A DNA stretch of 64,000 bases, from the NCBI GenBank assembly GCA_021817065.1, contig JAKAWH010000001.1, positions 8,917 through 72,916 of the forward strand. The letters are read 5' to 3'. Below, piece by piece: positions 1 to 64,000 of the stretch; the first letter of the stretch is position 1; every line of letters starts with the position of its first letter. Origin of the DNA: Actinomycetes bacterium. Its GTDB lineage: Bacteria; Actinomycetota; Acidimicrobiia; Acidimicrobiales; JAKAVM01. The position numbers were made by a program, and so were the translations under genes. A model generated the notes under the pieces. That model did not search any database, was not told where the DNA came from, and saw only the letters and a program-made list of their open reading frames with translations.

Positions 1-1
1 T

Positions 2-76
2 CCCGGCGTCGACGAGGCTACCGAGGAACTGTGGCACCTGGTGGCTGCCACCTTCGGCATCCGCAGCGCCGGTTAG
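2..76 (+). CDS. 3' end of an unidentified CDS that runs off the window start
   Basis: Frame 2 reads PGVDEATEELWHLVAATFGIRSAG then TAG at 74-76. It is protein-like, but only 24 codons are visible and no family can be assigned. Confidence 0.25.
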   Translation, partial: PGVDEATEELWHLVAATFGIRSAG

Positions 77-219
77 GTTGTGCCATCACGGCGAACGGTC
101 CGGGAGCGATGAGCGAGCCCGCAGCGATCCGGGGGTCTGGGAGCGAGGGAGAAACCCAGAACGCCGCCGGGCAGTGACGGATCAGTCCGGCGGCGCTACG
201 GACCTGGGCTCGGGGAAGC

Positions 220-1266
220 TCAGTGGGAGTGCTCGCCACCTCGCGCATCGTTGGGCGATCCGGCGTGGGATGGCATGCCGCCACCGGGGTGGTTGAAGGC
301 CGGTTCGTAGGTGGTGCTCGGCGTGTGTTCGCCGTGGGAGTCTGACGAGGAGCCGAAGTCCGACGACCGGTCGTTCGGAAGGCTGGACGGGGGACCCCCT
401 TCACTGTCGGTCGGGGAGCCGTCATTCGATGGAACGTGCCCAGATCCGCGGTTGGAGTCGCCGTAGCCCGGATGCTCCACGTCGGTGCAGTACTGGGTCA
501 CCGACTCTCCTTTGGCACGTGCTTCCGCGGCAAGCTCCTGGAACGCGGTCGCGTTGCCAGGACCGGAACCACCGCTTGCCGCGGTAGTGGTGGCGCCTCC
601 GGAACCCGGAAGGGTGGACGTGGTCGTGGTGGCTGCCAAGGTTGTCGTGGTTCTCGCGTCGCCGGTGGTTCCCGTGGCCGCGCCGGAACTACTCGCATTA
701 CGATTGGGATCCAGGTAGGCGGTGCACAGACCGAAGAGGTTCTTGCCTGAGGCGAATCCGGCAGGCAACGAGATGCTCGTCGTCGTGGACGTGGAGGCTT
801 CCGTGGTGCTGGTGGCGGAGGAGGCGTCGGGATCGGGAATCGGGATCCCGACGTGCGAGGCCGCGCTGGAGATCGCCGACTGGACCGGTGAGGGAAATGA
901 TCCGGTTGCCGCTGCGGCGACTCCTCCCCCGACGGCCATTGTGGCCGCGACCGCCGCCGCTTTGGCCGAAAGCAATTTGCCTAGCATTGTCTTCCTTTCT
1001 GCTCCTGGGAGGGCACCCGAATGGGCGCCGGACGCGATGCCGGAGGAAGTGTGAACAGCAGCGACAAAGGCGGAGACCACTGCTGCTTCGGAAGTGAGTT
1101 CCCCGAAGGTGGCCGGGCCCTGGGCGGCATGGATGAGGTGTGCCAAACGTTGAGCCCCCCCGGGGGCATCGTCGGCATCCATCCGGCCTGCCAAGAGGGA
1201 GTCCGCGGTGTCACTGTCGAATGGGTTCCACGACATCTCACCATGAAGATCGCCGGCGGGTCTCAT
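220..1266 (-). CDS. putative anti-sigma factor / membrane protein coupled to the ECF sigma gene
   Basis: I used the internal ATG at 1266 of the 469-aa ORF (MRPAGDLHGEMSWNPF...). It overlaps the sigma gene stop as ATGA. There is one hydrophobic helix (AAAVAATMAVGGGVAAAATG), then a Ser/Thr/Gly-rich and His-rich tail. Function is inferred from position only. Confidence 0.5.
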   Translation of the reverse strand: MRPAGDLHGEMSWNPFDSDTADSLLAGRMDADDAPGGAQRLAHLIHAAQGPATFGELTSEAAVVSAFVAAVHTSSGIASGAHSGALPGAERKTMLGKLLSAKAAAVAATMAVGGGVAAAATGSFPSPVQSAISSAASHVGIPIPDPDASSATSTTEASTSTTTSISLPAGFASGKNLFGLCTAYLDPNRNASSSGAATGTTGDARTTTTLAATTTTSTLPGSGGATTTAASGGSGPGNATAFQELAAEARAKGESVTQYCTDVEHPGYGDSNRGSGHVPSNDGSPTDSEGGPPSSLPNDRSSDFGSSSDSHGEHTPSTTYEPAFNHPGGGMPSHAGSPNDARGGEHSH

Positions 1267-1841
1267 CGCGTTATGGGTCCCTCCTGCCACATCTTGCTGA
1301 GCCTCCTCATGGCCCGGAACTGAAGGATCCGGATCGCGCCGGGACTGCGGCCGGTCACCTGGGCGACTTGGGCCACATCGAGGTCGGCGAGCACCCGCAG
1401 TAGTGCGACATCGGCCTGCTCGGCGGTGAGGTCCTTCACCAGCCGGTCGACTGCCTCCTGGGCGGAAAGGGCTGCGATGGCTAGGTCCTCGACGTCGCCG
1501 GCTATCCAATCGGCAGTACCGGCCGAGCCGTGTTGCTCCTCGGTTGCGTCCAGGCTCACCGTTGCGATGCGTCGGCCAACGGAGCGGTAGTGGTCCGCCA
1601 CCCGCCTGCGGGCGATCGTGAAAAGCCATCCCCGAAAGTCGTCCCCGTCTCCCTCGAACCGGGCCAGACCGCGAGCTACCGAAAGCCAGGTCTCCGAGGC
1701 GATGTCGTCTGCAGCATCCGGCGCCCGGTTCCGCAGGTACCGGAGAAGGCGCGGCTGCAGATTACGGAAAAGTTTGCTCACCGACTCCTCGTCCCCCATG
1801 CGAGCTCGGTCGAGTGCTTCGGAAAGGTCAGGGATCTCCAT
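1263..1841 (-). CDS. ECF-type RNA polymerase sigma-70 family factor
   Basis: Region-2-like DIASETWLSVARGLARFEGDGDDFRGWLFTIARRRVADHYR and region-4 HTH LDVAQVAQVTGRSPGAIRILQFRAMRRL. The ATG at 1841 (MEIPDLSE) is preferred over the ORF-track start at 1934. Confidence 0.85.
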   Translation of the reverse strand: MEIPDLSEALDRARMGDEESVSKLFRNLQPRLLRYLRNRAPDAADDIASETWLSVARGLARFEGDGDDFRGWLFTIARRRVADHYRSVGRRIATVSLDATEEQHGSAGTADWIAGDVEDLAIAALSAQEAVDRLVKDLTAEQADVALLRVLADLDVAQVAQVTGRSPGAIRILQFRAMRRLSKMWQEGPITR

Positions 1842-2042
1842 TGGCTTCCGGACCCTTAACGACCGGAAAATCCGCAATACGCCGGCCGGGTTGGCGATGG
1901 CGAAGCATTCGAATTCGCGAAAGAAGGCATCCACATGGTTTTCGAGGAAACCGCCGTCCGGGACAGACCTTTCGGCGAGGTGGTTCCCACCCCCCGATCA
2001 GGGGCCGGGCGGCCGGGTCGGTCCGCGTGGCAAGATTCCAAA

Positions 2043-3227
2043 ATGGATCCATTTGCTCCTGCCCGGCTCGGCCCGATCGAGCTGCGCAATCGTTTCGTCA
2101 AGGCGGCCACTTTCGAGGGGATGACCCCCGATCACATCGTTTCCGACCGGCTGATCGAATTTCACCAGGCGATGGCCGCGGGGGGCGTCGGTCTGACCAC
2201 CGTCGCCTACTGCGCGGTTTCTAGAGAAGGGTGTGGCACCCCCAACGAGATCGTGCTGGGACCCGAGGCGGTGCCCGGGTTCGCTCGGTTGGCGGAGGCG
2301 GTTCACGCCGAAGGCGCCGCCCTGTCCGTCCAGATCGGACACGCCGGCGCGGTGGCAGCCGCCACCGGACATCGGGGGCGTTCGCCGTCGCCCATCTTCA
2401 GCCCGCTCGCCATGCGCCGCACTCGTTCAGTCGACGATTCCGATATCGACCGGATCACCGGCGAGTTTGGTGGTGCGGCGAAGCTTCTGGTCGACGCGGG
2501 GGTCGACGCGGTGGAAGTTCACCTGGGGCACGGGTACTTGCTTTCGGAATTCCTCAGCCCCAAGCTCAACCGGCGCCAGGACCGGTGGGGCGGACCGCTC
2601 GCCAACCGGTCGCGATTCCCCCGGCAAGTCCTCGACGCGGTGCGGTCCTCCACCTCCGGCCGCCTGGCGGTCATCGCCAAGGTGAACATGAGCGACGGGG
2701 TACCGGGCGGCTTCTGGCTGGACGAGAGCGTCGAATTCGCGCGGATGCTGGAATCGGACGGGAGCGTGGATGCCATCGAGCTCACTGCGGGCAGCTCGCT
2801 GGAGAACCCGATGTATCTTTTCCGTGGGGAACCGCCGATCCGTGAGATGTCCGCCGCTTTCCGGTTTCCAATGAATATTGGGTTACGACTTGTCGGAAAG
2901 AAGTTCCTCCATACCTACCCTTTCGAGGAGGCCTATCTTCTTCCCTTCGCGCGGCAGTTCCGCCAGGCGGTGTCGTTGCCGTTGATACTGCTGGGCGGGA
3001 TCAACCGGGCGGACACTGTCCAGAGCGCTCTCGACGAGGGCTTCGACTTCGTCGCGCTCGGCCGCTCGTTATTGCGAGAGCCGGACCTCGTCAACAAGCT
3101 CCGGGAGGGCTCGTCTCGCGCGTCGCTGTGCATTCACTGCAATAAGTGCATGCCGACCATCTACCGGGGCACCCACTGCGTGCTGGTGCCCGAGGCCGAG
3201 AGGCCCGGGCGGCGCCGGGCGAGCTGA
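2043..3227 (+). CDS. NADH:flavin oxidoreductase, Old Yellow Enzyme family
   Basis: MDPFAPARLGPIELRNRFVKAATFEG...GGVGLTTVAYCAVS...HAEGAALSVQIGHAG...EVHLGHGYLLSEFLSP is the typical OYE / 2,4-dienoyl-CoA-reductase-like N-terminal TIM barrel. The ATG at 2043 was chosen. Confidence 0.85.
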   Translation: MDPFAPARLGPIELRNRFVKAATFEGMTPDHIVSDRLIEFHQAMAAGGVGLTTVAYCAVSREGCGTPNEIVLGPEAVPGFARLAEAVHAEGAALSVQIGHAGAVAAATGHRGRSPSPIFSPLAMRRTRSVDDSDIDRITGEFGGAAKLLVDAGVDAVEVHLGHGYLLSEFLSPKLNRRQDRWGGPLANRSRFPRQVLDAVRSSTSGRLAVIAKVNMSDGVPGGFWLDESVEFARMLESDGSVDAIELTAGSSLENPMYLFRGEPPIREMSAAFRFPMNIGLRLVGKKFLHTYPFEEAYLLPFARQFRQAVSLPLILLGGINRADTVQSALDEGFDFVALGRSLLREPDLVNKLREGSSRASLCIHCNKCMPTIYRGTHCVLVPEAERPGRRRAS

Positions 3228-3289
3228 ACGTCACAGCAGCGCGAATCAACAGGGAGTTGCGAGGCCCGGGCGGCGCCGGGCGAGCTGAT

Positions 3290-6200
3290 TCAGGACGGCG
3301 CAAAGGCGACGATCGGATCCTGGGGCGGTTTGTTGCCGAGTGAGCCCACGAAACCGGCGTCCCCGAAGGCAAATACCCCTCCATCACCGGCCACCATCCA
3401 GTATCCCGCGCCGTCCCCGGTGACGACGATCCCGTTGACAGGTTTGGCCAGGGCGCTGACGATCGAGTTGGAGCCGCCGGGTGCTCGCGCCGGGTTCAGC
3501 TGGCCGGTAGATCCGTAGAAAGTCGCGTCCCCGAAGGTGAACAATCCTCCATCAGCGGCCACGATCCAGTAGCCCTTGCCGTCGGCGGTCGGGGCCATCG
3601 CGACCGCCGGCTTCACCAGATGGATGGAACCGGTCGACCCGTAAAAAGTAGCGTCCCCGAAGGTGAAGATTCCCCCGTCGCCAGCTAGCAGCCAGTATCC
3701 CCGACCGTCAGGGGTGGGGACCATGTTGACCACCGGCTTGTTGAGCTTCGCTCCTGCCATCGACCCGAAGCCCTGCGCGTCGCCGGCGGTGATCACCTGA
3801 CCCGTTGCCGTCGCCAGCCAGTAACCACCCCCGTCGGGGGTGGAGGCGATGGTTACCACGTTCGAGCCGGGCTGTCCGGAGAGTGTGTGGGCTCGTGCCG
3901 ACCCGAATGCGTCGACGAATCCGGCCGCGTTGACCACCCAATACCCGCCTCCCCCTGGTACTGGAGACATGGCGACCGCCGATCCGAGGTCAGTGGCAGA
4001 ACCGAACGCGGTGGCCGACCCGAAGGGGTACACAGTTCCCCCAGAATCGAGCATCCAGTAGCCGGCGGTGGTCCCGGTCGATGGCGGAGGCGGTGGGGGG
4101 GGAGCGGAGGAATAGACCACTTCGTCCACCCTCCCGTTGGCATCGGTATAGCCGAAGCCGCTCCGTGCGGCGTACTCTCCGACATAGACATTCCCCGAGC
4201 CATCGACCGCGATCCCGACCGGCACCGCGAGTTCTGCGCCGGTGGCGGGTCCGCCCTCCCCGGCGATCCCGTTCTGCCCGGTTCCCACCGCCGTCGAGAT
4301 GGTGCCGCTCCCCGCAGCGACCTCACGCACCCGGTGGTTGGCCGAATCGGCGATCCACAGGTTTCCCGCGGCATCCATCGCCACGCCTGCCGGTGTATCG
4401 AGTTCCGCGCCGGATGCAGGACCCCCGTCGCCAGAGAAACCAGCGGTACCGTCCCCAGCGATGGTATATATATCGTTGGCAGACATGACAATGCCGTACT
4501 GGTTGGTGCTGGACGCGGGCACCTCTCGGACGCTGTCGTTGCCGCGGTCGGCGACAAGGAGGTCCCCGGCAGGATCGGTCGCCACTCCCGAGGGATCGTT
4601 CAGCGTAGAAGCAGTTGCCGGCCCTCCGTCTCCCGAGTAGCCGGCATTGCCGTCTCCGGCAACTGAGTAGATGTTTCCGGCGGCCATGGCGATCCCGAAA
4701 TGGGACCCGGAAGCAGCCGGGATTTCGAGTACCCGGTTGCCCTTCCCGTCGGCTATGAAGAGATCGCCCGCGGAGTCGACCGCGACGGCGGTGGGGTCGG
4801 ACAGGCCCGCTGAACCAGCCGGCCCTGCAAATCCGGAATCGACGTTCTGCCCATTACCGGCCACGGTAGAGATGGTGTCCGAGCTTACGGCGATCTTGCG
4901 GATCCGGTAGTTGTGGCTGTCGGCGATGTACACGTTACCGGTCGCATCGACAGCGACGCCGATGGGCATGGACAGCTCGGCGCCGGTTGCCGTCCCCCCG
5001 TCCCCCGAATATCCGCCTGCCGCGTAGATTCCCCCGACACCGTGACCTAGTCCGGCCACAGTGGAGATGGTGCCGTCCGGGGCGATTTTTCGCACAACGT
5101 TGTTCACCGCGTCGGTGACGAAGAGGTCTCCGGAGCGGTCGAAAGCTACTCCGACCGGTGCGCCGAATTGGGCGTCGGATGCCGGACCGCCATCGCCGGA
5201 GAAGCTGAAAGTTCCATTGCCGGCGATCTGCTCGATTATCCCGGTGGCAGGATCGATCGTCCGGATGGTGGAGGAGTCGCTGACCATGAGATCGCCACCC
5301 GTGCCGACTCCCAACCCGGTCGGCAGGCTGAGGTTGGCATCGGCGGCCGGGCCTCCGTTGCCGCTGTCGCCCCCGGTCCCGTTCCCCGCGTATGTCGCGA
5401 TCGCTCCGGTGGCCGTGTTCACCACCCGGACACGGTCGTGGTAGTAGTCGGTGATGTAGAGATTGCCATCGGCTCCAGTCATGGCGTCGACCGGGTCAGA
5501 GAGCGTGGCCTGGGTCGCCGGGCATCCGTCGCCGACGGTGTCCGTCGCGGCGGCGCACACCGAGGTCGAGGTCCCGCCCGCCACCGTGTAAATGTCCCCT
5601 GCTTTCATCGCGATGCCGAAGAAAGTACCCGATTGCGCCGGGATCTCCCGCACCGGAGCCGCCTGGCGGAAGAAGTCCTCGGTCACGAACAGGTTGCCCG
5701 ACGGATCGACGGACACACCCTGGGGTGTTCCGATCTCCGCAGAGGTGGCCGGCCCGCCGTCCCCGGAGTCGGCGAGGATCCCGCCGGTACCGTCGCCCGC
5801 GATTGTGTAGATGTCCCCCGCCGTCATAGCGATGCCGAAGGCGGTGTGATCGGTCGCTGCGATCGCGCGCACACGTCCGTTGTAGGAGTCGGCCACCACC
5901 ACGTCGCCTTCGGTATCGAGGCTCAACCCTTCGGGGAGGGAGAGCTTCGCAGAGGTGGCCGGCCCACCGTCGCCTGAGAACCCCGCCATGCCCGATCCCG
6001 CCACCGTGTAGATGTCCCCTGCATTCATCGGGATGCCGAAGAAGGTGCCCGAGTGAGAGGGGATCTCGCGAATCCTTTCGTTGTTCTGATCGGTCACGAA
6101 GACGTCCCCGGCAGAATCGGTGGCGATGCCGGCCGGTTGGTTGAGCTCGGCGGAGCTCGACGGCCCCCCGTCGCCCCCGTAGCCGAAGAAGCCAGTCCCA

Positions 6201-6529
6201 GCCAGGGTCGTCTCTGCCCCGGTGGCGGTGTCGATCGTCCGAACCGCGTTGCCGGTGAGGTCGGACACGTAAACCTCCGAGCCGGATACCGAGAAGTAGT
6301 AGGGACTCTGGCCCACGCCAAGTGCCTGGCCCGAACCGGTGCCGCCGGCAGCAGTGATCAGTGAGGGCGAAACACCGTCAGCCGGCGCGGGTGCGTTGCC
6401 TACGATCGGGAGCAAGGCGACCGCCACCATCGCCAGGGCGGTCACCGTTGTTCGTGTGAGCATCCGAGCGCTCTTCGTGCATTCCATCCGCAATATCATT
6501 CCGCGGATTCGCCCTGCCCGCCGGCCCAT
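3290..6529 (-). CDS. large secreted repeat protein: about 11 NHL-type repeats, a poly-Pro linker, and six C-terminal GYW..DGG.F.FGDA.F.GS repeats
   Basis: Signal-like N-terminus (MLTRTTVTALAMVAVALLPIVGNAPAPA; alternative start 6463). The unit [SG]GDGGPA..A.L..P.G[VI]..D..G[ND][LV][FY][VI][AT]D..N.R[VI]R recurs. PPPPPPP lies near aa 810. Six units of about 45 aa follow, such as KGYWIVAADGGLFTFGDATFYGST. Confidence 0.85.
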   Translation of the reverse strand: MGRRAGRIRGMILRMECTKSARMLTRTTVTALAMVAVALLPIVGNAPAPADGVSPSLITAAGGTGSGQALGVGQSPYYFSVSGSEVYVSDLTGNAVRTIDTATGAETTLAGTGFFGYGGDGGPSSSAELNQPAGIATDSAGDVFVTDQNNERIREIPSHSGTFFGIPMNAGDIYTVAGSGMAGFSGDGGPATSAKLSLPEGLSLDTEGDVVVADSYNGRVRAIAATDHTAFGIAMTAGDIYTIAGDGTGGILADSGDGGPATSAEIGTPQGVSVDPSGNLFVTEDFFRQAAPVREIPAQSGTFFGIAMKAGDIYTVAGGTSTSVCAAATDTVGDGCPATQATLSDPVDAMTGADGNLYITDYYHDRVRVVNTATGAIATYAGNGTGGDSGNGGPAADANLSLPTGLGVGTGGDLMVSDSSTIRTIDPATGIIEQIAGNGTFSFSGDGGPASDAQFGAPVGVAFDRSGDLFVTDAVNNVVRKIAPDGTISTVAGLGHGVGGIYAAGGYSGDGGTATGAELSMPIGVAVDATGNVYIADSHNYRIRKIAVSSDTISTVAGNGQNVDSGFAGPAGSAGLSDPTAVAVDSAGDLFIADGKGNRVLEIPAASGSHFGIAMAAGNIYSVAGDGNAGYSGDGGPATASTLNDPSGVATDPAGDLLVADRGNDSVREVPASSTNQYGIVMSANDIYTIAGDGTAGFSGDGGPASGAELDTPAGVAMDAAGNLWIADSANHRVREVAAGSGTISTAVGTGQNGIAGEGGPATGAELAVPVGIAVDGSGNVYVGEYAARSGFGYTDANGRVDEVVYSSAPPPPPPPSTGTTAGYWMLDSGGTVYPFGSATAFGSATDLGSAVAMSPVPGGGGYWVVNAAGFVDAFGSARAHTLSGQPGSNVVTIASTPDGGGYWLATATGQVITAGDAQGFGSMAGAKLNKPVVNMVPTPDGRGYWLLAGDGGIFTFGDATFYGSTGSIHLVKPAVAMAPTADGKGYWIVAADGGLFTFGDATFYGSTGQLNPARAPGGSNSIVSALAKPVNGIVVTGDGAGYWMVAGDGGVFAFGDAGFVGSLGNKPPQDPIVAFAPS

Positions 6530-8117
6530 CCGCCGACAAACCCGGGTCCGCCGACAAACCAGAGTCCGCCGACAAACCAGAGTCCGCCGCCTGTCCCGGG
6601 TCCGGTGCGGAGAACACCATCGCAGGGTCGTCGATCCGCCGGAGCTTCATGGCGATGAAGTCGGAGAGGTAGCTCTGGTGGACCTGCCATGGGTAGGCGG
6701 AGCCCTGCTTGGGGAAGCGGTCCGCCGAACGGAGCACATACCCGGCGGAGAGGGGAAGGAGGGGCTGGGCCACTACCGTGGGGTCGGAGTTGGTCGGGGT
6801 GCATTGGGGGGTTCCCTTCGCGCGCATCCGGTTGAGGAGGCGTGCCACGTAGTCACAGGTCAACTCGCATTTGAGGGTCCACGACGCATTGGTGTAGCCG
6901 ACAGCCACAGCGAAGTTCGGCACACCTTCGAGCATCATGCCCTTGTAGGTGAGCTTGCCGGCGATGTCGACCGCCTCCCCGTCGACGGAGAGTTCCATGC
7001 CTCCGACGAATAGAAGCTCCAACCCGGTGGCGGTGACGATAATGTCAGCTTCCAATTCCCCCCCCGATGCAAGGAGCAGGCCATTGGGGGAAAAGGTGTC
7101 GACGTGATCGGTGACCACTGTCACCGTGCCCGCTCGGATCGCCCGGAAGAGGTCCCCGTCGGGGACGATGCACAATCTCTGGTCCCAGGGATTGTAGGAG
7201 GGGGTGAAATGGGTGTCGATGTCGTAGCCGGCGGGCAGCATCGCCCGGAGCTGGCGGCGGAGCAGGCGCTTGACCAATGTGGGACGGTGGCGGCTCAGCC
7301 GGTAGAAGGCCTGGGTGGTAAGGGCCTTGAACCACCGGGCCCCTGGGCCGGACAGACGGTGCGGGAGCAGCCGCCGCAGCACGTTGACCACCGGGTCATT
7401 CGCCGGCAGCGACGCGATATAAGTGGGGGAGCGCTGCAGCATGGTGACGTGATCCGCACGAGCGGCGAGGGAGGGAACCAGGGTGACGGCGGTGGCGCCG
7501 CTGCCGATCACCACCACCCGCTTGCCGGTGTAATCGAGGTCCTCCGGCCAGTTCTGGGGATGCACGATGGTGCCCGCGAAAGTGTCCATGCCTGCGAACT
7601 CGGGCAGGTAGCCGCGGTCGTAGCGGTAGTAGCCGCTGCAGGAGAAAAGGAACCCGCAGGTGATCTCGACCGTCTCCCCGGTGTCGGACCTCATCGCGAT
7701 GACGTGCCAGCGGGCTTCCGCGCGGTGCCAGTCTGCCTGGATGACCCTGTGGTGGAAGCGGATGCTTCGGTCGATACCCGATTCGGAGGCGGTGTCGACG
7801 ATGTAGCGCAGGATCGAGTCGCCGTCGGCGATCGACGCGGCCCCGTCCCACGGCCGGAAGGAGTAGCCGAGGGTGAACATGTCGGAGTCCGAGCGGATCC
7901 CCGGGTACCGGAAAAGGTCCCAGGTGCCGCCGATCGCACCCCGCGCCTCGAAGATCGCATAGCGCGCCCACGGACACGTGGTCTGGATGTGGTGCCCGGC
8001 GCCGATTCCCGACAGCCCGGCTCCCACGATGAGGACGTCGAGGTGCTCCACGGGAGGCGTGGTCCCCGATGCCTCGGATCGCGAGGCAGGAGCGCCCGCA
8101 CCGGATGCCTCAGTCAA
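6378..8117 (-). CDS. flavin-dependent (Baeyer-Villiger / EthA-like) monooxygenase with a repeat-containing C-terminal tail
   Basis: FAD fingerprint VLIVGAGLSGIGAG, then FEARGAIGGTWDLFRYPGIRSDSD and a second dinucleotide fold VVVIGSGATAVTLVPSL. TTG start at 8117; an alternative GTG at 8051 gives MEHLDVLIVGAG. The last roughly 80 aa are low complexity (DSGLSA x3) and overlap the next gene. Confidence 0.85.
   Translation of the reverse strand: MTEASGAGAPASRSEASGTTPPVEHLDVLIVGAGLSGIGAGHHIQTTCPWARYAIFEARGAIGGTWDLFRYPGIRSDSDMFTLGYSFRPWDGAASIADGDSILRYIVDTASESGIDRSIRFHHRVIQADWHRAEARWHVIAMRSDTGETVEITCGFLFSCSGYYRYDRGYLPEFAGMDTFAGTIVHPQNWPEDLDYTGKRVVVIGSGATAVTLVPSLAARADHVTMLQRSPTYIASLPANDPVVNVLRRLLPHRLSGPGARWFKALTTQAFYRLSRHRPTLVKRLLRRQLRAMLPAGYDIDTHFTPSYNPWDQRLCIVPDGDLFRAIRAGTVTVVTDHVDTFSPNGLLLASGGELEADIIVTATGLELLFVGGMELSVDGEAVDIAGKLTYKGMMLEGVPNFAVAVGYTNASWTLKCELTCDYVARLLNRMRAKGTPQCTPTNSDPTVVAQPLLPLSAGYVLRSADRFPKQGSAYPWQVHQSYLSDFIAMKLRRIDDPAMVFSAPDPGQAADSGLSADSGLSADPGLSADGPAGRANPRNDIADGMHEERSDAHTNNGDRPGDGGGRLAPDRRQRTRAG
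6529..6589. repeat. 18-bp tandem repeat (tccgccgacaaaccagag) x3.4
   Basis: Copies start at 6529, 6547, 6565 and 6583 (the last partial). The repeat encodes DSGLSA x3 in the monooxygenase tail and lies at the 5' end of the NHL-repeat gene. Confidence 0.95.
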
Positions 8118-9027
8118 CTGCGGTCACCAGCTTGTCGTTCAACGTTCCGGCCTCGCCGAAGAGCTGGGTGCGCCAGGTCTCTTCCAGCTCGGAGGTGTCG
8201 AAGTCGTCCGGGTGGAACCCCGGCCGGTTGTAGGCGCGCAGCTTCTTCCACACGTCGCGCCGCACCAGGGACGATTGGCGGAAGGTGCGCCAGCTCTGGA
8301 GGAGGACGCCGCGCCGGTAGGTGTCGCGGTCGAGGAGGAGCGACAGTCCGATCTGGAAGGCCATCCCGATCAGGAACACCGCTGTGATCGCGTTCATGGT
8401 CCATCGCCGGGTTCGCTCGGTGCCGCCCACCGTCCGGAATACGTCGAAGGCGACCGCCTTGTGCTCCGATTCCTCCAGCGCATGCCACGTGAAGAGATCC
8501 CGCACCCCCTGGTGCCCGATCGAGTTCCGGACCTCCTCGTCGGTGAGCACCATCGCGGCCAGAGTGGCGGTGAAATGTTCGAGGGCGGCGGTCGTCCCCA
8601 GGTTGGAGATGGGACTGAGGAGCCGCTCGCGGAGTTTCAGGGCGCGCCGGACGATCCGGTCGACCAGGGTGGTCGGATAGCCGAGTTCGGCCAGCCGGTT
8701 GTTGAAGGCGCGGTGGGCGCGGCCGTGCATCGACTCCTGACCGATGAAGCCGGCGATCTGCCTCTTGAGGGCGGGGTCGGTCACCTGGTCCCGGTAGTGG
8801 CGCACCGAGCGGACGAAGTACTCTTCGCCTTCGGGGAAGACTGCCGAAAGTGCGGCGACTACGTGGCTGGAGATGAGATCGCCGCTTCCGGCGCTGTACC
8901 CCTGATCGCCGCTGCCGGCGAAGTGACGGGGAAGTTCGCGGAGCGATTCTTCGAAGGAGATCCGCCGGGTGGGGATCGTGCGGTGGGGGGCGGGCTTGGT
9001 CATCGAGGAGTGCCTCTCTTTCGGCAT
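8110..9027 (-). CDS. predicted metal-dependent hydrolase (PF10118-like)
   Basis: ISSHVVAALSAVFPEGEEYFVRSVRHYRDQVTDPALKRQIAGFIGQESMHGRAHRAFN and a later LEHFTA...ALEESEHKAVAFDV pattern. Its stop overlaps the monooxygenase TTG start by 8 nt, so the two likely form an operon. Confidence 0.65.
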   Translation of the reverse strand: MPKERHSSMTKPAPHRTIPTRRISFEESLRELPRHFAGSGDQGYSAGSGDLISSHVVAALSAVFPEGEEYFVRSVRHYRDQVTDPALKRQIAGFIGQESMHGRAHRAFNNRLAELGYPTTLVDRIVRRALKLRERLLSPISNLGTTAALEHFTATLAAMVLTDEEVRNSIGHQGVRDLFTWHALEESEHKAVAFDVFRTVGGTERTRRWTMNAITAVFLIGMAFQIGLSLLLDRDTYRRGVLLQSWRTFRQSSLVRRDVWKKLRAYNRPGFHPDDFDTSELEETWRTQLFGEAGTLNDKLVTAVD

Positions 9028-9058
9028 GCAGAGCGATCAGGATGACGAGAGCGTGTTA

Positions 9059-9073
9059 CTAACAGTACGTTAG
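9059..9073. promoter_or_regulatory. inverted repeat CTAAC-N5-GTTAG in the TetR / operon divergent region (candidate operator)
   Basis: Seen in the AT-richer 147-bp intergenic region 9028-9174. The arms are short (5 bp), so this is weak. Confidence 0.25.
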
Positions 9074-9174
9074 AGGATTTTATGAAATTAGTCAACCCCT
9101 CAAAAATTATCTGCTATTCTAGGTACCGTGACTTCTCTGACGGCTGAAGCCACCAGTCCCCTTGGGGCTTTCTG

Positions 9175-9891
9175 ATGGGACGCTCGGGCACGGGTGTGCA
9201 GCCCAACGGGCAGTCTGCCGATCGGCGGACCCACGCAGAGGGAACCTTCCCCGTGGGCGCTACGACGGCACCGGATGCACTTCCCGCCCGGCGGCAGCGG
9301 GTGCCTACCAAGGGTGCGCAGACCCGGCAAGCCATCCTCCGGGCGGCCATTGCCCGGTTCGGGCGCGACGGCTATAGGGCCTCCTCGGTCGCCGATATAG
9401 CACGCGACGCCGGAGTGGGGGGCACGCTGGTGTACGCCTACTTTTCCAGCAAGGAGGCGCTCTTCCTGGCTGCTCTCGACGACGACGCCGCCGCGCTGAT
9501 CGGTGAGGGATTGTCTCATCTCGATGAGGTGGTCGACGTCTCGGAGTGGCGAATGAGCCTCTTTTTCACCCTGGTGGCGGCGGTCGAGCAGCATCCTCTC
9601 GCCAAGAGGGTGCTGGGAGGGCTGGAGCCGGGGGTCACCGACCGGGTTCATGAGATTCCCTCGCTGGCCGAGCTTCAGAAGGCTCTCGCCGATCGCCTCC
9701 GTTCCGATCAGATCGCCGGTACGGTGCGCGACGACATCGCTCCCGACCGGATTGCCACCGGGGTGGTGGCGATCGTCCTCTCCCTACTCATGTCGGTGGT
9801 CCAGTTGGGGCCGCAGGTGGCCGACGTCTACGGGGACGATGTCGAAGCCGTGTTCGCAGCGGCTGTCGATCGATTACCAGCACAGGGCTGA
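9175..9891 (+). CDS. TetR family transcriptional regulator
   Basis: N-terminal HTH TRQAILRAAIARFGRDGYRASSVADIARDAGVGGTLVYAYFSSKEALF. It is divergent from the hydrolase-monooxygenase operon. The exact start is uncertain. Confidence 0.85.
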   Translation: MGRSGTGVQPNGQSADRRTHAEGTFPVGATTAPDALPARRQRVPTKGAQTRQAILRAAIARFGRDGYRASSVADIARDAGVGGTLVYAYFSSKEALFLAALDDDAAALIGEGLSHLDEVVDVSEWRMSLFFTLVAAVEQHPLAKRVLGGLEPGVTDRVHEIPSLAELQKALADRLRSDQIAGTVRDDIAPDRIATGVVAIVLSLLMSVVQLGPQVADVYGDDVEAVFAAAVDRLPAQG

Positions 9892-10340
9892 TCATGAGCA
9901 GCGATCGTTTGTTGGCACAGGGCATGGTCAACGACTCTCATATATTTGTATGAGAGCAGAAGAATTTCTCTGATGCATTTGCAGGGGGACCGTGCTATTA
10001 TTCGGAGAGGCTCGGAACCCGGTGCCTGGTGAGGTGGAGAACGAGGAGGAATGGGGTGATGCAGAAATTCGATGACGACCCGTTGGATGAGGGAACTTCC
10101 GGGTCGATCGCGGTGCGTACCGCGGGTCGCGTATGGAGGTCCCGGTGGTGGCACCCGAGTATTCCGAGCTTGCGGATTGTCTATCTGGCTGCGGAGCAGG
10201 AATCCAGGGGAATCTGGGCAGGTGAGGCGGAGGCGGGTGGTGCGTCCCGGTGGGAGCCGGTCTGGGGGCCGGTCGGGCGCACCCACCGGCCGACCCTTAC
10301 GGTGAGCTAGCGGGCGCGTTCCACCCCTCCAACGCACCCG

Positions 10341-12650
10341 CTATGCCCGCCGCACGCGGGCTGACGATACAGCGGCGATCAACTCTGCCTCGGTGAACGG
10401 CTTGCCGATCAGGGTGTAGTCGCCAGAACCGCTCGGCAGTTCGTCTAGGAGCTGTCGCGTGTAGCCGGACATGAAGACGATCCGAGATTCCGGATGGTCG
10501 GCACCGATCTGCCGTGCCACTTCGACACCAGAGATGCCCGGCATAACCATGTCGGTCAGGAGAACGTCGATCGGCTCGCGAAAAGTACGCGCCAGGGCGA
10601 TCGCTTCACGGGGATCAGGGGTGGCGATCACCGTGTATCCATGGTCCACCAAAGTACGCCGGACGACTTCCAGTAATGCGGGCTCGTCTTCGACGACGAG
10701 CGTGGTAGGACCCGCGCCACCAACGTTGCCCGTATCGCCGGGAGGCACCGCTATTGCCGACGCGGGAGTCGCTGGTCCGTCTGCTGCCGGCACGGAGGTA
10801 GATGAATCGGGAGACGATGAGCTAGTGGCGAACCCGTCAGGCAAGGCGTGTACCGGACTGTCTCGGCTTTCCGCCAGGGGGAGCAGTACCGACACGGTTG
10901 TCCCCTCTCCCGGCTCCGAATCGATCCAGACCCTGCCTCCGGCGTTGGTGACGATCCCGTACACGGTGGACAGCCCGAGCCCGGTGCCTTGGCCGATTGG
11001 CTTGGTGGAGAAGAACGGATCGAAGGCGCGCTCGATCACCTCGCGGCTCATCCCGAATCCTCCGTCGGCGACCGTTAACAACGCGTACTTGCCGGTGGGC
11101 TTGTCCGAGGTCACATCGTCGGCAGCGAATGGTCTGGTGCTGATGGTGAGCTCGCCGCCATCGGGCATTGCATCACGCGCGTTCACCACCAGGTTGACCA
11201 GGACCTGCTCGATCTGTCCCGGATCGGCGCGTATATCGAGCGGCATCGCGCTGGGAACAACCACGAAGGCGATGTGCTCGCCCAAGGTCCGTCGCAGTAG
11301 CTCGATGATGCCGTGGACGATGCTGTTCAGCTCGACCACTACCGGTGTGGCCGCTTCCTGGCGGGCGAACGCGAGGAGCCGGTGGGTGAGGCGAGCTGCC
11401 TTCTCCGCGGCAATGACGATCTGGTCGACGTCGCCAGAAAGCGATACCTGTGTTTCCCTGCGCACCGCCTCCGATTCATCGGGATCGATCGTGGCAAGCA
11501 GTTTCTTGCGGACGTAGGTGGCGTAGTTGATGATAACCGCGAGGAGGTTGTTGAAATCGTGAGCAATTCCCCCGCTCAGTTGGCCGAGGCTTTCCAGCCG
11601 GAGCGACTGGTTCAATTGGGCTTGGAGACGGTCGTGCTCCCGTTGAGTCTGCTCGCGCTCGCGTGCGGACTGCTCTCCCATCTTGCCGATCAACTCGATG
11701 TGCTGCTCGAGTGCGTCGTTGTCGTTGAGGATCTGCCGATCGGCGCGCAGCCGGGTGTTGGTGGCGGCAGCGAGGACGAATACCATAACAGCGAAGGATC
11801 CCCGGTAGGTTTGGAGATCCAGCAGGCGCGAGCTCAGCGGGTCCAACCGGAACGGCCCGTGTCCGTGGGTGGTGCCGAGCTCGGCGATCACCGATATCAC
11901 CGCGTTGGCGGCGCACGCCCCGGTGGTGCGGTACCGGATGGCGATCAGGATCCCGATGGCGAAGAGGATGTATGTGACCCGAATGCCGTTGAAGAATGCG
12001 AACCAGCTCATTCCGGCGAATCCGGCAACCACCAGGAAGAACTCCCAGGAAAGGGGACCGACTGCGTCCGAGTCGACGAGTAGCTCTCGACCGACCAGCA
12101 AGATCGGTGTAGCGATCAGGATTCCCGTGCCGTCCCCCAGCCAGTAGGTCGACCAGATCAGGGCGAGCGAATGATGGCGGGTGACACCTCCGAGCCATTC
12201 GCTCAGGAGCCCGATGCTGGCGGCGATCAGGGGGCTTGCCAGTGCGGCCAGGCCGATCAACCCGACCGCGTCCCGGATGCGGCTGAGGGCGGGGTCGAAG
12301 CGGAAGTGCCGGAGGAGAGCACTGGCGACGATGTACTCGGCAGAATTGCCCGCAGCGAGGCCGGCGGCGACCGGGATCGGAAGGTGGACTGCGGTCAAGT
12401 TGAAGATGAGCGAGGCAACCACCGTTCCCGGAAGCACCTCCCAACCCCAGGCGAAGAGCGCGGCGACCGCCAGACCCGATGGTGGCCACTCTGGGGTGAT
12501 CCCGGTGTGAGGAACCGCCAGGTGGGCAGTGGAACGGGCGAGCAGGTAGTAGCCGGCGAGAGTGACTGCGTTCCGGGTCAGGGTGCGACGACCGGCGTAC
12601 GAAAGCAGCGGGAACCCCCGGTGGCGCGGAGGGTCACCGCCAGACGTCAA
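10341..12650 (-). CDS. hybrid sensor histidine kinase (MASE1-like membrane domain, HisKA, HATPase_c, C-terminal receiver)
   Basis: Multi-TM N-terminus (PEWPPSGLAVAALFAWGWEVLPG). H-box LSGGIAHDFNNLLAVI. ATPase boxes VNLVVNARDAMP, DGGFGMS, GTGLGLSTVYGIV. Receiver TLVVEDEPALLEVV...DVLLTDMVMPGISG. The TTG start lies inside a 41-bp tandem duplication. Confidence 0.85.
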   Translation of the reverse strand: MTSGGDPPRHRGFPLLSYAGRRTLTRNAVTLAGYYLLARSTAHLAVPHTGITPEWPPSGLAVAALFAWGWEVLPGTVVASLIFNLTAVHLPIPVAAGLAAGNSAEYIVASALLRHFRFDPALSRIRDAVGLIGLAALASPLIAASIGLLSEWLGGVTRHHSLALIWSTYWLGDGTGILIATPILLVGRELLVDSDAVGPLSWEFFLVVAGFAGMSWFAFFNGIRVTYILFAIGILIAIRYRTTGACAANAVISVIAELGTTHGHGPFRLDPLSSRLLDLQTYRGSFAVMVFVLAAATNTRLRADRQILNDNDALEQHIELIGKMGEQSAREREQTQREHDRLQAQLNQSLRLESLGQLSGGIAHDFNNLLAVIINYATYVRKKLLATIDPDESEAVRRETQVSLSGDVDQIVIAAEKAARLTHRLLAFARQEAATPVVVELNSIVHGIIELLRRTLGEHIAFVVVPSAMPLDIRADPGQIEQVLVNLVVNARDAMPDGGELTISTRPFAADDVTSDKPTGKYALLTVADGGFGMSREVIERAFDPFFSTKPIGQGTGLGLSTVYGIVTNAGGRVWIDSEPGEGTTVSVLLPLAESRDSPVHALPDGFATSSSSPDSSTSVPAADGPATPASAIAVPPGDTGNVGGAGPTTLVVEDEPALLEVVRRTLVDHGYTVIATPDPREAIALARTFREPIDVLLTDMVMPGISGVEVARQIGADHPESRIVFMSGYTRQLLDELPSGSGDYTLIGKPFTEAELIAAVSSARVRRA

Positions 12651-12723
12651 CGAGACCTTCCCGGGCGGCGATCGTCACCGCCAGACGTCAACGAGACCTT
12701 CCCGGGCGGCGATCGTCACCGCC
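12633..12723. repeat. 41-bp tandem duplication (2.2 copies) spanning the regulator stop and the kinase start
   Basis: The unit gtcaccgccagacgtcaacgagaccttcccgggcggcgatc occurs at 12633-12673 and 12674-12714. A 9-nt partial third copy follows. Confidence 0.95.
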
Positions 12724-13364
12724 TCCAGCTTCGAGTGGGCTCGCAGCTTGCCGATCACGTTCTGGACGTGGGTGCGGACCGTGTGCACCGAGAGGTCCAA
12801 CTCTTTGGCGATCCCCTGTGTGGTCATGCCGCGAGCGAGGAAGCCGAGAACCTCCTTTTCCCGATTGGTGAGCGATTCCCCCGCCCCGGAAGCCGGCACC
12901 GGTCGGGTGGAGCGCGCGGGGAGGAGACTTTTCAGGAGGCCGGGGGGAATGTGGATCTCCCCTTGCGCCAGCTCCCGTACCGCCTGCACGAGGTCGGAAG
13001 CAGCCTGATCCTTGGTGAGGAAGCCGGAGCATCCGGCGTCGATGGCGCTGGCCAATACCCTGGAATCCCCGAACCCGGTTAGTACCAGCACCCGAGAGCG
13101 GGGGGCTGCTGCGAGGATCGCCGAAATGGCCGATGCCCCTTCAGAATCCGGGAGCATGTAATCGAGAATCACCACATCGGGATTGGTACGGCGAACCAGT
13201 TCCAGCCCTTCGGCGACCGTGGAGGATATTCCCTCCAGAACGATGCCCTTTTCGGTTTCGAGAAGGCGGGCCAGGCTCTCGGCGAACATGGCGTGGTCGT
13301 CCACCACGACCACGGCGATCGCTCCGTCCGTCCCGATCTTGGCGCTCCCTCGGGTTACCACCAC
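12675..13364 (-). CDS. NarL/LuxR family response regulator
   Basis: Receiver AVVVVDDHAMFAESL...DVVILDYMLPDSEG and LuxR HTH LTNREKEVLGFLARGMTTQGIAKELDLSVHTVRTHVQNVIGKL. GTG start preceded by GGAAGGAG. Confidence 0.9.
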   Translation of the reverse strand: MVVTRGSAKIGTDGAIAVVVVDDHAMFAESLARLLETEKGIVLEGISSTVAEGLELVRRTNPDVVILDYMLPDSEGASAISAILAAAPRSRVLVLTGFGDSRVLASAIDAGCSGFLTKDQAASDLVQAVRELAQGEIHIPPGLLKSLLPARSTRPVPASGAGESLTNREKEVLGFLARGMTTQGIAKELDLSVHTVRTHVQNVIGKLRAHSKLEAVTIAAREGLVDVWR

Positions 13365-13550
13365 TCACTCCTTCCGTGCGTGGCGCTGAGATTACAATCG
13401 AGGTCCACGGGGCGCCCTTCCCCCCCCAGGTGTCGTTCGAGAGTGTAGCCTCTCTCATGCAAATGTACTAGCTCTGCCGGGGGTTTCGTGCCCGGAACAT
13501 CGAGCGAGCCCCTCCCCGACCAGGTCGCTCGCACCCCGGCTCGCCTGGAT

Positions 13551-13574
13551 TGGCCGCGTGGCCGCGTGGCCGCG
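13551..13574. repeat. 8-bp microsatellite (tggccgcg) x3
   Basis: Direct reading. It lies between the PRTase-hydrolase stop (13585) and the regulator promoter region. Confidence 0.9.
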
Positions 13575-13584
13575 TTCCGACCGG

Positions 13585-14898
13585 TCAGCCGTGATCCAGG
13601 TACCAGCTCCCCAGGTGGTCGAGGAACCAATCGCGAGCCAGCCGGGCAGCGGCCCGTAGCGTTCCCGGTTCTTCGAAAAGGTGGGTTGCTCCGGGGATCA
13701 CCTCCAGCCGGTACTCGCATCGCAGCTCGGCACACGCGTGGCGATTCAACCCGAGTACTGATATGTCGTCTCCCCCCACGATGAACAAGGTAGGCGCCCT
13801 TACCGCTCCTAGGCGCTTCCCAGCTAGATCGGGGCGCCCGCCCCGGGATACCACTGCCACGATCTCGGCGTCCAGATCTGCCGCAGCCCACAAGGCTGCC
13901 GCGGCCCCTGTGGATGCTCCGAAATAGCCTATGGGGAGGGCACCGAGGTGCTCCTCGCTCCGGACCCACTCGGTGGCTACGGCCAGACGTGAGGCGAGAA
14001 GGGGTATATCAAAGACGCTCGACCGGTCGTCTTCCTCGTCGCCGGTAAGTAGGTCGAAGAGGAGTGTGGCAAGGCCGGCCTGATTGAGGATCGCCGCCAC
14101 GTACCGGTTCCGGGGACTGTGACGGCTGGAGCCACTGCCGTGGGCAAAGATCACCACTCCGGTCGCCCGGCTGGGCACGCTCAGGTGTCCCCCGACCGAC
14201 ACTCCCCCAACCGCGATGTACACCTCTGCCTCGTGCGCCGGAGGGTTGCCAGCCGTGTCGGCCGAACCGTCCAGCAGGCGGGCGACTTCGCCGTCGTCCA
14301 CCTGGGTGAAGTCGTCGTAGAAAGGCCCGATACTGAAAAAGGGCTGCGGGGTGGCCACGCACACGCACTCGTCCGCCGCTCCCGCAAGGCGTGCCTGCCA
14401 GCCCTCCGGGGCCACCGGAACGGCGACGACGATCCGCCGGGCCCCTTCTTTGCGCGCCACTTCGCAGGCTGCTCGGACGGTCGAACCGGTGGCGATGCCG
14501 TCGTCCACGATAACCACGACCCGACCGGCGAGGGGGACCCGGACCCGGCCGCGCCGGAATCGGATGGCACGGTCGGCTACCTCGGCAGCCTCTCGTTTCT
14601 CGGCCTGGGCGAATTCGGCGGAGTCGATTCCCGCCAGGCGGACCACGTCGTCGTTGACCGTTCGCACCCCGTCCTCGCCCACCGCGCCCATACCCAACTC
14701 GGGTTGTGACGGCACGCCCAACTTGCGCACCACGATCACATCGAGGGGAGCGTTCAAGCGCCGAGCCACTTCGTATGCGACCGGTACCCCCCCTCGCGGC
14801 AGGCCCACGACAACCGGATCGTCTCCAGAGAGATGGTCGAGCTTCCCGGCGAGCCGCCGGCCGGCGTCGGTACGGTCGATGAACACCGCGCGATTCAA
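13585..14898 (-). CDS. phosphoribosyltransferase-domain / dienelactone-hydrolase-type alpha/beta hydrolase fusion protein
   Basis: N-terminus FIDRTDAGRRLAGKL...VVVGLPRGGVPVAYEVARRL...VVIVDDGIATGST is a PRTase fold. The C-terminus GVVIFAHGSGSSRHSPRN...GYFGASTGAAAAL...GATHLFEEPG is hydrolase-like. TTG start. Confidence 0.75.
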   Translation of the reverse strand: MNRAVFIDRTDAGRRLAGKLDHLSGDDPVVVGLPRGGVPVAYEVARRLNAPLDVIVVRKLGVPSQPELGMGAVGEDGVRTVNDDVVRLAGIDSAEFAQAEKREAAEVADRAIRFRRGRVRVPLAGRVVVIVDDGIATGSTVRAACEVARKEGARRIVVAVPVAPEGWQARLAGAADECVCVATPQPFFSIGPFYDDFTQVDDGEVARLLDGSADTAGNPPAHEAEVYIAVGGVSVGGHLSVPSRATGVVIFAHGSGSSRHSPRNRYVAAILNQAGLATLLFDLLTGDEEDDRSSVFDIPLLASRLAVATEWVRSEEHLGALPIGYFGASTGAAAALWAAADLDAEIVAVVSRGGRPDLAGKRLGAVRAPTLFIVGGDDISVLGLNRHACAELRCEYRLEVIPGATHLFEEPGTLRAAARLARDWFLDHLGSWYLDHG

Positions 14899-14910
14899 CT
14901 CGATCCAGGC

Positions 14911-14935
14911 AAGAAAGAAAAGGGCCGTTCGGCCC
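14911..14935 (-). terminator. terminator-like hairpin plus T-tract immediately upstream of the PRTase-fusion start
   Basis: The minus strand reads GGGCC-GAAC-GGCCC followed by TTTTCTTTCTT. The stem is short, and no upstream minus-strand gene is evident. Confidence 0.3.
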
Positions 14936-15441
14936 GGGCATAGATTCGCTCGACAGAGTGTTTTAATAAATGAACACGGAGGTGGCCAGGGAATGTGATC
15001 GGAGAATTGGCCTCCTCGCCCGGAGAACGGGGCGCGGAAGATTGCCCGGCACCCGGAACTGTCGGGCTGGCCTCAGGTTTGAAGCGGCAAGCGGCTTGAC
15101 GGAGAAGCGTTGCAGCGGCAAGGGGCCCGAGGGCTCGCTGTGGCCACTCTTTTCGACGGCTCGTTCTCCGGGTCACACGAAGAAGTGAAGCGCCCGATCC
15201 CTCGGAAACGGTGGGACGGGCGCTTTCGCGCGTCGAAGGCGGTACTCAGCCGCCAGTGATCTCGAATCCCGATCCGTTGGTAGCCGGCTCCAACGAGCTA
15301 GGGGGAGCGGCGGCCGGGTCCCGACCGGGGAGGTGAACCCGGGGGGTGGCGGGGGGACAGCCTTCCCGTCTCGCAGCGCGTGTCGCAGCACACCCGGGCT
15401 CGGCTCGGCTCGCCCCCCGGCAAACGTGCAAGCATCGTGCA

Positions 15442-16809
15442 GTGAGCGCACTGCTTCCCGAACGTCTTCTTTCGGCCTTCGAGCAGATCGTCGGGCGTGA
15501 CCACGTGATCTTCGATCCCGATCGGCTGGTTTCCTACGACACCGATTGGACCGGGCGATATCGGGGGCACACACCAGCGGTGGTACGCCCCGCGTCGAAT
15601 GCCGAGGTAGCTGCTGTCGTTGCCCTGTGCTCCGGGGAGGGGATCGCCCTGTGTCTCCGGGGAGGAAACACTGGACTAGTGGGAGGGAGCGTGCCCCTGG
15701 CGGGGGAGTGCGTCCTTCACCTGGGTCGCCTCCGCCGCCTCGAGATCGACGCGGATGCTGGTAGGGCATGTGCGGAGGCCGGAGTGAGCCTAGGCGACCT
15801 GCAGGATGCTGCCCGGAGAGCGGGGTGGGAGTATGCAGTCGACTTTTCCAGCCGGGACAGCGCGACGTTGGGCGGGAGCATCGCCACCAATGCGGGTGGG
15901 TTCCGGGCCTTGCGCCACGGCACCACCCGTGCCCAGATTCTCGGGGTCGAGGCGGTCTTTGGTGACGGGCGGGTGGTGTCCCACCTCGCCGGATTGCCCA
16001 AGGAGGTGACCGGTTATGACGTGGCCGCCTTGCTGTGCGGGAGCGAGGGCACGTTGGGGGTAGTGACCGCCGCTTCCCTGCGTCTGGTGCCGCCGTCGTC
16101 CGAGAAGGTGGCGGCGCTACTCGGGTTCTCGTCTACTGACGTCGCCTTTTCCGCCGCCGGTGCACTGCGCCGATGCCTTCCGCATCTGGAAGCGATGGAG
16201 ATCTTTTTCGGAAAAGAGATGTCGCTGGTGAGTACCCGGTTCGAGTTGCCTCAGCCATTGGCGCATTCTTACTCGGCCTACCTTCTGATCGAAGTGGCCG
16301 ACACGACCGATCCGGCGCCGCGGGTGTCGGAGGCGATCGACGGGCTCGCAGGAGTGGGCGAGGTGGCGGTGGCCGTCGGCGCCGAAAGAAGGTCGGCGCT
16401 GTGGCGCTACCGCGAGACGATCCCCGAGGCGATCGCATCGGTGGGGGTGCCCCACAAGCTGGACGTCTCGCTCCCCTCCCGGTCGATCCACTCGTTCGTG
16501 GAGGAGGTGCCGGAAGTGGTCAGAGCGATTGCCCCGGGAGCCGAAACCTGGATCTTCGGCCACGCGGGAGAGGGGAACCTCCACGTCAACGTGTGCCGCG
16601 TGGCAGGGGACGGCGAGACTGTAGACGAGGCGGTCCTCACACTGGTGACGGATATGGGTGGCAGCATCAGTGGCGAGCACGGCATCGGGGTGGCCAAGAA
16701 GCGCTGGTTGCACCTCAACCGGTCCGAGACCGAGATCGCCGTGTTCCGCTCCCTCAAACGCGCTCTCGATCCTGCCGGGGTGCTCAACCCGAACGTGCTC
16801 TTGCCGTAG
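15442..16809 (+). CDS. FAD-linked oxidase (GlcD / D-lactate dehydrogenase-like)
   Basis: FAD-binding PCMH-type region VVRPASNAEVAAVVALCSGEGIALCLRGGNTGLVGGSVP...GGSIATNAGG and C-terminal GGSISGEHGIGVAKK. The GTG at 15442 is preferred to the ORF-track start at 15346. Confidence 0.85.
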   Translation: MSALLPERLLSAFEQIVGRDHVIFDPDRLVSYDTDWTGRYRGHTPAVVRPASNAEVAAVVALCSGEGIALCLRGGNTGLVGGSVPLAGECVLHLGRLRRLEIDADAGRACAEAGVSLGDLQDAARRAGWEYAVDFSSRDSATLGGSIATNAGGFRALRHGTTRAQILGVEAVFGDGRVVSHLAGLPKEVTGYDVAALLCGSEGTLGVVTAASLRLVPPSSEKVAALLGFSSTDVAFSAAGALRRCLPHLEAMEIFFGKEMSLVSTRFELPQPLAHSYSAYLLIEVADTTDPAPRVSEAIDGLAGVGEVAVAVGAERRSALWRYRETIPEAIASVGVPHKLDVSLPSRSIHSFVEEVPEVVRAIAPGAETWIFGHAGEGNLHVNVCRVAGDGETVDEAVLTLVTDMGGSISGEHGIGVAKKRWLHLNRSETEIAVFRSLKRALDPAGVLNPNVLLP

Positions 16810-16840
16810 GGGCGCGTGGAGGCGCTCCCGGCGCGTGCTT

Positions 16841-17635
16841 CTAGGTGTCGACCAACCGTTCCCGGAGGAAAGCGAGTACCTGGTCGAGTGCATCTCGGGT
16901 CGGTTGTCCGACCTCGTCGATGAGGTCTTCGGTGAGAACCGAGTGCGCCAACGCGCGGTGGCCCCACGGGTTGCCCGGCGAGGAGTCGATCTCGACACCG
17001 ATGAAGCGGTCGCCCAGTTCGGAGCGGAGGCGTTCGAAACGCTCGGGTGGCACCAACCGGTCTCCCGTGAATCGCAGGCCGAGCACGCAGACTCCGCCTT
17101 CAGCGCGCTCCTTGACCCGGACGAGATCGGCATCGCAGAGGTGTACGTCCGACTTGGCTGCGCGTATGCCCGGCAGCGAGATTGGGAGCGAGGGCTGGCT
17201 GAGAACCGGTGCAATCATCTCGTCGTCGACCATCATGGCCAGCGCGAACCCGCCTGCCATACACATCCCGACCGCTCCGACCCCGGGCCCCCCGCAGCGC
17301 TCCTTCTCGTTCCGGGCGAGAGCGCGGAGCCACCGGGTGACCGGGGCGGTCGAGCGGGTGGAAAAGGCCCGGAACTCGCGGGAGATGCAGGTGGGTACCA
17401 GTGAGGTGATCGCATAGGGAATGGTCGGATCCCGTCCCGGTGTGCCGTAGAGGTCGGGCAGGACCGCAGTACACCCGATCCCGGTCACGCGACGGGCGAA
17501 TTCGGCGACCTTCGGTGTGATGCCGGGGATCTCGGTCATCACGATCACCGCAGGGCCCTCACCGATCCGGTACACGTCGCGGGTCTTGCTGTCGTGGGTA
17601 TAGACGTCGCGGGAGAAGTCGGTGAGGGGGTCCAC
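16841..17635 (-). CDS. dienelactone hydrolase family protein
   Basis: GPAVIVMTEIPGITPKVAEFARRVTGIGCTAVLPDLYG...VGAVGMCMAGGFALAM has a Cys nucleophile context typical of the DLH family. Confidence 0.75.
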   Translation of the reverse strand: MDPLTDFSRDVYTHDSKTRDVYRIGEGPAVIVMTEIPGITPKVAEFARRVTGIGCTAVLPDLYGTPGRDPTIPYAITSLVPTCISREFRAFSTRSTAPVTRWLRALARNEKERCGGPGVGAVGMCMAGGFALAMMVDDEMIAPVLSQPSLPISLPGIRAAKSDVHLCDADLVRVKERAEGGVCVLGLRFTGDRLVPPERFERLRSELGDRFIGVEIDSSPGNPWGHRALAHSVLTEDLIDEVGQPTRDALDQVLAFLRERLVDT

Positions 17636-17647
17636 CGGATTGTGTCT

Positions 17648-18547
17648 TCAGACACGCACCATCACGACAATGGTCTTGGCGATCTTGTCGTGGAGCGCTT
17701 GATGCTTCTTGTTGAAGAGGGGCCAAAGAAAGTCGAGAATTATCGCGAGAACGGCCATGATGAAGATGACGCCCGGGATTGCGCCGCTTATCGCCGGATG
17801 TGTGGCGATTGTCAGGTAGGGAACTAGAACCAAACAGAAGATGACGGCCATGGTGAAGTATCGGAGCATTCCTTTTGCGAGCCCGGCTTTGCCCCCCGAT
17901 TCCGCGTCGCGCACGGCGATGCCGGTTGCTCGCATTCCAAGTGTCTGACCCCGCTTGGTGCACCAGAACAACCCGTAATACATCGCCGGCGGAAAGAACG
18001 GCGCGATGAAGTCCACGAGAATATCGAAAGCGGTAAGACCTCCGTAGGAGAAGTGACCGTTCTTGCTGAAGATATTGGCCGATGAACCGCTGTTCTCAAT
18101 GAGCGGTGAATGGTGATGGAGCAGGAAGAGCACAATGAACAGATCCACCGCGAGTTCCAGAGCAACCACGATCAGCCAATCGAGGACAAAGGCGGCGACG
18201 CGGAGCCACCAGCCCGACGGCTTCTGATCCGGGCCCCGGCTGTTGATTCGGGAGCGGATCGCCCTTCTGACGTCGGAAGGGGCCAAGGACACGAAAGTGA
18301 TCCCCGGTACGTCGACAACTTTGCCCTTACCGTTCTTCCTGAGTAACCGGCCATCGGGGGTCTGCCAGGCAGGCTTGCCGTCCGAGGCTTGTACCAGCCG
18401 TCCCTGAGGAGGAGCCACGTAGGGTGATGATACCAGCGCCGAGCGGGTTATGCAGGAGGCGCTTAGCCCTCGCATGCAATCCGGCGAGATGGCGTCGAGG
18501 ACTGCATAACCCCTGGTAGAGAAGGTAGTGTTGTCCCGTGGCGCCAC
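17648..18547 (-). CDS. RDD family membrane protein with a DUF2510-like N-terminal motif
   Basis: The RDD core is RVAAFVLDWLIVVALE...RGQTLGMRATGIAVRD...LHDKIAKTIVV. The N-terminal motif is ASDGKPAWQTPDGRLL. The start is uncertain: 18547 overlaps the divergent gene by 10 bp, and an alternative ATG lies at 18475. Confidence 0.75.
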   Translation of the reverse strand: MAPRDNTTFSTRGYAVLDAISPDCMRGLSASCITRSALVSSPYVAPPQGRLVQASDGKPAWQTPDGRLLRKNGKGKVVDVPGITFVSLAPSDVRRAIRSRINSRGPDQKPSGWWLRVAAFVLDWLIVVALELAVDLFIVLFLLHHHSPLIENSGSSANIFSKNGHFSYGGLTAFDILVDFIAPFFPPAMYYGLFWCTKRGQTLGMRATGIAVRDAESGGKAGLAKGMLRYFTMAVIFCLVLVPYLTIATHPAISGAIPGVIFIMAVLAIILDFLWPLFNKKHQALHDKIAKTIVVMVRV

Positions 18548-19851
18548 CGCTGGAGGGGAAATGGGTTACCGCACCGGATGGTCGCCGCGCATTCCGCACC
18601 TCCGACGGTCGCCTATGGCGGAAGGGACCGGATGGGCGACCTCGCCCGGTCTCGGCGGGGGTCGGTGGGCCCCCTCTCCGGGGAGATGGGGGGAAATCGC
18701 GTTCGAGCGCTCCTAACCTCACTAAGGGCAAGAAGGGTGCGAAGCGCAAGCCGATGCCCGCGGGGGTGAAGCTCTTCGTCGCTCTGGTGATTCTGGCAGT
18801 GCTGGTTCTTGGACCGACCGTCATCTTGAACCTCGTCTATTCGACCGGGCATGTGCGCAGCCTCCTGATCGGCAAGGAAGTACCGGGATTTCTACCTGCG
18901 CGCGCCACCGGCCCCACCGTTCCTTGTTCCACGTCCGTGAACGGCCAGTCCGATGGTTTGCCATACGTATGTTTTGCCTCGTCAACTTCGTCCGAGTTGT
19001 TCGCGTCCCCGGTGTTGCCGACGTCGGAACCAACCTACGGAGGCGGGCCTCTGCAGAAGAGCCCGATTGTCTACATGGTCGACTGGGGGGCCGATCCTCA
19101 GCTCTACGCGTCGATGGTCGAGTTTGCCCGTGCAGGGATCAATTCCCCGTGGTCGGAAGCTCTTGGTGCATACGGCATCGGTCCGGGGAAAGTGGGAGGA
19201 GAATTCAGGGATCCCGACAGTCCGAATCACCTGTTCAGCCAGACCGAAGATCCAAAAGCAGATTATTCGCAGGACATCCTCACGATCGCGTCCCGGGCAG
19301 GCTGGAGTCTTGGTCCGAATACCGAAGTGTGGATTGCCGTTACCTATCCGCTCTATTCGGTCGGATTGGCGGCTATTTGCGGGTTTCATGACGTTGTCAA
19401 CAGTCCCAACGGTGCCTTCGACGGGACCTTTGCCGTAGTAACCGACTCGGGGATCTGCCCGGAGGACAGTGCTGCCGTCGCCCACGAGTATGCGGAGTCG
19501 GTGACCGACCCGAACACGCAAGACGGGTATCGGGGCGGCGGCTCCATCCTCGATCCGGAAACCGAAATCGGTGACGTCTGTGTCCAAGCCGGCAACGCGG
19601 TATCGCCGGCCGGAGTGGTCCCGATGATATACGTGCCGAAGTTCGGGTGCACCTGGGGAACGTGGGCTCCTGCGGAAGTCCTCAAGGGAAGTCCTCCTCC
19701 CCCCAGCCTTCCGGCTGCGTGGAATACCTGCTCGGCGAGCGTCCGGTGCGATGGCTGGCTCTACTATCCGCCGTCGGAGCCGAGACCGGCTGGAAACCCG
19801 TTCTGGCGTGATCCCTCAGGGGGTAGCTGGGTCATGGTGGCGGGGAGCTGA
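18538..19851 (+). CDS. membrane-anchored extracytoplasmic protein of unknown function (HExxE motif)
   Basis: The N-terminus APDGRRAFRTSDGRLW is followed by a basic stretch, a TM helix (LFVALVILAVLVLGPTVILNLV) and a Cys-containing domain of about 330 aa with AVAHEYAESVTDPN...EIGDVC. No family was recognised with certainty. Confidence 0.6.
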   Translation: MAPPLEGKWVTAPDGRRAFRTSDGRLWRKGPDGRPRPVSAGVGGPPLRGDGGKSRSSAPNLTKGKKGAKRKPMPAGVKLFVALVILAVLVLGPTVILNLVYSTGHVRSLLIGKEVPGFLPARATGPTVPCSTSVNGQSDGLPYVCFASSTSSELFASPVLPTSEPTYGGGPLQKSPIVYMVDWGADPQLYASMVEFARAGINSPWSEALGAYGIGPGKVGGEFRDPDSPNHLFSQTEDPKADYSQDILTIASRAGWSLGPNTEVWIAVTYPLYSVGLAAICGFHDVVNSPNGAFDGTFAVVTDSGICPEDSAAVAHEYAESVTDPNTQDGYRGGGSILDPETEIGDVCVQAGNAVSPAGVVPMIYVPKFGCTWGTWAPAEVLKGSPPPPSLPAAWNTCSASVRCDGWLYYPPSEPRPAGNPFWRDPSGGSWVMVAGS

Positions 19852-19852
19852 G

Positions 19853-20791
19853 CTACACCTGAATCGCCCTGTCCTTGTAGCGGCGAACCTCACTCACCTC
19901 CATCTCCATCGCTCGACGGTCGGCGTCGGTGAGGTCGTCGCCGGTAAGCGACCTCGGCCACAGGTGGCGTATCCGTACCACGTTGATCTCGGCCGCGTAG
20001 AGAGTGAGCTGGGCGCCCAGGTGGATCCAGGCGAGCAGCCCGATCACCACCGCAAGAGTCCCGTATAGGTGCGAGGCGTGGGCGATCTGGTGGCGAACGA
20101 AATAGTTGCCCGCTATCTGGAGCGCGGTCCAGGAGAGCGCCCCGAGGATCGCGCCGGGGAGTACGTCCCGCCAGGTGAGGTGAATCGAGGTCAGTACCCG
20201 AAAGGCGACCGCGTACAGCCCCGCATTGACCAGGACCGGTCCCGCCAAGCCAGCCACCCAGAACAGGGGTGCCAGAGGCCCGTGTATGCCCCGAAGCACC
20301 GACAGGGCGGTGGAAACCAGCAGGGCGGACCCGAGGGTGGCCAGCAACCCGAGCGCCCGGACACGGGAGGCGGCGAAACTGCCGCGCTCGAAGAAGGGCA
20401 CGTCCCATACTGAGTTCATCGCATTACCGGCTGTCCGGGCCACCCCCAAGCCGGCCCACAGCGCGCCGGCCAAACCGAGGGTGAGGGCCACCCCGCTCCC
20501 GTGGATGGATCCGGTCTTCAGGTAGTCCGAGAGGGAGGGAAACTCCTTCTTCGCCGAGGAGATTATCCGTTCCTGGAGTCCCAGGTCCCCGTGGAGGACG
20601 AATCCCAGGATGGTGACAAGGACGAGGAGGAGGGGGAAGAGCGACAGGAACCCGTAATAGGCGATCAGCGCCGCGCCCGCACCGGCGCGGTCCTGCCCGA
20701 ACTTCTTGGCTACACCGAACGGGAAGCCAAGGAACGGGTGGGATCGCTGGTAGCGATCCAGCCGTGCAAGGAGGGAACGGATACCTTTCAC
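19853..20791 (-). CDS. YihY/BrkB (virulence factor BrkB / former RNase BN) family membrane protein
   Basis: GQDRAGAGAALIAYYGFLSLFPLLLVLVTILGFV with multiple TM helices is the typical YihY signature. Confidence 0.8.
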   Translation of the reverse strand: MKGIRSLLARLDRYQRSHPFLGFPFGVAKKFGQDRAGAGAALIAYYGFLSLFPLLLVLVTILGFVLHGDLGLQERIISSAKKEFPSLSDYLKTGSIHGSGVALTLGLAGALWAGLGVARTAGNAMNSVWDVPFFERGSFAASRVRALGLLATLGSALLVSTALSVLRGIHGPLAPLFWVAGLAGPVLVNAGLYAVAFRVLTSIHLTWRDVLPGAILGALSWTALQIAGNYFVRHQIAHASHLYGTLAVVIGLLAWIHLGAQLTLYAAEINVVRIRHLWPRSLTGDDLTDADRRAMEMEVSEVRRYKDRAIQV

Positions 20792-20813
20792 GGGCGCTGG
20801 GTCAGGATATTGG

Positions 20814-22019
20814 TCAGTTCCTCTGCAGTGCCGCAGTCGGGCTGAACTCTACAGGCATCGACTCGAATCCCGAGACGAAATTCGCCCAGCGGCGAGGAGG
20901 TTCTCCCTCGCCTGCAGGGGACATATCGGGAAGTCGGGCGAGAAGACGCTCGAACATCACCCGAATCTCCAGCCGTGCGAGTTGGTTCCCGAGGCAGAAG
21001 TGAGCGCCGAATCCGAAGGCGATGTGGTCATTGGGTCGCCTCGCGATGTCGAAGATGTCGGGTTGGTCGAAGACCCGCTCGTCACGGTTCGCGGAGGGAT
21101 AGAGAAGGAGGAGCTTGTCTCCTTCCGGGATGGTCTCGCCGTGAACCTGCACGTCCCGGCTCACTTGGCGGGCCATGTTCTTGATCGGTGTCACCCAGCG
21201 AAGGCACTCTTCCACCGCGCCGTTCAACAGTCCCGGGTCGGCGGCGAGCTTCGCCATCTGGTCGGGATGGGTCATCAGCTCGTAGAAGCCGCCGGAGATC
21301 ACGTGCCGGGTGGTTTCGTCGCCGCCGATCAGGATAAGGAGGCTCTCGTGGATGAGTGAAGACTCGTCGAGAGTGTCGCCGTCGATCTCGGCGTGTACCA
21401 GCGTGCCGGTGAGGTCACTCGCTGTGCCGGTGGCCCGTCGCTCCTCGATGACCCGGGTGATGTAGCCGGTGTAGTCGATGAATGCCTGGGCCGCGCCGAC
21501 CATCGCGTCGGGCTCGGGGGAACCCAGCGCGCGCAACATCTGGTCGGACCAGGTCAGAAGGTCGCCCCTGTCCTCCGGCGCCACTCCGAGCATGTCGCCG
21601 ATCACGATCATCGGGAGAGGTGCAGCGATGTCGCGCACGAAGTCGCACGACCCCTCCTCGCACACGGCGTCGAGAATGGTGTCACAGATGGATCGGACGT
21701 GAGCCTCCTGGGTCCGGATGTGCTTGGGAGTGAAGCCGGAACTCACCAGTTTGCGACGGCGTGCGTGCTCGGGATCGTCCATGTCGATCATCATCGGTAG
21801 CGCTCCGGTATCGGGCCTGATCCCGCCGGCATTGGAAAAGGTCAACGGGTCCCGTGACATCGCCTTGACGTCGTCGTAGCGGGTGATACCCCACACGCCG
21901 CTCGACTCGTCGAAATAGGCGGGCGCATTGTCGCGCATCCATCGGAAGGCGGGAAAAGGGTCTCTGCCGTAGAAGGTACCGTCTGCGAGGCCGATCTCCA
22001 TGTCGACAGGTGGCTTCAT
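20814..22019 (-). CDS. cytochrome P450 (CYP142/CYP125-clan-like)
   Basis: Heme loop FGFGAHFCLGNQLARLE, I-helix LLILIGGDETTRH and K-helix EECLRW. The N-terminal half (FSNAGGIRPD...LPMMIDMDDPEH.RRRKLV..GFTPK) closely matches my recollection of mycobacterial CYP142. This needs alignment. Confidence 0.9.
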   Translation of the reverse strand: MKPPVDMEIGLADGTFYGRDPFPAFRWMRDNAPAYFDESSGVWGITRYDDVKAMSRDPLTFSNAGGIRPDTGALPMMIDMDDPEHARRRKLVSSGFTPKHIRTQEAHVRSICDTILDAVCEEGSCDFVRDIAAPLPMIVIGDMLGVAPEDRGDLLTWSDQMLRALGSPEPDAMVGAAQAFIDYTGYITRVIEERRATGTASDLTGTLVHAEIDGDTLDESSLIHESLLILIGGDETTRHVISGGFYELMTHPDQMAKLAADPGLLNGAVEECLRWVTPIKNMARQVSRDVQVHGETIPEGDKLLLLYPSANRDERVFDQPDIFDIARRPNDHIAFGFGAHFCLGNQLARLEIRVMFERLLARLPDMSPAGEGEPPRRWANFVSGFESMPVEFSPTAALQRN

Positions 22020-22137
22020 CGCCTCACGCTATCCCGGCGGGCGAGCCCCCGGGCTGAGGGCAATACCGGCCTGGCCCGCTGAGGGCGGCGTTGCGATGGT
22101 GGGAGCAGAACTCGCAGGCGATGGGCTGCCCGCGGGG

Positions 22138-22269
22138 TCAGCCCGCGGTCTTGCGTTCCTGCTGGTGGGCAGCCTGCTTCTCCTGCTTTGCGACCCGTTT
22201 CTCTTTCAGGCTGCGACCAGGCTTCTTCTTCTCCCCCACCGGCTTCGATCGGTTTCCTTTGCCTGCCAT
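22138..22269 (-). CDS. possible small basic protein (43 aa)
   Basis: MAGKGNRSKPVGEKKKPGRSLKEKRVAKQEKQAAHQQERKTAG, Lys-rich, lies just upstream of the P450. Support is ORF and composition only. Confidence 0.25.
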   Translation of the reverse strand: MAGKGNRSKPVGEKKKPGRSLKEKRVAKQEKQAAHQQERKTAG

Positions 22270-22284
22270 GCAATGATTGTAGGC

Positions 22285-22506
22285 ATGCCCATCTACGAGT
22301 ACCGGTGCAATACCTGCCAGGCGTCCTTCGAGGCACGCCGCACCATGTCGGAAGCGTCGGCCGGGGTGAACTGTCCCCGGGGGCACGATGACGTGGTCAA
22401 GCTCTTTTCTCTCTTCGCCGCCACCGGCAGAGCAGAGACATCGCCGATGTCCAACTGTGGCTCTCCGGTTCCGGGGAGTTGCGGCGGCGCCTGCGCCTGC
22501 CACTGA
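22285..22506 (+). CDS. FmdB-family zinc-ribbon protein
   Basis: MPIYEYRCNTCQASFE...VNCPRGHDDV is the classic CxxC...CP pattern of FmdB/CxxC_CxxC_SSSS proteins, with a Cys/Gly-rich tail. Confidence 0.8.
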   Translation: MPIYEYRCNTCQASFEARRTMSEASAGVNCPRGHDDVVKLFSLFAATGRAETSPMSNCGSPVPGSCGGACACH

Positions 22507-22521
22507 CGGCTTTCCAACCAT

Positions 22522-22546
22522 CACCCTCAACCAGAAGTTGAGGGTG
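22522..22546. terminator. perfect 10-bp stem hairpin between convergent genes
   Basis: CACCCTCAAC-cagaa-GTTGAGGGTG lies 16 nt after the zinc-ribbon stop. There is no clear U-tract. Confidence 0.4.
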
Positions 22547-22650
22547 GAATCGTCCCAGGTCAGCGCTATGGGGATTCTCTGTTTGGCGCCGAGCGCGACC
22601 CGAGGCGGTTATTAGTGCTCGGGTCATGGGTGAGGCTCGAGCCAACGCCC

Positions 22651-24390
22651 CTATGGACAGGCCGGCTGACCCCGAGGGATGTTCGGTTTGGCATAGAGGT
22701 ATTGCTTCGCGCCGTTGCAGGCGAGGAAGACGCCGCGCCCGTTATTGATGGGCGTGACCGGGGTGCCTGGGATATCAGCGCTGTTCAGCGGGCTCACCCG
22801 GTCGGAATACCAGCGCAGTACCTGGAAGCTCGCCGCAGGGCTAGTCGACCCCGCTGTGAATTTCCATGCTCCGAACATTCCCGAGGTCGGCCCACCCGGG
22901 AGGGAGGCCAAGCCCCGGGCGAAGTTGGTAGGGGTCAACCAGGGGCCCGCCGCCTGAAGTCCGGAATAGATCATCAGGACTGTGGAGTAGGCGAGCCCCA
23001 TGGAGAAGGGGGGCAACGGATTGTCGCACGAGGTGGCAGGAGGGAGCCTGCAGCCCATCTCGAACACTTTGTAAGCCTCTTCGGTTGCGTAGGAGCGATC
23101 GGCGATCCCGATCGAGAATGCGTGTTCCATCTCGTCCTGCGGGGGGAGGGTCCCCCAGGCATCGGCATCCCTCCCCGCATTGGAGAAGAACGGAAGGAGA
23201 ACCCACTCGGGGAAGTAACCTGCCTGCTTTGCGGCGTTCATGAAGAATGCGGGGAAGAGCAGATCGGAATTGAGGAACACCGTGGTTATACCCGCCGATT
23301 TGAGTCTTTCCACGATAGAGGCGGTCTGGCTCATATACGAAGCCATGTCGAACGAATAGACGAAGGGCATGAAACGTCCCGCGCCGTACTTACCGAAATC
23401 GCGGGCGAACTCCTGCTCGCAGACGCTGTCGTTGGGGTCTCCCGGATAGACCACCGCGATCCTCCGTGTTTCGCTCGACGTGGCCGGGCCGGCAAGAGAC
23501 GCCGGGAGTCCGCTGAGCGATAAGGCAAAGGCGGCCGCTGCCGCTGACTGCTTGGCGCAGTTCGGCCCGGTCGAGTAGATGTAGGGCGAATGGGCGGTCA
23601 TCCACGGTTCCGACGGAGGCCATACAGTGACCTAGACGATGCCATTCGACGCGAGATCGTTTGCATATATCTGGGTTGCGTCGTACACCGAGTCGTCGAT
23701 GAACGTGCCCATCGATTTCTCCGTAGCGGCGTCGGCGACGGCGCCCTCCTGGCCTCCCCCCATCAGCTCGGACATGAAGTTTCCCTGGCCATCGAAGGGC
23801 TTGCCCACCACGTGGCGGCCGTAGAGCTCGAACGAACGGTTGAATACCTTGGTGAGGGCGGAGAGCACCGAGAGCGCCTCATCGTTGGTGCCAAGCATGG
23901 TCTTGGGGAAAAGTGCGTAGATCTCGGTCATGAGAGTCGACGCGGCGAGCCGGTACGCGAGGGAGATGGTCGTGCGGGTGACGCCGGGTGAGGAAGCTCC
24001 CCCGTTATCGCCGTGATAAGCAGGCACGCACTCCGGGGCGTACTGACTCCAGGAAACCTGGCGCACTCCCGGTTTGCAGGCGACTCCTCCAACGGTGGTG
24101 CCGGCGGAACCCGCTGCGGCCGGCGGCGTTACTCCGGCAGGGATGAAGACGCCCGCCTTCGAAAGGTGACCGAGCCGCCCTGGATTCCATAGAGGCTCGG
24201 TTAATTGGATTCCAACCGGGATTCGGTCGGCCTCATGGGCAGCATAGAACGCATCCTCGAAATCCGCTGGAGGGATTTCGCAGTTCACACGCGTCGGAAC
24301 CACGGTCCGTCCTCTGCCGGTTGGATCCCTCCATCTGTCCCTACACCTCCTCAAAACCGGTCCCTCCGAAGTTGTAGGGACACATGGCAT
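22651..24390 (-). pseudogene. type I periplasmic-binding-protein (LivK-like ABC substrate-binding) gene interrupted by one in-frame TAG
   Basis: The ORFs 23632-24390 and 22651-23601 share one frame. The junction reads ...ASNGIV-TAG-VTVWPPSEPWMTAHSPYIYSTGPN. PBP1-like motifs include PGVTRTTISLAYRLA and RRIAVVYPGDPN. No clear signal peptide is present upstream. Confidence 0.6.
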
Positions 24391-24440
24391 TGGAGCTCAG
24401 TGTCTGATAGAAAACCCATCTACCTGTACTTATCGCCCAG

Positions 24441-24515
24441 TCGGGCTGCCGGGATTTGAACCCGGGACCTCCTGCTCCCAAAGCAGGCGCGCTAACCAAG
24501 CTGCGCTACAGCCCG
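24441..24515 (-). tRNA. tRNA-Pro (anticodon TGG)
   Basis: Manual fold: acceptor CGGGCTG/CAGCCCG, D arm GCGC/GCGC, anticodon arm CCTGC-TTTGGGA-GCAGG, T arm CCGGG-TTCAAAT-CCCGG, discriminator A. CCA is not encoded. Confidence 0.9.
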
Positions 24516-24617
24516 TGACTGCACTCCGCCCGCCCGCTGGCACCGGTGGGCACGATCCATCATAAGAGCCGGTGGTACCGCCCGGTATTCCGGGCGGCGA
24601 CCTCCTTTTCCCGGGGT

Positions 24618-25883
24618 CTATGCCTTCCCCATCTCGGTGCCGGGTTCGGCCTCGTCGACGACCGCCGGAGCGGTGAGTCCCTGGTGGTAGCGACGGTGGC
24701 GGATCAGGGTGACCGCCGAGGCGAGAACGGTGGCCCCTGCCCCGACCACGAGGGCGACCCGAGGGCTGGCGTCCTGGGATATCCACCCGATTAGGGGACT
24801 ACCGATCGGGGTGCTACCCAGGAATCCGATCGCGTAGAGCGACATGACACGTCCACGCATGGACTGCTGGGTGCGGAGTTGGAGGGTGGTGTTGGCGGTC
24901 GAGATGAACCAGATCGACGCCGCTCCCATCGGCACGATTGCCACCAGCGCGACCGCGAGCACGGGGGAGAGTGCCACCGCCAGGATGAGGACACCGAAGA
25001 CAATGCCGATCACCGCGAGGCGTTGAATGGTGGGCCGGTTCCTCGACGCGGCGATGAGCCCACCCGCCACCGCGCCGCCTCCCATGAGCGAGGTCAGGGC
25101 CGAGTAGGTTCCCGCGCCCCGGTGGAAGGTGAACTTGGCCAGTAGCGCCAGGACAACCTGGAAGTTGTAGGCGAAGGTTCCCACTATCGCAACCAGAAGA
25201 AGGGTGTCCCGGATCGCCGGGGTACCCCATGCGTATCGCAGCCCCGCGCGCAATTGCCCCTTGGCGCGGGGCACCAGATCGGACGGGTGTAGCTCGCTCG
25301 TGCGCATGAGCCAGAGTGCCCCGATCACCGCCAGGTACGAAGCAGCATTCGCTTCGAAGCACACCGCCAGTCCGACGAAGGCGATCAATGCCCCGGCAAT
25401 AGCGGGCCCGATGACCCGGGCCGAGTTCATCACCACACTATTCAGAGTGATCGCATTGGGGAGATCGTCACGCCCCACCAATTCGAGGACAAAAGTCTGC
25501 CGGCTGGGATTGTCGATCATGTTGACCGTACCCAACATGATCGCTAAAAGATAGACATGCCACAGTCGCACCGCGTGGAGGGTGGTGAGCAGGCCCAAGG
25601 TCAGCGCAAGGATTCCTGCCGCAGTCTGGGTCGCATAGAGGAGCCGGCGCTTGTCGGCGCGGTCGGCTACCAGGCCGCCCCACGTCCCGAAGGCCAACAT
25701 GGGGAGGAATTGCAGGGCGGTGACCAGACCGAGATCGACGCCCGCTTGGTTCCGGGGAGCTAGCCGAAGCACCAGCCACGCCTGGGCTACCGACTGCATC
25801 CACGTCCCGCTGACCGAGACGATCTGTGCTACGAAGTAGAGCCGGTAATTGCGGGTGCGGAGGGACCGGAAGGTGGTGGACAC
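24618..25883 (-). CDS. MFS transporter (EntS/MFS_3-like, 12 TM)
   Basis: The N-terminus FRSLRTRNYRLYFVAQIVSVSGTWMQSVAQAWLVL is typical of this MFS subgroup. The protein is hydrophobic throughout. Confidence 0.8.
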   Translation of the reverse strand: MSTTFRSLRTRNYRLYFVAQIVSVSGTWMQSVAQAWLVLRLAPRNQAGVDLGLVTALQFLPMLAFGTWGGLVADRADKRRLLYATQTAAGILALTLGLLTTLHAVRLWHVYLLAIMLGTVNMIDNPSRQTFVLELVGRDDLPNAITLNSVVMNSARVIGPAIAGALIAFVGLAVCFEANAASYLAVIGALWLMRTSELHPSDLVPRAKGQLRAGLRYAWGTPAIRDTLLLVAIVGTFAYNFQVVLALLAKFTFHRGAGTYSALTSLMGGGAVAGGLIAASRNRPTIQRLAVIGIVFGVLILAVALSPVLAVALVAIVPMGAASIWFISTANTTLQLRTQQSMRGRVMSLYAIGFLGSTPIGSPLIGWISQDASPRVALVVGAGATVLASAVTLIRHRRYHQGLTAPAVVDEAEPGTEMGKA

Positions 25884-25906
25884 ACCCCTTTGTTACCGTC
25901 CCATGT

Positions 25907-28900
25907 GTGAACGTGTCGAATGCCCATCCCGGCCGGGCGAAGGTGGCCGTGGTGCCCTACGGCCCCGAGGCCCTCCGGGCGCTGAACCGTTTCATCTCGG
26001 AGGCCAAGATCACCGATCCGCTCGCCCCGGTCACCGTGGTGGTCGAACGGGGGGTGGTCGGGCTGGCGGTGCGGCGTCTCCTGGCATCCGGATGGGCCGG
26101 CGGCGGGAGCCAAGGCGGTGCCTGCGGTGGCGCCGGGGCCGGTATCGCCAACGTGTCCTTCGTCCCCCCTGCTCACCTTGCCGAGCAATTGGCCGGTCCG
26201 GCCATGTCGCTTTCTGGCAGGGTGCCCCTTGACGATGTGATCCTCCAGGGCGTGGTCCGTTCGGTGCTCGGAGAACGAAGGGGGGGACGGTTGGCCGGCT
26301 CAGCCCATCACACCGCTACGGTCCGCTCGGTCGCAGCCACATATCGCGATCTCCGTGACGTGCCCGGTGGGGCGCTCGACAGGCTCGCCGGCCATGGATC
26401 ACGAGCATCCGAAGTGGCCGAGGTGGTTCGAGCGATCCGGGAGCAGGTGGAGCCCCACTTCTACGACCAACGGGACCTTTTCGACCTTGCACGCGAGGTC
26501 GTCGATGGCACGCCCGACCTTGCTGCCGCGGTGGGGGCGGTCGCCTGGTACCTGCCGACCTCCCTCCCCCCGCACGAGAGGGAATTGCTGGAGGCTTTGG
26601 CCGCTAAGAGGTCATGTGTCGTCTTCATCGGATCGACCGGCGATCCCCGTGCCGACCGGGAGGGACTGGACCTCGCGAACAAGCTGGCCGGCGGTGACTC
26701 GCCTTTTTCGATCTCTCTTCCCGAGCGGGTCGTCGCTGCGAGCTCGGTGGTGAGCGCTCCGTCAGCCGATGCAGAAGTACACCACGCGGTGCGGACGGCC
26801 GTGGAGCACAATGGCGCGGGAGTTCCTCTCGAACGGATCGCGATCGCTTATTCGACCGATGATCCCTACGGGCGTCTCCTGCGTGATCGGCTGCACGGGG
26901 CCGGCATTCCTTTCCACGGTGGTCCCCGGTCGCCCTTGGGGGGCAGTGTTGCCGGGCGGACCTTGCTAGGACTTGTGACCTTGCTGGAGGAGGGGTGGGA
27001 AGAGCCGGCCGCCTCCTCCTGGGCTTCGGTCAATCCCGTCCGGTTCGATCTGCTCGCCTCCCTCCCAGAGGTGGCTTCCCGCCAGACTGCTCGGTGCGCC
27101 GAACTGGATCGTGAGCGTCGGTGGGGTGGATGGTCACGGTGGGCGACAGGGGTACTCCACGAGTACCTGGGCAACGACGCGGAACGACTCGACTGGCCGG
27201 TCGAGGAGACCGAGGCGTTCAACTCGGTGGTTCAGTTGCTCGCGACCATGGCGAGGCTGGACGGCATGGAAGGAGGACCCGGTCTGGGGGAGTTCCGGGT
27301 GGCACTCGGGACGGCCTTGGAGGATCCCGCTCCTCCGGTTTCCCGATTCGGCCATGGCGTATTCATAGGCACGATCTCCCAGTTGATCGGATTGCATTTC
27401 GAGGTGTGCTTGATGCTCGGGTTGCATGAAGGGGCATGGGGTGGTCGGCCCGGCGATGACCCCGTTCTCCCCGATCGCATTCGCGCGGCCGCTGATCTTC
27501 CCCTGCGAGGTACTCAGCCCGGGGACCGGGCGCGCCAGTTTCTCGCTGCACTCGCCGCGGCAGCCGAGTGCACGGTCTCTTTCTCTCGCGGAGACCAGCG
27601 CAGGGGACGCCTTCAGCGGCCATCGCGATTCTGGCTCGATTCGCTCGGAGCGGTTTCCGATTCGGATCGGCGTCTCTACAGCAGGGATATCGACTCAGTT
27701 CTTCCCTCCGGGAAGTACCGGGTGATCCACTCGCTGGTCGACTCGGTGGGGAGGAGAGGCCAAGCGATCGATCCCTCCGATTACGACACGCGGAGCCTCC
27801 TGTCATGGGTCGGGTCGGGTACAAAGATCGATCGTCACCCGTTGTGGAGTTCGGATCCGGTACTTGTCTCTGTAGTGGAGACGCGGCGCGCTCGGCGATC
27901 GTTGAGATTCACCCGTTTCGACGGCTTTGCAGATTCGCTCGGGATACCTACTCCGTCGGGAGGTGTGGCACAGTCGGCAACCCGCCTTCAGGAATATGCG
28001 CAGTGCCCTCGCCGGTACCTGTTCTCCACGGTGCTGGGGCTCCAGGAGCCGGAGGAGTCCGGTGCCGCTTATCGGATGAGCCCGCGCGACCGGGGGACCG
28101 TCGTGCATCGCATCCTGGAAGAGTTCCTCCGAGACCAGGTCCGTCTGCCGGTCGGGGAGCGGATCGCCCCCACCCGGCCGTGGGCGGACGCCGATCGGGA
28201 GCGCCTCCTCGCCATAGCCAGGCGGGTGTTCGCCGCGTGCGAACGGGAGGGTCTTACTGGTCGGCATGTCTTCTGGCAGGTGGATCGGGCGGGGATCGAA
28301 TGGGACCTGGTCGCGTTCCTCCGCAGCGACTCGGAGTACCGTGCCGCCCGGGGCGTCGTTCCCGACGCGGTGGAGCTTGCTTTCGGCCCGGAGCACCACC
28401 TACCAGTGGGGGTCGCTATGCCGGACGGCTCGTCGGTCATCTTGCGAGGTGTAATCGACCGGGTCGATCGGGGGGCGGATGGATCAACGGTAGTCATCGA
28501 CTACAAGTCAGGGCGTCCGCGGGAGATGGAAGAGCTGGCCACCGATCCTGTTGTGCGCGGGACCCAACTCCAGCTTCCGCTCTACGCGATGGCGGCGCGC
28601 CGGCGGGCCGGCGCCTCGACGATTCACGCCTTCTACTGGTTCGTTACCGAAGCCGGCGGATTCCGGATGTTCGGCTATCCGATCGACGAGGAGAGGATGG
28701 ACCGGTTCACCGGAGTATTGGGTTCGATCGTCGGCGGGATCGAGGCGGGACTTTTCCCGGCCCGTCCAGGGGCCGAAATGGGCAACTGCACCCACTGCCC
28801 GTTCGATACTCTGTGCCCCCCCGACCGGGTCCGCCAGTGGGAGGGCAAGCGGGACGACCCTCGCCTGGCGGGCTACCTGAATCTGGCCGAACCTCCAGCG

Positions 28901-28918
28901 CCCGAGGAAACCCCGTGA
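25907..28918 (+). CDS. AddB/AdnA-like helicase-nuclease subunit (inactive-helicase scaffold, PD-(D/E)XK nuclease, Fe-S cysteines)
   Basis: The C-terminal nuclease is GVIDRVDRG...VVIDYKSGR. Four Cys lie in the AddB-type arrangement (YAQCPRRYLF ... CTHCPFDTLCP). I saw no Walker A. The start was trimmed to the GTG at 25907 (or 25913), because the 25826 start overlaps the divergent MFS gene. Confidence 0.75.
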   Translation: MNVSNAHPGRAKVAVVPYGPEALRALNRFISEAKITDPLAPVTVVVERGVVGLAVRRLLASGWAGGGSQGGACGGAGAGIANVSFVPPAHLAEQLAGPAMSLSGRVPLDDVILQGVVRSVLGERRGGRLAGSAHHTATVRSVAATYRDLRDVPGGALDRLAGHGSRASEVAEVVRAIREQVEPHFYDQRDLFDLAREVVDGTPDLAAAVGAVAWYLPTSLPPHERELLEALAAKRSCVVFIGSTGDPRADREGLDLANKLAGGDSPFSISLPERVVAASSVVSAPSADAEVHHAVRTAVEHNGAGVPLERIAIAYSTDDPYGRLLRDRLHGAGIPFHGGPRSPLGGSVAGRTLLGLVTLLEEGWEEPAASSWASVNPVRFDLLASLPEVASRQTARCAELDRERRWGGWSRWATGVLHEYLGNDAERLDWPVEETEAFNSVVQLLATMARLDGMEGGPGLGEFRVALGTALEDPAPPVSRFGHGVFIGTISQLIGLHFEVCLMLGLHEGAWGGRPGDDPVLPDRIRAAADLPLRGTQPGDRARQFLAALAAAAECTVSFSRGDQRRGRLQRPSRFWLDSLGAVSDSDRRLYSRDIDSVLPSGKYRVIHSLVDSVGRRGQAIDPSDYDTRSLLSWVGSGTKIDRHPLWSSDPVLVSVVETRRARRSLRFTRFDGFADSLGIPTPSGGVAQSATRLQEYAQCPRRYLFSTVLGLQEPEESGAAYRMSPRDRGTVVHRILEEFLRDQVRLPVGERIAPTRPWADADRERLLAIARRVFAACEREGLTGRHVFWQVDRAGIEWDLVAFLRSDSEYRAARGVVPDAVELAFGPEHHLPVGVAMPDGSSVILRGVIDRVDRGADGSTVVIDYKSGRPREMEELATDPVVRGTQLQLPLYAMAARRRAGASTIHAFYWFVTEAGGFRMFGYPIDEERMDRFTGVLGSIVGGIEAGLFPARPGAEMGNCTHCPFDTLCPPDRVRQWEGKRDDPRLAGYLNLAEPPAPEETP

Positions 28919-28946
28919 CGGTCTCGCGCCGGCCCGAGGAGGTCGC

Positions 28947-31900
28947 GTGAGTAGAGGTGACATCCCTTCGGCGGGGATCGCGGATGCGGGTTCCGACGTG
29001 ACCGTTCGGCAGCGCATCGTGGAATCTCTCGACGAGACCCTTTTCGTCGAGGCGGGTGCAGGTACCGGTAAGACCACCCAACTGGTCGGGCGTATCGTCG
29101 CCCTAATCGTCTCAGGTCGTGCCCGGATCGAGAACATCGCTGCGATCACGTTCACCGAGGCCGCGGCCTCGGAGCTTTCCGACCGAGTGTCCGAATCGCT
29201 GGAGAAGGTGGCGACCGGAGCCTTTGCACTGGATCCGGTCGCGGCGAGAGCCGGCACTTCCCACATGTCGTCCGAAATAGCAGGCGTCCACCAGGACAGA
29301 GCCGCGGCCGCACTCGAAGCGCTCGACGGCGCCACCATAACGACCCTGCACGGGTTTGCGCGCCGCATACTGTCCGAACATTCCTTCGAGGCGGGACTGC
29401 CTCCTGTATTCGAGGTCTTCGACGAGTTGCGTTCGGAAGTCGAGTTCGAACGGCGTTGGGAGCGGTTCCTGGATCGGCTTCTCGACAGCGAGCGCTTCCA
29501 GCACTCCCTTGTGCGCGCCGCTCTCTGGGGCGTGAGCGTCGACCATCTGCGAACGATCGCTCGACATTTCGATCAGGCTTTGGATCTCCTTTCCGACGTA
29601 GAGATCCGCTCGCCGGGATCGCGTTCGGTGTCGGCTCTAGGTGTTCTCGCTTCTCTCGATGAGGCTGCTGCACTCGCGGACTCGTGCACCGATGCCGAGG
29701 ACCTCCTCTTCCGGCACGTGGTGAGTTTGGCGGGATACCGCGACCGCCTCCGCTCGGCTTCCGGTGACATCGAGGTTCTGATGTGCCTCGCCTCCGCCCC
29801 GAAATTGACTCACGGGCGCGGGCGGAAGGAGAACTGGTCCGGCAGGGTGACCGAGGTCCGCGAGGCGCTCGGCCGCGCCGAGGAGGAGCGCACCTCCCTT
29901 CTGCGGACGATCGGTGGGGACGCGATGGCAGAGCTGATGGGGGAGATCCGCCGTTTCACTCTCGATTCGGCTGCCGAACGAAGGAGCGAGGGACGTCTCG
30001 GGTTCCACGACCTCCTCGTGCAGGCACGCGAGCTGGTCCGCCGCTCGGCGGAGGTCCGTTCGGTGCTCCACGAGCAGTACCGCTACCTGTTGATCGACGA
30101 GTTCCAGGATACCGATCCGATCCAGGCAGAACTGGCGATGAGAATCGCTGCGGGAACCAGTGAACCGGTGGACGGGCATTGGTGGGATCTGGAGCCCGAA
30201 CCGGGAAGGCTCTTTTTCGTCGGAGATCCGAAGCAGTCCATCTACCGGTTCCGCAGGGCCGACGTAGCTCTCTACCTAAGGGCCCGTGACCGATTCCGAG
30301 CAGGTTCGCAAAATCTGGTGCGGAACCACCGATCGGTTCCCGGTCTGCTTGCCTGGTTGAACGCCGTGTTCGGACAGCTCATCGGTGATGGCGATGCAGA
30401 GGGACAGCCGGCCTATGTCGGTCTCGGGGAGCACCGGACCGCACCAGGAGGAGCAATGGCGCGCCCGCCGGTAGTCCTGCTGGGCGGCCCGGTCGGGGGC
30501 TCTGCCGATGAGGTGAGGAGGGAAGAGGCCGCCTCTGTCGCTTCGACCATTGTGAGGGCCAAGCTGGAGGGCTGGCCGGTGGGGGACGATGGTCGGCCCG
30601 CCTGTTTCGGGGATATCTGTGTCCTGCTGCCCTCCCGCACCGCCCTGCCCGCGCTCGAAGAAGAGCTAGGCCGGGCTGGGATCCCCTACCGGCTGGAAGC
30701 GAGCACTCTCGTCTACAGCTCCGCCGATATCACCGAGATCCTGCTCGTCTTACGTGCCGTGGATGATCCCGGCGACGAGCGCGTGGTGGTCGGCGCGCTC
30801 CGGACCAGTATTCTCGGATGCGGCGACGACGACCTGGTGCGTTTCCGGGCTGCTGGGGGGGGATGGGACTACCGAATGACTCCCCCGGCAGTTCTCGGAC
30901 CGGATGATCCGGTGGCCGTGGCGATGGGAGAGCTGGGTGCGTTGCACCGTGCCGCGTACTGGCGGGAGCCCTCCCAGCTCATCGAGACCATTCTCGATCG
31001 CCGGCGCCTGCTCGCCGCGGCCCTCGACGGTGCCCGATTCCGGGAGCGTTGGCGCCGCTTGCGATTCGTGGCCGACCAGGCCCGTTGGTACGCCGAGGCA
31101 GTCGGTGGAACCCTGCGCGACTACCTGGTGTGGGCCTCCCGGCAATCCGAAGATGGGGTCCGGGTCGACGAAGCGATACTTCCCGAATCCGACGACGATG
31201 CGGTTCGGGTGATGACCATCCACAAGTCCAAGGGAATGGAGTTCCCAATCGTCGTGCTTGCTGGGCTCAATGCTCTACCGTATGTGTCCCGTGGCCCTCG
31301 GGTCCTGTGGGGCCCCGATGGGCCGGAGGTGCGGGTGAAGGAGGGAGTCGCCACTGCCGGCTTCGAGGTGCTCGCCCTGCGCGAGAAGGAGCTCGATCGC
31401 TTCGAGAAGGTTCGTCTTCTCTATGTTGCCGCCACCCGAGCCCGCGACCATCTCGTCCTTTCCCTTTATCACCGGTCGGGGATCGACTGCCCGGCCGCAT
31501 TGCTGTCGGAGGCGTGCAGGGGAGTGCCCGAGCAGTGTCTCCGGCTGGAGGATGTCCTGACGGAACCCGATTTCTCCGGGACCGAGGAAGGTAAGCCACC
31601 ACCTCTCGACGCATCCGACGATGACTTCCCCGCGAGGGCCGGATGGATCGCCGAGCGCGCACGGCGCCTTGAGGACGGGTCGATTCCCGGGGTGGTCTCC
31701 GCTACCGCCATTGCCGCATTGGTCTCACGGCGGGTGTCGTCCGCTCCGGGTACATACGAGGAGCGAGCGTCCTCACCCGGGGGGGAGGCAGTCGATGCCC
31801 ACGGCTACCTTTCTTCCGGAGAAGAGCAGGTGGCCGATGCCGTGCCTTGGCGGCGCGGGCGTTCTGGAACCGCCATCGGGCGTGCGGTGCATGGGGTTCT

Positions 31901-32420
31901 GCAGTCGGTGGACCTCGCCACCGGGGCTGGGATCGATGGGTTGTCTCGCGCCCAAGCTCTTGCCGAGGGAGTGGGTGCCAGGGTCGGGGAAGTGGATCGA
32001 CTGGTGCGGGCCGCTCTCGCGTCGCCTCTCATCCGTGAGGTGTGTTCACGCCGGTTCTGGCGTGAGGTCTATGTCGGAGCTCCAGTCGGCGAGCGGGTGG
32101 TCGAGGGTTTCATCGACCTCCTGGTCGAAGATCACGACGGCTACCACGTGATCGACTACAAGACCGGCGCCGGGTGGGACGGGGGCGACCTCGATCGGGC
32201 TCTGGCCCGCTACCGGCCACAGGGTGCCGCCTATGCGCTGGCGGTCGAGGCCGCACTGGGGCGGCCGGTCAACCGCTGCACTTTTCTCTTCCTGGGAGCA
32301 GGCGACCCGGAGGGCGGGGGGGACATAGCAATCGCGCGGGAGATCATGGACCTCCCGGTGGCCAAGGAGGAGGTGCGGAGCCTGTTGGGGGCTCACCAGG
32401 GTTGGGGCTCGGTAAGCTGA
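28947..32420 (+). CDS. AddA/AdnB-like UvrD-family helicase with C-terminal RecB-type nuclease
   Basis: Walker A EAGAGTGKTTQLV, motif II LLIDEFQDTDP, FFVGDPKQSIYRFRRAD, TIHKSKGMEFP, YVAATRARD, and C-terminal nuclease GFIDLLVED...VIDYKTG. Confidence 0.85.
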   Translation: MSRGDIPSAGIADAGSDVTVRQRIVESLDETLFVEAGAGTGKTTQLVGRIVALIVSGRARIENIAAITFTEAAASELSDRVSESLEKVATGAFALDPVAARAGTSHMSSEIAGVHQDRAAAALEALDGATITTLHGFARRILSEHSFEAGLPPVFEVFDELRSEVEFERRWERFLDRLLDSERFQHSLVRAALWGVSVDHLRTIARHFDQALDLLSDVEIRSPGSRSVSALGVLASLDEAAALADSCTDAEDLLFRHVVSLAGYRDRLRSASGDIEVLMCLASAPKLTHGRGRKENWSGRVTEVREALGRAEEERTSLLRTIGGDAMAELMGEIRRFTLDSAAERRSEGRLGFHDLLVQARELVRRSAEVRSVLHEQYRYLLIDEFQDTDPIQAELAMRIAAGTSEPVDGHWWDLEPEPGRLFFVGDPKQSIYRFRRADVALYLRARDRFRAGSQNLVRNHRSVPGLLAWLNAVFGQLIGDGDAEGQPAYVGLGEHRTAPGGAMARPPVVLLGGPVGGSADEVRREEAASVASTIVRAKLEGWPVGDDGRPACFGDICVLLPSRTALPALEEELGRAGIPYRLEASTLVYSSADITEILLVLRAVDDPGDERVVVGALRTSILGCGDDDLVRFRAAGGGWDYRMTPPAVLGPDDPVAVAMGELGALHRAAYWREPSQLIETILDRRRLLAAALDGARFRERWRRLRFVADQARWYAEAVGGTLRDYLVWASRQSEDGVRVDEAILPESDDDAVRVMTIHKSKGMEFPIVVLAGLNALPYVSRGPRVLWGPDGPEVRVKEGVATAGFEVLALREKELDRFEKVRLLYVAATRARDHLVLSLYHRSGIDCPAALLSEACRGVPEQCLRLEDVLTEPDFSGTEEGKPPPLDASDDDFPARAGWIAERARRLEDGSIPGVVSATAIAALVSRRVSSAPGTYEERASSPGGEAVDAHGYLSSGEEQVADAVPWRRGRSGTAIGRAVHGVLQSVDLATGAGIDGLSRAQALAEGVGARVGEVDRLVRAALASPLIREVCSRRFWREVYVGAPVGERVVEGFIDLLVEDHDGYHVIDYKTGAGWDGGDLDRALARYRPQGAAYALAVEAALGRPVNRCTFLFLGAGDPEGGGDIAIAREIMDLPVAKEEVRSLLGAHQGWGSVS

Positions 32421-32519
32421 CCATTGCCATCCGAAGGGGTCCTCGGTTCCTTGGGTGCCTCGCTACCGGGGGGTCGCCGGAACCGATCCGGCATCGACGA
32501 TGAGGAAAGGGAGATTCAT

Positions 32520-33131
32520 ATGAACATCAAGCCCGTTTCGATGGTCGCCGTCCTTGCGGTTGCTGCATCCCTGTCTGCGTGCTCATCCTCCAACCCGCCC
32601 GGGAACGGGAAGAGCAAGGCTCCCCCTGGCAACGGGACCACCGCTACTGTGGCATCTCCCTCTTCGTCTGCCCCGGTCCCTGCTCATTCCTCTTCGTCTG
32701 CCCCGGTCCCTGCTCAGACTGGTGGACCATCGGACACCTTGGTCGTCAACTCCGCCGACAAGCAGGCTACGGTCTACGTGGTCGCCGGGAAGGGAGGAGG
32801 TCTGAATTTCGACGGCGACCAGAACGGCAAGCTGACCGTCACTGTTCCCGCCGGCTGGCAGATCACCGTCGAATGCCACGACGGAGCATCGATTCCCCAT
32901 AGCTGCGCGATCGTCTCCGGGGGAGATTCCACCACCCCTGCCTTTCCCGGCGCAGAGACCCTTCAGCCGTTTTCCGGGATCGCACCCGGCCAGACCGAAG
33001 CATTCGCTTTCACCGCCACTACCGTGGGGACCTACCGGTTGGTCTGCCTGGTCCCCGGTCATGAGTCCGCGGGAATGTGGGGGACATTCATAGTCTCGGC
33101 TTCTGCCTCCGCACCGACCATCACGAGCTGA
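32520..33131 (+). CDS. type-1 (blue) copper cupredoxin lipoprotein, sulfocyanin/rusticyanin-like
   Basis: SD GGAAAGGGAG is followed by ATG. Lipobox MVAVLAVAASLSAC. Linker with duplicated SSSAPVPA. Copper ligands are His in IPHSCAIV and the C-terminal loop C-LVPG-H-ESAG-M (C-x4-H-x4-M), followed by WGTFIV. Confidence 0.8.
   Translation: MNIKPVSMVAVLAVAASLSACSSSNPPGNGKSKAPPGNGTTATVASPSSSAPVPAHSSSSAPVPAQTGGPSDTLVVNSADKQATVYVVAGKGGGLNFDGDQNGKLTVTVPAGWQITVECHDGASIPHSCAIVSGGDSTTPAFPGAETLQPFSGIAPGQTEAFAFTATTVGTYRLVCLVPGHESAGMWGTFIVSASASAPTITS
32659..32718. repeat. 30-bp tandem duplication inside the cupredoxin linker
   Basis: cctcttcgtctgccccggtccctgctca occurs twice with period 30. It encodes SSSAPVPAH/SSSAPVPAQ. 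Confidence 0.9.
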
Positions 33132-33201
33132 ACTCCTGCTCCGCGGGTCGGAGCCGGTGGCCGGTGAAACACTTGCCCGCGATACCGCATACATTCGGTG
33201 T

Positions 33202-34233
33202 ATGCGCATTGCCCAGATCGCTCCTCCCTGGTTCCCGGTTCCCCCCACCGGCTACGGGGGGATCGAGTTGATGGTCGCCCTCCTTTCGGACGGCCTGGTG
33301 GAGCGGGGACACCAGGTGACCCTGTTCGCCTCCGGTGGCTCATCCTCGAAGGCCACGGTGTCATCCCCTTTGGACGAGCCGCCCGATCCGGCAATCCTGG
33401 GGGACGTTTGGTCCGATACCTTTCACGCCCTGTCGTCCTACCTGGCGATCCGTCATGGCGACTTCGACGTCGTGCACGACCATTCGGGGATCATCGGCCC
33501 GGCGATGGCGTCGATCCGGCCTTCTGGTCCCCCGGTGGTCCACACTTTGCACGGGCCGTGGACCGAGGCCGGTCGTCGCATGTACGGACTGATCGACTCG
33601 TACGTCCAACTGGTGGCGATCGCGGGTACACAGAGAGCCGACAATCCAGCGGTACGGTACGCCCGGACCATTCACAACGGGATTGACACGTCGACATACG
33701 AGTATCGCGAGAAGAAGGATGACTACCTCGTCTACATCGGCCGCGCCAATCCCGATAAGGGGCCGGCAACGGCGATCGAGGTCGCCAAGCGCGTGGGTCT
33801 CCCCCTCAAGATGATCGTGAAGCGTAACGAGCCGCCAGAAAGGCTCTATTGGGCCGAGAACGTCGTCCCGCTCCTCGATCATTCGATCGAGGTATTCGAG
33901 AACGTCCCGCATGCGGACAAGGTGGAGTTGCTTGCGGGAGCGCGGGCAATGGTGTTCCCCATCCAGTGGGCGGAGCCGTTCGGGCTGGTGATGGTGGAAG
34001 CGATGGCGTGTGGGACTCCGGTAGTTGCGGGGCGCTGGGGGGCTGCCGTTGAGGTCGTGTCTCACGGGGAGACCGGGTATCTGGCCGATGGAATCGAGGC
34101 GCTCCTCGACGCGATTGGCAAGGTCGACAGTATCGATCCTGCCGCCTGCCGCGATCGGGTGGAGCGCATGTTCTCGAAGGACACCATGGTCTCCGCGTAC
34201 GAGGAATTGTTCCGGGAGCTGGTGCCAGGCTGA
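33202..34233 (+). CDS. glycosyltransferase family 4 (GT-B, group 1)
   Basis: MRIAQIAPPWFPVPPTGYGGIELMVALLSDGLVERGHQVTLFASGGS and a C-terminal EPFGLVMVEAMACGTPVV motif (E-x7-E region). Confidence 0.85.
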   Translation: MRIAQIAPPWFPVPPTGYGGIELMVALLSDGLVERGHQVTLFASGGSSSKATVSSPLDEPPDPAILGDVWSDTFHALSSYLAIRHGDFDVVHDHSGIIGPAMASIRPSGPPVVHTLHGPWTEAGRRMYGLIDSYVQLVAIAGTQRADNPAVRYARTIHNGIDTSTYEYREKKDDYLVYIGRANPDKGPATAIEVAKRVGLPLKMIVKRNEPPERLYWAENVVPLLDHSIEVFENVPHADKVELLAGARAMVFPIQWAEPFGLVMVEAMACGTPVVAGRWGAAVEVVSHGETGYLADGIEALLDAIGKVDSIDPAACRDRVERMFSKDTMVSAYEELFRELVPG

Positions 34234-34251
34234 CGATTGTGTCGCCCGCGA

Positions 34252-36741
34252 TCAGTTCAGAACGATCTCGTCGCCGGTGACGTCCACCTTCACCAGGTCG
34301 CCGTCGCTGTATCGGCCCTCCAGGACGTGGAGGGCGAGAGGGTCGGCAATCTGGCGCTGGATGAGCCTCTTCAACGGCCGGGCTCCGAATGCAGGGTCGA
34401 AACCACGCCGGGCCAGCCAGTCCCGTGCCGCGTCGGTGATCTCCAGATCGAGCTTCTTCTGGGAGAGGCGAACCTTGAGGTGGATCAACTGAATGTCCAC
34501 GATCTTTTCCAGGTCGCTCTCCGACAGGGAGGAAAAGCGCACGATCTCGTCCACTCGGTTGAGGAACTCCGGACGGAAGAAGTCCTTCGGCTCGCCCGGG
34601 AGGTTGGAGGTCATGATGAGCACCACGTTGGTGAAGTCGACCGTCCTGCCCTGCCCGTCGGTGAGCCGGCCGTCGTCGAGCACCTGGAGGAGGAGGTTGA
34701 ACACGTCCGGATGGGCCTTCTCGATCTCGTCGAGGAGCACCACCGCATAGGGACGCCGGCGGATCGCCTCGGTGAGCTGGCCGCCTTCTTCGTAGCCGAC
34801 ATAGCCGGGGGGCGCCCCCACCAGGCGGGCCACCGAGTGCTTCTCCATGTACTCGCTCATGTCGATACGCACCATCGCCCGAGCGTCGTCGAAAAGAAAG
34901 TCGGCCAGCGACCGGGCCAGCTCCGTCTTGCCCACCCCTGTGGGACCGAGGAAAAGGAAGCTTCCAATAGGACGGTTCGCGTCGGACAGTCCGGCCCGTG
35001 AACGGCGGATCGCGTTGGAAACCGCGGCCACTGCTACGTCCTGGCCGACCACTCTCTCGTGGAGGACTTCCTCCATTCGGACCAGCTTGGCCACCTCGCC
35101 CTCCATCAGCCGGGTTACCGGGATGCCGGTCCACTTCGAGACCACCTCGGCGATGTCCTCTTCGTCGACCTCCTCCTTGAGCATCTTCTCGTTTGCCTGC
35201 AGGGCGGCGAGCCGACCGGTGGCCTCCTCGATCTCGCGCTCCAGAGCTGGCACCCTCCCGTAGCGGATCTCGGCGGCTCGACTGAGATCGCCGTCGCGCT
35301 CGAAACGCTCGGCCTCCGAGCGGGCACCCTCCAGGGTTTCCTTGAGCGAGCGGATGGCGGTGATCGCGTCCTTCTCGGCTTGCCAGTGGGCCTTCATCGC
35401 TGACGATCGTTCGGTGAGCTCCGACAGTTCGCGCTGAATCGTTTCGAGCTGCTCGCGGGAGGAGGGGTCCTCCTCCTTTGAGAGGGCGACCTTCTCGATC
35501 TCCAGTTGCCGCATCCGCCTCTCCACCACGTCGATCTCGGTGGGCATCGAGTCGATCTCGATCCGCAGGCGCGAACCAGCCTCGTCGACCAGGTCGATTG
35601 CCTTGTCGGGAAGAAAGCGGCCGGTCACGTACCGATCGGAGAGCACGGCCGCTGCTACCAGAGCGGCGTCCTGGATGCGGATACCGTGATGCACCTCGTA
35701 GCGTTCCTTCAGCCCGCGGAGAATCGCGATGGTGTCCTCCACGCTGGGCTGGCCCACGTAGACGGGCTGGAAGCGGCGTTCGAGGGCCGCATCGGTCTCC
35801 ACCTTCTTCCGGTACTCGTCCAGAGTGGTCGCACCGATCAGGTGCAGTTCGCCCCGGGCCAGGAGGGGTTTGATCATGTTCCCCGCGTCCATTGCTCCCT
35901 CGGCGCCGCCGGCACCGACGATGGTGTGGACCTCGTCGATGAACGTGATGATCTCCCCGCTTGCGTCGATGATCTCCTTCAGCACCCCCTTGAGGCGCTC
36001 CTCGAAATCACCCCGGTAGCGGGTTCCCGCCACCATCGAACCCAGGTCGAGGGCGATCACCCGCTTGTTCTTCAGACTCTCGGGAATATCGCCTTCAACG
36101 ATGCGTTGGGCAAGTCCCTCCACGATGGCCGTCTTGCCGACACCCGGCTCGCCGATCAACACCGGGTTGTTCTTGGTCCGGCGGGAAAGAACCTGGATTA
36201 CCCGGCGGATCTCTTCGTCGCGGCCGATGACCGGATCGAGTTTGCCCGCCCGGGCGGCTTCGGTGAGGTCCCGCCCGAACTTCTCCAAGGCTTGGTACTG
36301 CTCCTCGGCCTCCGGGCTGGTGACCCGGTGACTGCCCCGCACTTCCTTTAGCGAATCGAGGAGCTGGCTCCGCTGTACCCCCAGACGATCCGACATGGAG
36401 AGGAGGAGGTGCTCGGTCGAGAGGTAGTCGTCTGAGAGTTCCTCCATGGCTTTGCCGGCCCGTTCCACCACTTCGCGCAGTGAGGTGGAAAAGGACGGCT
36501 CGGTTCCATAGGCCGATGGCAGCCTGGCGATCGCTTCCTCGACGCGGTTGCGGATCGGGAGGATCGGAATGCCCACCTTGTCGAGCACCGCCAGCACCAC
36601 CCCCTCCTGCTGGCCGAGGAGGGCCGCGAGGAGGTGGTCGGGGGTGACCTCCGGGTTGTGGCGGGCGGACGCCATCTGGGCGGCGGCGCGAAATGCCTCC
36701 TGGGTACGGAGCGTCCAGCGGTTCGGGTCGAATGCGTTCAC
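34252..36741 (-). CDS. clpB: ATP-dependent chaperone ClpB
   Basis: Clp N domain, NBD1 Walker [16 protein letters not shown], long coiled-coil middle domain, NBD2 [15 protein letters not shown], and [15 protein letters not shown] start. Confidence 0.95.
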
Positions 36742-36767
36742 GATCTACACCTTACAGATTCATAAAA

Positions 36768-36788
36768 GTTGAGTCAAGTAATATCAAG
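36768..36788 (-). promoter_or_regulatory. HAIR-like inverted repeat (candidate HspR operator) upstream of clpB
   Basis: The minus strand reads CTTGATA-TTACTTG-ACTCAAC, against the HAIR consensus CTTGAGT-N7-ACTCAAG. It lies 27-47 nt upstream of the clpB GTG in an AT-rich stretch. Confidence 0.4.
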
Positions 36789-37601
36789 TTAGCTTACAGC
36801 TTTATCGGGCGCCTCACCCGGATCGGTCTCCTCAGGGAAGGAGGGGTACAAGGCTTCAAGCAGAGCCCGGTGCTCGTCGAAGCCGATCTGTCCCGGCACC
36901 GCTCGCTGGGCGGCGATGCTGCCCGCATGGAAGTCGCCCCGTGCGAAGGTGAGGCGCGATCCGAGGGCAGGGAGGAGAACCCGAGACAGCGGTCCCCACG
37001 GCCCCATGGCTAGCACGATCACCCCCCAGTCGCTCCGCCGGAGGGTGAACTCGGCCAGGACTCGGATGTCCTGCAGGGAGTTGCCGCGCACTGCCACCTT
37101 CACAAGATCGGCTCCGGCTGCCCGGGCGCGCTCGTCGATCCGCTGCAATTCGTCTGGCGCCGGTGTATCCGAGAAATCGTGGTGGGAGACGATGACGGTG
37201 ACACCCCCTCGGTGCGCCTCGCCGATCGCCCGCTCCAGTATGGAGTCCGAGGACAGTTCGATGTCGACCGCATCGACATGGGGAAGCAGGTCGCAAAAGA
37301 GCGACAGACGCTCCTCCTCGCTCCCACTCCACTCCCCCCCCTCCGCCCTCGATCTGATGGTTGCGATTGTCGCAAACCGATCGAAACGCCTGGCCTGGGT
37401 CACCACATGGTCGGGGTCGAACGAAGAGAACCAGTCGATCCGAAGCTCAGCCACGTCCAGGCCGGACGCGATCCAATTCTCGACCTCGACGTCAGGAAGA
37501 TCGTCGGCGAAGCTCACCGCCACGGCGGGGAGGCGGTCTACCAGGAGATCTCCCAACCGCCCGTGGTGGCTGCCCATGCGCACCAGGCTAGAGCGTGCCA
37601 A
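36789..37601 (-). CDS. aroD: type I 3-dehydroquinate dehydratase
   Basis: It aligns by eye to E. coli AroD blocks: ELRIDW, ATIRSRAEGGE, DIEL, VIVSHHDFSDTPAPDEL, DLVKVAV (catalytic Lys), LAMGPWGPLSRVL, VPGQI. Confidence 0.85.
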   Translation of the reverse strand: MARSSLVRMGSHHGRLGDLLVDRLPAVAVSFADDLPDVEVENWIASGLDVAELRIDWFSSFDPDHVVTQARRFDRFATIATIRSRAEGGEWSGSEEERLSLFCDLLPHVDAVDIELSSDSILERAIGEAHRGGVTVIVSHHDFSDTPAPDELQRIDERARAAGADLVKVAVRGNSLQDIRVLAEFTLRRSDWGVIVLAMGPWGPLSRVLLPALGSRLTFARGDFHAGSIAAQRAVPGQIGFDEHRALLEALYPSFPEETDPGEAPDKAVS

Positions 37602-37652
37602 TGGGTCCTGGGACCCTGCCGCCCGATCCGGGTATCGGAGTATCCTTGATAT

Positions 37653-39644
37653 GTGACCAGGATGCCGTCGTCACCACCGCCGGAGAACCGGTCACCGCCT
37701 CCTCCGCCACCGCCTCCCGCATGGCGGCACTGGTTGTGGCTCGTCGCGGTGGGGCTAGTCATCGTGCTCTTCTACCTGCTTCCCACCACGTCGACCGCCA
37801 CCACGACCCTCACCTACTCCCAGTTCCTCAAGGCAGTCGACTCGCACACGGTGCAGACGGTGACTCTCGCTTCGAGCGGAACCGCCTCGGGCAAAATGAC
37901 CGTTGCCGGCCGGAAGGGCGTTCCATACTCGACCGTGGTACCCACCCAGGCTGGATCCGCCCTGCTTTCCCGTCTCGAAAAGGACCACGTGGCGATCACT
38001 GCCACCTCGCCCAGCCCCTCCCTCGGCTCGGACGTTCTCACCTGGATGATCCTGCTGATTCCGTTCGTCGCGATCGGGTGGTTGTGGTGGCGGCTATCTC
38101 GTGGTGCGATGGGTCAGTTCCAGGGGGCGATGGGTGTCGGAAAAGCTCGTGCCAAAGTCTTCGACGCCGAGCACCCCCAGACGACGTTTGCCGACGTAGC
38201 CGGTTACGAAGGGGCAAAAGGGGAGATCACCGAGGTGGTCGACTTCCTACGCAATCCCGAGAAGTACCGCCGGGCGGGGGCTATCGTGCCACGAGGTGTT
38301 CTGATGGTGGGACCGCCGGGGACCGGCAAGACGCTCCTCGCCAGGGCGGTGGCGGGGGAGGCTGCGGTGCCATTCGTGTCGGTGGTGGGGTCCAGCTTCG
38401 TCGAGATGTTCGTGGGGGTGGGCGCAGCTCGGGTTCGGGACCTATTCGGCGAAGCGCGAAAGATCGCTCCAGCCATCGTATTCGTCGACGAGATCGACGC
38501 CATCGGCCAGCGCCGATCGGCCGCCGGCAGCATGGTCGCCAACGACGAGCGCGAGCAGACCCTGAACCAGTTACTCTCCGAACTGGACGGGTTCGACCCC
38601 TCGGAGGGGATCGTGGTTCTGGCGGCGACCAACCGTCCGGAAGTGCTCGACCCGGCGCTCCTGCGCCCCGGCAGGTTCGATCGCCAGGTGGTGATCCCAC
38701 TCCCCACCCTTGCCGAGCGGACCTCCATCCTGGCGGTTCACTGCACGACCAAGACTCTCGGACCCGACGTGGACCTTTCGGTGGTGGCGCGGGGCACGCC
38801 GGGGTTCTCCGGCGCCGACCTTGCCAACCTCGCCAATGAAGCTGCCATTGTGGCCGTCCGAGACGGGAGGGAGGTGCTCACCGCCGCCGACTTCGACGAA
38901 TCTCGGGACAGGATCCTCATTGGCCGCCGGGAGGCCTCCAACGCCCTGCTTCCCGAGGAGAAGCACGCGGTGGCGGTACACGAAGCCGGGCACGCCCTCG
39001 TCGCCGCTCTGTCCGAGCATGCTGACCCGGTTGCCAAGGTCACCATCCTGCCGGCCGGCCAGGCTCTCGGAGTGACCGAACAGCTCCCCCTGGTCGAACG
39101 TCACCTCCACGGCGAGGACTTCCTGAATGACGCGCTGGCGGTCAGGTTGGGTGGTAGGGCGGCCGAATTGGTGGAGCTGGGACAGGGGTCGACCGGCGCA
39201 GCCAATGATCTTTCCCAGGCGACCGAACTTGCTACAAAGATGGTGCGCGAGTTCGGTCTGTCCCCTGCGCTGGGACCGGTCGGCTATCCACAGGGCGGGT
39301 CCGTATTCCTGGGCGGGGGCGGGGCGGGCCTCTCCTCCCGACCTTTTGCCGAGGCGACCCAGGCGCTCATCGACGCCGAGGTATCCCGCATCCTGCGAAG
39401 CGCGGAGGAGCGGGCCACCGCGGTCCTGACCGAGCACCGCACCGAGCTTCTCGGGCTGGTCGATCTCCTCCTGGAACAGGAGACCGTCGATGGCGGAGCT
39501 GTCTATGCCCTCCTAAATCGTCCGGTTCCCTCGAATATTGGAGCAGGCAGCGGGGGTGGAGAGACGATCGGTCCCCACCGGGAGGGGGCACGGAGGGTTG
39601 CTGCCGTGGGGGACAAGGCGGCCGCCATCACCTCCCCTCGATGA
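37653..39644 (+). CDS. ftsH: ATP-dependent zinc metalloprotease FtsH
   Basis: Two N-terminal TM segments, AAA Walker A GPPGTGKTLLARAVAGEA, Walker B IVFVDEIDA, SRH TNRPEVLDPALLRPGRFDR, and zinc motif HEAGHALV. Confidence 0.95.
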   Translation: MTRMPSSPPPENRSPPPPPPPPAWRHWLWLVAVGLVIVLFYLLPTTSTATTTLTYSQFLKAVDSHTVQTVTLASSGTASGKMTVAGRKGVPYSTVVPTQAGSALLSRLEKDHVAITATSPSPSLGSDVLTWMILLIPFVAIGWLWWRLSRGAMGQFQGAMGVGKARAKVFDAEHPQTTFADVAGYEGAKGEITEVVDFLRNPEKYRRAGAIVPRGVLMVGPPGTGKTLLARAVAGEAAVPFVSVVGSSFVEMFVGVGAARVRDLFGEARKIAPAIVFVDEIDAIGQRRSAAGSMVANDEREQTLNQLLSELDGFDPSEGIVVLAATNRPEVLDPALLRPGRFDRQVVIPLPTLAERTSILAVHCTTKTLGPDVDLSVVARGTPGFSGADLANLANEAAIVAVRDGREVLTAADFDESRDRILIGRREASNALLPEEKHAVAVHEAGHALVAALSEHADPVAKVTILPAGQALGVTEQLPLVERHLHGEDFLNDALAVRLGGRAAELVELGQGSTGAANDLSQATELATKMVREFGLSPALGPVGYPQGGSVFLGGGGAGLSSRPFAEATQALIDAEVSRILRSAEERATAVLTEHRTELLGLVDLLLEQETVDGGAVYALLNRPVPSNIGAGSGGGETIGPHREGARRVAAVGDKAAAITSPR

Positions 39645-39761
39645 TCCAATACGGTTGACCTTCCTGCTCTGCTTTCGTGGACGCTACGCCGGGCACTGCT
39701 CCAGGAGCGCTGAACACCCCCGACCGTTTCGATCTCATCGTGCACGACGGCTCTACGCCGA

Positions 39762-39793
39762 CCTATCCCTACACCGGATGATGTCGGGATAGG
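39762..39793. terminator. hairpin between convergent ftsH and merR-like genes
   Basis: CCTATCCC-N16-GGGATAGG. There is no U-tract, so the call is weak. Confidence 0.25.
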
Positions 39794-39805
39794 GATGGGT
39801 ATACA

Positions 39806-40321
39806 TCAGCTCCGTTCAGGCTCGTCCAACTCCGACAGGAGCTGCCGGTACCTGGTTGCCTTGGTTCCCAACTCTTTGCGAAAAGCACGAATGGAATCGA
39901 GTTTCCTGTCGACCGTATCGGTTAGACGGGTGTTCAGCGCAAGAGCCTCATTGAGGATCTTCTTCCGGCGCTTGCGGGCAGTGGTGCTGAGCGAAGCGAC
40001 GTCGGCCTCGGTGCCGGTAGCCCGGTACTTCTCGCGCAACGATCCGAGTTGACGTTCCGTGTCGAGCAGTTCACGGATCTCGTCCAGGTTGAAACCGAAA
40101 AGCTCCTTCAGCTCACGGATTCGCTGGAGTTCCTCGATCGATTCGCGGCTGTAGCGCCGTTCCCCTCCGGGCGTATGGCCGGAGGGCGCGATGAGCCTGA
40201 TTTCTTCGTAGTAGCGCAAAGTGCGGGAGGAAACTCCGGCAAGCCGGGCGGCTTCACTGATGCGGAGGGTCTCCGCCGGTTTGGTGCGCGCCCGCGATTG
40301 GGCGACCGTGCCGGTCATCAT
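39806..40321 (-). CDS. MerR family transcriptional regulator
   Basis: HTH LRISEAARLAGVSSRTLRYYEEIRLIAPSGHTPGGERRY followed by a coiled coil. Its start overlaps the stop of the upstream MFS gene by 4 nt. Confidence 0.85.
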   Translation of the reverse strand: MMTGTVAQSRARTKPAETLRISEAARLAGVSSRTLRYYEEIRLIAPSGHTPGGERRYSRESIEELQRIRELKELFGFNLDEIRELLDTERQLGSLREKYRATGTEADVASLSTTARKRRKKILNEALALNTRLTDTVDRKLDSIRAFRKELGTKATRYRQLLSELDEPERS

Positions 40322-42102
40322 CGGTCACCCGACGATAGCGCCGCGCTGTCGCGGGGAATCGGCAATGCCTCTGGGACGGTGGTCTCCTCGTCGTGGTGGT
40401 ACTTTCCGCCGCGCATCCAGGAGGCGATTGCAGCCACCACGCACGCGCCGGCGGCTACCAGGAACGCCTTGGTGAGGCCCACCCCGAAGGGCCCGCTGAT
40501 GAGGTGGGGGAAGTAGCTCCGCCCGGTGAGGCGGGTCGCGTTGGCGGCGGGCAGGTGGGCGAGAATCTTGTGGCCGAGGAGGGTCTTCATCGGGTTGTAG
40601 CCGAGGAAGGCGGCGAAGAGGAGGCCCACCGGGGCCAGATGGGCGACCCGGTAGGCGGCGGCGTGGGGCACGTGCTGGGCGAGGAGCCCGTGAAGCATGG
40701 CGTCGGGCAGGCTGGAGGCAAGCCCGAGGATCATCAGGGTGAAGAACACCCCGATGGACAGGACCATCGAGGATAGCTGGAAGGTCGATGCCATGCCTCC
40801 TCCCTGGCCGCGCTGGTGGGCTGGAAGGCTGTTCATCACGCCGGTGAGATTCGGAGCGGCGAACAGCCCCATGGCGACCCCATTGAGGAGGATGAGAGCG
40901 GCGAACTCCCAGTAGGGGAAGTTAACCGGGATGGCCTGCAGGGCGACGAAGGTCGCCGCGGCACCGATCATTCCACCGGTTGCAAAGGGTCGCGCCCCGA
41001 ATCGATCGGCCAACCATCCGGACCCGGGGCCGGCGATGAGGAAGCCGGCGGTGAGCGGAAGCATGTAGATCCCTGCCCACAGCGGGGTCTGGTCGAAACT
41101 GTAGCCATGCTGGGGCAGCCAGATCCCCTGCAGCCACATGATCAACATGAACATCAAACCGCCCCGAGACAATGCGGCCAGCAGTCCCGAGGCGTTACCT
41201 GCGGAGAAGGCCCGGATCCGGAAAAGGCTCAAGTTGAACATCGGGTGGGCGACCTTGGTCTCGACGAGTGCGAAGGCGACCATGAGCATCATTCCGAGGC
41301 CGAGCGATCCGTAGACGCGGGGAGAGGTCCATCCCATGGTGTGACCCCCGTAAGGCTCGATCGAGTAGACGATGCCGACCAGCAAAAGGACCAAGGCAGC
41401 GGCGAAGGCCATATTGCCCCACCAGTCGATCGACTGGCGATGGCGGACTCCCCGGTCCTCCAGCTTGAAATAGGCCCACACGGTTCCCGCCAGACCGACT
41501 GGCACCGACACCAGGAACACGTAGTGCCAGTTGACCGGGCCGAGCACTCCGCCGAGTATCAGACCGATGAAGGAACCGGCGATGCCCGCAACGTTGTTGA
41601 TGCCGAGTGCGAGCCCGCGCTGGTTGGGAGGGAAGGCGTCGGTGAGGATGGCAGAGGAGTTGGCCATGAGGAATGCCGCCCCAAGACCTTGCCCGATCCG
41701 CATCACGATCAACCACATGGCCCCCGCGCCTCCCTGCATCCAGGTGAGTGCGAGCAGGATCGAGAAGAAAGTGAACACCGCGAAGCCGAGGTTGTACATC
41801 CTCACCCTGCCGAACATGTCCCCGATCCTGCCGAGGCTCACTACCAGAACGGCGGTGATTACCAGGTAGCCCATCAGCATCCAGAGCAGGTAGCTGGAGT
41901 TCCCCGGAGCGAGGGGGTTGAGGTGGATGCCGTCGAAGATGTCGGGCATGGCGATCAGGATGATCGACGAGTTGATGGTGCCCATCAACATCCCCAAGGT
42001 CGTGTTTGACAGCGCGATCCACCTGTAGCGATCCGGAAGCATCCGGGCAGCGCCGGGAGCGGGTGTGGCCCCGCCATGCTCCGGCCTCTCTCGCAGCGCC
42101 AT
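40318..42102 (-). CDS. MFS transporter, DHA2 (14-TM EmrB/QacA-like) drug:H+ antiporter family
   Basis: IALSNTTLGMLMGTINSSIILIAMPDI...GRIGDMFGRVRMY and about 14 hydrophobic segments. An alternative start is M21 (MLPDRYRW). Confidence 0.8.
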   Translation of the reverse strand: MALRERPEHGGATPAPGAARMLPDRYRWIALSNTTLGMLMGTINSSIILIAMPDIFDGIHLNPLAPGNSSYLLWMLMGYLVITAVLVVSLGRIGDMFGRVRMYNLGFAVFTFFSILLALTWMQGGAGAMWLIVMRIGQGLGAAFLMANSSAILTDAFPPNQRGLALGINNVAGIAGSFIGLILGGVLGPVNWHYVFLVSVPVGLAGTVWAYFKLEDRGVRHRQSIDWWGNMAFAAALVLLLVGIVYSIEPYGGHTMGWTSPRVYGSLGLGMMLMVAFALVETKVAHPMFNLSLFRIRAFSAGNASGLLAALSRGGLMFMLIMWLQGIWLPQHGYSFDQTPLWAGIYMLPLTAGFLIAGPGSGWLADRFGARPFATGGMIGAAATFVALQAIPVNFPYWEFAALILLNGVAMGLFAAPNLTGVMNSLPAHQRGQGGGMASTFQLSSMVLSIGVFFTLMILGLASSLPDAMLHGLLAQHVPHAAAYRVAHLAPVGLLFAAFLGYNPMKTLLGHKILAHLPAANATRLTGRSYFPHLISGPFGVGLTKAFLVAAGACVVAAIASWMRGGKYHHDEETTVPEALPIPRDSAALSSGDR

Positions 42103-42108
42103 TTATTA

Positions 42109-42118
42109 ACGTTAACGT
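42109..42118. promoter_or_regulatory. perfect palindrome ACGTTAACGT within AT-rich TTATTAACGTTAACGTAAG (candidate MerR or Fur/Zur-type operator)
   Basis: It lies in the divergent region between the MFS-MerR operon and the metal ABC operon. The assignment to either regulator is inference. Confidence 0.35.
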
Positions 42119-42259
42119 AAGAGTCCGCGGGAGGGCAATGTGGGGCCGCGAACGGCGGTCGGGACAGTCCTGCAGTCAGATCAAGCCGGCGGCCAGGCGG
42201 GCCGCGACCGTTGCGCCCAGCTCCCAAGCCCGGGGCCCGGACGTCCACCCGAATTGATT

Positions 42260-43210
42260 ATGAGAATCGTTCTCGATTACGGTGATGATGTGCTCCGCGG
42301 GATCCGTTTCGCTGCCGTACCGGCCACCGTCGCATTTGTCGCCCTGCTCGCTGCATCCTGCGCCTCGACGGCGCCGTCCCGGGCAGGATCTGGCACCCGG
42401 ATCACAGTGGTCGCCGCTGAGAATTTCTGGGGGTCGATCGCCGCCCAGCTCGGCGGCGCCCGTGTCCAGGTGCACTCGCTCATCACCAGTCCCAATACCG
42501 ATCCCCACGCCTACGAGCCGACTCCGGCCGATGCGCGGACCATTGCGGAGGCCGATTTCGTGATCGAGAACGGGATCGGGTACGACCCCTGGGCGTCGAA
42601 AATGCTCGCGGCCGACCCTACACACGGGCGCGTTCTGGACGTCGGGCGCCTGCTAGGCGCGAGGGACGGGGGCAACCCCCATTTCTGGTACGACCCGGCC
42701 GACGTGCAACGGGTGATCGAAGCGATCACCGCTGCCTACCGACAGCTCGACCCCGCGGACCGAGCGTATTTCACCGCCCGGAGCTCGTGGTTCACGTCGG
42801 TGGCGTTGAGCCGGTATCACTCGTTGATCTCCACTATCAGAGCCGAATACGCAGGGACCCCGGTCGGTGCCTCCGAATCCATCTTCTCGATGCTCGCTCC
42901 CTCGCTCGGACTGGACCTCGTCACCCCCTCCTCTTTCCTCACGGCGATCAGCGAGGGGACCGATGTCTCGTCGGCCGACAAGCAGCTGATCGACAGCCAG
43001 ATAACTACCCATCGAATCAAGATCTACATCTACAACTCCCAGAACACCACGCCAGACGTCCAGGTGCAATTGCACGAATGCCGGAATGCAGGGATTCCAA
43101 CTGCGACTATCACCGAAACGCTGGACCCTGCCGGCGACACCTACCAGGCATGGCAGGTGTCGGAGCTGCTCGGCATCCAGAGGGCACTGAGGAAGGCGAC
43201 CGGCCATTGA
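42260..43210 (+). CDS. metal (Zn/Mn) ABC transporter substrate-binding lipoprotein, ZnuA/TroA family
   Basis: Signal/lipobox FVALLAASCAS, then ITVVAAENFWGSIAAQLGG...VHSLITSPNTDPHAYEPTPADA...ADFVIENGIGYD. Confidence 0.85.
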   Translation: MRIVLDYGDDVLRGIRFAAVPATVAFVALLAASCASTAPSRAGSGTRITVVAAENFWGSIAAQLGGARVQVHSLITSPNTDPHAYEPTPADARTIAEADFVIENGIGYDPWASKMLAADPTHGRVLDVGRLLGARDGGNPHFWYDPADVQRVIEAITAAYRQLDPADRAYFTARSSWFTSVALSRYHSLISTIRAEYAGTPVGASESIFSMLAPSLGLDLVTPSSFLTAISEGTDVSSADKQLIDSQITTHRIKIYIYNSQNTTPDVQVQLHECRNAGIPTATITETLDPAGDTYQAWQVSELLGIQRALRKATGH

Positions 43211-43247
43211 GCCCGCCGTCGCTGACACCGGGTGCGGGAGAGATTCT

Positions 43248-44102
43248 TTGACCCTGGATGACCGCCGCCACCAGCCGTCCGTCGTTCTTGTCAACGCGGC
43301 GGTCCGGATCGCCCGGCAGAACGTGTGGTCGGAAGTAAACCTCACTGTCGGGCACGGGGAGTTCGTCGCGATTCTCGGGCCCAACGGGACAGGTAAGTCC
43401 ACCCTGGTCAAGGCGATTCTCGGGCTCCACCCGCTCGCTCAGGGGAGTGCCTCAGTTCTTGGTGCCCCGCCGGGAGTGGCCGCTAGGAGGATCGGGTACC
43501 TTCCCCAGCGGCGGAGCTTCGATCCCGGGTTGCCGGTCCGGGGCGCCGACATCGTCCGCTTCGGTTACGACGGCGATCGGTGGGGGTTCCCCCTCGGTCT
43601 GGGAAAGATGTCGCGAGCGCGGCGCGAGGCTAGGGAGAAGATCGAATGGGCCATCGAGATGGTCGGCGCCGGTTCCTACGCTCACCGCCCGATCGGTCAG
43701 GTATCGGGGGGTGAGCAGCAACGACTCCTTATCGCGCAGGCCTTGGTGCGCGACCCGGACCTTCTCCTGCTCGACGAGCCCCTCGACAGCCTGGACCTAC
43801 CCAATCAGGGGTCAGTCGCCGCGCTTCTCTCCGATATCTGCCGGAAACAGGGGATGACCGTGATGCTGGTGGCCCACGATGTTAACCCCATCCTCGGGTT
43901 CCTCGACCGGGTGGTATACCTGGCGCGTGGCAGGGTAATCTCCGGAACGCCCGGCGAAGTGATCACCGCCGAAACGCTCTCGCGCCTGTACGACACCCGG
44001 ATCGACGTATTCACCACCAGCGAAGGCCGGCTCTGCGTGGTTGGCCAGCCCGACGCCCCGGCTCCCCACTCCGGGCACGATCACCACGGAGGCCGTAATT
44101 GA
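43248..44102 (+). CDS. metal ABC transporter ATP-binding protein (ZnuC/TroB-like)
   Basis: Walker A GPNGTGKST, signature SGGEQQRLLIAQAL and Walker B LLLLDEP. TTG start. Confidence 0.9.
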   Translation: MTLDDRRHQPSVVLVNAAVRIARQNVWSEVNLTVGHGEFVAILGPNGTGKSTLVKAILGLHPLAQGSASVLGAPPGVAARRIGYLPQRRSFDPGLPVRGADIVRFGYDGDRWGFPLGLGKMSRARREAREKIEWAIEMVGAGSYAHRPIGQVSGGEQQRLLIAQALVRDPDLLLLDEPLDSLDLPNQGSVAALLSDICRKQGMTVMLVAHDVNPILGFLDRVVYLARGRVISGTPGEVITAETLSRLYDTRIDVFTTSEGRLCVVGQPDAPAPHSGHDHHGGRN

Positions 44103-45016
44103 CGGGCTTCGCGGTCCTGGCGGCCACCGGTCTTACCTGGCATCTTGGATCCGACCTCCGCCAGCTCACCGCCTACCCGTTCATGGTCAACGCACTTCGG
44201 GCTGGGGCGCTGGTGGCGATGATGGCAGGAGCGGTCGGGTGGTTCATGGTCTTGCGCCGGCAGAGCTTTGCCGGCCATTCCCTTTCGATGATCGCCTTTC
44301 CGGGCGCGTCCGGGGCGATCCTTCTCGGGATCAATCCGTTGATCGGCTACTTCGGCATGACCGGTGTTGCAGCACTGGCGTTCGCTGCGTCTTCACCACG
44401 CGGCGGGCGTGCGGGGAGCCGGGAAGGCGCTGCGCTGATCGGCACTGTCCAGGCGTTCGTTCTGGCGCTCGGCTTCCTTTTCGTCAGCCTCTACAAGGGC
44501 TTGATGAGCGGCCCGATAGCTCTCCTCTTCGGGAGCATCGTCGGGATATCGAATTACGATGTTACGATACTGGCGGTGATCGGGGCGGTTACGGCGGTCG
44601 TGCTCGCGGTAATCGCCCGGCCCCTCTTCTTCGCCACCGTCGACGAGGAAGTGGCGCGGGCTCGGGGGGTCCCGGTCCGCGCCCTGTCGTTCGCGTTCTT
44701 CGTCCTCCTCGGAGTCACTGCTGCCGGCGCTGCCGAGGTGGTCGGTGCAACACTCACCTTCGCCCTCCTTGTCCTTCCCGCGGCGACCGCACAACGTCTA
44801 ACCGCGCGGCCGGTCCTCAGCATGACGATTACCATCGGCCTCTCCATCGGGGTGACGTGGATCGGGATGGCTGCAGCATTCTTCTCCGTTTACCCGATCG
44901 GGTTTTTCGTCACCACCGTTGCCGTAGCCGTCTATGTCGTTGCAGCGGGAATCGAGTTCGCTGCCCGTCGCTCGGGAACCCGGGGGGCCCTCGCGGTGGG
45001 GAAATTCCAGACATGA
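44099..45016 (+). CDS. metal ABC transporter permease (ABC-3 family) 1
   Basis: YPFMVNALRAGALVAMMAGAVGWFMVLRRQSFAGHSLS in a polytopic protein. The TTG start overlaps the ATPase stop (TTGA). Confidence 0.85.
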   Translation: MTGFAVLAATGLTWHLGSDLRQLTAYPFMVNALRAGALVAMMAGAVGWFMVLRRQSFAGHSLSMIAFPGASGAILLGINPLIGYFGMTGVAALAFAASSPRGGRAGSREGAALIGTVQAFVLALGFLFVSLYKGLMSGPIALLFGSIVGISNYDVTILAVIGAVTAVVLAVIARPLFFATVDEEVARARGVPVRALSFAFFVLLGVTAAGAAEVVGATLTFALLVLPAATAQRLTARPVLSMTITIGLSIGVTWIGMAAAFFSVYPIGFFVTTVAVAVYVVAAGIEFAARRSGTRGALAVGKFQT

Positions 45017-45942
45017 CTGCAGGGATCGATCCGTTCACCGGGCTCGCCCATATGCTTTCCCATGCCTATATGCAGCGCGCCTTTGTCGCCGGTTCTCTGG
45101 TCGCGCTCGCATGCGGCTTGTCGGGCTACCCGTTGGTGCTCCGGACCCAAGTCTTCTCGGGAGATGCGCTCTCCCACGTGGCCTTCACCGGCGCGATGTT
45201 CGCGTTGGCGGTCGGCATCGACCTCCGGGTCGGGTTGTTCGCAGGATGCACCGTCGTCGCCCTTGCCATGGCCGTCCTTGGAAGGAGGGGCCTGGCTGAT
45301 GACGCGGTAATCGGAAGCATCTTCGCCTGGATCCTGGGGCTCGGGTCGCTCTTCCTCACCCTCTACACGACCCACCGGAGCGCGCACGGCGGGGGCGTTA
45401 CGGGGGTCACCGCTCTCTTCGGGTCGATTTTCGGAATGACCGCATCGCAAGCGTGGGTGGCAGCCCTGGTGGCGGCGGGGGTCAGCGCGGTGCTTCTCGC
45501 GATCTCCCGCCCACTTCTCTTCGCGTCGGTCGATCCGGAAGTGGCCGTCTCACGGGGGGTGCCGGTAGCTGCGCTGGGATTCGGGTTCCTGATCCTGGTG
45601 GGGGTGACCGCCGGAGAGGCCACCCAAACAGTGGGTGCGCTCCTCATCCTGGGACTGATAGCCGCCCCAGGAGGGACGGCCCAGTACCTGAGCAACCGCC
45701 CATTCCCCGCCATGTTCCTGTCGGGAGGGTTGGCGGTGCTGAGCATCTGGATTGGGCTGTCCATCGCCTATGCAGCGCCCGCGGTGCCTCCCAGCTTCAC
45801 CATCATTGCCGCCTCGACGATCGTCTTTTTCGCTTCGATGGGCGCGTCGCGGGTGAGGAACCGCTCCTCCCGTCCGGCCGGGTCGGTCGATGATGTCGCC
45901 GCCGGTGCCGTCCGGGGTCCGCGTAGCCTGGGGGTCCGATGA
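45013..45942 (+). CDS. metal ABC transporter permease (ABC-3 family) 2
   Basis: The ATG at 45013 overlaps the previous stop (ATGA). MQRAFVAGSLVALACGLSGYPLVLRTQVFSGDALSHVAF. This is the C-terminal part of the long 44041-45942 frame. Confidence 0.85.
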   Translation: MTAGIDPFTGLAHMLSHAYMQRAFVAGSLVALACGLSGYPLVLRTQVFSGDALSHVAFTGAMFALAVGIDLRVGLFAGCTVVALAMAVLGRRGLADDAVIGSIFAWILGLGSLFLTLYTTHRSAHGGGVTGVTALFGSIFGMTASQAWVAALVAAGVSAVLLAISRPLLFASVDPEVAVSRGVPVAALGFGFLILVGVTAGEATQTVGALLILGLIAAPGGTAQYLSNRPFPAMFLSGGLAVLSIWIGLSIAYAAPAVPPSFTIIAASTIVFFASMGASRVRNRSSRPAGSVDDVAAGAVRGPRSLGVR

Positions 45943-46379
45943 AGGTTGAGGAGCTCCACGCAAAGGTGGGATACCGTCTCAGCGGCCGCGCCCAGCGTTA
46001 CACCGAGGTGCGCCGAAGCATCGTGGAACGCCTTTCCCGGTCCGGGCGGCCGCTCACAGTTCCCGAGATTCTCTCCTCGGCGAAGTCGGTTCCACTGTCC
46101 TCCGCCTACCGGAACCTCACCGTTCTCTTGGAGGCGGGTGTTGTGCGCAGGGTGGCCGGTACCGACGACCAAGGGCGTTTCGAACTCGCCGAAGACATCG
46201 CCGGACACCACCACCACCTGGTCTGCGAGGGGTGCGGTACGGTCGACGACGTTCCCTCTTCCACTCGCCTGGAGAGCGTGATGGACGAGGCGGCCCGGCT
46301 GGCCGCCGAGGAGCAGGGCTACGACGTGTGGAGCCACCGATTCGACCTGATCGGGCTGTGCCGCCAGTGCCAGGGGTGA
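45939..46379 (+). CDS. Fur family transcriptional regulator (Zur-like by context)
   Basis: Winged helix RRSIVERLSRSGRPLTVPEILS..., metal sites HHHHLVCEGCG and CRQC. It is ATGA-coupled to the permease gene. Confidence 0.8.
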   Translation: MKVEELHAKVGYRLSGRAQRYTEVRRSIVERLSRSGRPLTVPEILSSAKSVPLSSAYRNLTVLLEAGVVRRVAGTDDQGRFELAEDIAGHHHHLVCEGCGTVDDVPSSTRLESVMDEAARLAAEEQGYDVWSHRFDLIGLCRQCQG

Positions 46380-46443
46380 TCGCGCCAGCGCTTCCCAGCG
46401 GCATCGGCCGGGGATCGCGCCGAGACGGGAGTCTTGAGACGCC

Positions 46444-48081
46444 TCAGGCGGCTGGCTGGCTGTCCTGGCCGGCCGGCGGCCGGTCGCCCGCCCGGCGGTG
46501 CGGGTGGTGGAAGGTGAGATGACTCGCACCACGGCGTGCCGGGAGAAAAGCCAGGCTACCCAGCCCTGCTGCGACCGATACCGCCGCCCCGACTTTCAGC
46601 GATGCACTCATCCCTTCGATGAAAGCGTGGCGGGCGGCCACAGCCAAGAGGTGGCCCGCGGAGCCACCGGCGATGTGGGCCACCATGAGCGCACCCCCGA
46701 GCGAGCCGAGGATGGCTGACCGTGCCGCGGCGGGCATCGGGTGCCCGTGCAGGAGAGGGATCAGGTAGCCCTGGTACCGGGAGGCGAGTACCGAGCCGAT
46801 GATCGCAACCCCCAGCGCGCCTCCGAGCTGGACTGCCGAGCTGTTGGTCGCCGAACCGACCCCGAGCCGGGCGGACGGAAGGGCCCCCATTACCGCGTCG
46901 GTGGCGAGGGGGAAGGCGAGACCCGCGCCACCACCCAGCAGGATAACGCCGACGAGAGCATGCGGGAAGCCATCCGATATGGTCGAAGTGGAGATTTGGA
47001 AAAGTCCGACTCCTACCAGGAGCATCCCCACCGTCACGATGATCTTCGAGCCGATGAAGCGGTCGAGAAAGGTCGCTAGCGGTGCCGCTACCGCGATCAC
47101 TCCGGCTACCGGGAGGATGCGCAAACCCGCGGCGAAGGGGGAATAGCCCAGTGAGAACTGGAAGTACTGGGTAAGGATGAACATCGCCCCCATCAGGGAT
47201 AGAGCAACCAGTGCGAGCGCCGCCATCCCTGCCGAGAATCGGGAGTCATGGAACGTGTCCATCACCAGCATTGGATGGGAAGACTTCTTTTCCCAGAGGA
47301 TCATGACGATCAAGGCGACGACGCCGGCAATACCGACACCGATGATGAGCGGATCGTGCCATCCGCGAGTGGGCGCTTCGATGATCGCTCCCACCAGGGC
47401 TCCCATCCCCACCACCGACAGGATCGCCCCGATCGGGTCGGACCTCCGCGATTCGGGATCACGCGACCCGGGAACCACGATCAGGGCTGCGACTGCTGCA
47501 AGGAATGAAAGGGGAACGTTGATGAGGAATACCGATCCCCACCAGTAGTGGGCCAGAAGCCAACCACCGGCGATCGGTCCGGCCGCCACTCCGATGGCGC
47601 TGGTGGCCGACCAGATTCCGATGGCACCCTTGCGTTCGTCGGCACGCCGGAAGACGGCGGTCAGGATCGACAGGGTCGAGGGCATGATCGCAGCGGCCCC
47701 CACCCCCATCGCGGCTCGCGAGATGATTAGCAGGTTGGCGGTGCCGGAGAACGCCGACGCGGCGGACCCAGCACCGAAGATGAGGAGTCCTGCGATGAAT
47801 ACTGCCTTCCGGCCGATCCTGTCGCCGAGGATACCTGCTGGGAGGAGGAGCCCGGCGAACACGATGACGTAGGAGTCGACCACCCATTCGAGTTGGGTGA
47901 CGGTGGCGTGGAGGTCCCGGACCAGGATCGGGAGTGCCACGTTGATGATGGTGTTGTCGAGCGACGTGACCAGGTAGGCGACGCACAGGACGCTCAGCGC
48001 GAGGTAGGCGGCACGTTTCCACCGTTTGTCGGTCAGGGGCTGTTCCGGCAAATCCGATTTGAGGGGGGCGATGACCATCAT
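46444..48081 (-). CDS. MFS transporter, DHA2 (14-TM) family
   Basis: LDNTIINVALPILVRDLHAT...GILGDRIGRKAVF and 14 hydrophobic segments. Confidence 0.8.
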   Translation of the reverse strand: MMVIAPLKSDLPEQPLTDKRWKRAAYLALSVLCVAYLVTSLDNTIINVALPILVRDLHATVTQLEWVVDSYVIVFAGLLLPAGILGDRIGRKAVFIAGLLIFGAGSAASAFSGTANLLIISRAAMGVGAAAIMPSTLSILTAVFRRADERKGAIGIWSATSAIGVAAGPIAGGWLLAHYWWGSVFLINVPLSFLAAVAALIVVPGSRDPESRRSDPIGAILSVVGMGALVGAIIEAPTRGWHDPLIIGVGIAGVVALIVMILWEKKSSHPMLVMDTFHDSRFSAGMAALALVALSLMGAMFILTQYFQFSLGYSPFAAGLRILPVAGVIAVAAPLATFLDRFIGSKIIVTVGMLLVGVGLFQISTSTISDGFPHALVGVILLGGGAGLAFPLATDAVMGALPSARLGVGSATNSSAVQLGGALGVAIIGSVLASRYQGYLIPLLHGHPMPAAARSAILGSLGGALMVAHIAGGSAGHLLAVAARHAFIEGMSASLKVGAAVSVAAGLGSLAFLPARRGASHLTFHHPHRRAGDRPPAGQDSQPAA

Positions 48082-48249
48082 GCTCCCGCTCTCGGAAGGG
48101 AAGGGACGGCAAGGCCCCGGTCACGAGGAACCACGTTGCAGTATTCCGGCCCGTGTGTGGCCGCCGAAAGAGTCGTTGTACCTGCAGGGCCGGGACCATC
48201 GACCCTGGAAATATGAAACCAGTTATGGATTGCTGGAATCCCACGGAAA

Positions 48250-48936
48250 GTGGGGCCCGCCGGGGAAATCTCGCTACCGGCTACGGTTCCAGAGGTGCTG
48301 GTGCTTCTCCTGGTGGCCCTGTCGGCGTGCCTGGACAATTTCGCAGTAGCCGCTGCGATGGGGATGTCGGGCGTCGACCGCTCGCTCCGCCTGCGGGTGG
48401 GGACGGTCTTCGGGATCTTCGAGGGCGGGATGCCGGTGGTCGGCCTCGTTCTCGGGCGTGCGGTGGCCGGTTCCTTCGCCCGGACAGCCCCGTTACTGGG
48501 CGGAGTTCTCCTCGGTCTCACCGGTGCGTACACGGTGGTCCATGAGCTGTTTGCGTGGAAGAAGGGGGAAAAGGACGGCGGCTGCGCCTCCAAACCGATC
48601 GAAGGGCAGCCCGTAGCCGATGAGCAGGCCCCCCGTCCAGATGCCGGGCGACCCGAATTGACCGGCGGACCGGTTCGCCGACCGGGAACCGTGCGGCTTC
48701 TCGCGACCGGCGCATCGGTGGGCATCGACGAGATGGTGATCGGCTTCGCCCTCGGCACCCACCACGTTGGGATCGTGCCAGCGCTGATCACTTTCACAAC
48801 GGTGAGCGTGGTGGTCTCTCAGATTGGCCTCGGGCTGGGCAGAAGGATGGGAGCTCGCCTCGGGGAACGGGGCGAGATCCTCGGAGGAATCGTGCTGGTC
48901 GGGGTGGGCGTCGCTCTCGGCACCGGATTGCTGTAG
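48250..48936 (+). CDS. MntP-like manganese efflux pump (two DUF204-type halves)
   Basis: LLVALSACLDNFAVAAAMG... and a second half GASVGIDEMVIGFALG, separated by a charged loop. The exact start is uncertain. Confidence 0.65.
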   Translation: MGPAGEISLPATVPEVLVLLLVALSACLDNFAVAAAMGMSGVDRSLRLRVGTVFGIFEGGMPVVGLVLGRAVAGSFARTAPLLGGVLLGLTGAYTVVHELFAWKKGEKDGGCASKPIEGQPVADEQAPRPDAGRPELTGGPVRRPGTVRLLATGASVGIDEMVIGFALGTHHVGIVPALITFTTVSVVVSQIGLGLGRRMGARLGERGEILGGIVLVGVGVALGTGLL

Positions 48937-48943
48937 GGACGCG

Positions 48944-50758
48944 ATGACCGGTATTGGTGCACGGTTCGACGACCTGGTTTCCGGGATGAGTTGGGAGATG
49001 TCCGATCCCCTCGGAGTCCTCACGACCGATGAGCTCGCTGACGTCCCCGCCCTCCTTGATGCAGTCGAGAAGGAGGTTCGGACCGGGGTGGTGGCTGCCG
49101 GGTTCGTCAGCTACGAAGCGGCCCCGGCGTTCGATCGCGCTCTGACCGTGCATTCCGTCAGTGGAGGCGGACCGGTACCCCTTGCATGGTTCGGACTTTT
49201 CGGCCGGCGCCGGCCGGTCGATCGACTCGTTCCTCTGGCCGACCCTCTCGATCTGGCTTGGGAGCCGGAGATCGGCGAGGAGGAGCACGCCTGCGCTGTC
49301 GAGGCGATCAAGGAGGAGATCGCCTCTGGACGTACCTACCAGGCCAACTTCACCGCACGCCTCACTGGCACCTACCGTGGCGAGGTCTTTTCCCTGTACC
49401 GGCGCCTGGCTTCGGGGCAGGGTGGTGCCTACAGCGCTCTCCTGGAGAGCGAGCGGTTCGCGATCGCCTGCGCGTCACCGGAGCTCTTCTTTTCGATGGC
49501 CGGCGAGGCGATCGAGTGCCGTCCTATGAAAGGGACTGCCGGGCGGGGTCGCTTCCCCGCCGAGGACGCGGCCGCCTCTGCCTCCCTGCGGTCATCGGAA
49601 AAGGAGCGCGCCGAGAACCTGATGATAGTCGACCTGGTTCGAAACGACCTGGGGAAGATCGCTCGTAGTGGAACCGTGCGCGCGTCCGATCTCTTCGCCT
49701 GCGAGCGGTACCCCACCCTCTGGCAGCTCACTTCGACGGTGAATGGACGGCTGGTCCCGGGCACCGGTCTCACTGAAGTGTTCTCGGCGTTGTTCCCGTG
49801 CGGCTCGGTTACCGGGGCACCCAAACCGGCCACCATGGGGATCATTTCCCGCTTGGAGCGTTCTCCCCGAGGTGTCTATTGTGGGGCGATAGGAATGGTG
49901 AGCGCCGGGAGCGGAGGTCTCTCGGCACGTTTCGCGGTGGGCATCCGCACCGCCACCATAGACAAGCGCTGCGGGATGGTTATCTACGGCACCGGAGGCG
50001 GAATAACCGCCGATTCGGTTCCCGTTTGCGAGTGGGAGGAACTGTGCGCGAAGGCGAACCTCACCACCGGTTCCCAGCCTCCAGAGGGACTCTTCGAAAC
50101 CTTGCGATTCTCCCCGCAGGAGGGTTTGCACGACCTGCAACGCCACCTGGCCCGAATCCAGGCGTCCGCCGAATTCTTCGGTCTCGAATTTTCGCCGTCG
50201 CAGGCTCGCGAGGTGCTCAACTCCGCCACCCAGGGGCTCCACGGGATCTGGCGGGTACGGCTCGTTCTAGGGCGGGACGGGTCGATGCGAGTGACCACCG
50301 AAGAGTACCCGGAGCCGGCCGAGCATCCGGTACGGCTGGCCGTCGACGAGGAGCCGATCGATGAGCGCGACACTGCCTACTTCCACAAGATCACCGACCG
50401 CTCTGCCTACGCCGACCGTGCAGCGCGCCATCCCGAAGCCGATGACGTCGTGCTCGTCAATCGCCGTGGCGAAGTGACCGAGACATCGCGGGCCAATCTG
50501 GCGGTCCGTTTCGACGGCAGATGGTGGACTCCGCCGGTGGAGAGTGGCCTCCTGGCCGGTGTCGAGCGGGGCCGACTCCTGGACGACGGCGTGCTCGCCG
50601 AACGGGTGATCACCGTCCCCGACCTTTTCGTCGCCGAGGGGCTCGCTACGGTGAGCTCGCTGCGGGGATGGTTGGAGGCAGAGATGGTGGGCAGCAACTA
50701 TCCGCGAAGTCACGAGAGCTCACACGGCGGACCTGGCGGCGGACCTGACGGGATTTGA
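48944..50758 (+). CDS. pabB: aminodeoxychorismate synthase component I fused to a class IV aminotransferase (PabB-PabC-like fusion)
   Basis: Chorismate-binding motifs IECRPMKGT, SEKERAENLMIVDLVRND, FPCGSVTGAPK and RGVYCGAIG. The C-terminal roughly 220 aa have a class IV fold (VLVNRRGEVTETSRANLAV). The ATG at 48944 was used. Confidence 0.85.
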   Translation: MTGIGARFDDLVSGMSWEMSDPLGVLTTDELADVPALLDAVEKEVRTGVVAAGFVSYEAAPAFDRALTVHSVSGGGPVPLAWFGLFGRRRPVDRLVPLADPLDLAWEPEIGEEEHACAVEAIKEEIASGRTYQANFTARLTGTYRGEVFSLYRRLASGQGGAYSALLESERFAIACASPELFFSMAGEAIECRPMKGTAGRGRFPAEDAAASASLRSSEKERAENLMIVDLVRNDLGKIARSGTVRASDLFACERYPTLWQLTSTVNGRLVPGTGLTEVFSALFPCGSVTGAPKPATMGIISRLERSPRGVYCGAIGMVSAGSGGLSARFAVGIRTATIDKRCGMVIYGTGGGITADSVPVCEWEELCAKANLTTGSQPPEGLFETLRFSPQEGLHDLQRHLARIQASAEFFGLEFSPSQAREVLNSATQGLHGIWRVRLVLGRDGSMRVTTEEYPEPAEHPVRLAVDEEPIDERDTAYFHKITDRSAYADRAARHPEADDVVLVNRRGEVTETSRANLAVRFDGRWWTPPVESGLLAGVERGRLLDDGVLAERVITVPDLFVAEGLATVSSLRGWLEAEMVGSNYPRSHESSHGGPGGGPDGI

Positions 50759-50813
50759 ACCCGCGACCTCCGGCTTGACAGGCCGGCGTGCACTCCAGGC
50801 TGCACCACAGGTC
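50739..50813 (-). tRNA. tRNA-Asp (anticodon GTC)
   Basis: Manual fold: acceptor GGACCTG/CAGGTCC, D arm GTGC/GCAC, anticodon arm CCGGC-CTGTCAA-GCCGG, T arm GCGGG-TTCAAAT-CCCGT, discriminator G. Confidence 0.9.
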
Positions 50814-51006
50814 CAGGTTGCTCGACATCCGGCGTGTCCCGTATCGGGGCCGAAAGGTCGAGAGACCTTGGAACCCTAGCACGGGGGAGTAGGGCACCCG
50901 GGTGGTGCCCGGATGGCGCGGGCCACAGGGTGCCGAGCGGGCTCGGAAGGCTGCCAGGCCGCGGCGCGTCGGGAGGTCGGGCCGGATAACGTTCTGGACG
51001 GTTCGG

Positions 51007-51492
51007 TCAGGGCCTTTCCCGGCGTACGACGTCCTCGATCTCGCCGCTCTCCACGTTGTAGACGAATCCCGCGATCATGCGGAGGCCAGAGAGATAAGAG
51101 AGGGAGGCGAGGAGGTCGATGTCCTCGGTGAGGGCGGCCGCGTGGTCGTCGATGGGGAGGAACCCGAGATCGGCACCCGTGCGCTCCTGCAGTTCCTCGT
51201 TGCTCACCCCGGCCAACCCGCACTTGGTGTGCTGCATCACCACCACCGTGTGGACGCCGAGGACGTGGCTCGACAATGCCAGGCTGCGGAGGACGTCTTC
51301 GGTCACCCGGCCGCCCGCGTTGCGGATCACATGTGCCTCGCCCAAGTGGAGCCCGAGGGCTGCGAAGACGTCAATCCTGGCGTCCATACAGGTGACTACA
51401 GCCAGGTGCCTGCTCGGGCGGGGGTCGGCCACGCTGGCGCGGGCAGAGGCATATCCCCGGTTGGCAGCGAGAAGCTGAGCGACGTCGGCCAT
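51007..51492 (-). CDS. beta-class carbonic anhydrase
   Basis: The zinc-ligand context VVTCMDARID ... VVVMQHTKCGL and the HVIRNAGGR motif are typical of small actinobacterial beta-CAs. Confidence 0.85.
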   Translation of the reverse strand: MADVAQLLAANRGYASARASVADPRPSRHLAVVTCMDARIDVFAALGLHLGEAHVIRNAGGRVTEDVLRSLALSSHVLGVHTVVVMQHTKCGLAGVSNEELQERTGADLGFLPIDDHAAALTEDIDLLASLSYLSGLRMIAGFVYNVESGEIEDVVRRERP

Positions 51493-51552
51493 GGTGATCG
51501 GGAATCCTATCCGCAGGCGATGTCTTTGCCGAAGGCGGGCGTGCCCGCCGGG

Positions 51553-53400
51553 TCAGGTTCCCGGAGGCGAAGGCGACCGGGCCTCCGGTGTGCCCGCCTC
51601 GGACCGCCGGTACCACGAACGCCAGATGAGCCGGTGGATGGGGATCTTTCGCGGTATGTCGCGCAGCCCGGGGATGAAGGGCACCGCCAGGAGAAGGATG
51701 GTAGCCACTCCAGTCAGATAGATGGCGATGAGATCGACGTTGGCCGAGTTCCGGAAGCCCGGGAGCTGGTACCAGAGCTGGTAAAGCCACAGCCAGGGCT
51801 GGCCGGGGAAGCTGCCGGTCTCGTTCATCACCCCCCACTGGGTTCCCGTGAGATGTTCCGCGTGTGCCCGAGAGGCGAAGTAGCTGCCATCTTCGAGGAA
51901 CAGCAGGGGTCCGGTGAAGTTGGTGCCGTAAAAGGACTGGTTGGCGATCAAGTCGGCGTCCAGCGCTCCACTCCTTGCCAGGTCGAGCTCGGTGGCAAGC
52001 AGGCTCGGCACCGGCCCGTCGTCGGCGGCCGGGACAGTGGGTCGCTTCCCGTGGAAGACGACATGGGGGAGGACCGCGAGATAGGCGTTCGCCCACGCCC
52101 GTTGTTCCGAGGCAGGCGCGATGCGGAACGCGCTCAACGCAGGGTTATTTGGCTCGAACCGGGTGAGCGGGGCGACGACGAAAGCGCGGCCGGGAACGAT
52201 TGGCTGGCGTACTCCGGCGAGCTTCTGCCAGGAGACACCGATCCTCTGTACGTTGCCACTGCCATAGTTGTAGGGAGGACCGTAATGCGACGTCTCGCTC
52301 GTACCGGCGAGTTCGCTTGCGGCGGTTCCCAGGAAGTCTGCGGGGGCGGCCTGCGCCCAAGTACGGATGGTCAGGGGAGGGATATCGGGTGACGACAGGA
52401 GGCCAGCGAGGAGCACGGTGAGGATGATGGCGACCATGGCGGCGATTGCGCCTTCCTTGAGAATGTCGTAGCGCCTGGTAGGTCCGCGCCACTCGACTGC
52501 TTCGGCTCTTCTCTGCGCCCGCCGTGCCGAGCGACCACCCCCAACTTCGGCACCGGCCGGGTCGGCGTCGATCGGATGGGCGACACCCCTCACCCTCACC
52601 AGCAGGACGTGGGCACCGACCAATGTGACAAGCAGAAGAGGAAAAAGTACGACGTGCCAGAGCAGCATCTGGCCGAAGTTCATCAGGTTGAAAAACGCGC
52701 CGACCCCGGCCGAGTTGAATGCGTCCTTCCCGTTGGTGGCGATCCACTGGGAATCGAAGTTCTGCTGGGAGAGGTACCCGGTGAACGCCTCTCCCACCGA
52801 TGCTACGAACGCGAGCACTCCGGTCACCCAGGTGCGCCCCCGGCGCCCCCGCCAGGCCGCCATCCAGAACTTGCCCCAGAGGTGGATCACCATGAATGCC
52901 ATGAAGATCTCGACGCTCCAGAGATGGAGGCTGTTGAAAAAGTGCCCCACCGGATTGGTGTGCCACCAGTCCACCCCGCCGAGGGCGATGGCGAACCCCG
53001 AGACGATCACCACGCCGAGGGCGGAGAGGGTGGCGATCCCGAACACGTAGACCCACGAGGCGACGTAGGCAGGCTGCCTGTCGGGGATGAGGCGCTCGGG
53101 GGGGAGCAGGGCCATCATCCGCCGGCGGAGGCGCGCCGTCCACATGGCCGATCCGCTGTCGGCAGCAGGAACCGCCGCTGGAGGTCGAGTGGGCTCGTCG
53201 CCGGAGCCGCTCGCCACCTCGTCCAGCGCATCCGCGTCGGTTGAAGCCTTGTGGGAAGGGAACGGCACGATTAGGGCGAGGCCGAAAATGATCGCCATCA
53301 CCACGATGAGCACCAGGTTCGACTCGGAGATGGTGAAGACGTTCCAGTGGAGGTAACGACCTGGTTCGCTTAGATCGATGGAGGCGAGGAAGCCGGGCAT
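51553..53400 (-). CDS. cytochrome b (b6-type N-terminal di-heme domain) fused to a large extracytoplasmic domain of unknown function
   Basis: Helix B is HLWSVEIFMAFMVIH (H-x13-H), followed by W..G...FTGYL, and helix D is HVVLFPLLLVTLVGAH (H-x14-H). There is an extra N-terminal TM. Two further TMs bracket a soluble loop of about 250 aa. I saw no PEWY-type Qo motif. Confidence 0.75.
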   Translation of the reverse strand: MPGFLASIDLSEPGRYLHWNVFTISESNLVLIVVMAIIFGLALIVPFPSHKASTDADALDEVASGSGDEPTRPPAAVPAADSGSAMWTARLRRRMMALLPPERLIPDRQPAYVASWVYVFGIATLSALGVVIVSGFAIALGGVDWWHTNPVGHFFNSLHLWSVEIFMAFMVIHLWGKFWMAAWRGRRGRTWVTGVLAFVASVGEAFTGYLSQQNFDSQWIATNGKDAFNSAGVGAFFNLMNFGQMLLWHVVLFPLLLVTLVGAHVLLVRVRGVAHPIDADPAGAEVGGGRSARRAQRRAEAVEWRGPTRRYDILKEGAIAAMVAIILTVLLAGLLSSPDIPPLTIRTWAQAAPADFLGTAASELAGTSETSHYGPPYNYGSGNVQRIGVSWQKLAGVRQPIVPGRAFVVAPLTRFEPNNPALSAFRIAPASEQRAWANAYLAVLPHVVFHGKRPTVPAADDGPVPSLLATELDLARSGALDADLIANQSFYGTNFTGPLLFLEDGSYFASRAHAEHLTGTQWGVMNETGSFPGQPWLWLYQLWYQLPGFRNSANVDLIAIYLTGVATILLLAVPFIPGLRDIPRKIPIHRLIWRSWYRRSEAGTPEARSPSPPGT

Positions 53401-53478
53401 GGTGCCAGCCTGCCGCGTCGGAGCCGGTGGGGCAAGGGTATTGCGATCGCGCTCCCCGGGGATACGCCGAAAGATGTT

Positions 53479-54696
53479 CTACCAGGTAACTTGCATGCGG
53501 GCGCCTCCCGACGGGGACGATGCGACCGTCCAGCGCCCTCCGGTTGCTCCTACCACCGCATCGGCGATAGCCAGCCCGAGCCCACTTCCACCCTTGGTGT
53601 TGGTTGCGCGATGGAATCGCTGGAAGATCCGGTCCCGTTCCGCCTCGGGAATGCCCGGACCTTCGTCGTCGACGGTCACAGTGGGACCCTGCTCGTTCTG
53701 TTCGACGGCTACCCGTACGCAGGTGCCCGGCGCAGTGTAGCGGCACGCGTTGTCGATCAACACGGAGATGAGGCGATCCAGCCACTCGGGAGGAGCATGG
53801 ACGATTGCAGCTCCCTCTTCGGCTTCGCGCACCTCGACGGTGACGTGGCGCTGGGCGGCAAGGGCCTCGAAGCGGTGCGCCGCCTCAGAAGCCGCCGCGG
53901 ATAGGTCGACCAGTTCGGTCGCTGGTCGCCGCGGACCGGAGTCGAAGCGCGCCAACCAGAGGAGTTCCTCGACGATCTTCTTGAGGCGTCCCGTCTCGGC
54001 AGACACTTTTTCCAGCGAAGAGCGGTAGAATTCCGCGTCTCGGGGTGTCGACAGCGAAAGCCCTACTTCCGCCTCGATCACGCTCAGCGGAGTGCGAAGT
54101 TCGTGGGAGGCATCGGCGGTAAAAGCGAGCAGTTTGCGTCGGGCTTCCTCCACCGGTGAGGCGGCGCGATGGCCGATGAGGTACGCAGTGAGGAAGAACC
54201 CGGTGAGAACCAGGGGGAGGAGGATTACCTCGGCCATTTCGAGGACCACAGTGTCATGCTGTGCTTCGGCTGTGCTCATCGCCGCCACCCAGTTCCCTCC
54301 CCGTACCGCCATCCCGGAAACCCGGAATTCCAATCCTGCAATGGTGGTGGTCTGCGGGTGGCTCACTCCGTAGAGCGATGGGGGCAGGGCCGGCAGCGCG
54401 CTGTCGGCCGGGTAGGCGCTGCCGTTCGCCGGGACCCACCAGTAGGCAACCGGGACCTTGTCGAGTTTGTCGTCGGGATCGATCCGGGTCGGACCGCTGA
54501 AATAGCCGATCACCGGTCGGCCCGGTGCGAGCGTGGTGGATGCCCTTCCAAGGCTGGACAAGGTCTCTGACAGTTCCCTGTCCAGTGTCCTGGTGCTGCG
54601 GGTTCCCACGGTGATGTTGATCACCATGCTTGCCAGGACGTAGACGATCGCGACCACCAGCGTGGAACGCAGTGCGACCGACCGGCTGCTGCTCAC
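53479..54696 (-). CDS. sensor histidine kinase (two TM, periplasmic loop, HisKA, HATPase_c)
   Basis: H-box FTADASHELRTPLSVI. ATPase boxes LIDNACRYT, DDEGPGIP and GGSGLGLAIA. The GTG start overlaps the regulator stop (GTGA). Confidence 0.9.
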   Translation of the reverse strand: MSSSRSVALRSTLVVAIVYVLASMVINITVGTRSTRTLDRELSETLSSLGRASTTLAPGRPVIGYFSGPTRIDPDDKLDKVPVAYWWVPANGSAYPADSALPALPPSLYGVSHPQTTTIAGLEFRVSGMAVRGGNWVAAMSTAEAQHDTVVLEMAEVILLPLVLTGFFLTAYLIGHRAASPVEEARRKLLAFTADASHELRTPLSVIEAEVGLSLSTPRDAEFYRSSLEKVSAETGRLKKIVEELLWLARFDSGPRRPATELVDLSAAASEAAHRFEALAAQRHVTVEVREAEEGAAIVHAPPEWLDRLISVLIDNACRYTAPGTCVRVAVEQNEQGPTVTVDDEGPGIPEAERDRIFQRFHRATNTKGGSGLGLAIADAVVGATGGRWTVASSPSGGARMQVTW

Positions 54697-55361
54697 TGCT
54701 CGACCAGCTTGTAGCCGACGCCGCGTACGGTTGCCAGACGTACGTCGGCCCGCGCCAACTTGGCCCGAAGACGCGCGATGTGCACGTCGATGGTGTTGGA
54801 ACCCACCGCATCGGCTTCGTCCGGCCAGGCCTGCTGAGCGATAGATGAGCGTGAGACGACAGAAGGATATCGTCGCAGGAGAAGTTCCATGATTGCGTAC
54901 TCCCGCGGGGTCACGTCGATTTGGTCGTGACCCACCCGGAATTCGTGCGCTGCGGGATCGAGCATAAGCGAACCGACTCGAAGCACCGGCTCGATGTGGC
55001 TGTCCTGCCTGCGCAGGAGTGCTCGCAGGCGGGCGAGTAGCTCCCCGTTGTCGAATGGCTTCATGAGATAGTCGTCCGCACCCGCATCGAGACCCTGGAT
55101 CCGATCAGAGGTGGTGTCACGGGCGGTGAGCATCAGGATCGGGACGCGAAGTCCCTTCTTTCTCGACCAGGCGACCAGGTCGACCCCGTCCATTCCCGGC
55201 AGGCGCCAGTCGAACACCGCAACGCCATATTCGTAGGCACGCAAGTATGCCTGCGCCTCCTCGGCGTCGGCCACCGCATCCACCGCGTACCCGGCCTCGA
55301 CGAGGATCCGCCCGAGCACCTCGCGAAGTTCGTGGTCGTCTTCGACGAGGAGGAGTCGCAT
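54693..55361 (-). CDS. OmpR/PhoB family response regulator
   Basis: MRLLLVEDDHELREVL...VFDWRLPGMDG plus a winged-helix C-terminus (LTPREYAIMELLLR...VDVHIARLRAKL...TVRGVGY). Confidence 0.92.
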   Translation of the reverse strand: MRLLLVEDDHELREVLGRILVEAGYAVDAVADAEEAQAYLRAYEYGVAVFDWRLPGMDGVDLVAWSRKKGLRVPILMLTARDTTSDRIQGLDAGADDYLMKPFDNGELLARLRALLRRQDSHIEPVLRVGSLMLDPAAHEFRVGHDQIDVTPREYAIMELLLRRYPSVVSRSSIAQQAWPDEADAVGSNTIDVHIARLRAKLARADVRLATVRGVGYKLVEQ

Positions 55362-55494
55362 GGGAACCCAGTGTGTCAGGTCCGGCGGTCGATTCGCCGA
55401 CCCTGCCCGGCGTAGGGGAGCGTGTGGGGACTCTCACCGGGCCCTCAGGAACCGTTCATGTCCGTGTCAGGTTGTTTCCGTACGGTTCAGTGCC

Positions 55495-55923
55495 ATGAAC
55501 ACCAACATTGGACGGTCCGGCCCCGGGGCCACCCAGCGGCGCCGCTCGATGGCCAGGGACGCTGCCCTCGGGCGCCTATCCCGGGTGACCGCCGCGCTGG
55601 TGACAGCCGCAGTTGGGACGGTCGCCGCGGTGGCGCTTTTCGTAGCCAACGCCCTGCCGGGTCGATCGATCGTGGTGACCAGCGGTGCGTCAACGGCCGG
55701 CAGCCAGGGGCAGGGTTCGCCCGTTCAGGGAGTTACCACCCCGCCCAACCCCTCAACAACCGCCGCAGCGCCGGTGGCAGGGCCGTCGGCTCCGGAATCC
55801 ACCTCGCAGAACGCGGGATCGGCTTCGCCGGCACCCGCCACCCCCCCGACGACCCTGTCTCCTCCTCCCACCGTTCCCCGCTCCACCTACCGTCAGCCGG
55901 TAATCGTCTCGGCTGTGAGCTGA
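55495..55923 (+). CDS. single-pass membrane protein with a Pro/Ser/Thr-rich extracytoplasmic tail (possible truncated FMN-binding-type protein)
   Basis: The ATG at 55495 gives a basic N-terminus, a TM helix (VTAALVTAAVGTVAAVALFVANAL) and then only low complexity (TSGASTAGSQGQGSP...PPPTVPRSTYRQPVIVSAVS). No folded domain is apparent. Confidence 0.5.
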   Translation: MNTNIGRSGPGATQRRRSMARDAALGRLSRVTAALVTAAVGTVAAVALFVANALPGRSIVVTSGASTAGSQGQGSPVQGVTTPPNPSTTAAAPVAGPSAPESTSQNAGSASPAPATPPTTLSPPPTVPRSTYRQPVIVSAVS

Positions 55924-56003
55924 GGGACCGTGCTGACTTTCCCGACCGGGCCCCCACCCCCGGTTTCCTACGTCTAGCAGGGCACCCGGCCCTGCCGGCA
56001 GCC

Positions 56004-56993
56004 GTGCCCACCCGGGATCCCCTCCGGTGCTCGTGGAGGGCGCTCGGGACATCGGTCGATCTGGTGGTAACCGATCCGGCCACTTTGGAAGATGCGTGCG
56101 AGATCCTCGACTTCGAGGTCCGACGGATCGATGCGATAGCCAGCCGGTTCCGTCTCGACTCGGAGATCTCCTATCTCAACAACGCGGGAGGCGGGGAGAT
56201 CCCCATCGGTCCCGGTCTGATCGAGGCATTGTCTGTTGCATTACGAGCTGCAGAATTGACGGGTGGCTTGGTCGACCCCACGGTGGGCGACGCTCTGATC
56301 CGCGCCGGCTATGACCGCGACTTCGCCTTGGTCGCTCCCGACGGCCCTATGATCGCGCTCGAGGGAAATCCGGCTCCCGGTTGGCGCTCGGTTCGTCTCG
56401 ACACCGAGGTGGGGACAGTCCGGGTGCCCTGCGGGATCCGCTTCGACCTCGGAGCGACCGCCAAGGCTCTCGCCGCTGATCGCTCAGCCACATCGATCAG
56501 CCGGAGCCTGGGGTGCGGAGTCGCCGTCTCCCTCGGGGGAGATGTGGCTGTCGGCGGCCCTCCACCCGCGGGCGGTTGGTCGATTCAGGTCGTCGAGGAT
56601 GGAGGTGGCAGGGTGCCGGCAGGCCCGGCGGTCTCGATCGGGGGGGGCGGTCTCGCCACGTCGGGGACGACACTGCGTTGTTGGCGTAGGGGGGGCACTG
56701 TTCTCCACCACATCATCGATCCCGCCACCGGTCTTCCCGCCGAATCCTGCTGGCGGACCGCGACCGTGTCGGCCGGGAGTTGCGTCGACGCCAACATCGC
56801 CGCAACCGCTGCGATACTTCTCGGGCACGAGGCGGTTTCCTGGCTGGAGCAGCGTATGCTGCCTGCTCGCCTGGTGGCGGTGGGTGGACGGGTCGTCACC
56901 ACCGCCGGCTGGCCCGAGGACGGCGCCCTTTTCCCGAGTCCTCCGCAGCCTCATCGCCCGCTCCGGCGCACGGAGGCGCTCGCTCGGTGCTGA
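56004..56993 (+). CDS. ApbE family FAD:protein FMN transferase
   Basis: WRALGTSVDLVV, SEISYLN, DPTVG, FDLGATAKALAAD, SLGGDV, and GGLATSGTTLRCW....HHIIDPATGLP. The start is uncertain: a GTG at 56004 is the first plausible start after the upstream stop. No signal peptide is visible. Confidence 0.8.
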   Translation: MPTRDPLRCSWRALGTSVDLVVTDPATLEDACEILDFEVRRIDAIASRFRLDSEISYLNNAGGGEIPIGPGLIEALSVALRAAELTGGLVDPTVGDALIRAGYDRDFALVAPDGPMIALEGNPAPGWRSVRLDTEVGTVRVPCGIRFDLGATAKALAADRSATSISRSLGCGVAVSLGGDVAVGGPPPAGGWSIQVVEDGGGRVPAGPAVSIGGGGLATSGTTLRCWRRGGTVLHHIIDPATGLPAESCWRTATVSAGSCVDANIAATAAILLGHEAVSWLEQRMLPARLVAVGGRVVTTAGWPEDGALFPSPPQPHRPLRRTEALARC

Positions 56994-58147
56994 TGACCGC
57001 CTCGGCCAACGGCCGTGCGCTGTGGTACCTGACTCGTTCGACCGGCTTCGTTTCTCTGGTCATCCTGACTGCGGTCGTCGTGCTCGGGATCATGTCTACC
57101 GCCGGGTGGAGTTCGCGTACCTGGCCCCGTTTCGTAACTCAAGGGCTCCATCGCAACCTCACCGTGCTGAGCCTCGCGGTGATCGTGGTTCATATCGTCA
57201 CCACCGTCGCAGACGGGTTTGCTCCGATCGGCTTCCTCGACGCGGTCGTCCCCTTCCATTCTCCCTACCGCCCGATCTGGCTGGGTTTCGGAGCGCTCTC
57301 CTTCGACCTCCTGCTGGCCGTGACCATAACCAGCGCGGTCCGCCGCCATATCGGGTACCGGACCTGGAAGTTCGTTCACTGGGCGAGCTACGCGATGTGG
57401 CCGATGGCGGTGGTTCACGGTCTGGGGACCGGAAGCGACACCCGCCTTTCACCGGTGCTTTTCGTCAATGCACTGTGCGTCCTGGCCGTATTGGGTGCGG
57501 TTGCGTGGAGGCTTACCCTCGGGTCGGTCGAAGTGGTCCACCGGCTGGTGCTCGGTGCCGTTGCAGCCGTGTGCACTCTGGCGATTGCCCTTTTCACGAT
57601 TGCAGGGCCTCTGCGCCCCAAGTGGGCCGAGCGATCGGGGACGCCGATGGCGCTCCTGGCGAAGATCGCCGGTCTCAACACCGCCGCACAGGCGGCATCT
57701 GGTTCATCCGGTGGGCCTTCTGGACAGGCGACTGCCTCCTCAGGTCCGAGCCAATCATCGGCACCCACCGCGGCTTCGTCGCTTCCCTCGACCCCGTTCG
57801 AAGCGTCCTACCAGGCAATGCTGACCCAGAGCGGTCCCGACGCGTCGGGCGACGCGACGGTCGACATCTCCGGCCAGCTATCGGGGGGCGCCTCCGGGCC
57901 TCTCCGGATCGTTCTAACCGGCCCTCCCGATCCGGGTGGAGGCCTCTCAGTCGTGTCGAGCAGGGTGACTTTTCTATCGGCATCGGGCGAGGTGGTGCGC
58001 CTCGACGGCACCCGTCTCTTGGCTCAGGTGTCGGATGCAAACGGAACAACACTCTCACTCGACATAAGCCTCCGGATCGACCAGGCAACCGGCGCTGTTA
58101 CCGGAGTGGTGCGGAGCTTCCTGCCGGGGCAGGGGGGCGACGATTGA
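56993..58147 (+). CDS. ferric-reductase-like (NOX/MsrQ-type) di-heme transmembrane protein with an extracytoplasmic C-terminal domain
   Basis: The ATG overlaps the ApbE stop (TGATG). The His pairs HRNLTVLSLAVIVVH (H-x13-H) and HWASYAMWPMAVVH (H-x12-H) match the NOX/FRD spacing. After about 6 TMs come a Ser/Gly-rich linker and a domain of about 110 aa. No FNR-type FAD/NADPH domain is present. Confidence 0.8.
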   Translation: MTASANGRALWYLTRSTGFVSLVILTAVVVLGIMSTAGWSSRTWPRFVTQGLHRNLTVLSLAVIVVHIVTTVADGFAPIGFLDAVVPFHSPYRPIWLGFGALSFDLLLAVTITSAVRRHIGYRTWKFVHWASYAMWPMAVVHGLGTGSDTRLSPVLFVNALCVLAVLGAVAWRLTLGSVEVVHRLVLGAVAAVCTLAIALFTIAGPLRPKWAERSGTPMALLAKIAGLNTAAQAASGSSGGPSGQATASSGPSQSSAPTAASSLPSTPFEASYQAMLTQSGPDASGDATVDISGQLSGGASGPLRIVLTGPPDPGGGLSVVSSRVTFLSASGEVVRLDGTRLLAQVSDANGTTLSLDISLRIDQATGAVTGVVRSFLPGQGGDD

Positions 58148-58223
58148 GCGCGATGAGCATGGACCGGACTCCGCAACGGAGCACTGGTCGAGATGCCGGC
58201 CGCACCGTCCCCGAGGAGCAGAG

Positions 58224-59594
58224 ATGATCGCTCCGCCCGAAGGATCGAAACGACTCCTCCGGACGGTCGGTACGCCTTCCCAGGACCAGCCGGGTCCTCC
58301 GTCGGCTCTTGACCATCACTTGAGCAGCTGGGGCCCGTGTCCACTTCCGACCCGTCAGCATCGCCGTGGTGCATTCGCAGTAATCGACGAGAGCGGCTTG
58401 CGGGGGCGAGGAGGAGCCTGGTTCCCGGTGGCGGCCAAGTGGAAGGCAGTTGCAGAAGGGCGCAAGCGCCCTGTCGTCGTGGTGAACGCCTCGGAGGGAG
58501 AGCCGGCGAGCGCCAAGGATGCCACCCTCCTTTTCCACGCACCGCATCTGGTGCTCGACGGTGCGATGTTCGCAGCAGCCGCCCTGGAAGCCACCCGGGT
58601 CGTCTGTTTCGTCCCTGCGCGATTCGTAGCTCCCCTGGTCTCCCACCTGTCCGACCGCTCGCGTGCCGGCATGAATGCCGTCGATGCGGAAGTGGTCGCC
58701 GCTCCCGAGGGTTATGTGGTCGGCCAGGAGTCGGCGGCGGTGAACTTCCTCAATGGAGGTATTCCCGGTACGCCTACCTTCACCAGGCTCCGACCTGTCT
58801 ACCAGTCGGGCGTTGCCGGTGCCCCCACCCTCATCCAGAACGCAGAGACCTTGGCCCATGTCGCTTTGATCGCGCGGTTCGGAGCCGAGTGGTTCCGCCG
58901 GGAGGGGACGAACGCGTCGCCGGGTACCGCGCTCATTACTCTCACCGGGTCGGTCGCCTCGCCGCGGGTGATGGAGATCGGGGTTGGTACCACCCTTCGC
59001 TCCGTCCTGGCGCGCACCGGTGACGGCACCGACGGCATCCAGGGAGTTCTGATCGGTGGTTACGGAGGAGGGTGGGTCCCGACTGCGAGGGCACTCGATG
59101 TGCAACTCTCACCCGAGGCGCTCCGTGGGATCGGGACCGGATTCGGTCCCGGCGTGGTGTTTTTGATGCCCGGTAACACCTGCCCGGGATCTCAGGTCGC
59201 CGGGCTTGCCCGGTGGATGGCCTCGCAGGGCGCCGGTCAATGCGGACCCTGCGCTAACGGTCTTCCTGCCATCGCTGCCGGTCTTGAGGCGATTGTGTCG
59301 GGACGCGCCAAGAAGGACACTCTCAACGGAGTGCTCCATGCATGCACCCTGGTCGAGGGGAGGGGGGCATGCCGCCACCCGGACGGAGTGGCGCGCATGG
59401 TGCGGACCGCGCTCGAGGTATTCGCGTCCGATTTCGATGCCCATCTTCGTAGCAAGGGGTGCGGCCGCGCCAACCGCATGCTCCTGCCCACCCATCCGAT
59501 CTTCGGGACTCGGGAATCGCCCCCCCGCGTGCGGTCTCGTTCCAGTGACCGATCACTGGGAAGTGTGCGACCGGCGAGGGCGGTTCTCCGATGA
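58224..59594 (+). CDS. NuoF-like (complex I 51-kDa family) NADH/FMN-binding protein with a divergent Fe-S motif
   Basis: GLRGRGGAWFPVAAKW, VVVNASEGEPASAKD, EGYVVGQESAAVNFLNG and APTLIQNAETLAHV match NuoF blocks. The cluster region reads GQCGPCANG ... LHACTLVEGRGACRHPDG rather than CxxCxxC. SD GAGGAG precedes the ATG. Confidence 0.8.
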   Translation: MIAPPEGSKRLLRTVGTPSQDQPGPPSALDHHLSSWGPCPLPTRQHRRGAFAVIDESGLRGRGGAWFPVAAKWKAVAEGRKRPVVVVNASEGEPASAKDATLLFHAPHLVLDGAMFAAAALEATRVVCFVPARFVAPLVSHLSDRSRAGMNAVDAEVVAAPEGYVVGQESAAVNFLNGGIPGTPTFTRLRPVYQSGVAGAPTLIQNAETLAHVALIARFGAEWFRREGTNASPGTALITLTGSVASPRVMEIGVGTTLRSVLARTGDGTDGIQGVLIGGYGGGWVPTARALDVQLSPEALRGIGTGFGPGVVFLMPGNTCPGSQVAGLARWMASQGAGQCGPCANGLPAIAAGLEAIVSGRAKKDTLNGVLHACTLVEGRGACRHPDGVARMVRTALEVFASDFDAHLRSKGCGRANRMLLPTHPIFGTRESPPRVRSRSSDRSLGSVRPARAVLR

Positions 59595-59806
59595 CTCGGC
59601 GCACGATCGCAGTGGTGGTGGACCCAACGACCTGCGACGGCCGGGGCGTTTGTGCCGAGCTGCTCCCCGAGTGGATCTCCCTCGACCCGTGGGGTTACCC
59701 GATCCTGCGGGAGGGCGCCGTCCCGGGCGCGCTCCTCGATCACGTACGCCGAGCCGTCGCCGCCTGTCCCAAGTTGGCTCTGTCGATCGTCGAAACAGGC
59801 GGCTGA
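59591..59806 (+). CDS. small single-cluster ferredoxin
   Basis: In this 71-aa protein, VDPTTCDGRGVCAELLPE ... AVAACPKLAL gives a C-x5-C...CP pattern, typical of actinobacterial 3Fe-4S/4Fe-4S ferredoxins. It is ATGA-coupled to the NuoF-like gene. Confidence 0.8.
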   Translation: MTRRTIAVVVDPTTCDGRGVCAELLPEWISLDPWGYPILREGAVPGALLDHVRRAVAACPKLALSIVETGG

Positions 59807-60109
59807 GTACGGCGACCAGCCGCACAGTTTATCGACGCGAGGTTCCGAAGGTCGTCTCAACTCATCGCTCCGGCTCACAAGGCGTTCTCTGGGCGCGCAC
59901 CGCCTAGGGAAACAGGACCCGGATCGTCGAACGGTACAGTCTTGACCGTGGATGGTGAATCATGAAGGGCTGCCGCGCCGACCCTTGTAGCCGCACGGAG
60001 GAGGTAAGTCGGACTACTTGCAATCCCAACTCCCAGATCCGCTTCGCTTCGGTAACTTCCAGCTCCGGATCGAATCCGAGGACGCAACGCTCGTGCACTG
60101 ACAATAAGG

Positions 60110-60763
60110 ATGAGAATGGCGGATCGTAGTGTGGGCATCGGCGGTGAATGGGCACGGCTGCCTAACGGAGAATCTGTATTCGTGGATTCCCTCGGTCGAG
60201 GGTGGGTGCTCGATGCCCGGGGGAGGCTTATAGCAGTTCGCAAACCCCACCTCGCTCGGGCTGCGAACGCCTCCAATCAAGATCCTCCGGTGTTCATGGT
60301 GCTCAAGGCGCCTCTTGTCGAGAAAATACTGATCTGGGGTATTGGAGCCACCCTCGTGTCCAGCGCACTGGTGATAAATGCATGGCACTTCGCGCCCTAT
60401 CTGGTAGTCGGACGTTTAGAGCAGCTTGTCGATGTCCTTTCCGGCTTATTCCTTCTTGTCTTTGGAGTATCGTTTCCGTATCTGGTCTTGCGAACCCGTA
60501 CCGAAGCGAGGCCGGGATCTTTGGTTGTGAAGGCGCGGTTCCGTAACTACCGCGTCGACACCGATCAGTTGATCTCAATCCAGTGGAAGCTAAAGAGAAA
60601 CTTGGGGCCGAAGACGTGGCTCCCCTTCGTGACAGACCCTCGAGGAACCGGATTCTGGATGAGGCGTATCGAGGGAGGTACTTCTCACAACAGCGTCCCG
60701 TTACTGAATGGCCAGTTACAACTTGCAGCTTTGGAAGCGGTTCTCGAATCCGAGTACGATTGA
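60110..60763 (+). CDS. hypothetical membrane protein (two TM plus possible bacterial PH-like C-terminal domain) in a low-GC stretch
   Basis: AAGGA precedes the second ATG (60116). The TM helices are ILIWGIGATLVSSALVINAW and VLSGLFLLVFGVSFPYLVL. No confident family was recognised. Confidence 0.45.
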   Translation: MRMADRSVGIGGEWARLPNGESVFVDSLGRGWVLDARGRLIAVRKPHLARAANASNQDPPVFMVLKAPLVEKILIWGIGATLVSSALVINAWHFAPYLVVGRLEQLVDVLSGLFLLVFGVSFPYLVLRTRTEARPGSLVVKARFRNYRVDTDQLISIQWKLKRNLGPKTWLPFVTDPRGTGFWMRRIEGGTSHNSVPLLNGQLQLAALEAVLESEYD

Positions 60764-60857
60764 CTATCGTGCCACGATCTCGGTGGCGCGAGTGAGGCTG
60801 GTTGTGGGGTTATGCCGGCACAAGGGTGGCATGGCCGGCAATGTCCAGCAACCGGAT

Positions 60858-60889
60858 CTTCCCCCGGCAGGAACTTCCCCCGGCAGGAA
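60858..60889. repeat. 16-bp tandem direct repeat (cttcccccggcaggaa) x2 next to the tRNA fragment
   Basis: Direct reading: copies at 60858-60873 and 60874-60889, followed by a partial ccttgg. Confidence 0.9.
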
Positions 60890-60897
60890 CCTTGGAA

Positions 60898-61014
60898 GGA
60901 CTGAGCACCCCCAACGGGATTCGAACCCGTGCCGCCACCTTGAAAGAGAGAACAAGTATGTCTATCGAGTGACGATGCATGGTATTTGGGCAGTTCAGGA
61001 GGGGTGCTGAGTCC
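60898..61014. repeat. imperfect 14-bp inverted repeat bracketing the tRNA fragment
   Basis: ggactgagcacccc (60898-60911) pairs with ggggtgctgagtcc (61001-61014) in 13 of 14 positions, with an 89-bp spacer. Direct repeats ggctgtaa occur at 61053 and 61065. Confidence 0.7.
60906..60946 (-). other. tRNA-Glu(TTC)-like 3' fragment (anticodon loop to discriminator); putative integration (att) site remnant
   Basis: The minus strand reads CTTTCAA-GGTGG-CGGC-ACGGG-TTCGAAT-CCCGT-TGGGGGT-G. This is an anticodon loop with 3' stem strand, variable region, a perfect T arm, the acceptor 3' strand and the discriminator. No matching 5' half (ACCCCCA plus D arm) lies upstream. Confidence 0.6.
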
Positions 61015-61132
61015 ACCAAGGTGCCTCTCATTGGCCCGAGTTCTCCCCCGTAGGCTGTAAAAGAGGCTGTAACATTATCGCTGAGCGATGTAGCTGAAGA
61101 GGCTCGGGGCTTTCCTCACGATACCGGTATCG

Positions 61133-62332
61133 TTGGAACCTGAGTTCCCGAGCCTGAAGCGCCGGCAAGGCGAGCCTGTGACCATGCTAGTGGCGATGCT
61201 CTACGGCTCGACGGGCGGCTCGGATCTGGCCGTGCTTTTCGTGCTAATGGTGATCTCCATCCCCATAGCGGTAGCCCTGATCCGCAATCGTCGGTACGCC
61301 GAGTCCAATCGCTATTCGCACATGGAGGGGTGGGTGCCGGGCAATCCGGGAGTCGGCGAGTTCCATGGCCTCATCGATGCGCCGCCTTCGCCCTACCGCA
61401 CTGGCGGCCCGAGGGTGGTTGCAGATGAACGGACCGCTTTCGGCAAGCGGGCCTGGATCGTGGCAGGCGCAACTCCGCCCGCTGCACCTCCCGAGTTGAT
61501 CGAAGACCCCGCCGGGGAACCGAGGCTTCCGTCCATGACGATCCCGATCGACCTGCCGGCGACGGAGTGTTCCGTCGACCCCAATGGGGCAACTCCCGAG
61601 GAGCGCCCACAGGCCCCGGCCATTCCCGAGGTGCGCGTGCTCGGACGGGTCGAAGTAACCGCCTGGCACAAGGAACCCGACCGGCGGGTCGTCCCCGAGC
61701 TGGCCTGCTTCCTCGCTCTCCACGCCGATCGACAGGTTCCCGGCGAAGAGATCCGGGCGGCACTGTGGCCGGGCGATCTGGAGACCACCGAGGCGTCGAC
61801 GAAAAGTCTCCACAACGCGGTGTCCCTCCTGCGCAAGAGCCTGGGTGCCCAATTCGTCCCGGAGGCGTCCAAAGGGTCGGGTTACCGCCTGGCTCCTGAG
61901 GTTCGAAGCGACTGGGACCGATTCCAGGAGCTAGTCCGGCAGGCTGTTTCGAGCGGAGAGGAGGTCGAGCTGCTCTCCCAGGCATTGCGGCTCGTACGGG
62001 GAGCCCCCTTCGAGGGAGTTGCTCCCGGCAGCTTCACCTGGGCCTGGACGGAGCTGTACGTGGCGCGAATGGAGGTGGCGGTCTCCCGGGCCGCTGCGCG
62101 GCTCGCGGCTGCCTGCCTCGATGCCAGCGAATACGACACTGCCCGGTGGGCGGTGCTGAAGGGGCTCTCTGCCGCTCCCTACGACCGGCAATTGTGGAGG
62201 AGCTTCCTGACCGTCGCGGCCGGCTGCGGACCCGGTGAGCTGGACCGAGCCGTGAAGCACGCGACATCGGTTCTCGGGGAAGACGTTCACGAGTACGACG
62301 AGCTGATCGAGGGGTTCCGCCAGCGGCGCTGA
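61133..62332 (+). CDS. membrane-anchored SARP/AfsR-like regulator (TM helix, OmpR-type winged helix, BTAD domain)
   Basis: TM helix LAVLFVLMVISIPIAVALI. wHTH VRVLGRVEVTAW...ELACFLALH...EEIRAALWP...LHNAVSLLRKSLG. BTAD DWDRFQELV...ALRLVRGAPFEG...WAWTELYVARME...YDRQLWRSFLTV. Start at TTG 61133 or ATG 61184. Confidence 0.7.
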   Translation: MEPEFPSLKRRQGEPVTMLVAMLYGSTGGSDLAVLFVLMVISIPIAVALIRNRRYAESNRYSHMEGWVPGNPGVGEFHGLIDAPPSPYRTGGPRVVADERTAFGKRAWIVAGATPPAAPPELIEDPAGEPRLPSMTIPIDLPATECSVDPNGATPEERPQAPAIPEVRVLGRVEVTAWHKEPDRRVVPELACFLALHADRQVPGEEIRAALWPGDLETTEASTKSLHNAVSLLRKSLGAQFVPEASKGSGYRLAPEVRSDWDRFQELVRQAVSSGEEVELLSQALRLVRGAPFEGVAPGSFTWAWTELYVARMEVAVSRAAARLAAACLDASEYDTARWAVLKGLSAAPYDRQLWRSFLTVAAGCGPGELDRAVKHATSVLGEDVHEYDELIEGFRQRR

Positions 62333-62406
62333 CCTCTCTGGGGACGAGAGCCCACCACGGGTGCCCGGATGGACAATAACGTAACATCTTTGCTACGCTT
62401 CTACCC

Positions 62407-62838
62407 ATGAGCAACCCGGGTGGCGGCGAAGCTAGCCAGTTCTGGACGGACCTTTCCGTCGACTTGGAAGATCCCGCATTCCTTCGGGAATACATCCGCG
62501 AGTCGGTGAGGATCGCAACCATCGACGGTGTGGTCAATGAACTCGACGAGGCCCGGGAAGCCGCTCACCTCTCCAAAGCCGAGCTCGCCCGCGCCATCGG
62601 AACCGATCCGGCCGTGATACGGCGCCTTTTCTCGGCCGGACACGTCAACCCGACGCTCGGAACCCTGGCCGAAGTCGCTACCGCGTTGGGAATGCGGATC
62701 TTCCTTCAGCCGCTTGACGCCTCGGAGCGCGAGAGATTGACGACCCCGCTTCTCACTGGCCATAGCGTCGACACTCGCGCCCTTGCGGAGTACGCGGGTT
62801 CTCTGCGAGACGAAGGCAGGACTACGACGCTCGCCTGA
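62407..62838 (+). CDS. XRE-family HTH protein (HigA-type antitoxin-like)
   Basis: LEDPAFLREYIRESVRIATIDGVVNELDEAREAAHLSKAELARAIGTDPAVIRRLFSAGHVNPTLGTLAEVATALGMRIFLQP. Confidence 0.75.
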   Translation: MSNPGGGEASQFWTDLSVDLEDPAFLREYIRESVRIATIDGVVNELDEAREAAHLSKAELARAIGTDPAVIRRLFSAGHVNPTLGTLAEVATALGMRIFLQPLDASERERLTTPLLTGHSVDTRALAEYAGSLRDEGRTTTLA

Positions 62839-62849
62839 TCATTCGTGCG

Positions 62850-63371
62850 TCAACCGAGCGATCGGGGATTCCTGCTCCGGTACTCGTCGCCCAGCAGGCG
62901 CACGCCCACATAATCAGCCTTGGTCAATACGGAGCGAAATGGCTTGTCGAGCCCGCACACGATCACAAGCAGCGGCTTGTCCTGCCCCGAATTGACAGCG
63001 TCGTAGTCGAGCAGGCAATAGAGCCGATAATGATGGCGCTTCGGCCCATCTACTCGGACTTCGAACCATCCGGCCAGCTCTTCCTTCATCGCCTCCCAGT
63101 AACCACCACCCACAAATCTCTTGGGAGGCGCGGCCGCCACGGCAGCAAGAACAGCGACCATCGTCGCCCGCACCTTCGGTGGGCATGTGGAGCGGAGGAA
63201 CTCGCGACCGGGGAGGTACTCGGTGGGATCGTCATCCCTGTGGCGCCGGAAGTACACGACGTCATGGACGTCGTCCGACGATGGCGACCTTCTCACCGGC
63301 GAAGGAGCCAGCCGCGTTCGGGCCGGCGTGGGGGGACTGGCACGGCGGCGAGATCGCTGATCCGGCGTCAT
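62850..63371 (-). CDS. Gp49/HigB (RelE/ParE superfamily) toxin-like protein
   Basis: The C-terminal roughly 110 aa read GGGYWEAMKEELAGWFEVRVDGPKRHHYRLYCLLDY...LLVIVCGLDKPFRSVLTKADYVGVRLLGDEY. The Arg/Pro-rich N-terminal extension is doubtful; an alternative GTG start lies at 63257. Confidence 0.65.
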   Translation of the reverse strand: MTPDQRSRRRASPPTPARTRLAPSPVRRSPSSDDVHDVVYFRRHRDDDPTEYLPGREFLRSTCPPKVRATMVAVLAAVAAAPPKRFVGGGYWEAMKEELAGWFEVRVDGPKRHHYRLYCLLDYDAVNSGQDKPLLVIVCGLDKPFRSVLTKADYVGVRLLGDEYRSRNPRSLG

Positions 63372-63408
63372 TCCTGCGTGTCCGCCTTCGCCTTACAACG
63401 ATGCTTCA

Positions 63409-64000
63409 CTACACCTCCCCGCGTACCCGGCGGGTCCATTCGGGGACCTCGAACCAGGGGACCACCATGATGCGTTCCATCCCGCGACCCGGGGCCAGGC
63501 ACAGCGCGGTGCCGGGCGGAAGGTTGTGGATGGCGTTGATGGGAAGGCGGGGGCGCCAGGTGGACGAGTGGGTGGTGGAAGAAAAGCCCTTGCCGGTCAA
63601 TGTTGCGAAACCATCGGGAACCGAGATGGAGGATGTGGGGACCTGGTGGTCGCCCCCCAGCGAGGAGAGGAGCTGGAGGGTCCAGGGATCGCCGATGCCA
63701 GGGAGGACCACCTTCACCGAGAACAGTGAGAAGAAGCCTTCGGCAGCGGTGCCCCATCGCGCCCTTCCCTGGGAGAGGTCCTGCATGCAGGCGAGGGTGA
63801 CCAGGCCCTGGCCGGCTCCTTCTGCGGCTATGGAAGGCAGCGAGGGGATCGGGGCGATGTTGGCCACCTCGTCCAAGGCGAACACCACCGGAGCGGCGTC
63901 GGGGTGGCGGGAGCGGCGAGCGTAGACGGCCGAGCGCACTTGCTCTACCACCGCGACCACCAAGGGAGTCAAGCGGTCCTGGGCTTCGGACGGCGAGCAG
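63409..64000 (-). CDS. type IV secretion coupling protein (TraG/TraD/VirD4 family), C-terminal part; the ORF is open to the window edge
   Basis: VVFALDEVANIAPIPSLPSIAAEGAGQGLVTLACMQDLSQGRARWG...VVLPGIGDPWTLQLLSSLGG matches the TraG-D_C pattern. The frame has no stop between 63972 and 64000. Confidence 0.7.
   Translation of the reverse strand, partial: CSPSEAQDRLTPLVVAVVEQVRSAVYARRSRHPDAAPVVFALDEVANIAPIPSLPSIAAEGAGQGLVTLACMQDLSQGRARWGTAAEGFFSLFSVKVVLPGIGDPWTLQLLSSLGGDHQVPTSSISVPDGFATLTGKGFSSTTHSSTWRPRLPINAIHNLPPGTALCLAPGRGMERIMVVPWFEVPEWTRRVRGEV

Follow-up and report, generated by a model that had tools for sequence, protein, structure and literature searches.

What marks the right-hand part of this 64,000-nt stretch of DNA from an uncultured Acidimicrobiales bacterium (the window), where a tRNA-like segment on the minus strand adjoins genes of conjugation type? 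A sequence-only reading had taken the segment for a tRNA-Glu 3' portion without its 5' half, left at the edge of an integrated conjugative element (ICE). Read directly, the segment consists of an anticodon loop (CTTTCAA), the 3' strand of the anticodon stem (GGTGG), a variable loop (CGGC), a T arm (ACGGG-TTCGAAT-CCCGT), the 3' acceptor strand (TGGGGGT) and the discriminator (G), and no 5' half is present. Only two tRNAs were called by ARAGORN in the window, tRNA-Pro at 24440-24515(-) and tRNA-Asp at 50738-50814(-), and none at the segment. The Rfam tRNA model matches it partially (17 bits, where the gathering score is 29), with the D-arm region missing, so the segment does not form a complete cloverleaf. 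Coordinates of the features around it are collected in Table 1.

Table 1. Features at the tRNA-Glu stub and in the adjoining element E1.
Feature	Position	Strand	Basis or remark
215-aa orphan gene, trailer side	60116..60763	+	Within a GC dip, 54-58% vs about 66%
Exact 16-bp tandem duplication, CTTCCCCCGGCAGGAA x2, chromosome-side trailer	60858..60889	+	Direct reading
Long imperfect inverted repeat, left arm (tRNA acceptor end and trailer)	60885..60911		Fold and repeat search
Displaced tRNA-Glu(UUC) 3' part; attR-type junction core (likely)	60906..60946	-	41/41 identity to intact genes
Element-side junction arm, common to E1 and E2	60947..61125	-	Local alignment
18-nt box TCCTGAACTGCCCAAATA	60983..61000	-	18/18 match, E1 vs E2
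Long imperfect inverted repeat, right arm, within element arm	61001..61026		Fold and repeat search
Direct repeats AGGCTGTAA x2, 12 nt apart	61052..61072	+	About 110 nt upstream of SARP-like gene
SARP/BTAD-like regulator, 382 aa	61184..62332	+	Trans_reg_C and BTAD, both below Pfam cut-offs
XRE-family HTH protein, 143 aa	62407..62838	+	HTH_3, 7e-9
173-aa protein, distant Gp49/RelE-superfamily candidate	62850..63371	-	Homologue profile matches
VirD4/TraG-type coupling protein, truncated, 341 aa	63409..64000, on to window-equivalent 64434	-	TraG-D_C

The 41-mer is the exact 3' part of real, widespread actinobacterial tRNA-Glu(UUC) genes found in metagenome contigs. At least 120 metagenome stretches contain it, and about 58 of the 80 that we examined are intact genes lying in Glu-Asp-Phe or Pro-Glu clusters. 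Identity with other copies runs 5 nt into the trailer (60901-60905), and at its start (CTCAG, CTCAGTCCTTCC) the trailer is similar to those that follow intact tRNA-Glu genes elsewhere. Within the window, the 26-nt part formed by T arm and acceptor strand occurs once (0 expected from 100 shuffles). The same tRNA-Glu 3' part is found as a stand-alone fragment in about 20 other contigs. Intact tRNA-Glu and fragment are direct repeats in L107 and L178, 7.7 and 5.4 kb apart respectively, and a tyrosine integrase lies between the two in L107; in L113, an intact tRNA-Glu gene is followed by a pSAM2-type element with integrase, RepSA and FtsK. The reading of the segment as a displaced 3' end of tRNA-Glu is upheld.

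The conjugation-type genes lie on the high-coordinate side, as the geometry for a minus-strand tRNA had led the sequence-only reading to expect, and belong to an element that we call E1. From the relaxase end, E1 reads HTH_17, a MOBF relaxase (TrwC, 7.5e-78), a VirD4-type coupling protein, a Gp49-like protein, an XRE-family protein and a SARP-like regulator. Upstream of HTH_17 lie iteron-like repeats, a possible oriT. The XRE and TraG/VirD4 assignments were right, the latter with a TraG-D_C match of 4e-19 for the C-terminal part inside the window and about 1e-18 for the longer locus. Homologues of the proposed BTAD regulator have PF03704/PF00486 domains and SARP names at JGI; its own Pfam matches come in the right order, Trans_reg_C then BTAD, at 19.8 and 17.9 bits, below the cut-offs. 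Homologues of this regulator adjoin the coupling-protein gene in L097 (59% identity), L098 (37%), L222, L225 and L231; by gene neighbourhood, it is a constant companion of that gene in E1's element family. On the Gp49/HigB-type toxin call, 8 of 30 homologues of the 173-aa protein match Pfam Gp49 (best 9e-5); for the protein itself, Pfam, NCBIfam and PHROGs gave no direct match. Its family profile weakly matches the RelK toxin 3oei in the PDB (E 0.18), and a single-sequence structure model (pLDDT 55) was too poor for use.

Two genes of E1 are damaged. The relaxase is split by a 3.0-kb insertion into an N part and a C part, equivalent to residues 1-557 and 558-832 of an intact relative. The coupling protein aligns to residues 115-452 of a relative that is intact at 465 aa; the first 114 residues, among them the Walker A motif (GPPRSGKTS), are missing. 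These two lesions inactivate the module. E1 is probably unable to excise or transfer by itself. VirB4 and other mating-pore Pfam families are absent from the genes of E1 (locus L007) and of five relatives (L097, L098, L222, L225 and L231), so E1 looks like a mobilizable element carrying a relaxase, coupling-protein and SARP-like mobilization module rather than a full ICE, a term that was too strong. Neither a RepSA initiator nor an FtsK/TraB translocase occurs in L007; L113 has both.

A sister element, E2, provides the closest comparison for the junction. From the records of the two relaxase proteins, E2 appears to lie on the same 248.5-kb contig of the metagenome-assembled genome (MAG) as E1. 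It has the same gene order and, at the same end and in the same orientation, a tRNA-Glu(CUC)-like fragment, again beginning precisely with the anticodon loop. The original claim, a stub at the terminus of a mobile element with conjugation-type genes, is supported by this second case. Between the E1 and E2 fragments, 5 of 41 positions are different, among them the anticodon (UUC vs CUC) and acceptor position 71. A homologous arm of about 110 nt abuts the E2 stub, and the similarity ends at the tRNA 3' end. The alignment of the two arms (about 60983-61089 in E1) scores 64, against a mean of 16.2 (sd 2.3, maximum 28) in 1000 mononucleotide shuffles, whereas the trailers have no similarity (15 against 14.3 for shuffles). 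The 18-nt box in the arm, a possible protein-binding site, is separated from the anticodon loop by 36 nt in E1 and by 35 nt in E2, and among 225 loci the 18/18 match is confined to copies of these two elements; five matches to it in viral contigs were discarded as unrelated coding sequence. Two further relatives also have tRNA genes at this, the SARP, end: one has an integrase and a tRNA-Thr there, and in the other 245 nt separate the SARP gene from an intact tRNA-Ala.

The repeats that had been reported around the stub fare differently in this comparison. The ggctgtaa repeats at 61053 and 61065 have an E2 counterpart on the other strand, TTACAGCC x2, 11 nt apart, and analogous GGTGTGTCAA x2 repeats lie upstream of the SARP gene in the relative L231; they may be SARP-type operator repeats. 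The 16-bp duplication is exact but has no counterpart in E2. The 13/14 inverted repeat at 60898-60911 and 61001-61014 is real and extends to 60885-60895 and 61016-61026. On the minus strand its fold has a z-score of -3.7, equalled by 0 of 200 shuffles, with a 24-bp imperfect stem enclosing the T arm, but it is not conserved in E2. Judged against the sister element, neither the duplication nor the long inverted repeat is a conserved att feature. Composition along the window shows a GC dip around the junction. The orphan gene on the trailer side, outside a conserved ApbE-ferric reductase-Nuo51-ferredoxin operon, may be older foreign DNA.

An intact tRNA-Glu and an integrase had been predicted beyond position 64000. 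We recovered 8.8 kb beyond the window and found in it no intact tRNA-Glu, no 5' half even with up to 5 mismatches allowed, and no second copy of the repeat. The same search was negative in 23 kb around E2, and 10 kb beyond the E2 relaxase held no intact tRNA-Glu, 5' half or partner att site. All assemblies break at window-equivalent 72.8 kb or so, in a hypervariable TIG-domain gene. An integrase gene does exist at window-equivalent 65599-66663, but it lies inside the 3.0-kb insertion, and we rejected it as E1's own. This insertion encodes two tyrosine recombinases (354 and 480 aa) and interrupts the E1 relaxase gene at Pfam AAA_30 profile position 129/130. No other recombinases were found at E1, and no cognate integrase was seen for either E1 or E2. 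Related strains lacking E1 had been suggested as a check; every strain sampled carries the element, on at least 8 contigs that come from several samples and are 99.5-100% identical, and no insertion-free relative or empty site was found. The closest genome relatives found have only about 50% identity in a core protein, and 0 of 33 distant relatives checked carry a tRNA-Glu beside the conserved operon.

We consider it likely that the stub is a fossil attR-type junction, formed when a small mobilizable element, E1, integrated site-specifically into a tRNA-Glu(UUC) gene. E1 would have displaced the 3' end of the gene, presumably through a tyrosine integrase with a crossover between the anticodon loop and the T loop. 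The E1 arm, from 60947 to about 61125, would then abut the tRNA core, and the DNA left of 60906 would be the old tRNA trailer. Decay would have followed, with the 3.0-kb element splitting the relaxase and the coupling protein losing its Walker A region, leaving E1 as a fossil. Several observations count against this account. The reachable sequence holds neither a partner att site nor a cognate integrase, and there is no empty site and no tRNA-Glu at the operon in the distant relatives. The core has no obvious symmetry, because the element side reads TCTCT where the anticodon-stem strand CCACC is kept in the approximately 20 other fragments. The supposedly chromosomal 215-aa gene is itself a low-GC orphan.

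The unseen far end leaves room for a different account, that of the sequence-only reading, in which the stub lies at the low-coordinate edge of an ICE that is larger and may be active, with its regenerated tRNA-Glu and own integrase to the right of the 8.8 kb recovered. The fragment matches functional tRNA sequence at 100% identity and so shows no decay, the common break of the assemblies hides the far side, and the BNR-repeat gene beyond HTH_17 has a homologue inside L225, so that E1 may extend further. An active ICE fits poorly, however, with a split relaxase, a coupling protein without Walker A, and the lack of mating-pore genes in E1 and its five relatives. If E1 and E2 are neighbours, as the contig ends suggest, a further 25 kb or so is also without tRNA-Glu, and we regard this account as unlikely. 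The same contig ends, which belong to two contigs from one sample and end and start in TIG-domain genes beside E1 and E2, could instead point to a composite island that grew by accretion, one integration after another at the same tRNA-Glu locus, with the E1 stub as its outermost scar and the E2 stub internal. Such elements commonly accrete (PMC5704250), the 248.5-kb contig carries both relaxases, and the fragments are oriented alike with respect to E1 and E2. There is no overlap between the contig ends, however, and no full-length match to the partial TIG protein. The five differences between the fragments are better explained by two different tRNA-Glu genes than by one, and a single accretion locus is decidedly improbable.

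Comparison with E2 also bears on whether the tRNA-like segment could be element-borne and attP-like, with element DNA on both sides and arrival by another route. That the trailers are unrelated while the arms are homologous argues against it, as does the resemblance of the trailer start to trailers of intact tRNA-Glu genes; this makes such an origin very doubtful, even with a left flank that is likewise low-GC orphan DNA, a long inverted repeat linking trailer to element arm, and no partner site in the 8.8 kb beyond the window. It is hardly credible that no mobile DNA is involved and that the segment is either a tRNA-Glu gene that decayed in place or a functional structured RNA, tRNA-like and closed by a long stem. 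The minus-strand fold with its imperfect stem is more stable than its shuffles, as such an RNA would be, but the stem is not kept in E2, no Rfam family matches, and two independent elements have their boundary precisely at the anticodon loop. The sequences of four strain variants do not differ and therefore offer no covariation in support of a structure.

As the junction of an integrated mobilizable element, the stub is an ordinary, well-understood kind of genomic scar, and its biology is mainly confirmatory in that island ends are marked by tRNA 3' fragments. It would fix the exact boundary of the foreign DNA, at 60946/60947, in a poorly sampled lineage. As in the tRNA-gene islands catalogued by Islander (PMC4383910), the displaced fragment lies at the distal end in the predicted orientation, starts at the anticodon loop and is identical to the tRNA, here over 41/41 nt with no 5' half; unlike in those islands, the regenerated tRNA and the integrase that define the other end were not found in reachable sequence. 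With integrative and mobilizable elements (IMEs), decayed ones included, E1 shares small size, a relaxase of its own, no mating pore and a tRNA-linked end; for IMEs, decay and possibly also tandem arrangement are described as frequent (PMC5704250, PMC5357655). The canonical IMEs known have MobP, MobQ, MobV or MobC relaxases and no coupling protein (PMC5704250), whereas E1, in Acidimicrobiales, has a MOBF (TrwC) relaxase, a VirD4-type protein and a SARP-like regulator. In place of an integration/excision module and two att sites, it presents a single att-type end, and its integrase is missing. The pSAM2-type AICEs occur in the same host phylum and target tRNA gene 3' ends, and one of them occupies the same tRNA-Glu in metagenome contig L113; E1 differs in having no RepSA or FtsK/TraB and in carrying single-strand-type transfer genes (relaxase and VirD4). 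T4SS-type ICEs resemble E1 in their MOBF relaxase, VirD4-type coupling protein and tRNA att site, but E1 has no VirB4 or mating-pore genes and no integrase, and its relaxase and coupling protein are both disrupted.

Taken together, E1 and E2 may represent an undescribed Acidimicrobiales family, a proposal that we hold tentatively, as possible. Its members, with MOBF relaxase, VirD4-type protein and SARP-like regulator, would integrate at tRNA genes, here those of the two tRNA-Glu isoacceptors, via a shared att arm, and would be parasitised by the 3.0-kb site-specific element, which would disable transfer, maybe reversibly. If confirmed, such modules with tRNA-linked ends would widen the known range of mobilizable elements.

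The nested insertion is a more unusual item than the tRNA stub. It occupies the same codon (DDRQLP|EI), within the relaxase helicase domain, in two relaxase genes. Firmicute IMEs are known to integrate inside conjugation genes of ICEs, for example traG or oriT (PMC5704250, PMC7563843), and the 3.0-kb element likewise sits at a fixed position of a conjugation gene in two elements. It differs from them in its target, the helicase domain of a MOBF relaxase, and in its make-up: it carries two tyrosine recombinases and an HTH protein, is bounded by short inverted repeats at its termini and lacks a relaxase. If confirmed, a recombinase element at the same codon of different relaxases would be a new example of conjugation-gene targeting by mobile DNA. 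It also illustrates that an integrase beside conjugation genes need not be the island's own.

The minus strand at window 60906-60946 carries the 3' portion of a tRNA-Glu(UUC), as the sequence-only reading had described. It consists of an anticodon loop (CTTTCAA, anticodon UUC), the 3' strand of the anticodon stem (GGTGG), a variable loop (CGGC), a perfect T arm (ACGGG, TTCGAAT, CCCGT), the acceptor 3' strand (TGGGGGT), and the discriminator (G). We regard this stub as probably the attR-type scar of a tRNA-Glu-targeting mobilizable element, E1, which lies to its right. A complete and functional tRNA, which had been named as one outcome that would speak against an element edge, was not found: ARAGORN calls no tRNA at the stub, and the Rfam tRNA model gives a partial match that skips the D-arm region and scores 17 bits against a gathering score of 29. 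The 26-mer formed by the T arm and acceptor strand is present once in the window, with none expected from shuffles. The repeats noted around the stub are also present. The 16-bp tandem duplication (60858-60889) and the ggctgtaa repeats are as first described, and the inverted repeat is real and longer than first reported, with 60885-60911 pairing with 61001-61026; the minus-strand fold of this region has z = -3.7. A search for an older second fragment left of the 215-aa gene gave only weak short repeats. The 41-mer of the stub has no match in viral contigs, and a plasmid search with the att region returned no relatives. Logan contigs are broken within the T arm, with contig ends at 60930 and contig starts at 60917. 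Excision polymorphism was considered for these breaks and rejected, because they are fully accounted for by k = 31 and the 46-nt block (60901-60946) that the stub shares with other tRNA-Glu copies.

Features of the window, of its rightward extension L007, and of the compared metagenome loci
Feature	Location	Strand	Remarks
tRNA-Pro(UGG)	24440-24515		ARAGORN; one of only two tRNAs in the window
tRNA-Asp(GUC)	50738-50814		ARAGORN; the other of the two
SARP-like regulator	61184-62332	+	
XRE protein	62407-62838	+	
173-aa protein	next after XRE gene	-	
Coupling protein	next after 173-aa gene	-	
Relaxase C part	next after coupling-protein gene	-	331 aa
Integrase, HTH_26 protein, 480-aa protein	block between relaxase parts	+	354 aa, 102 aa, 480 aa
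Relaxase N part	right of integrase block	-	589 aa
HTH_17 protein	right of relaxase N part	-	
BNR-repeat protein	right of HTH_17 gene (L007)		
TIG-domain protein	rightmost		broken off by L007 end
BNR-repeat and TIG-domain surface-type genes	L007 19400-20417		adjoin E1
Nested element	L007 13046-16055 (window-equivalent 65452-68461)		~3.0 kb
Second nested copy	L223 ~4431-7440; also L222, L224		
E2	L098 9716-18470		intact 987-aa relaxase, 449-aa coupling protein
pSAM2-type element at tRNA-Glu(UUC)	L113 3482-11966		integrase, RepSA, FtsK
7.7-kb island at tRNA-Glu(UUC)	L107 848-8598		integrase, sigma factor, DprA
5.4-kb island at tRNA-Glu(UUC)	L178 4211-9677		no integrase; GGDEF-EAL protein

Comparison with a sister element, E2, indicates that the stub is a true element terminus. 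E2 has the gene order HTH_17, relaxase, coupling protein, 240-aa protein, SARP-like regulator (opposite strand), XRE/M78 protein, and DUF3368, and terminates at L098 18429-18470 in CTCTCAAGGTGGAGACACGGGTTCGAACCCCGTTGGGGCTG, a tRNA-Glu(CUC)-like 3' part. This fragment also begins exactly at the anticodon loop and has the same orientation relative to its element as the E1 stub. The element-side arms (from 60947 in E1) share an 18-nt box, TCCTGAACTGCCCAAATA, which matches at 18 of 18 positions and lies 36 nt from the anticodon loop in E1 and 35 nt in E2, and they have a TTACAGCC pair in common. The two arms align locally with a score of 64, where shuffles average 16.2 and do not exceed 28; beyond the tRNA 3' end, the sequences next to the two stubs are unrelated (15 versus 14.3). 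Because the arms are shared and the chromosomal flanks differ, the two stubs show the pattern expected of attR junctions. Five matches to the box in viral contigs were discarded as unrelated coding sequence, at about chance level by our estimate. The ggctgtaa direct repeats (AGGCTGTAA) precede the SARP-like gene by about 110 nt and recur in E2, 11-12 nt apart, and a different sequence is repeated likewise upstream of the SARP gene in a relative with tRNA-Ala. SARP regulators bind direct repeats about 11 nt apart, and we therefore suspect that these may be SARP operator sites.

The intact relaxase of E2 (P0027, 53% identical to that of E1) is located on a 248,540-bp MAG contig (GCA_027318265.1, DAHVPN010000001.1), and from the records of the two proteins we infer that the N part of the E1 relaxase lies on this same contig. 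To place the window there, a protein encoded close to its start was looked up, and only a short Logan contig was retrieved. Judged from the contig ends, E1 and E2 may be neighbours separated by about 18 kb. Past its HTH_17 end, E2 is followed by a type I restriction-modification system, and a 1860-aa TIG-repeat gene flanks its tRNA fragment (L098/L099 18677 onward). ARAGORN also reports a 95-nt tRNA-Arg(CCG) within the E2 XRE/M78 gene (L098 16718-16812), which is probably a false positive.

The 3' end of tRNA-Glu(UUC) is a recurrent integration site, since intact-gene/fragment pairs and a pSAM2-type element are found there at metagenome loci. The 41-mer was matched exactly in at least 120 stretches of JGI metagenome contigs, and 80 of these loci were examined. 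In about 58 of the 80 it belongs, as the 3' part, to a complete tRNA-Glu(UUC) gene, and these genes are located in Glu-Asp-Phe or Pro(CGG)-Glu clusters; in about 20 it stands alone as a 3' fragment. Intact tRNA-Glu and fragment form direct repeats at L107, 7.7 kb apart with a tyrosine integrase between them, and at L178, 5.4 kb apart with none; at L113 the intact gene is followed by the pSAM2-type element, with integrase, RepSA, and an FtsK-like protein. About 45 nt upstream of the core, the fragments of these three islands have the motif TTGATCAG in common. Directly before the anticodon loop the window reads TCTCT, whereas every other fragment retains the anticodon stem's 5' strand, CCACC. 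That tRNA 3' fragments mark island ends in general is known from the Islander work (PMC4383910). The tRNA-Asp(GUC) of the window is solitary; it is the middle gene of Glu-Asp-Phe in most metagenome relatives with this tRNA-Glu.

Contigs that continue past the right end of the window were recovered by exact-protein look-ups. One of them, L007, matches the window at 99.99% identity and runs to window-equivalent 72823. An intact tRNA-Glu had been expected beyond 64000, and none exists within this reachable sequence; in the part of L007 beyond the window there is no tRNA, neither a second 41-mer nor a 5' half of tRNA-Glu, and no direct repeat of significance. The adjacent tyrosine integrase that had also been predicted is present (354 aa) and sits within a nested insert, so that it is not E1's own. 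Every recovered contig ends in the hypervariable TIG-domain gene: strains diverge by 7% at the BNR/TIG genes of L007 versus <0.5% elsewhere, all assemblies break there, and the incomplete TIG-domain protein at the L007 end had no full-length match among its homologues.

E1 is decayed. Its coupling protein is damaged: it aligns to residues 115-452 of an intact 465-aa protein (L097) at 79% identity and is missing the Walker A motif GPPRSGKTS, which the L097, L098, and L231 proteins keep. The 173-aa protein, earlier called a Gp49/HigB-type toxin, has no direct profile match, and weak support for that assignment comes from its homologues, of which 8 of 30 match Pfam Gp49. Its single-sequence structure model (pLDDT 55) and a fold search were uninformative. 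Iteron-like repeats at L007 17985-18120 (window-equivalent 70391-70526), three copies of GGTTCCCC followed by two of inverted GGGGAACTATCC, lie upstream of the HTH_17/relaxase operon and are candidates for an oriT or an operator. Comparable GTGTCCCC repeats occur at the equivalent position in L231 (9852-10167).

The module conserved among the relatives consists of HTH_17, a MOBF relaxase, a VirD4-type coupling protein, and the SARP-like regulator, and would operate like an integrative mobilizable element (IME). VirB4 or other mating-pore genes, and the RepSA/FtsK pair of pSAM2-type elements, are present in no relative examined. Canonical IMEs have MobP, MobQ, MobV, or MobC relaxases and no coupling protein (PMC5704250), whereas the E1-type module has a MOBF relaxase and a VirD4-type coupling protein instead; E1 is also without an integration module, which places it outside the IMEs on that point. 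The SARP end is supported as an element terminus because two relatives abut tRNA genes there, one with a 402-aa integrase and tRNA-Thr(CGU), the other with an intact tRNA-Ala(UGC) 245 nt from the SARP gene. The core of the sequence-only reading, that the tRNA stub marks a mobile-element edge, is retained; the intact tRNA and cognate integrase that it expected are not found within reach, and the element is decayed and, with no mating-pore genes seen, is not a full integrated conjugative element. One locus, L236, holds a badly decayed copy without a tRNA. A badly decayed copy of the relaxase module at L234 adjoins a tandem of three tyrosine recombinase genes (16760-19886; 329, 315, and 398 aa), whose arrangement resembles recombinase-in-trio elements.

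On the other side of the stub, the host is an Acidimicrobiales bacterium whose best genome relatives have 44-56% identity in the Nuo51-like protein. The operon of ApbE, ferric reductase, Nuo51-like protein, and ferredoxin is kept in 66-69 relatives' loci, where nothing is kept from the 215-aa gene onward, and a tRNA-Glu adjoins the operon in 0 of the 33 loci scanned for tRNAs. With relatives at no more than 56% identity, the genome-collection scan was too distant to inform on an empty site, and exact-protein look-ups of the 215-aa, XRE, and 173-aa proteins gave only the same arrangement. Because all close strains contain E1 and 60760-61200 is identical in four strain variants, these comparisons provide neither an empty site nor covariation evidence. 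The DNA on the 'chromosomal' side may also be foreign, since GC content drops to 54-58% (versus ~66%) across 60007-61206, a stretch that takes in the orphan 215-aa gene along with the junction.

The relaxase-targeting recombinase element nested in E1 is the most unusual feature of the neighbourhood. The E1 relaxase gene is split by about 3.0 kb, because Pfam AAA_30 and the alignment to the intact relaxase P0020 (878 aa, 63% identity) both divide between two proteins. The 589-aa protein ends in AAA_30 positions 1-129, and the 331-aa protein begins with positions 130-190; the N part corresponds to P0020 residues 1-557 (...DDRQLP), and the C part starts at residue 558 (EIDAGG...). Without the insert, the relaxase sequence at the insertion point would read ...CAGTTGCCC/GAGATCGAC.... 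The insert encodes two tyrosine recombinases, one of 354 aa and a divergent one of 480 aa (XerC 5e-5; PHROG integrase 1e-6), together with an HTH_26 protein (102 aa), and has a terminal inverted repeat (CACAGGTTCG / CGAACCTGTG). A second copy (L222-L224), with insert proteins ~94% identical, resides in another relaxase gene, which shares only 57% identity with that of E1. The insertion codon is identical in both relaxase genes (DDRQLP/EI, AAA_30 position 129/130), and the truncated product is 589 aa in both. A literature search on recombinase insertions in relaxase genes found nothing relevant. Contigs break or change flank at the ends of the nested element, as expected of a multi-copy element. 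Plasmid relatives, at ~68% nucleotide identity, were found for the nested integrase-HTH pair alone; plasmids of Mycobacterium, Rhodococcus, and Streptomyces carry similar integrase-HTH(-integrase) units. On one contig (L008 11040 onward), the nested element breaks off 184 nt short of its relaxase-N-side end and is joined to a different flank, which includes an Arm-DNA-bind_4 remnant as well as genes for a PemK toxin and a sulfate transporter; this junction is either another copy or a chimeric assembly.
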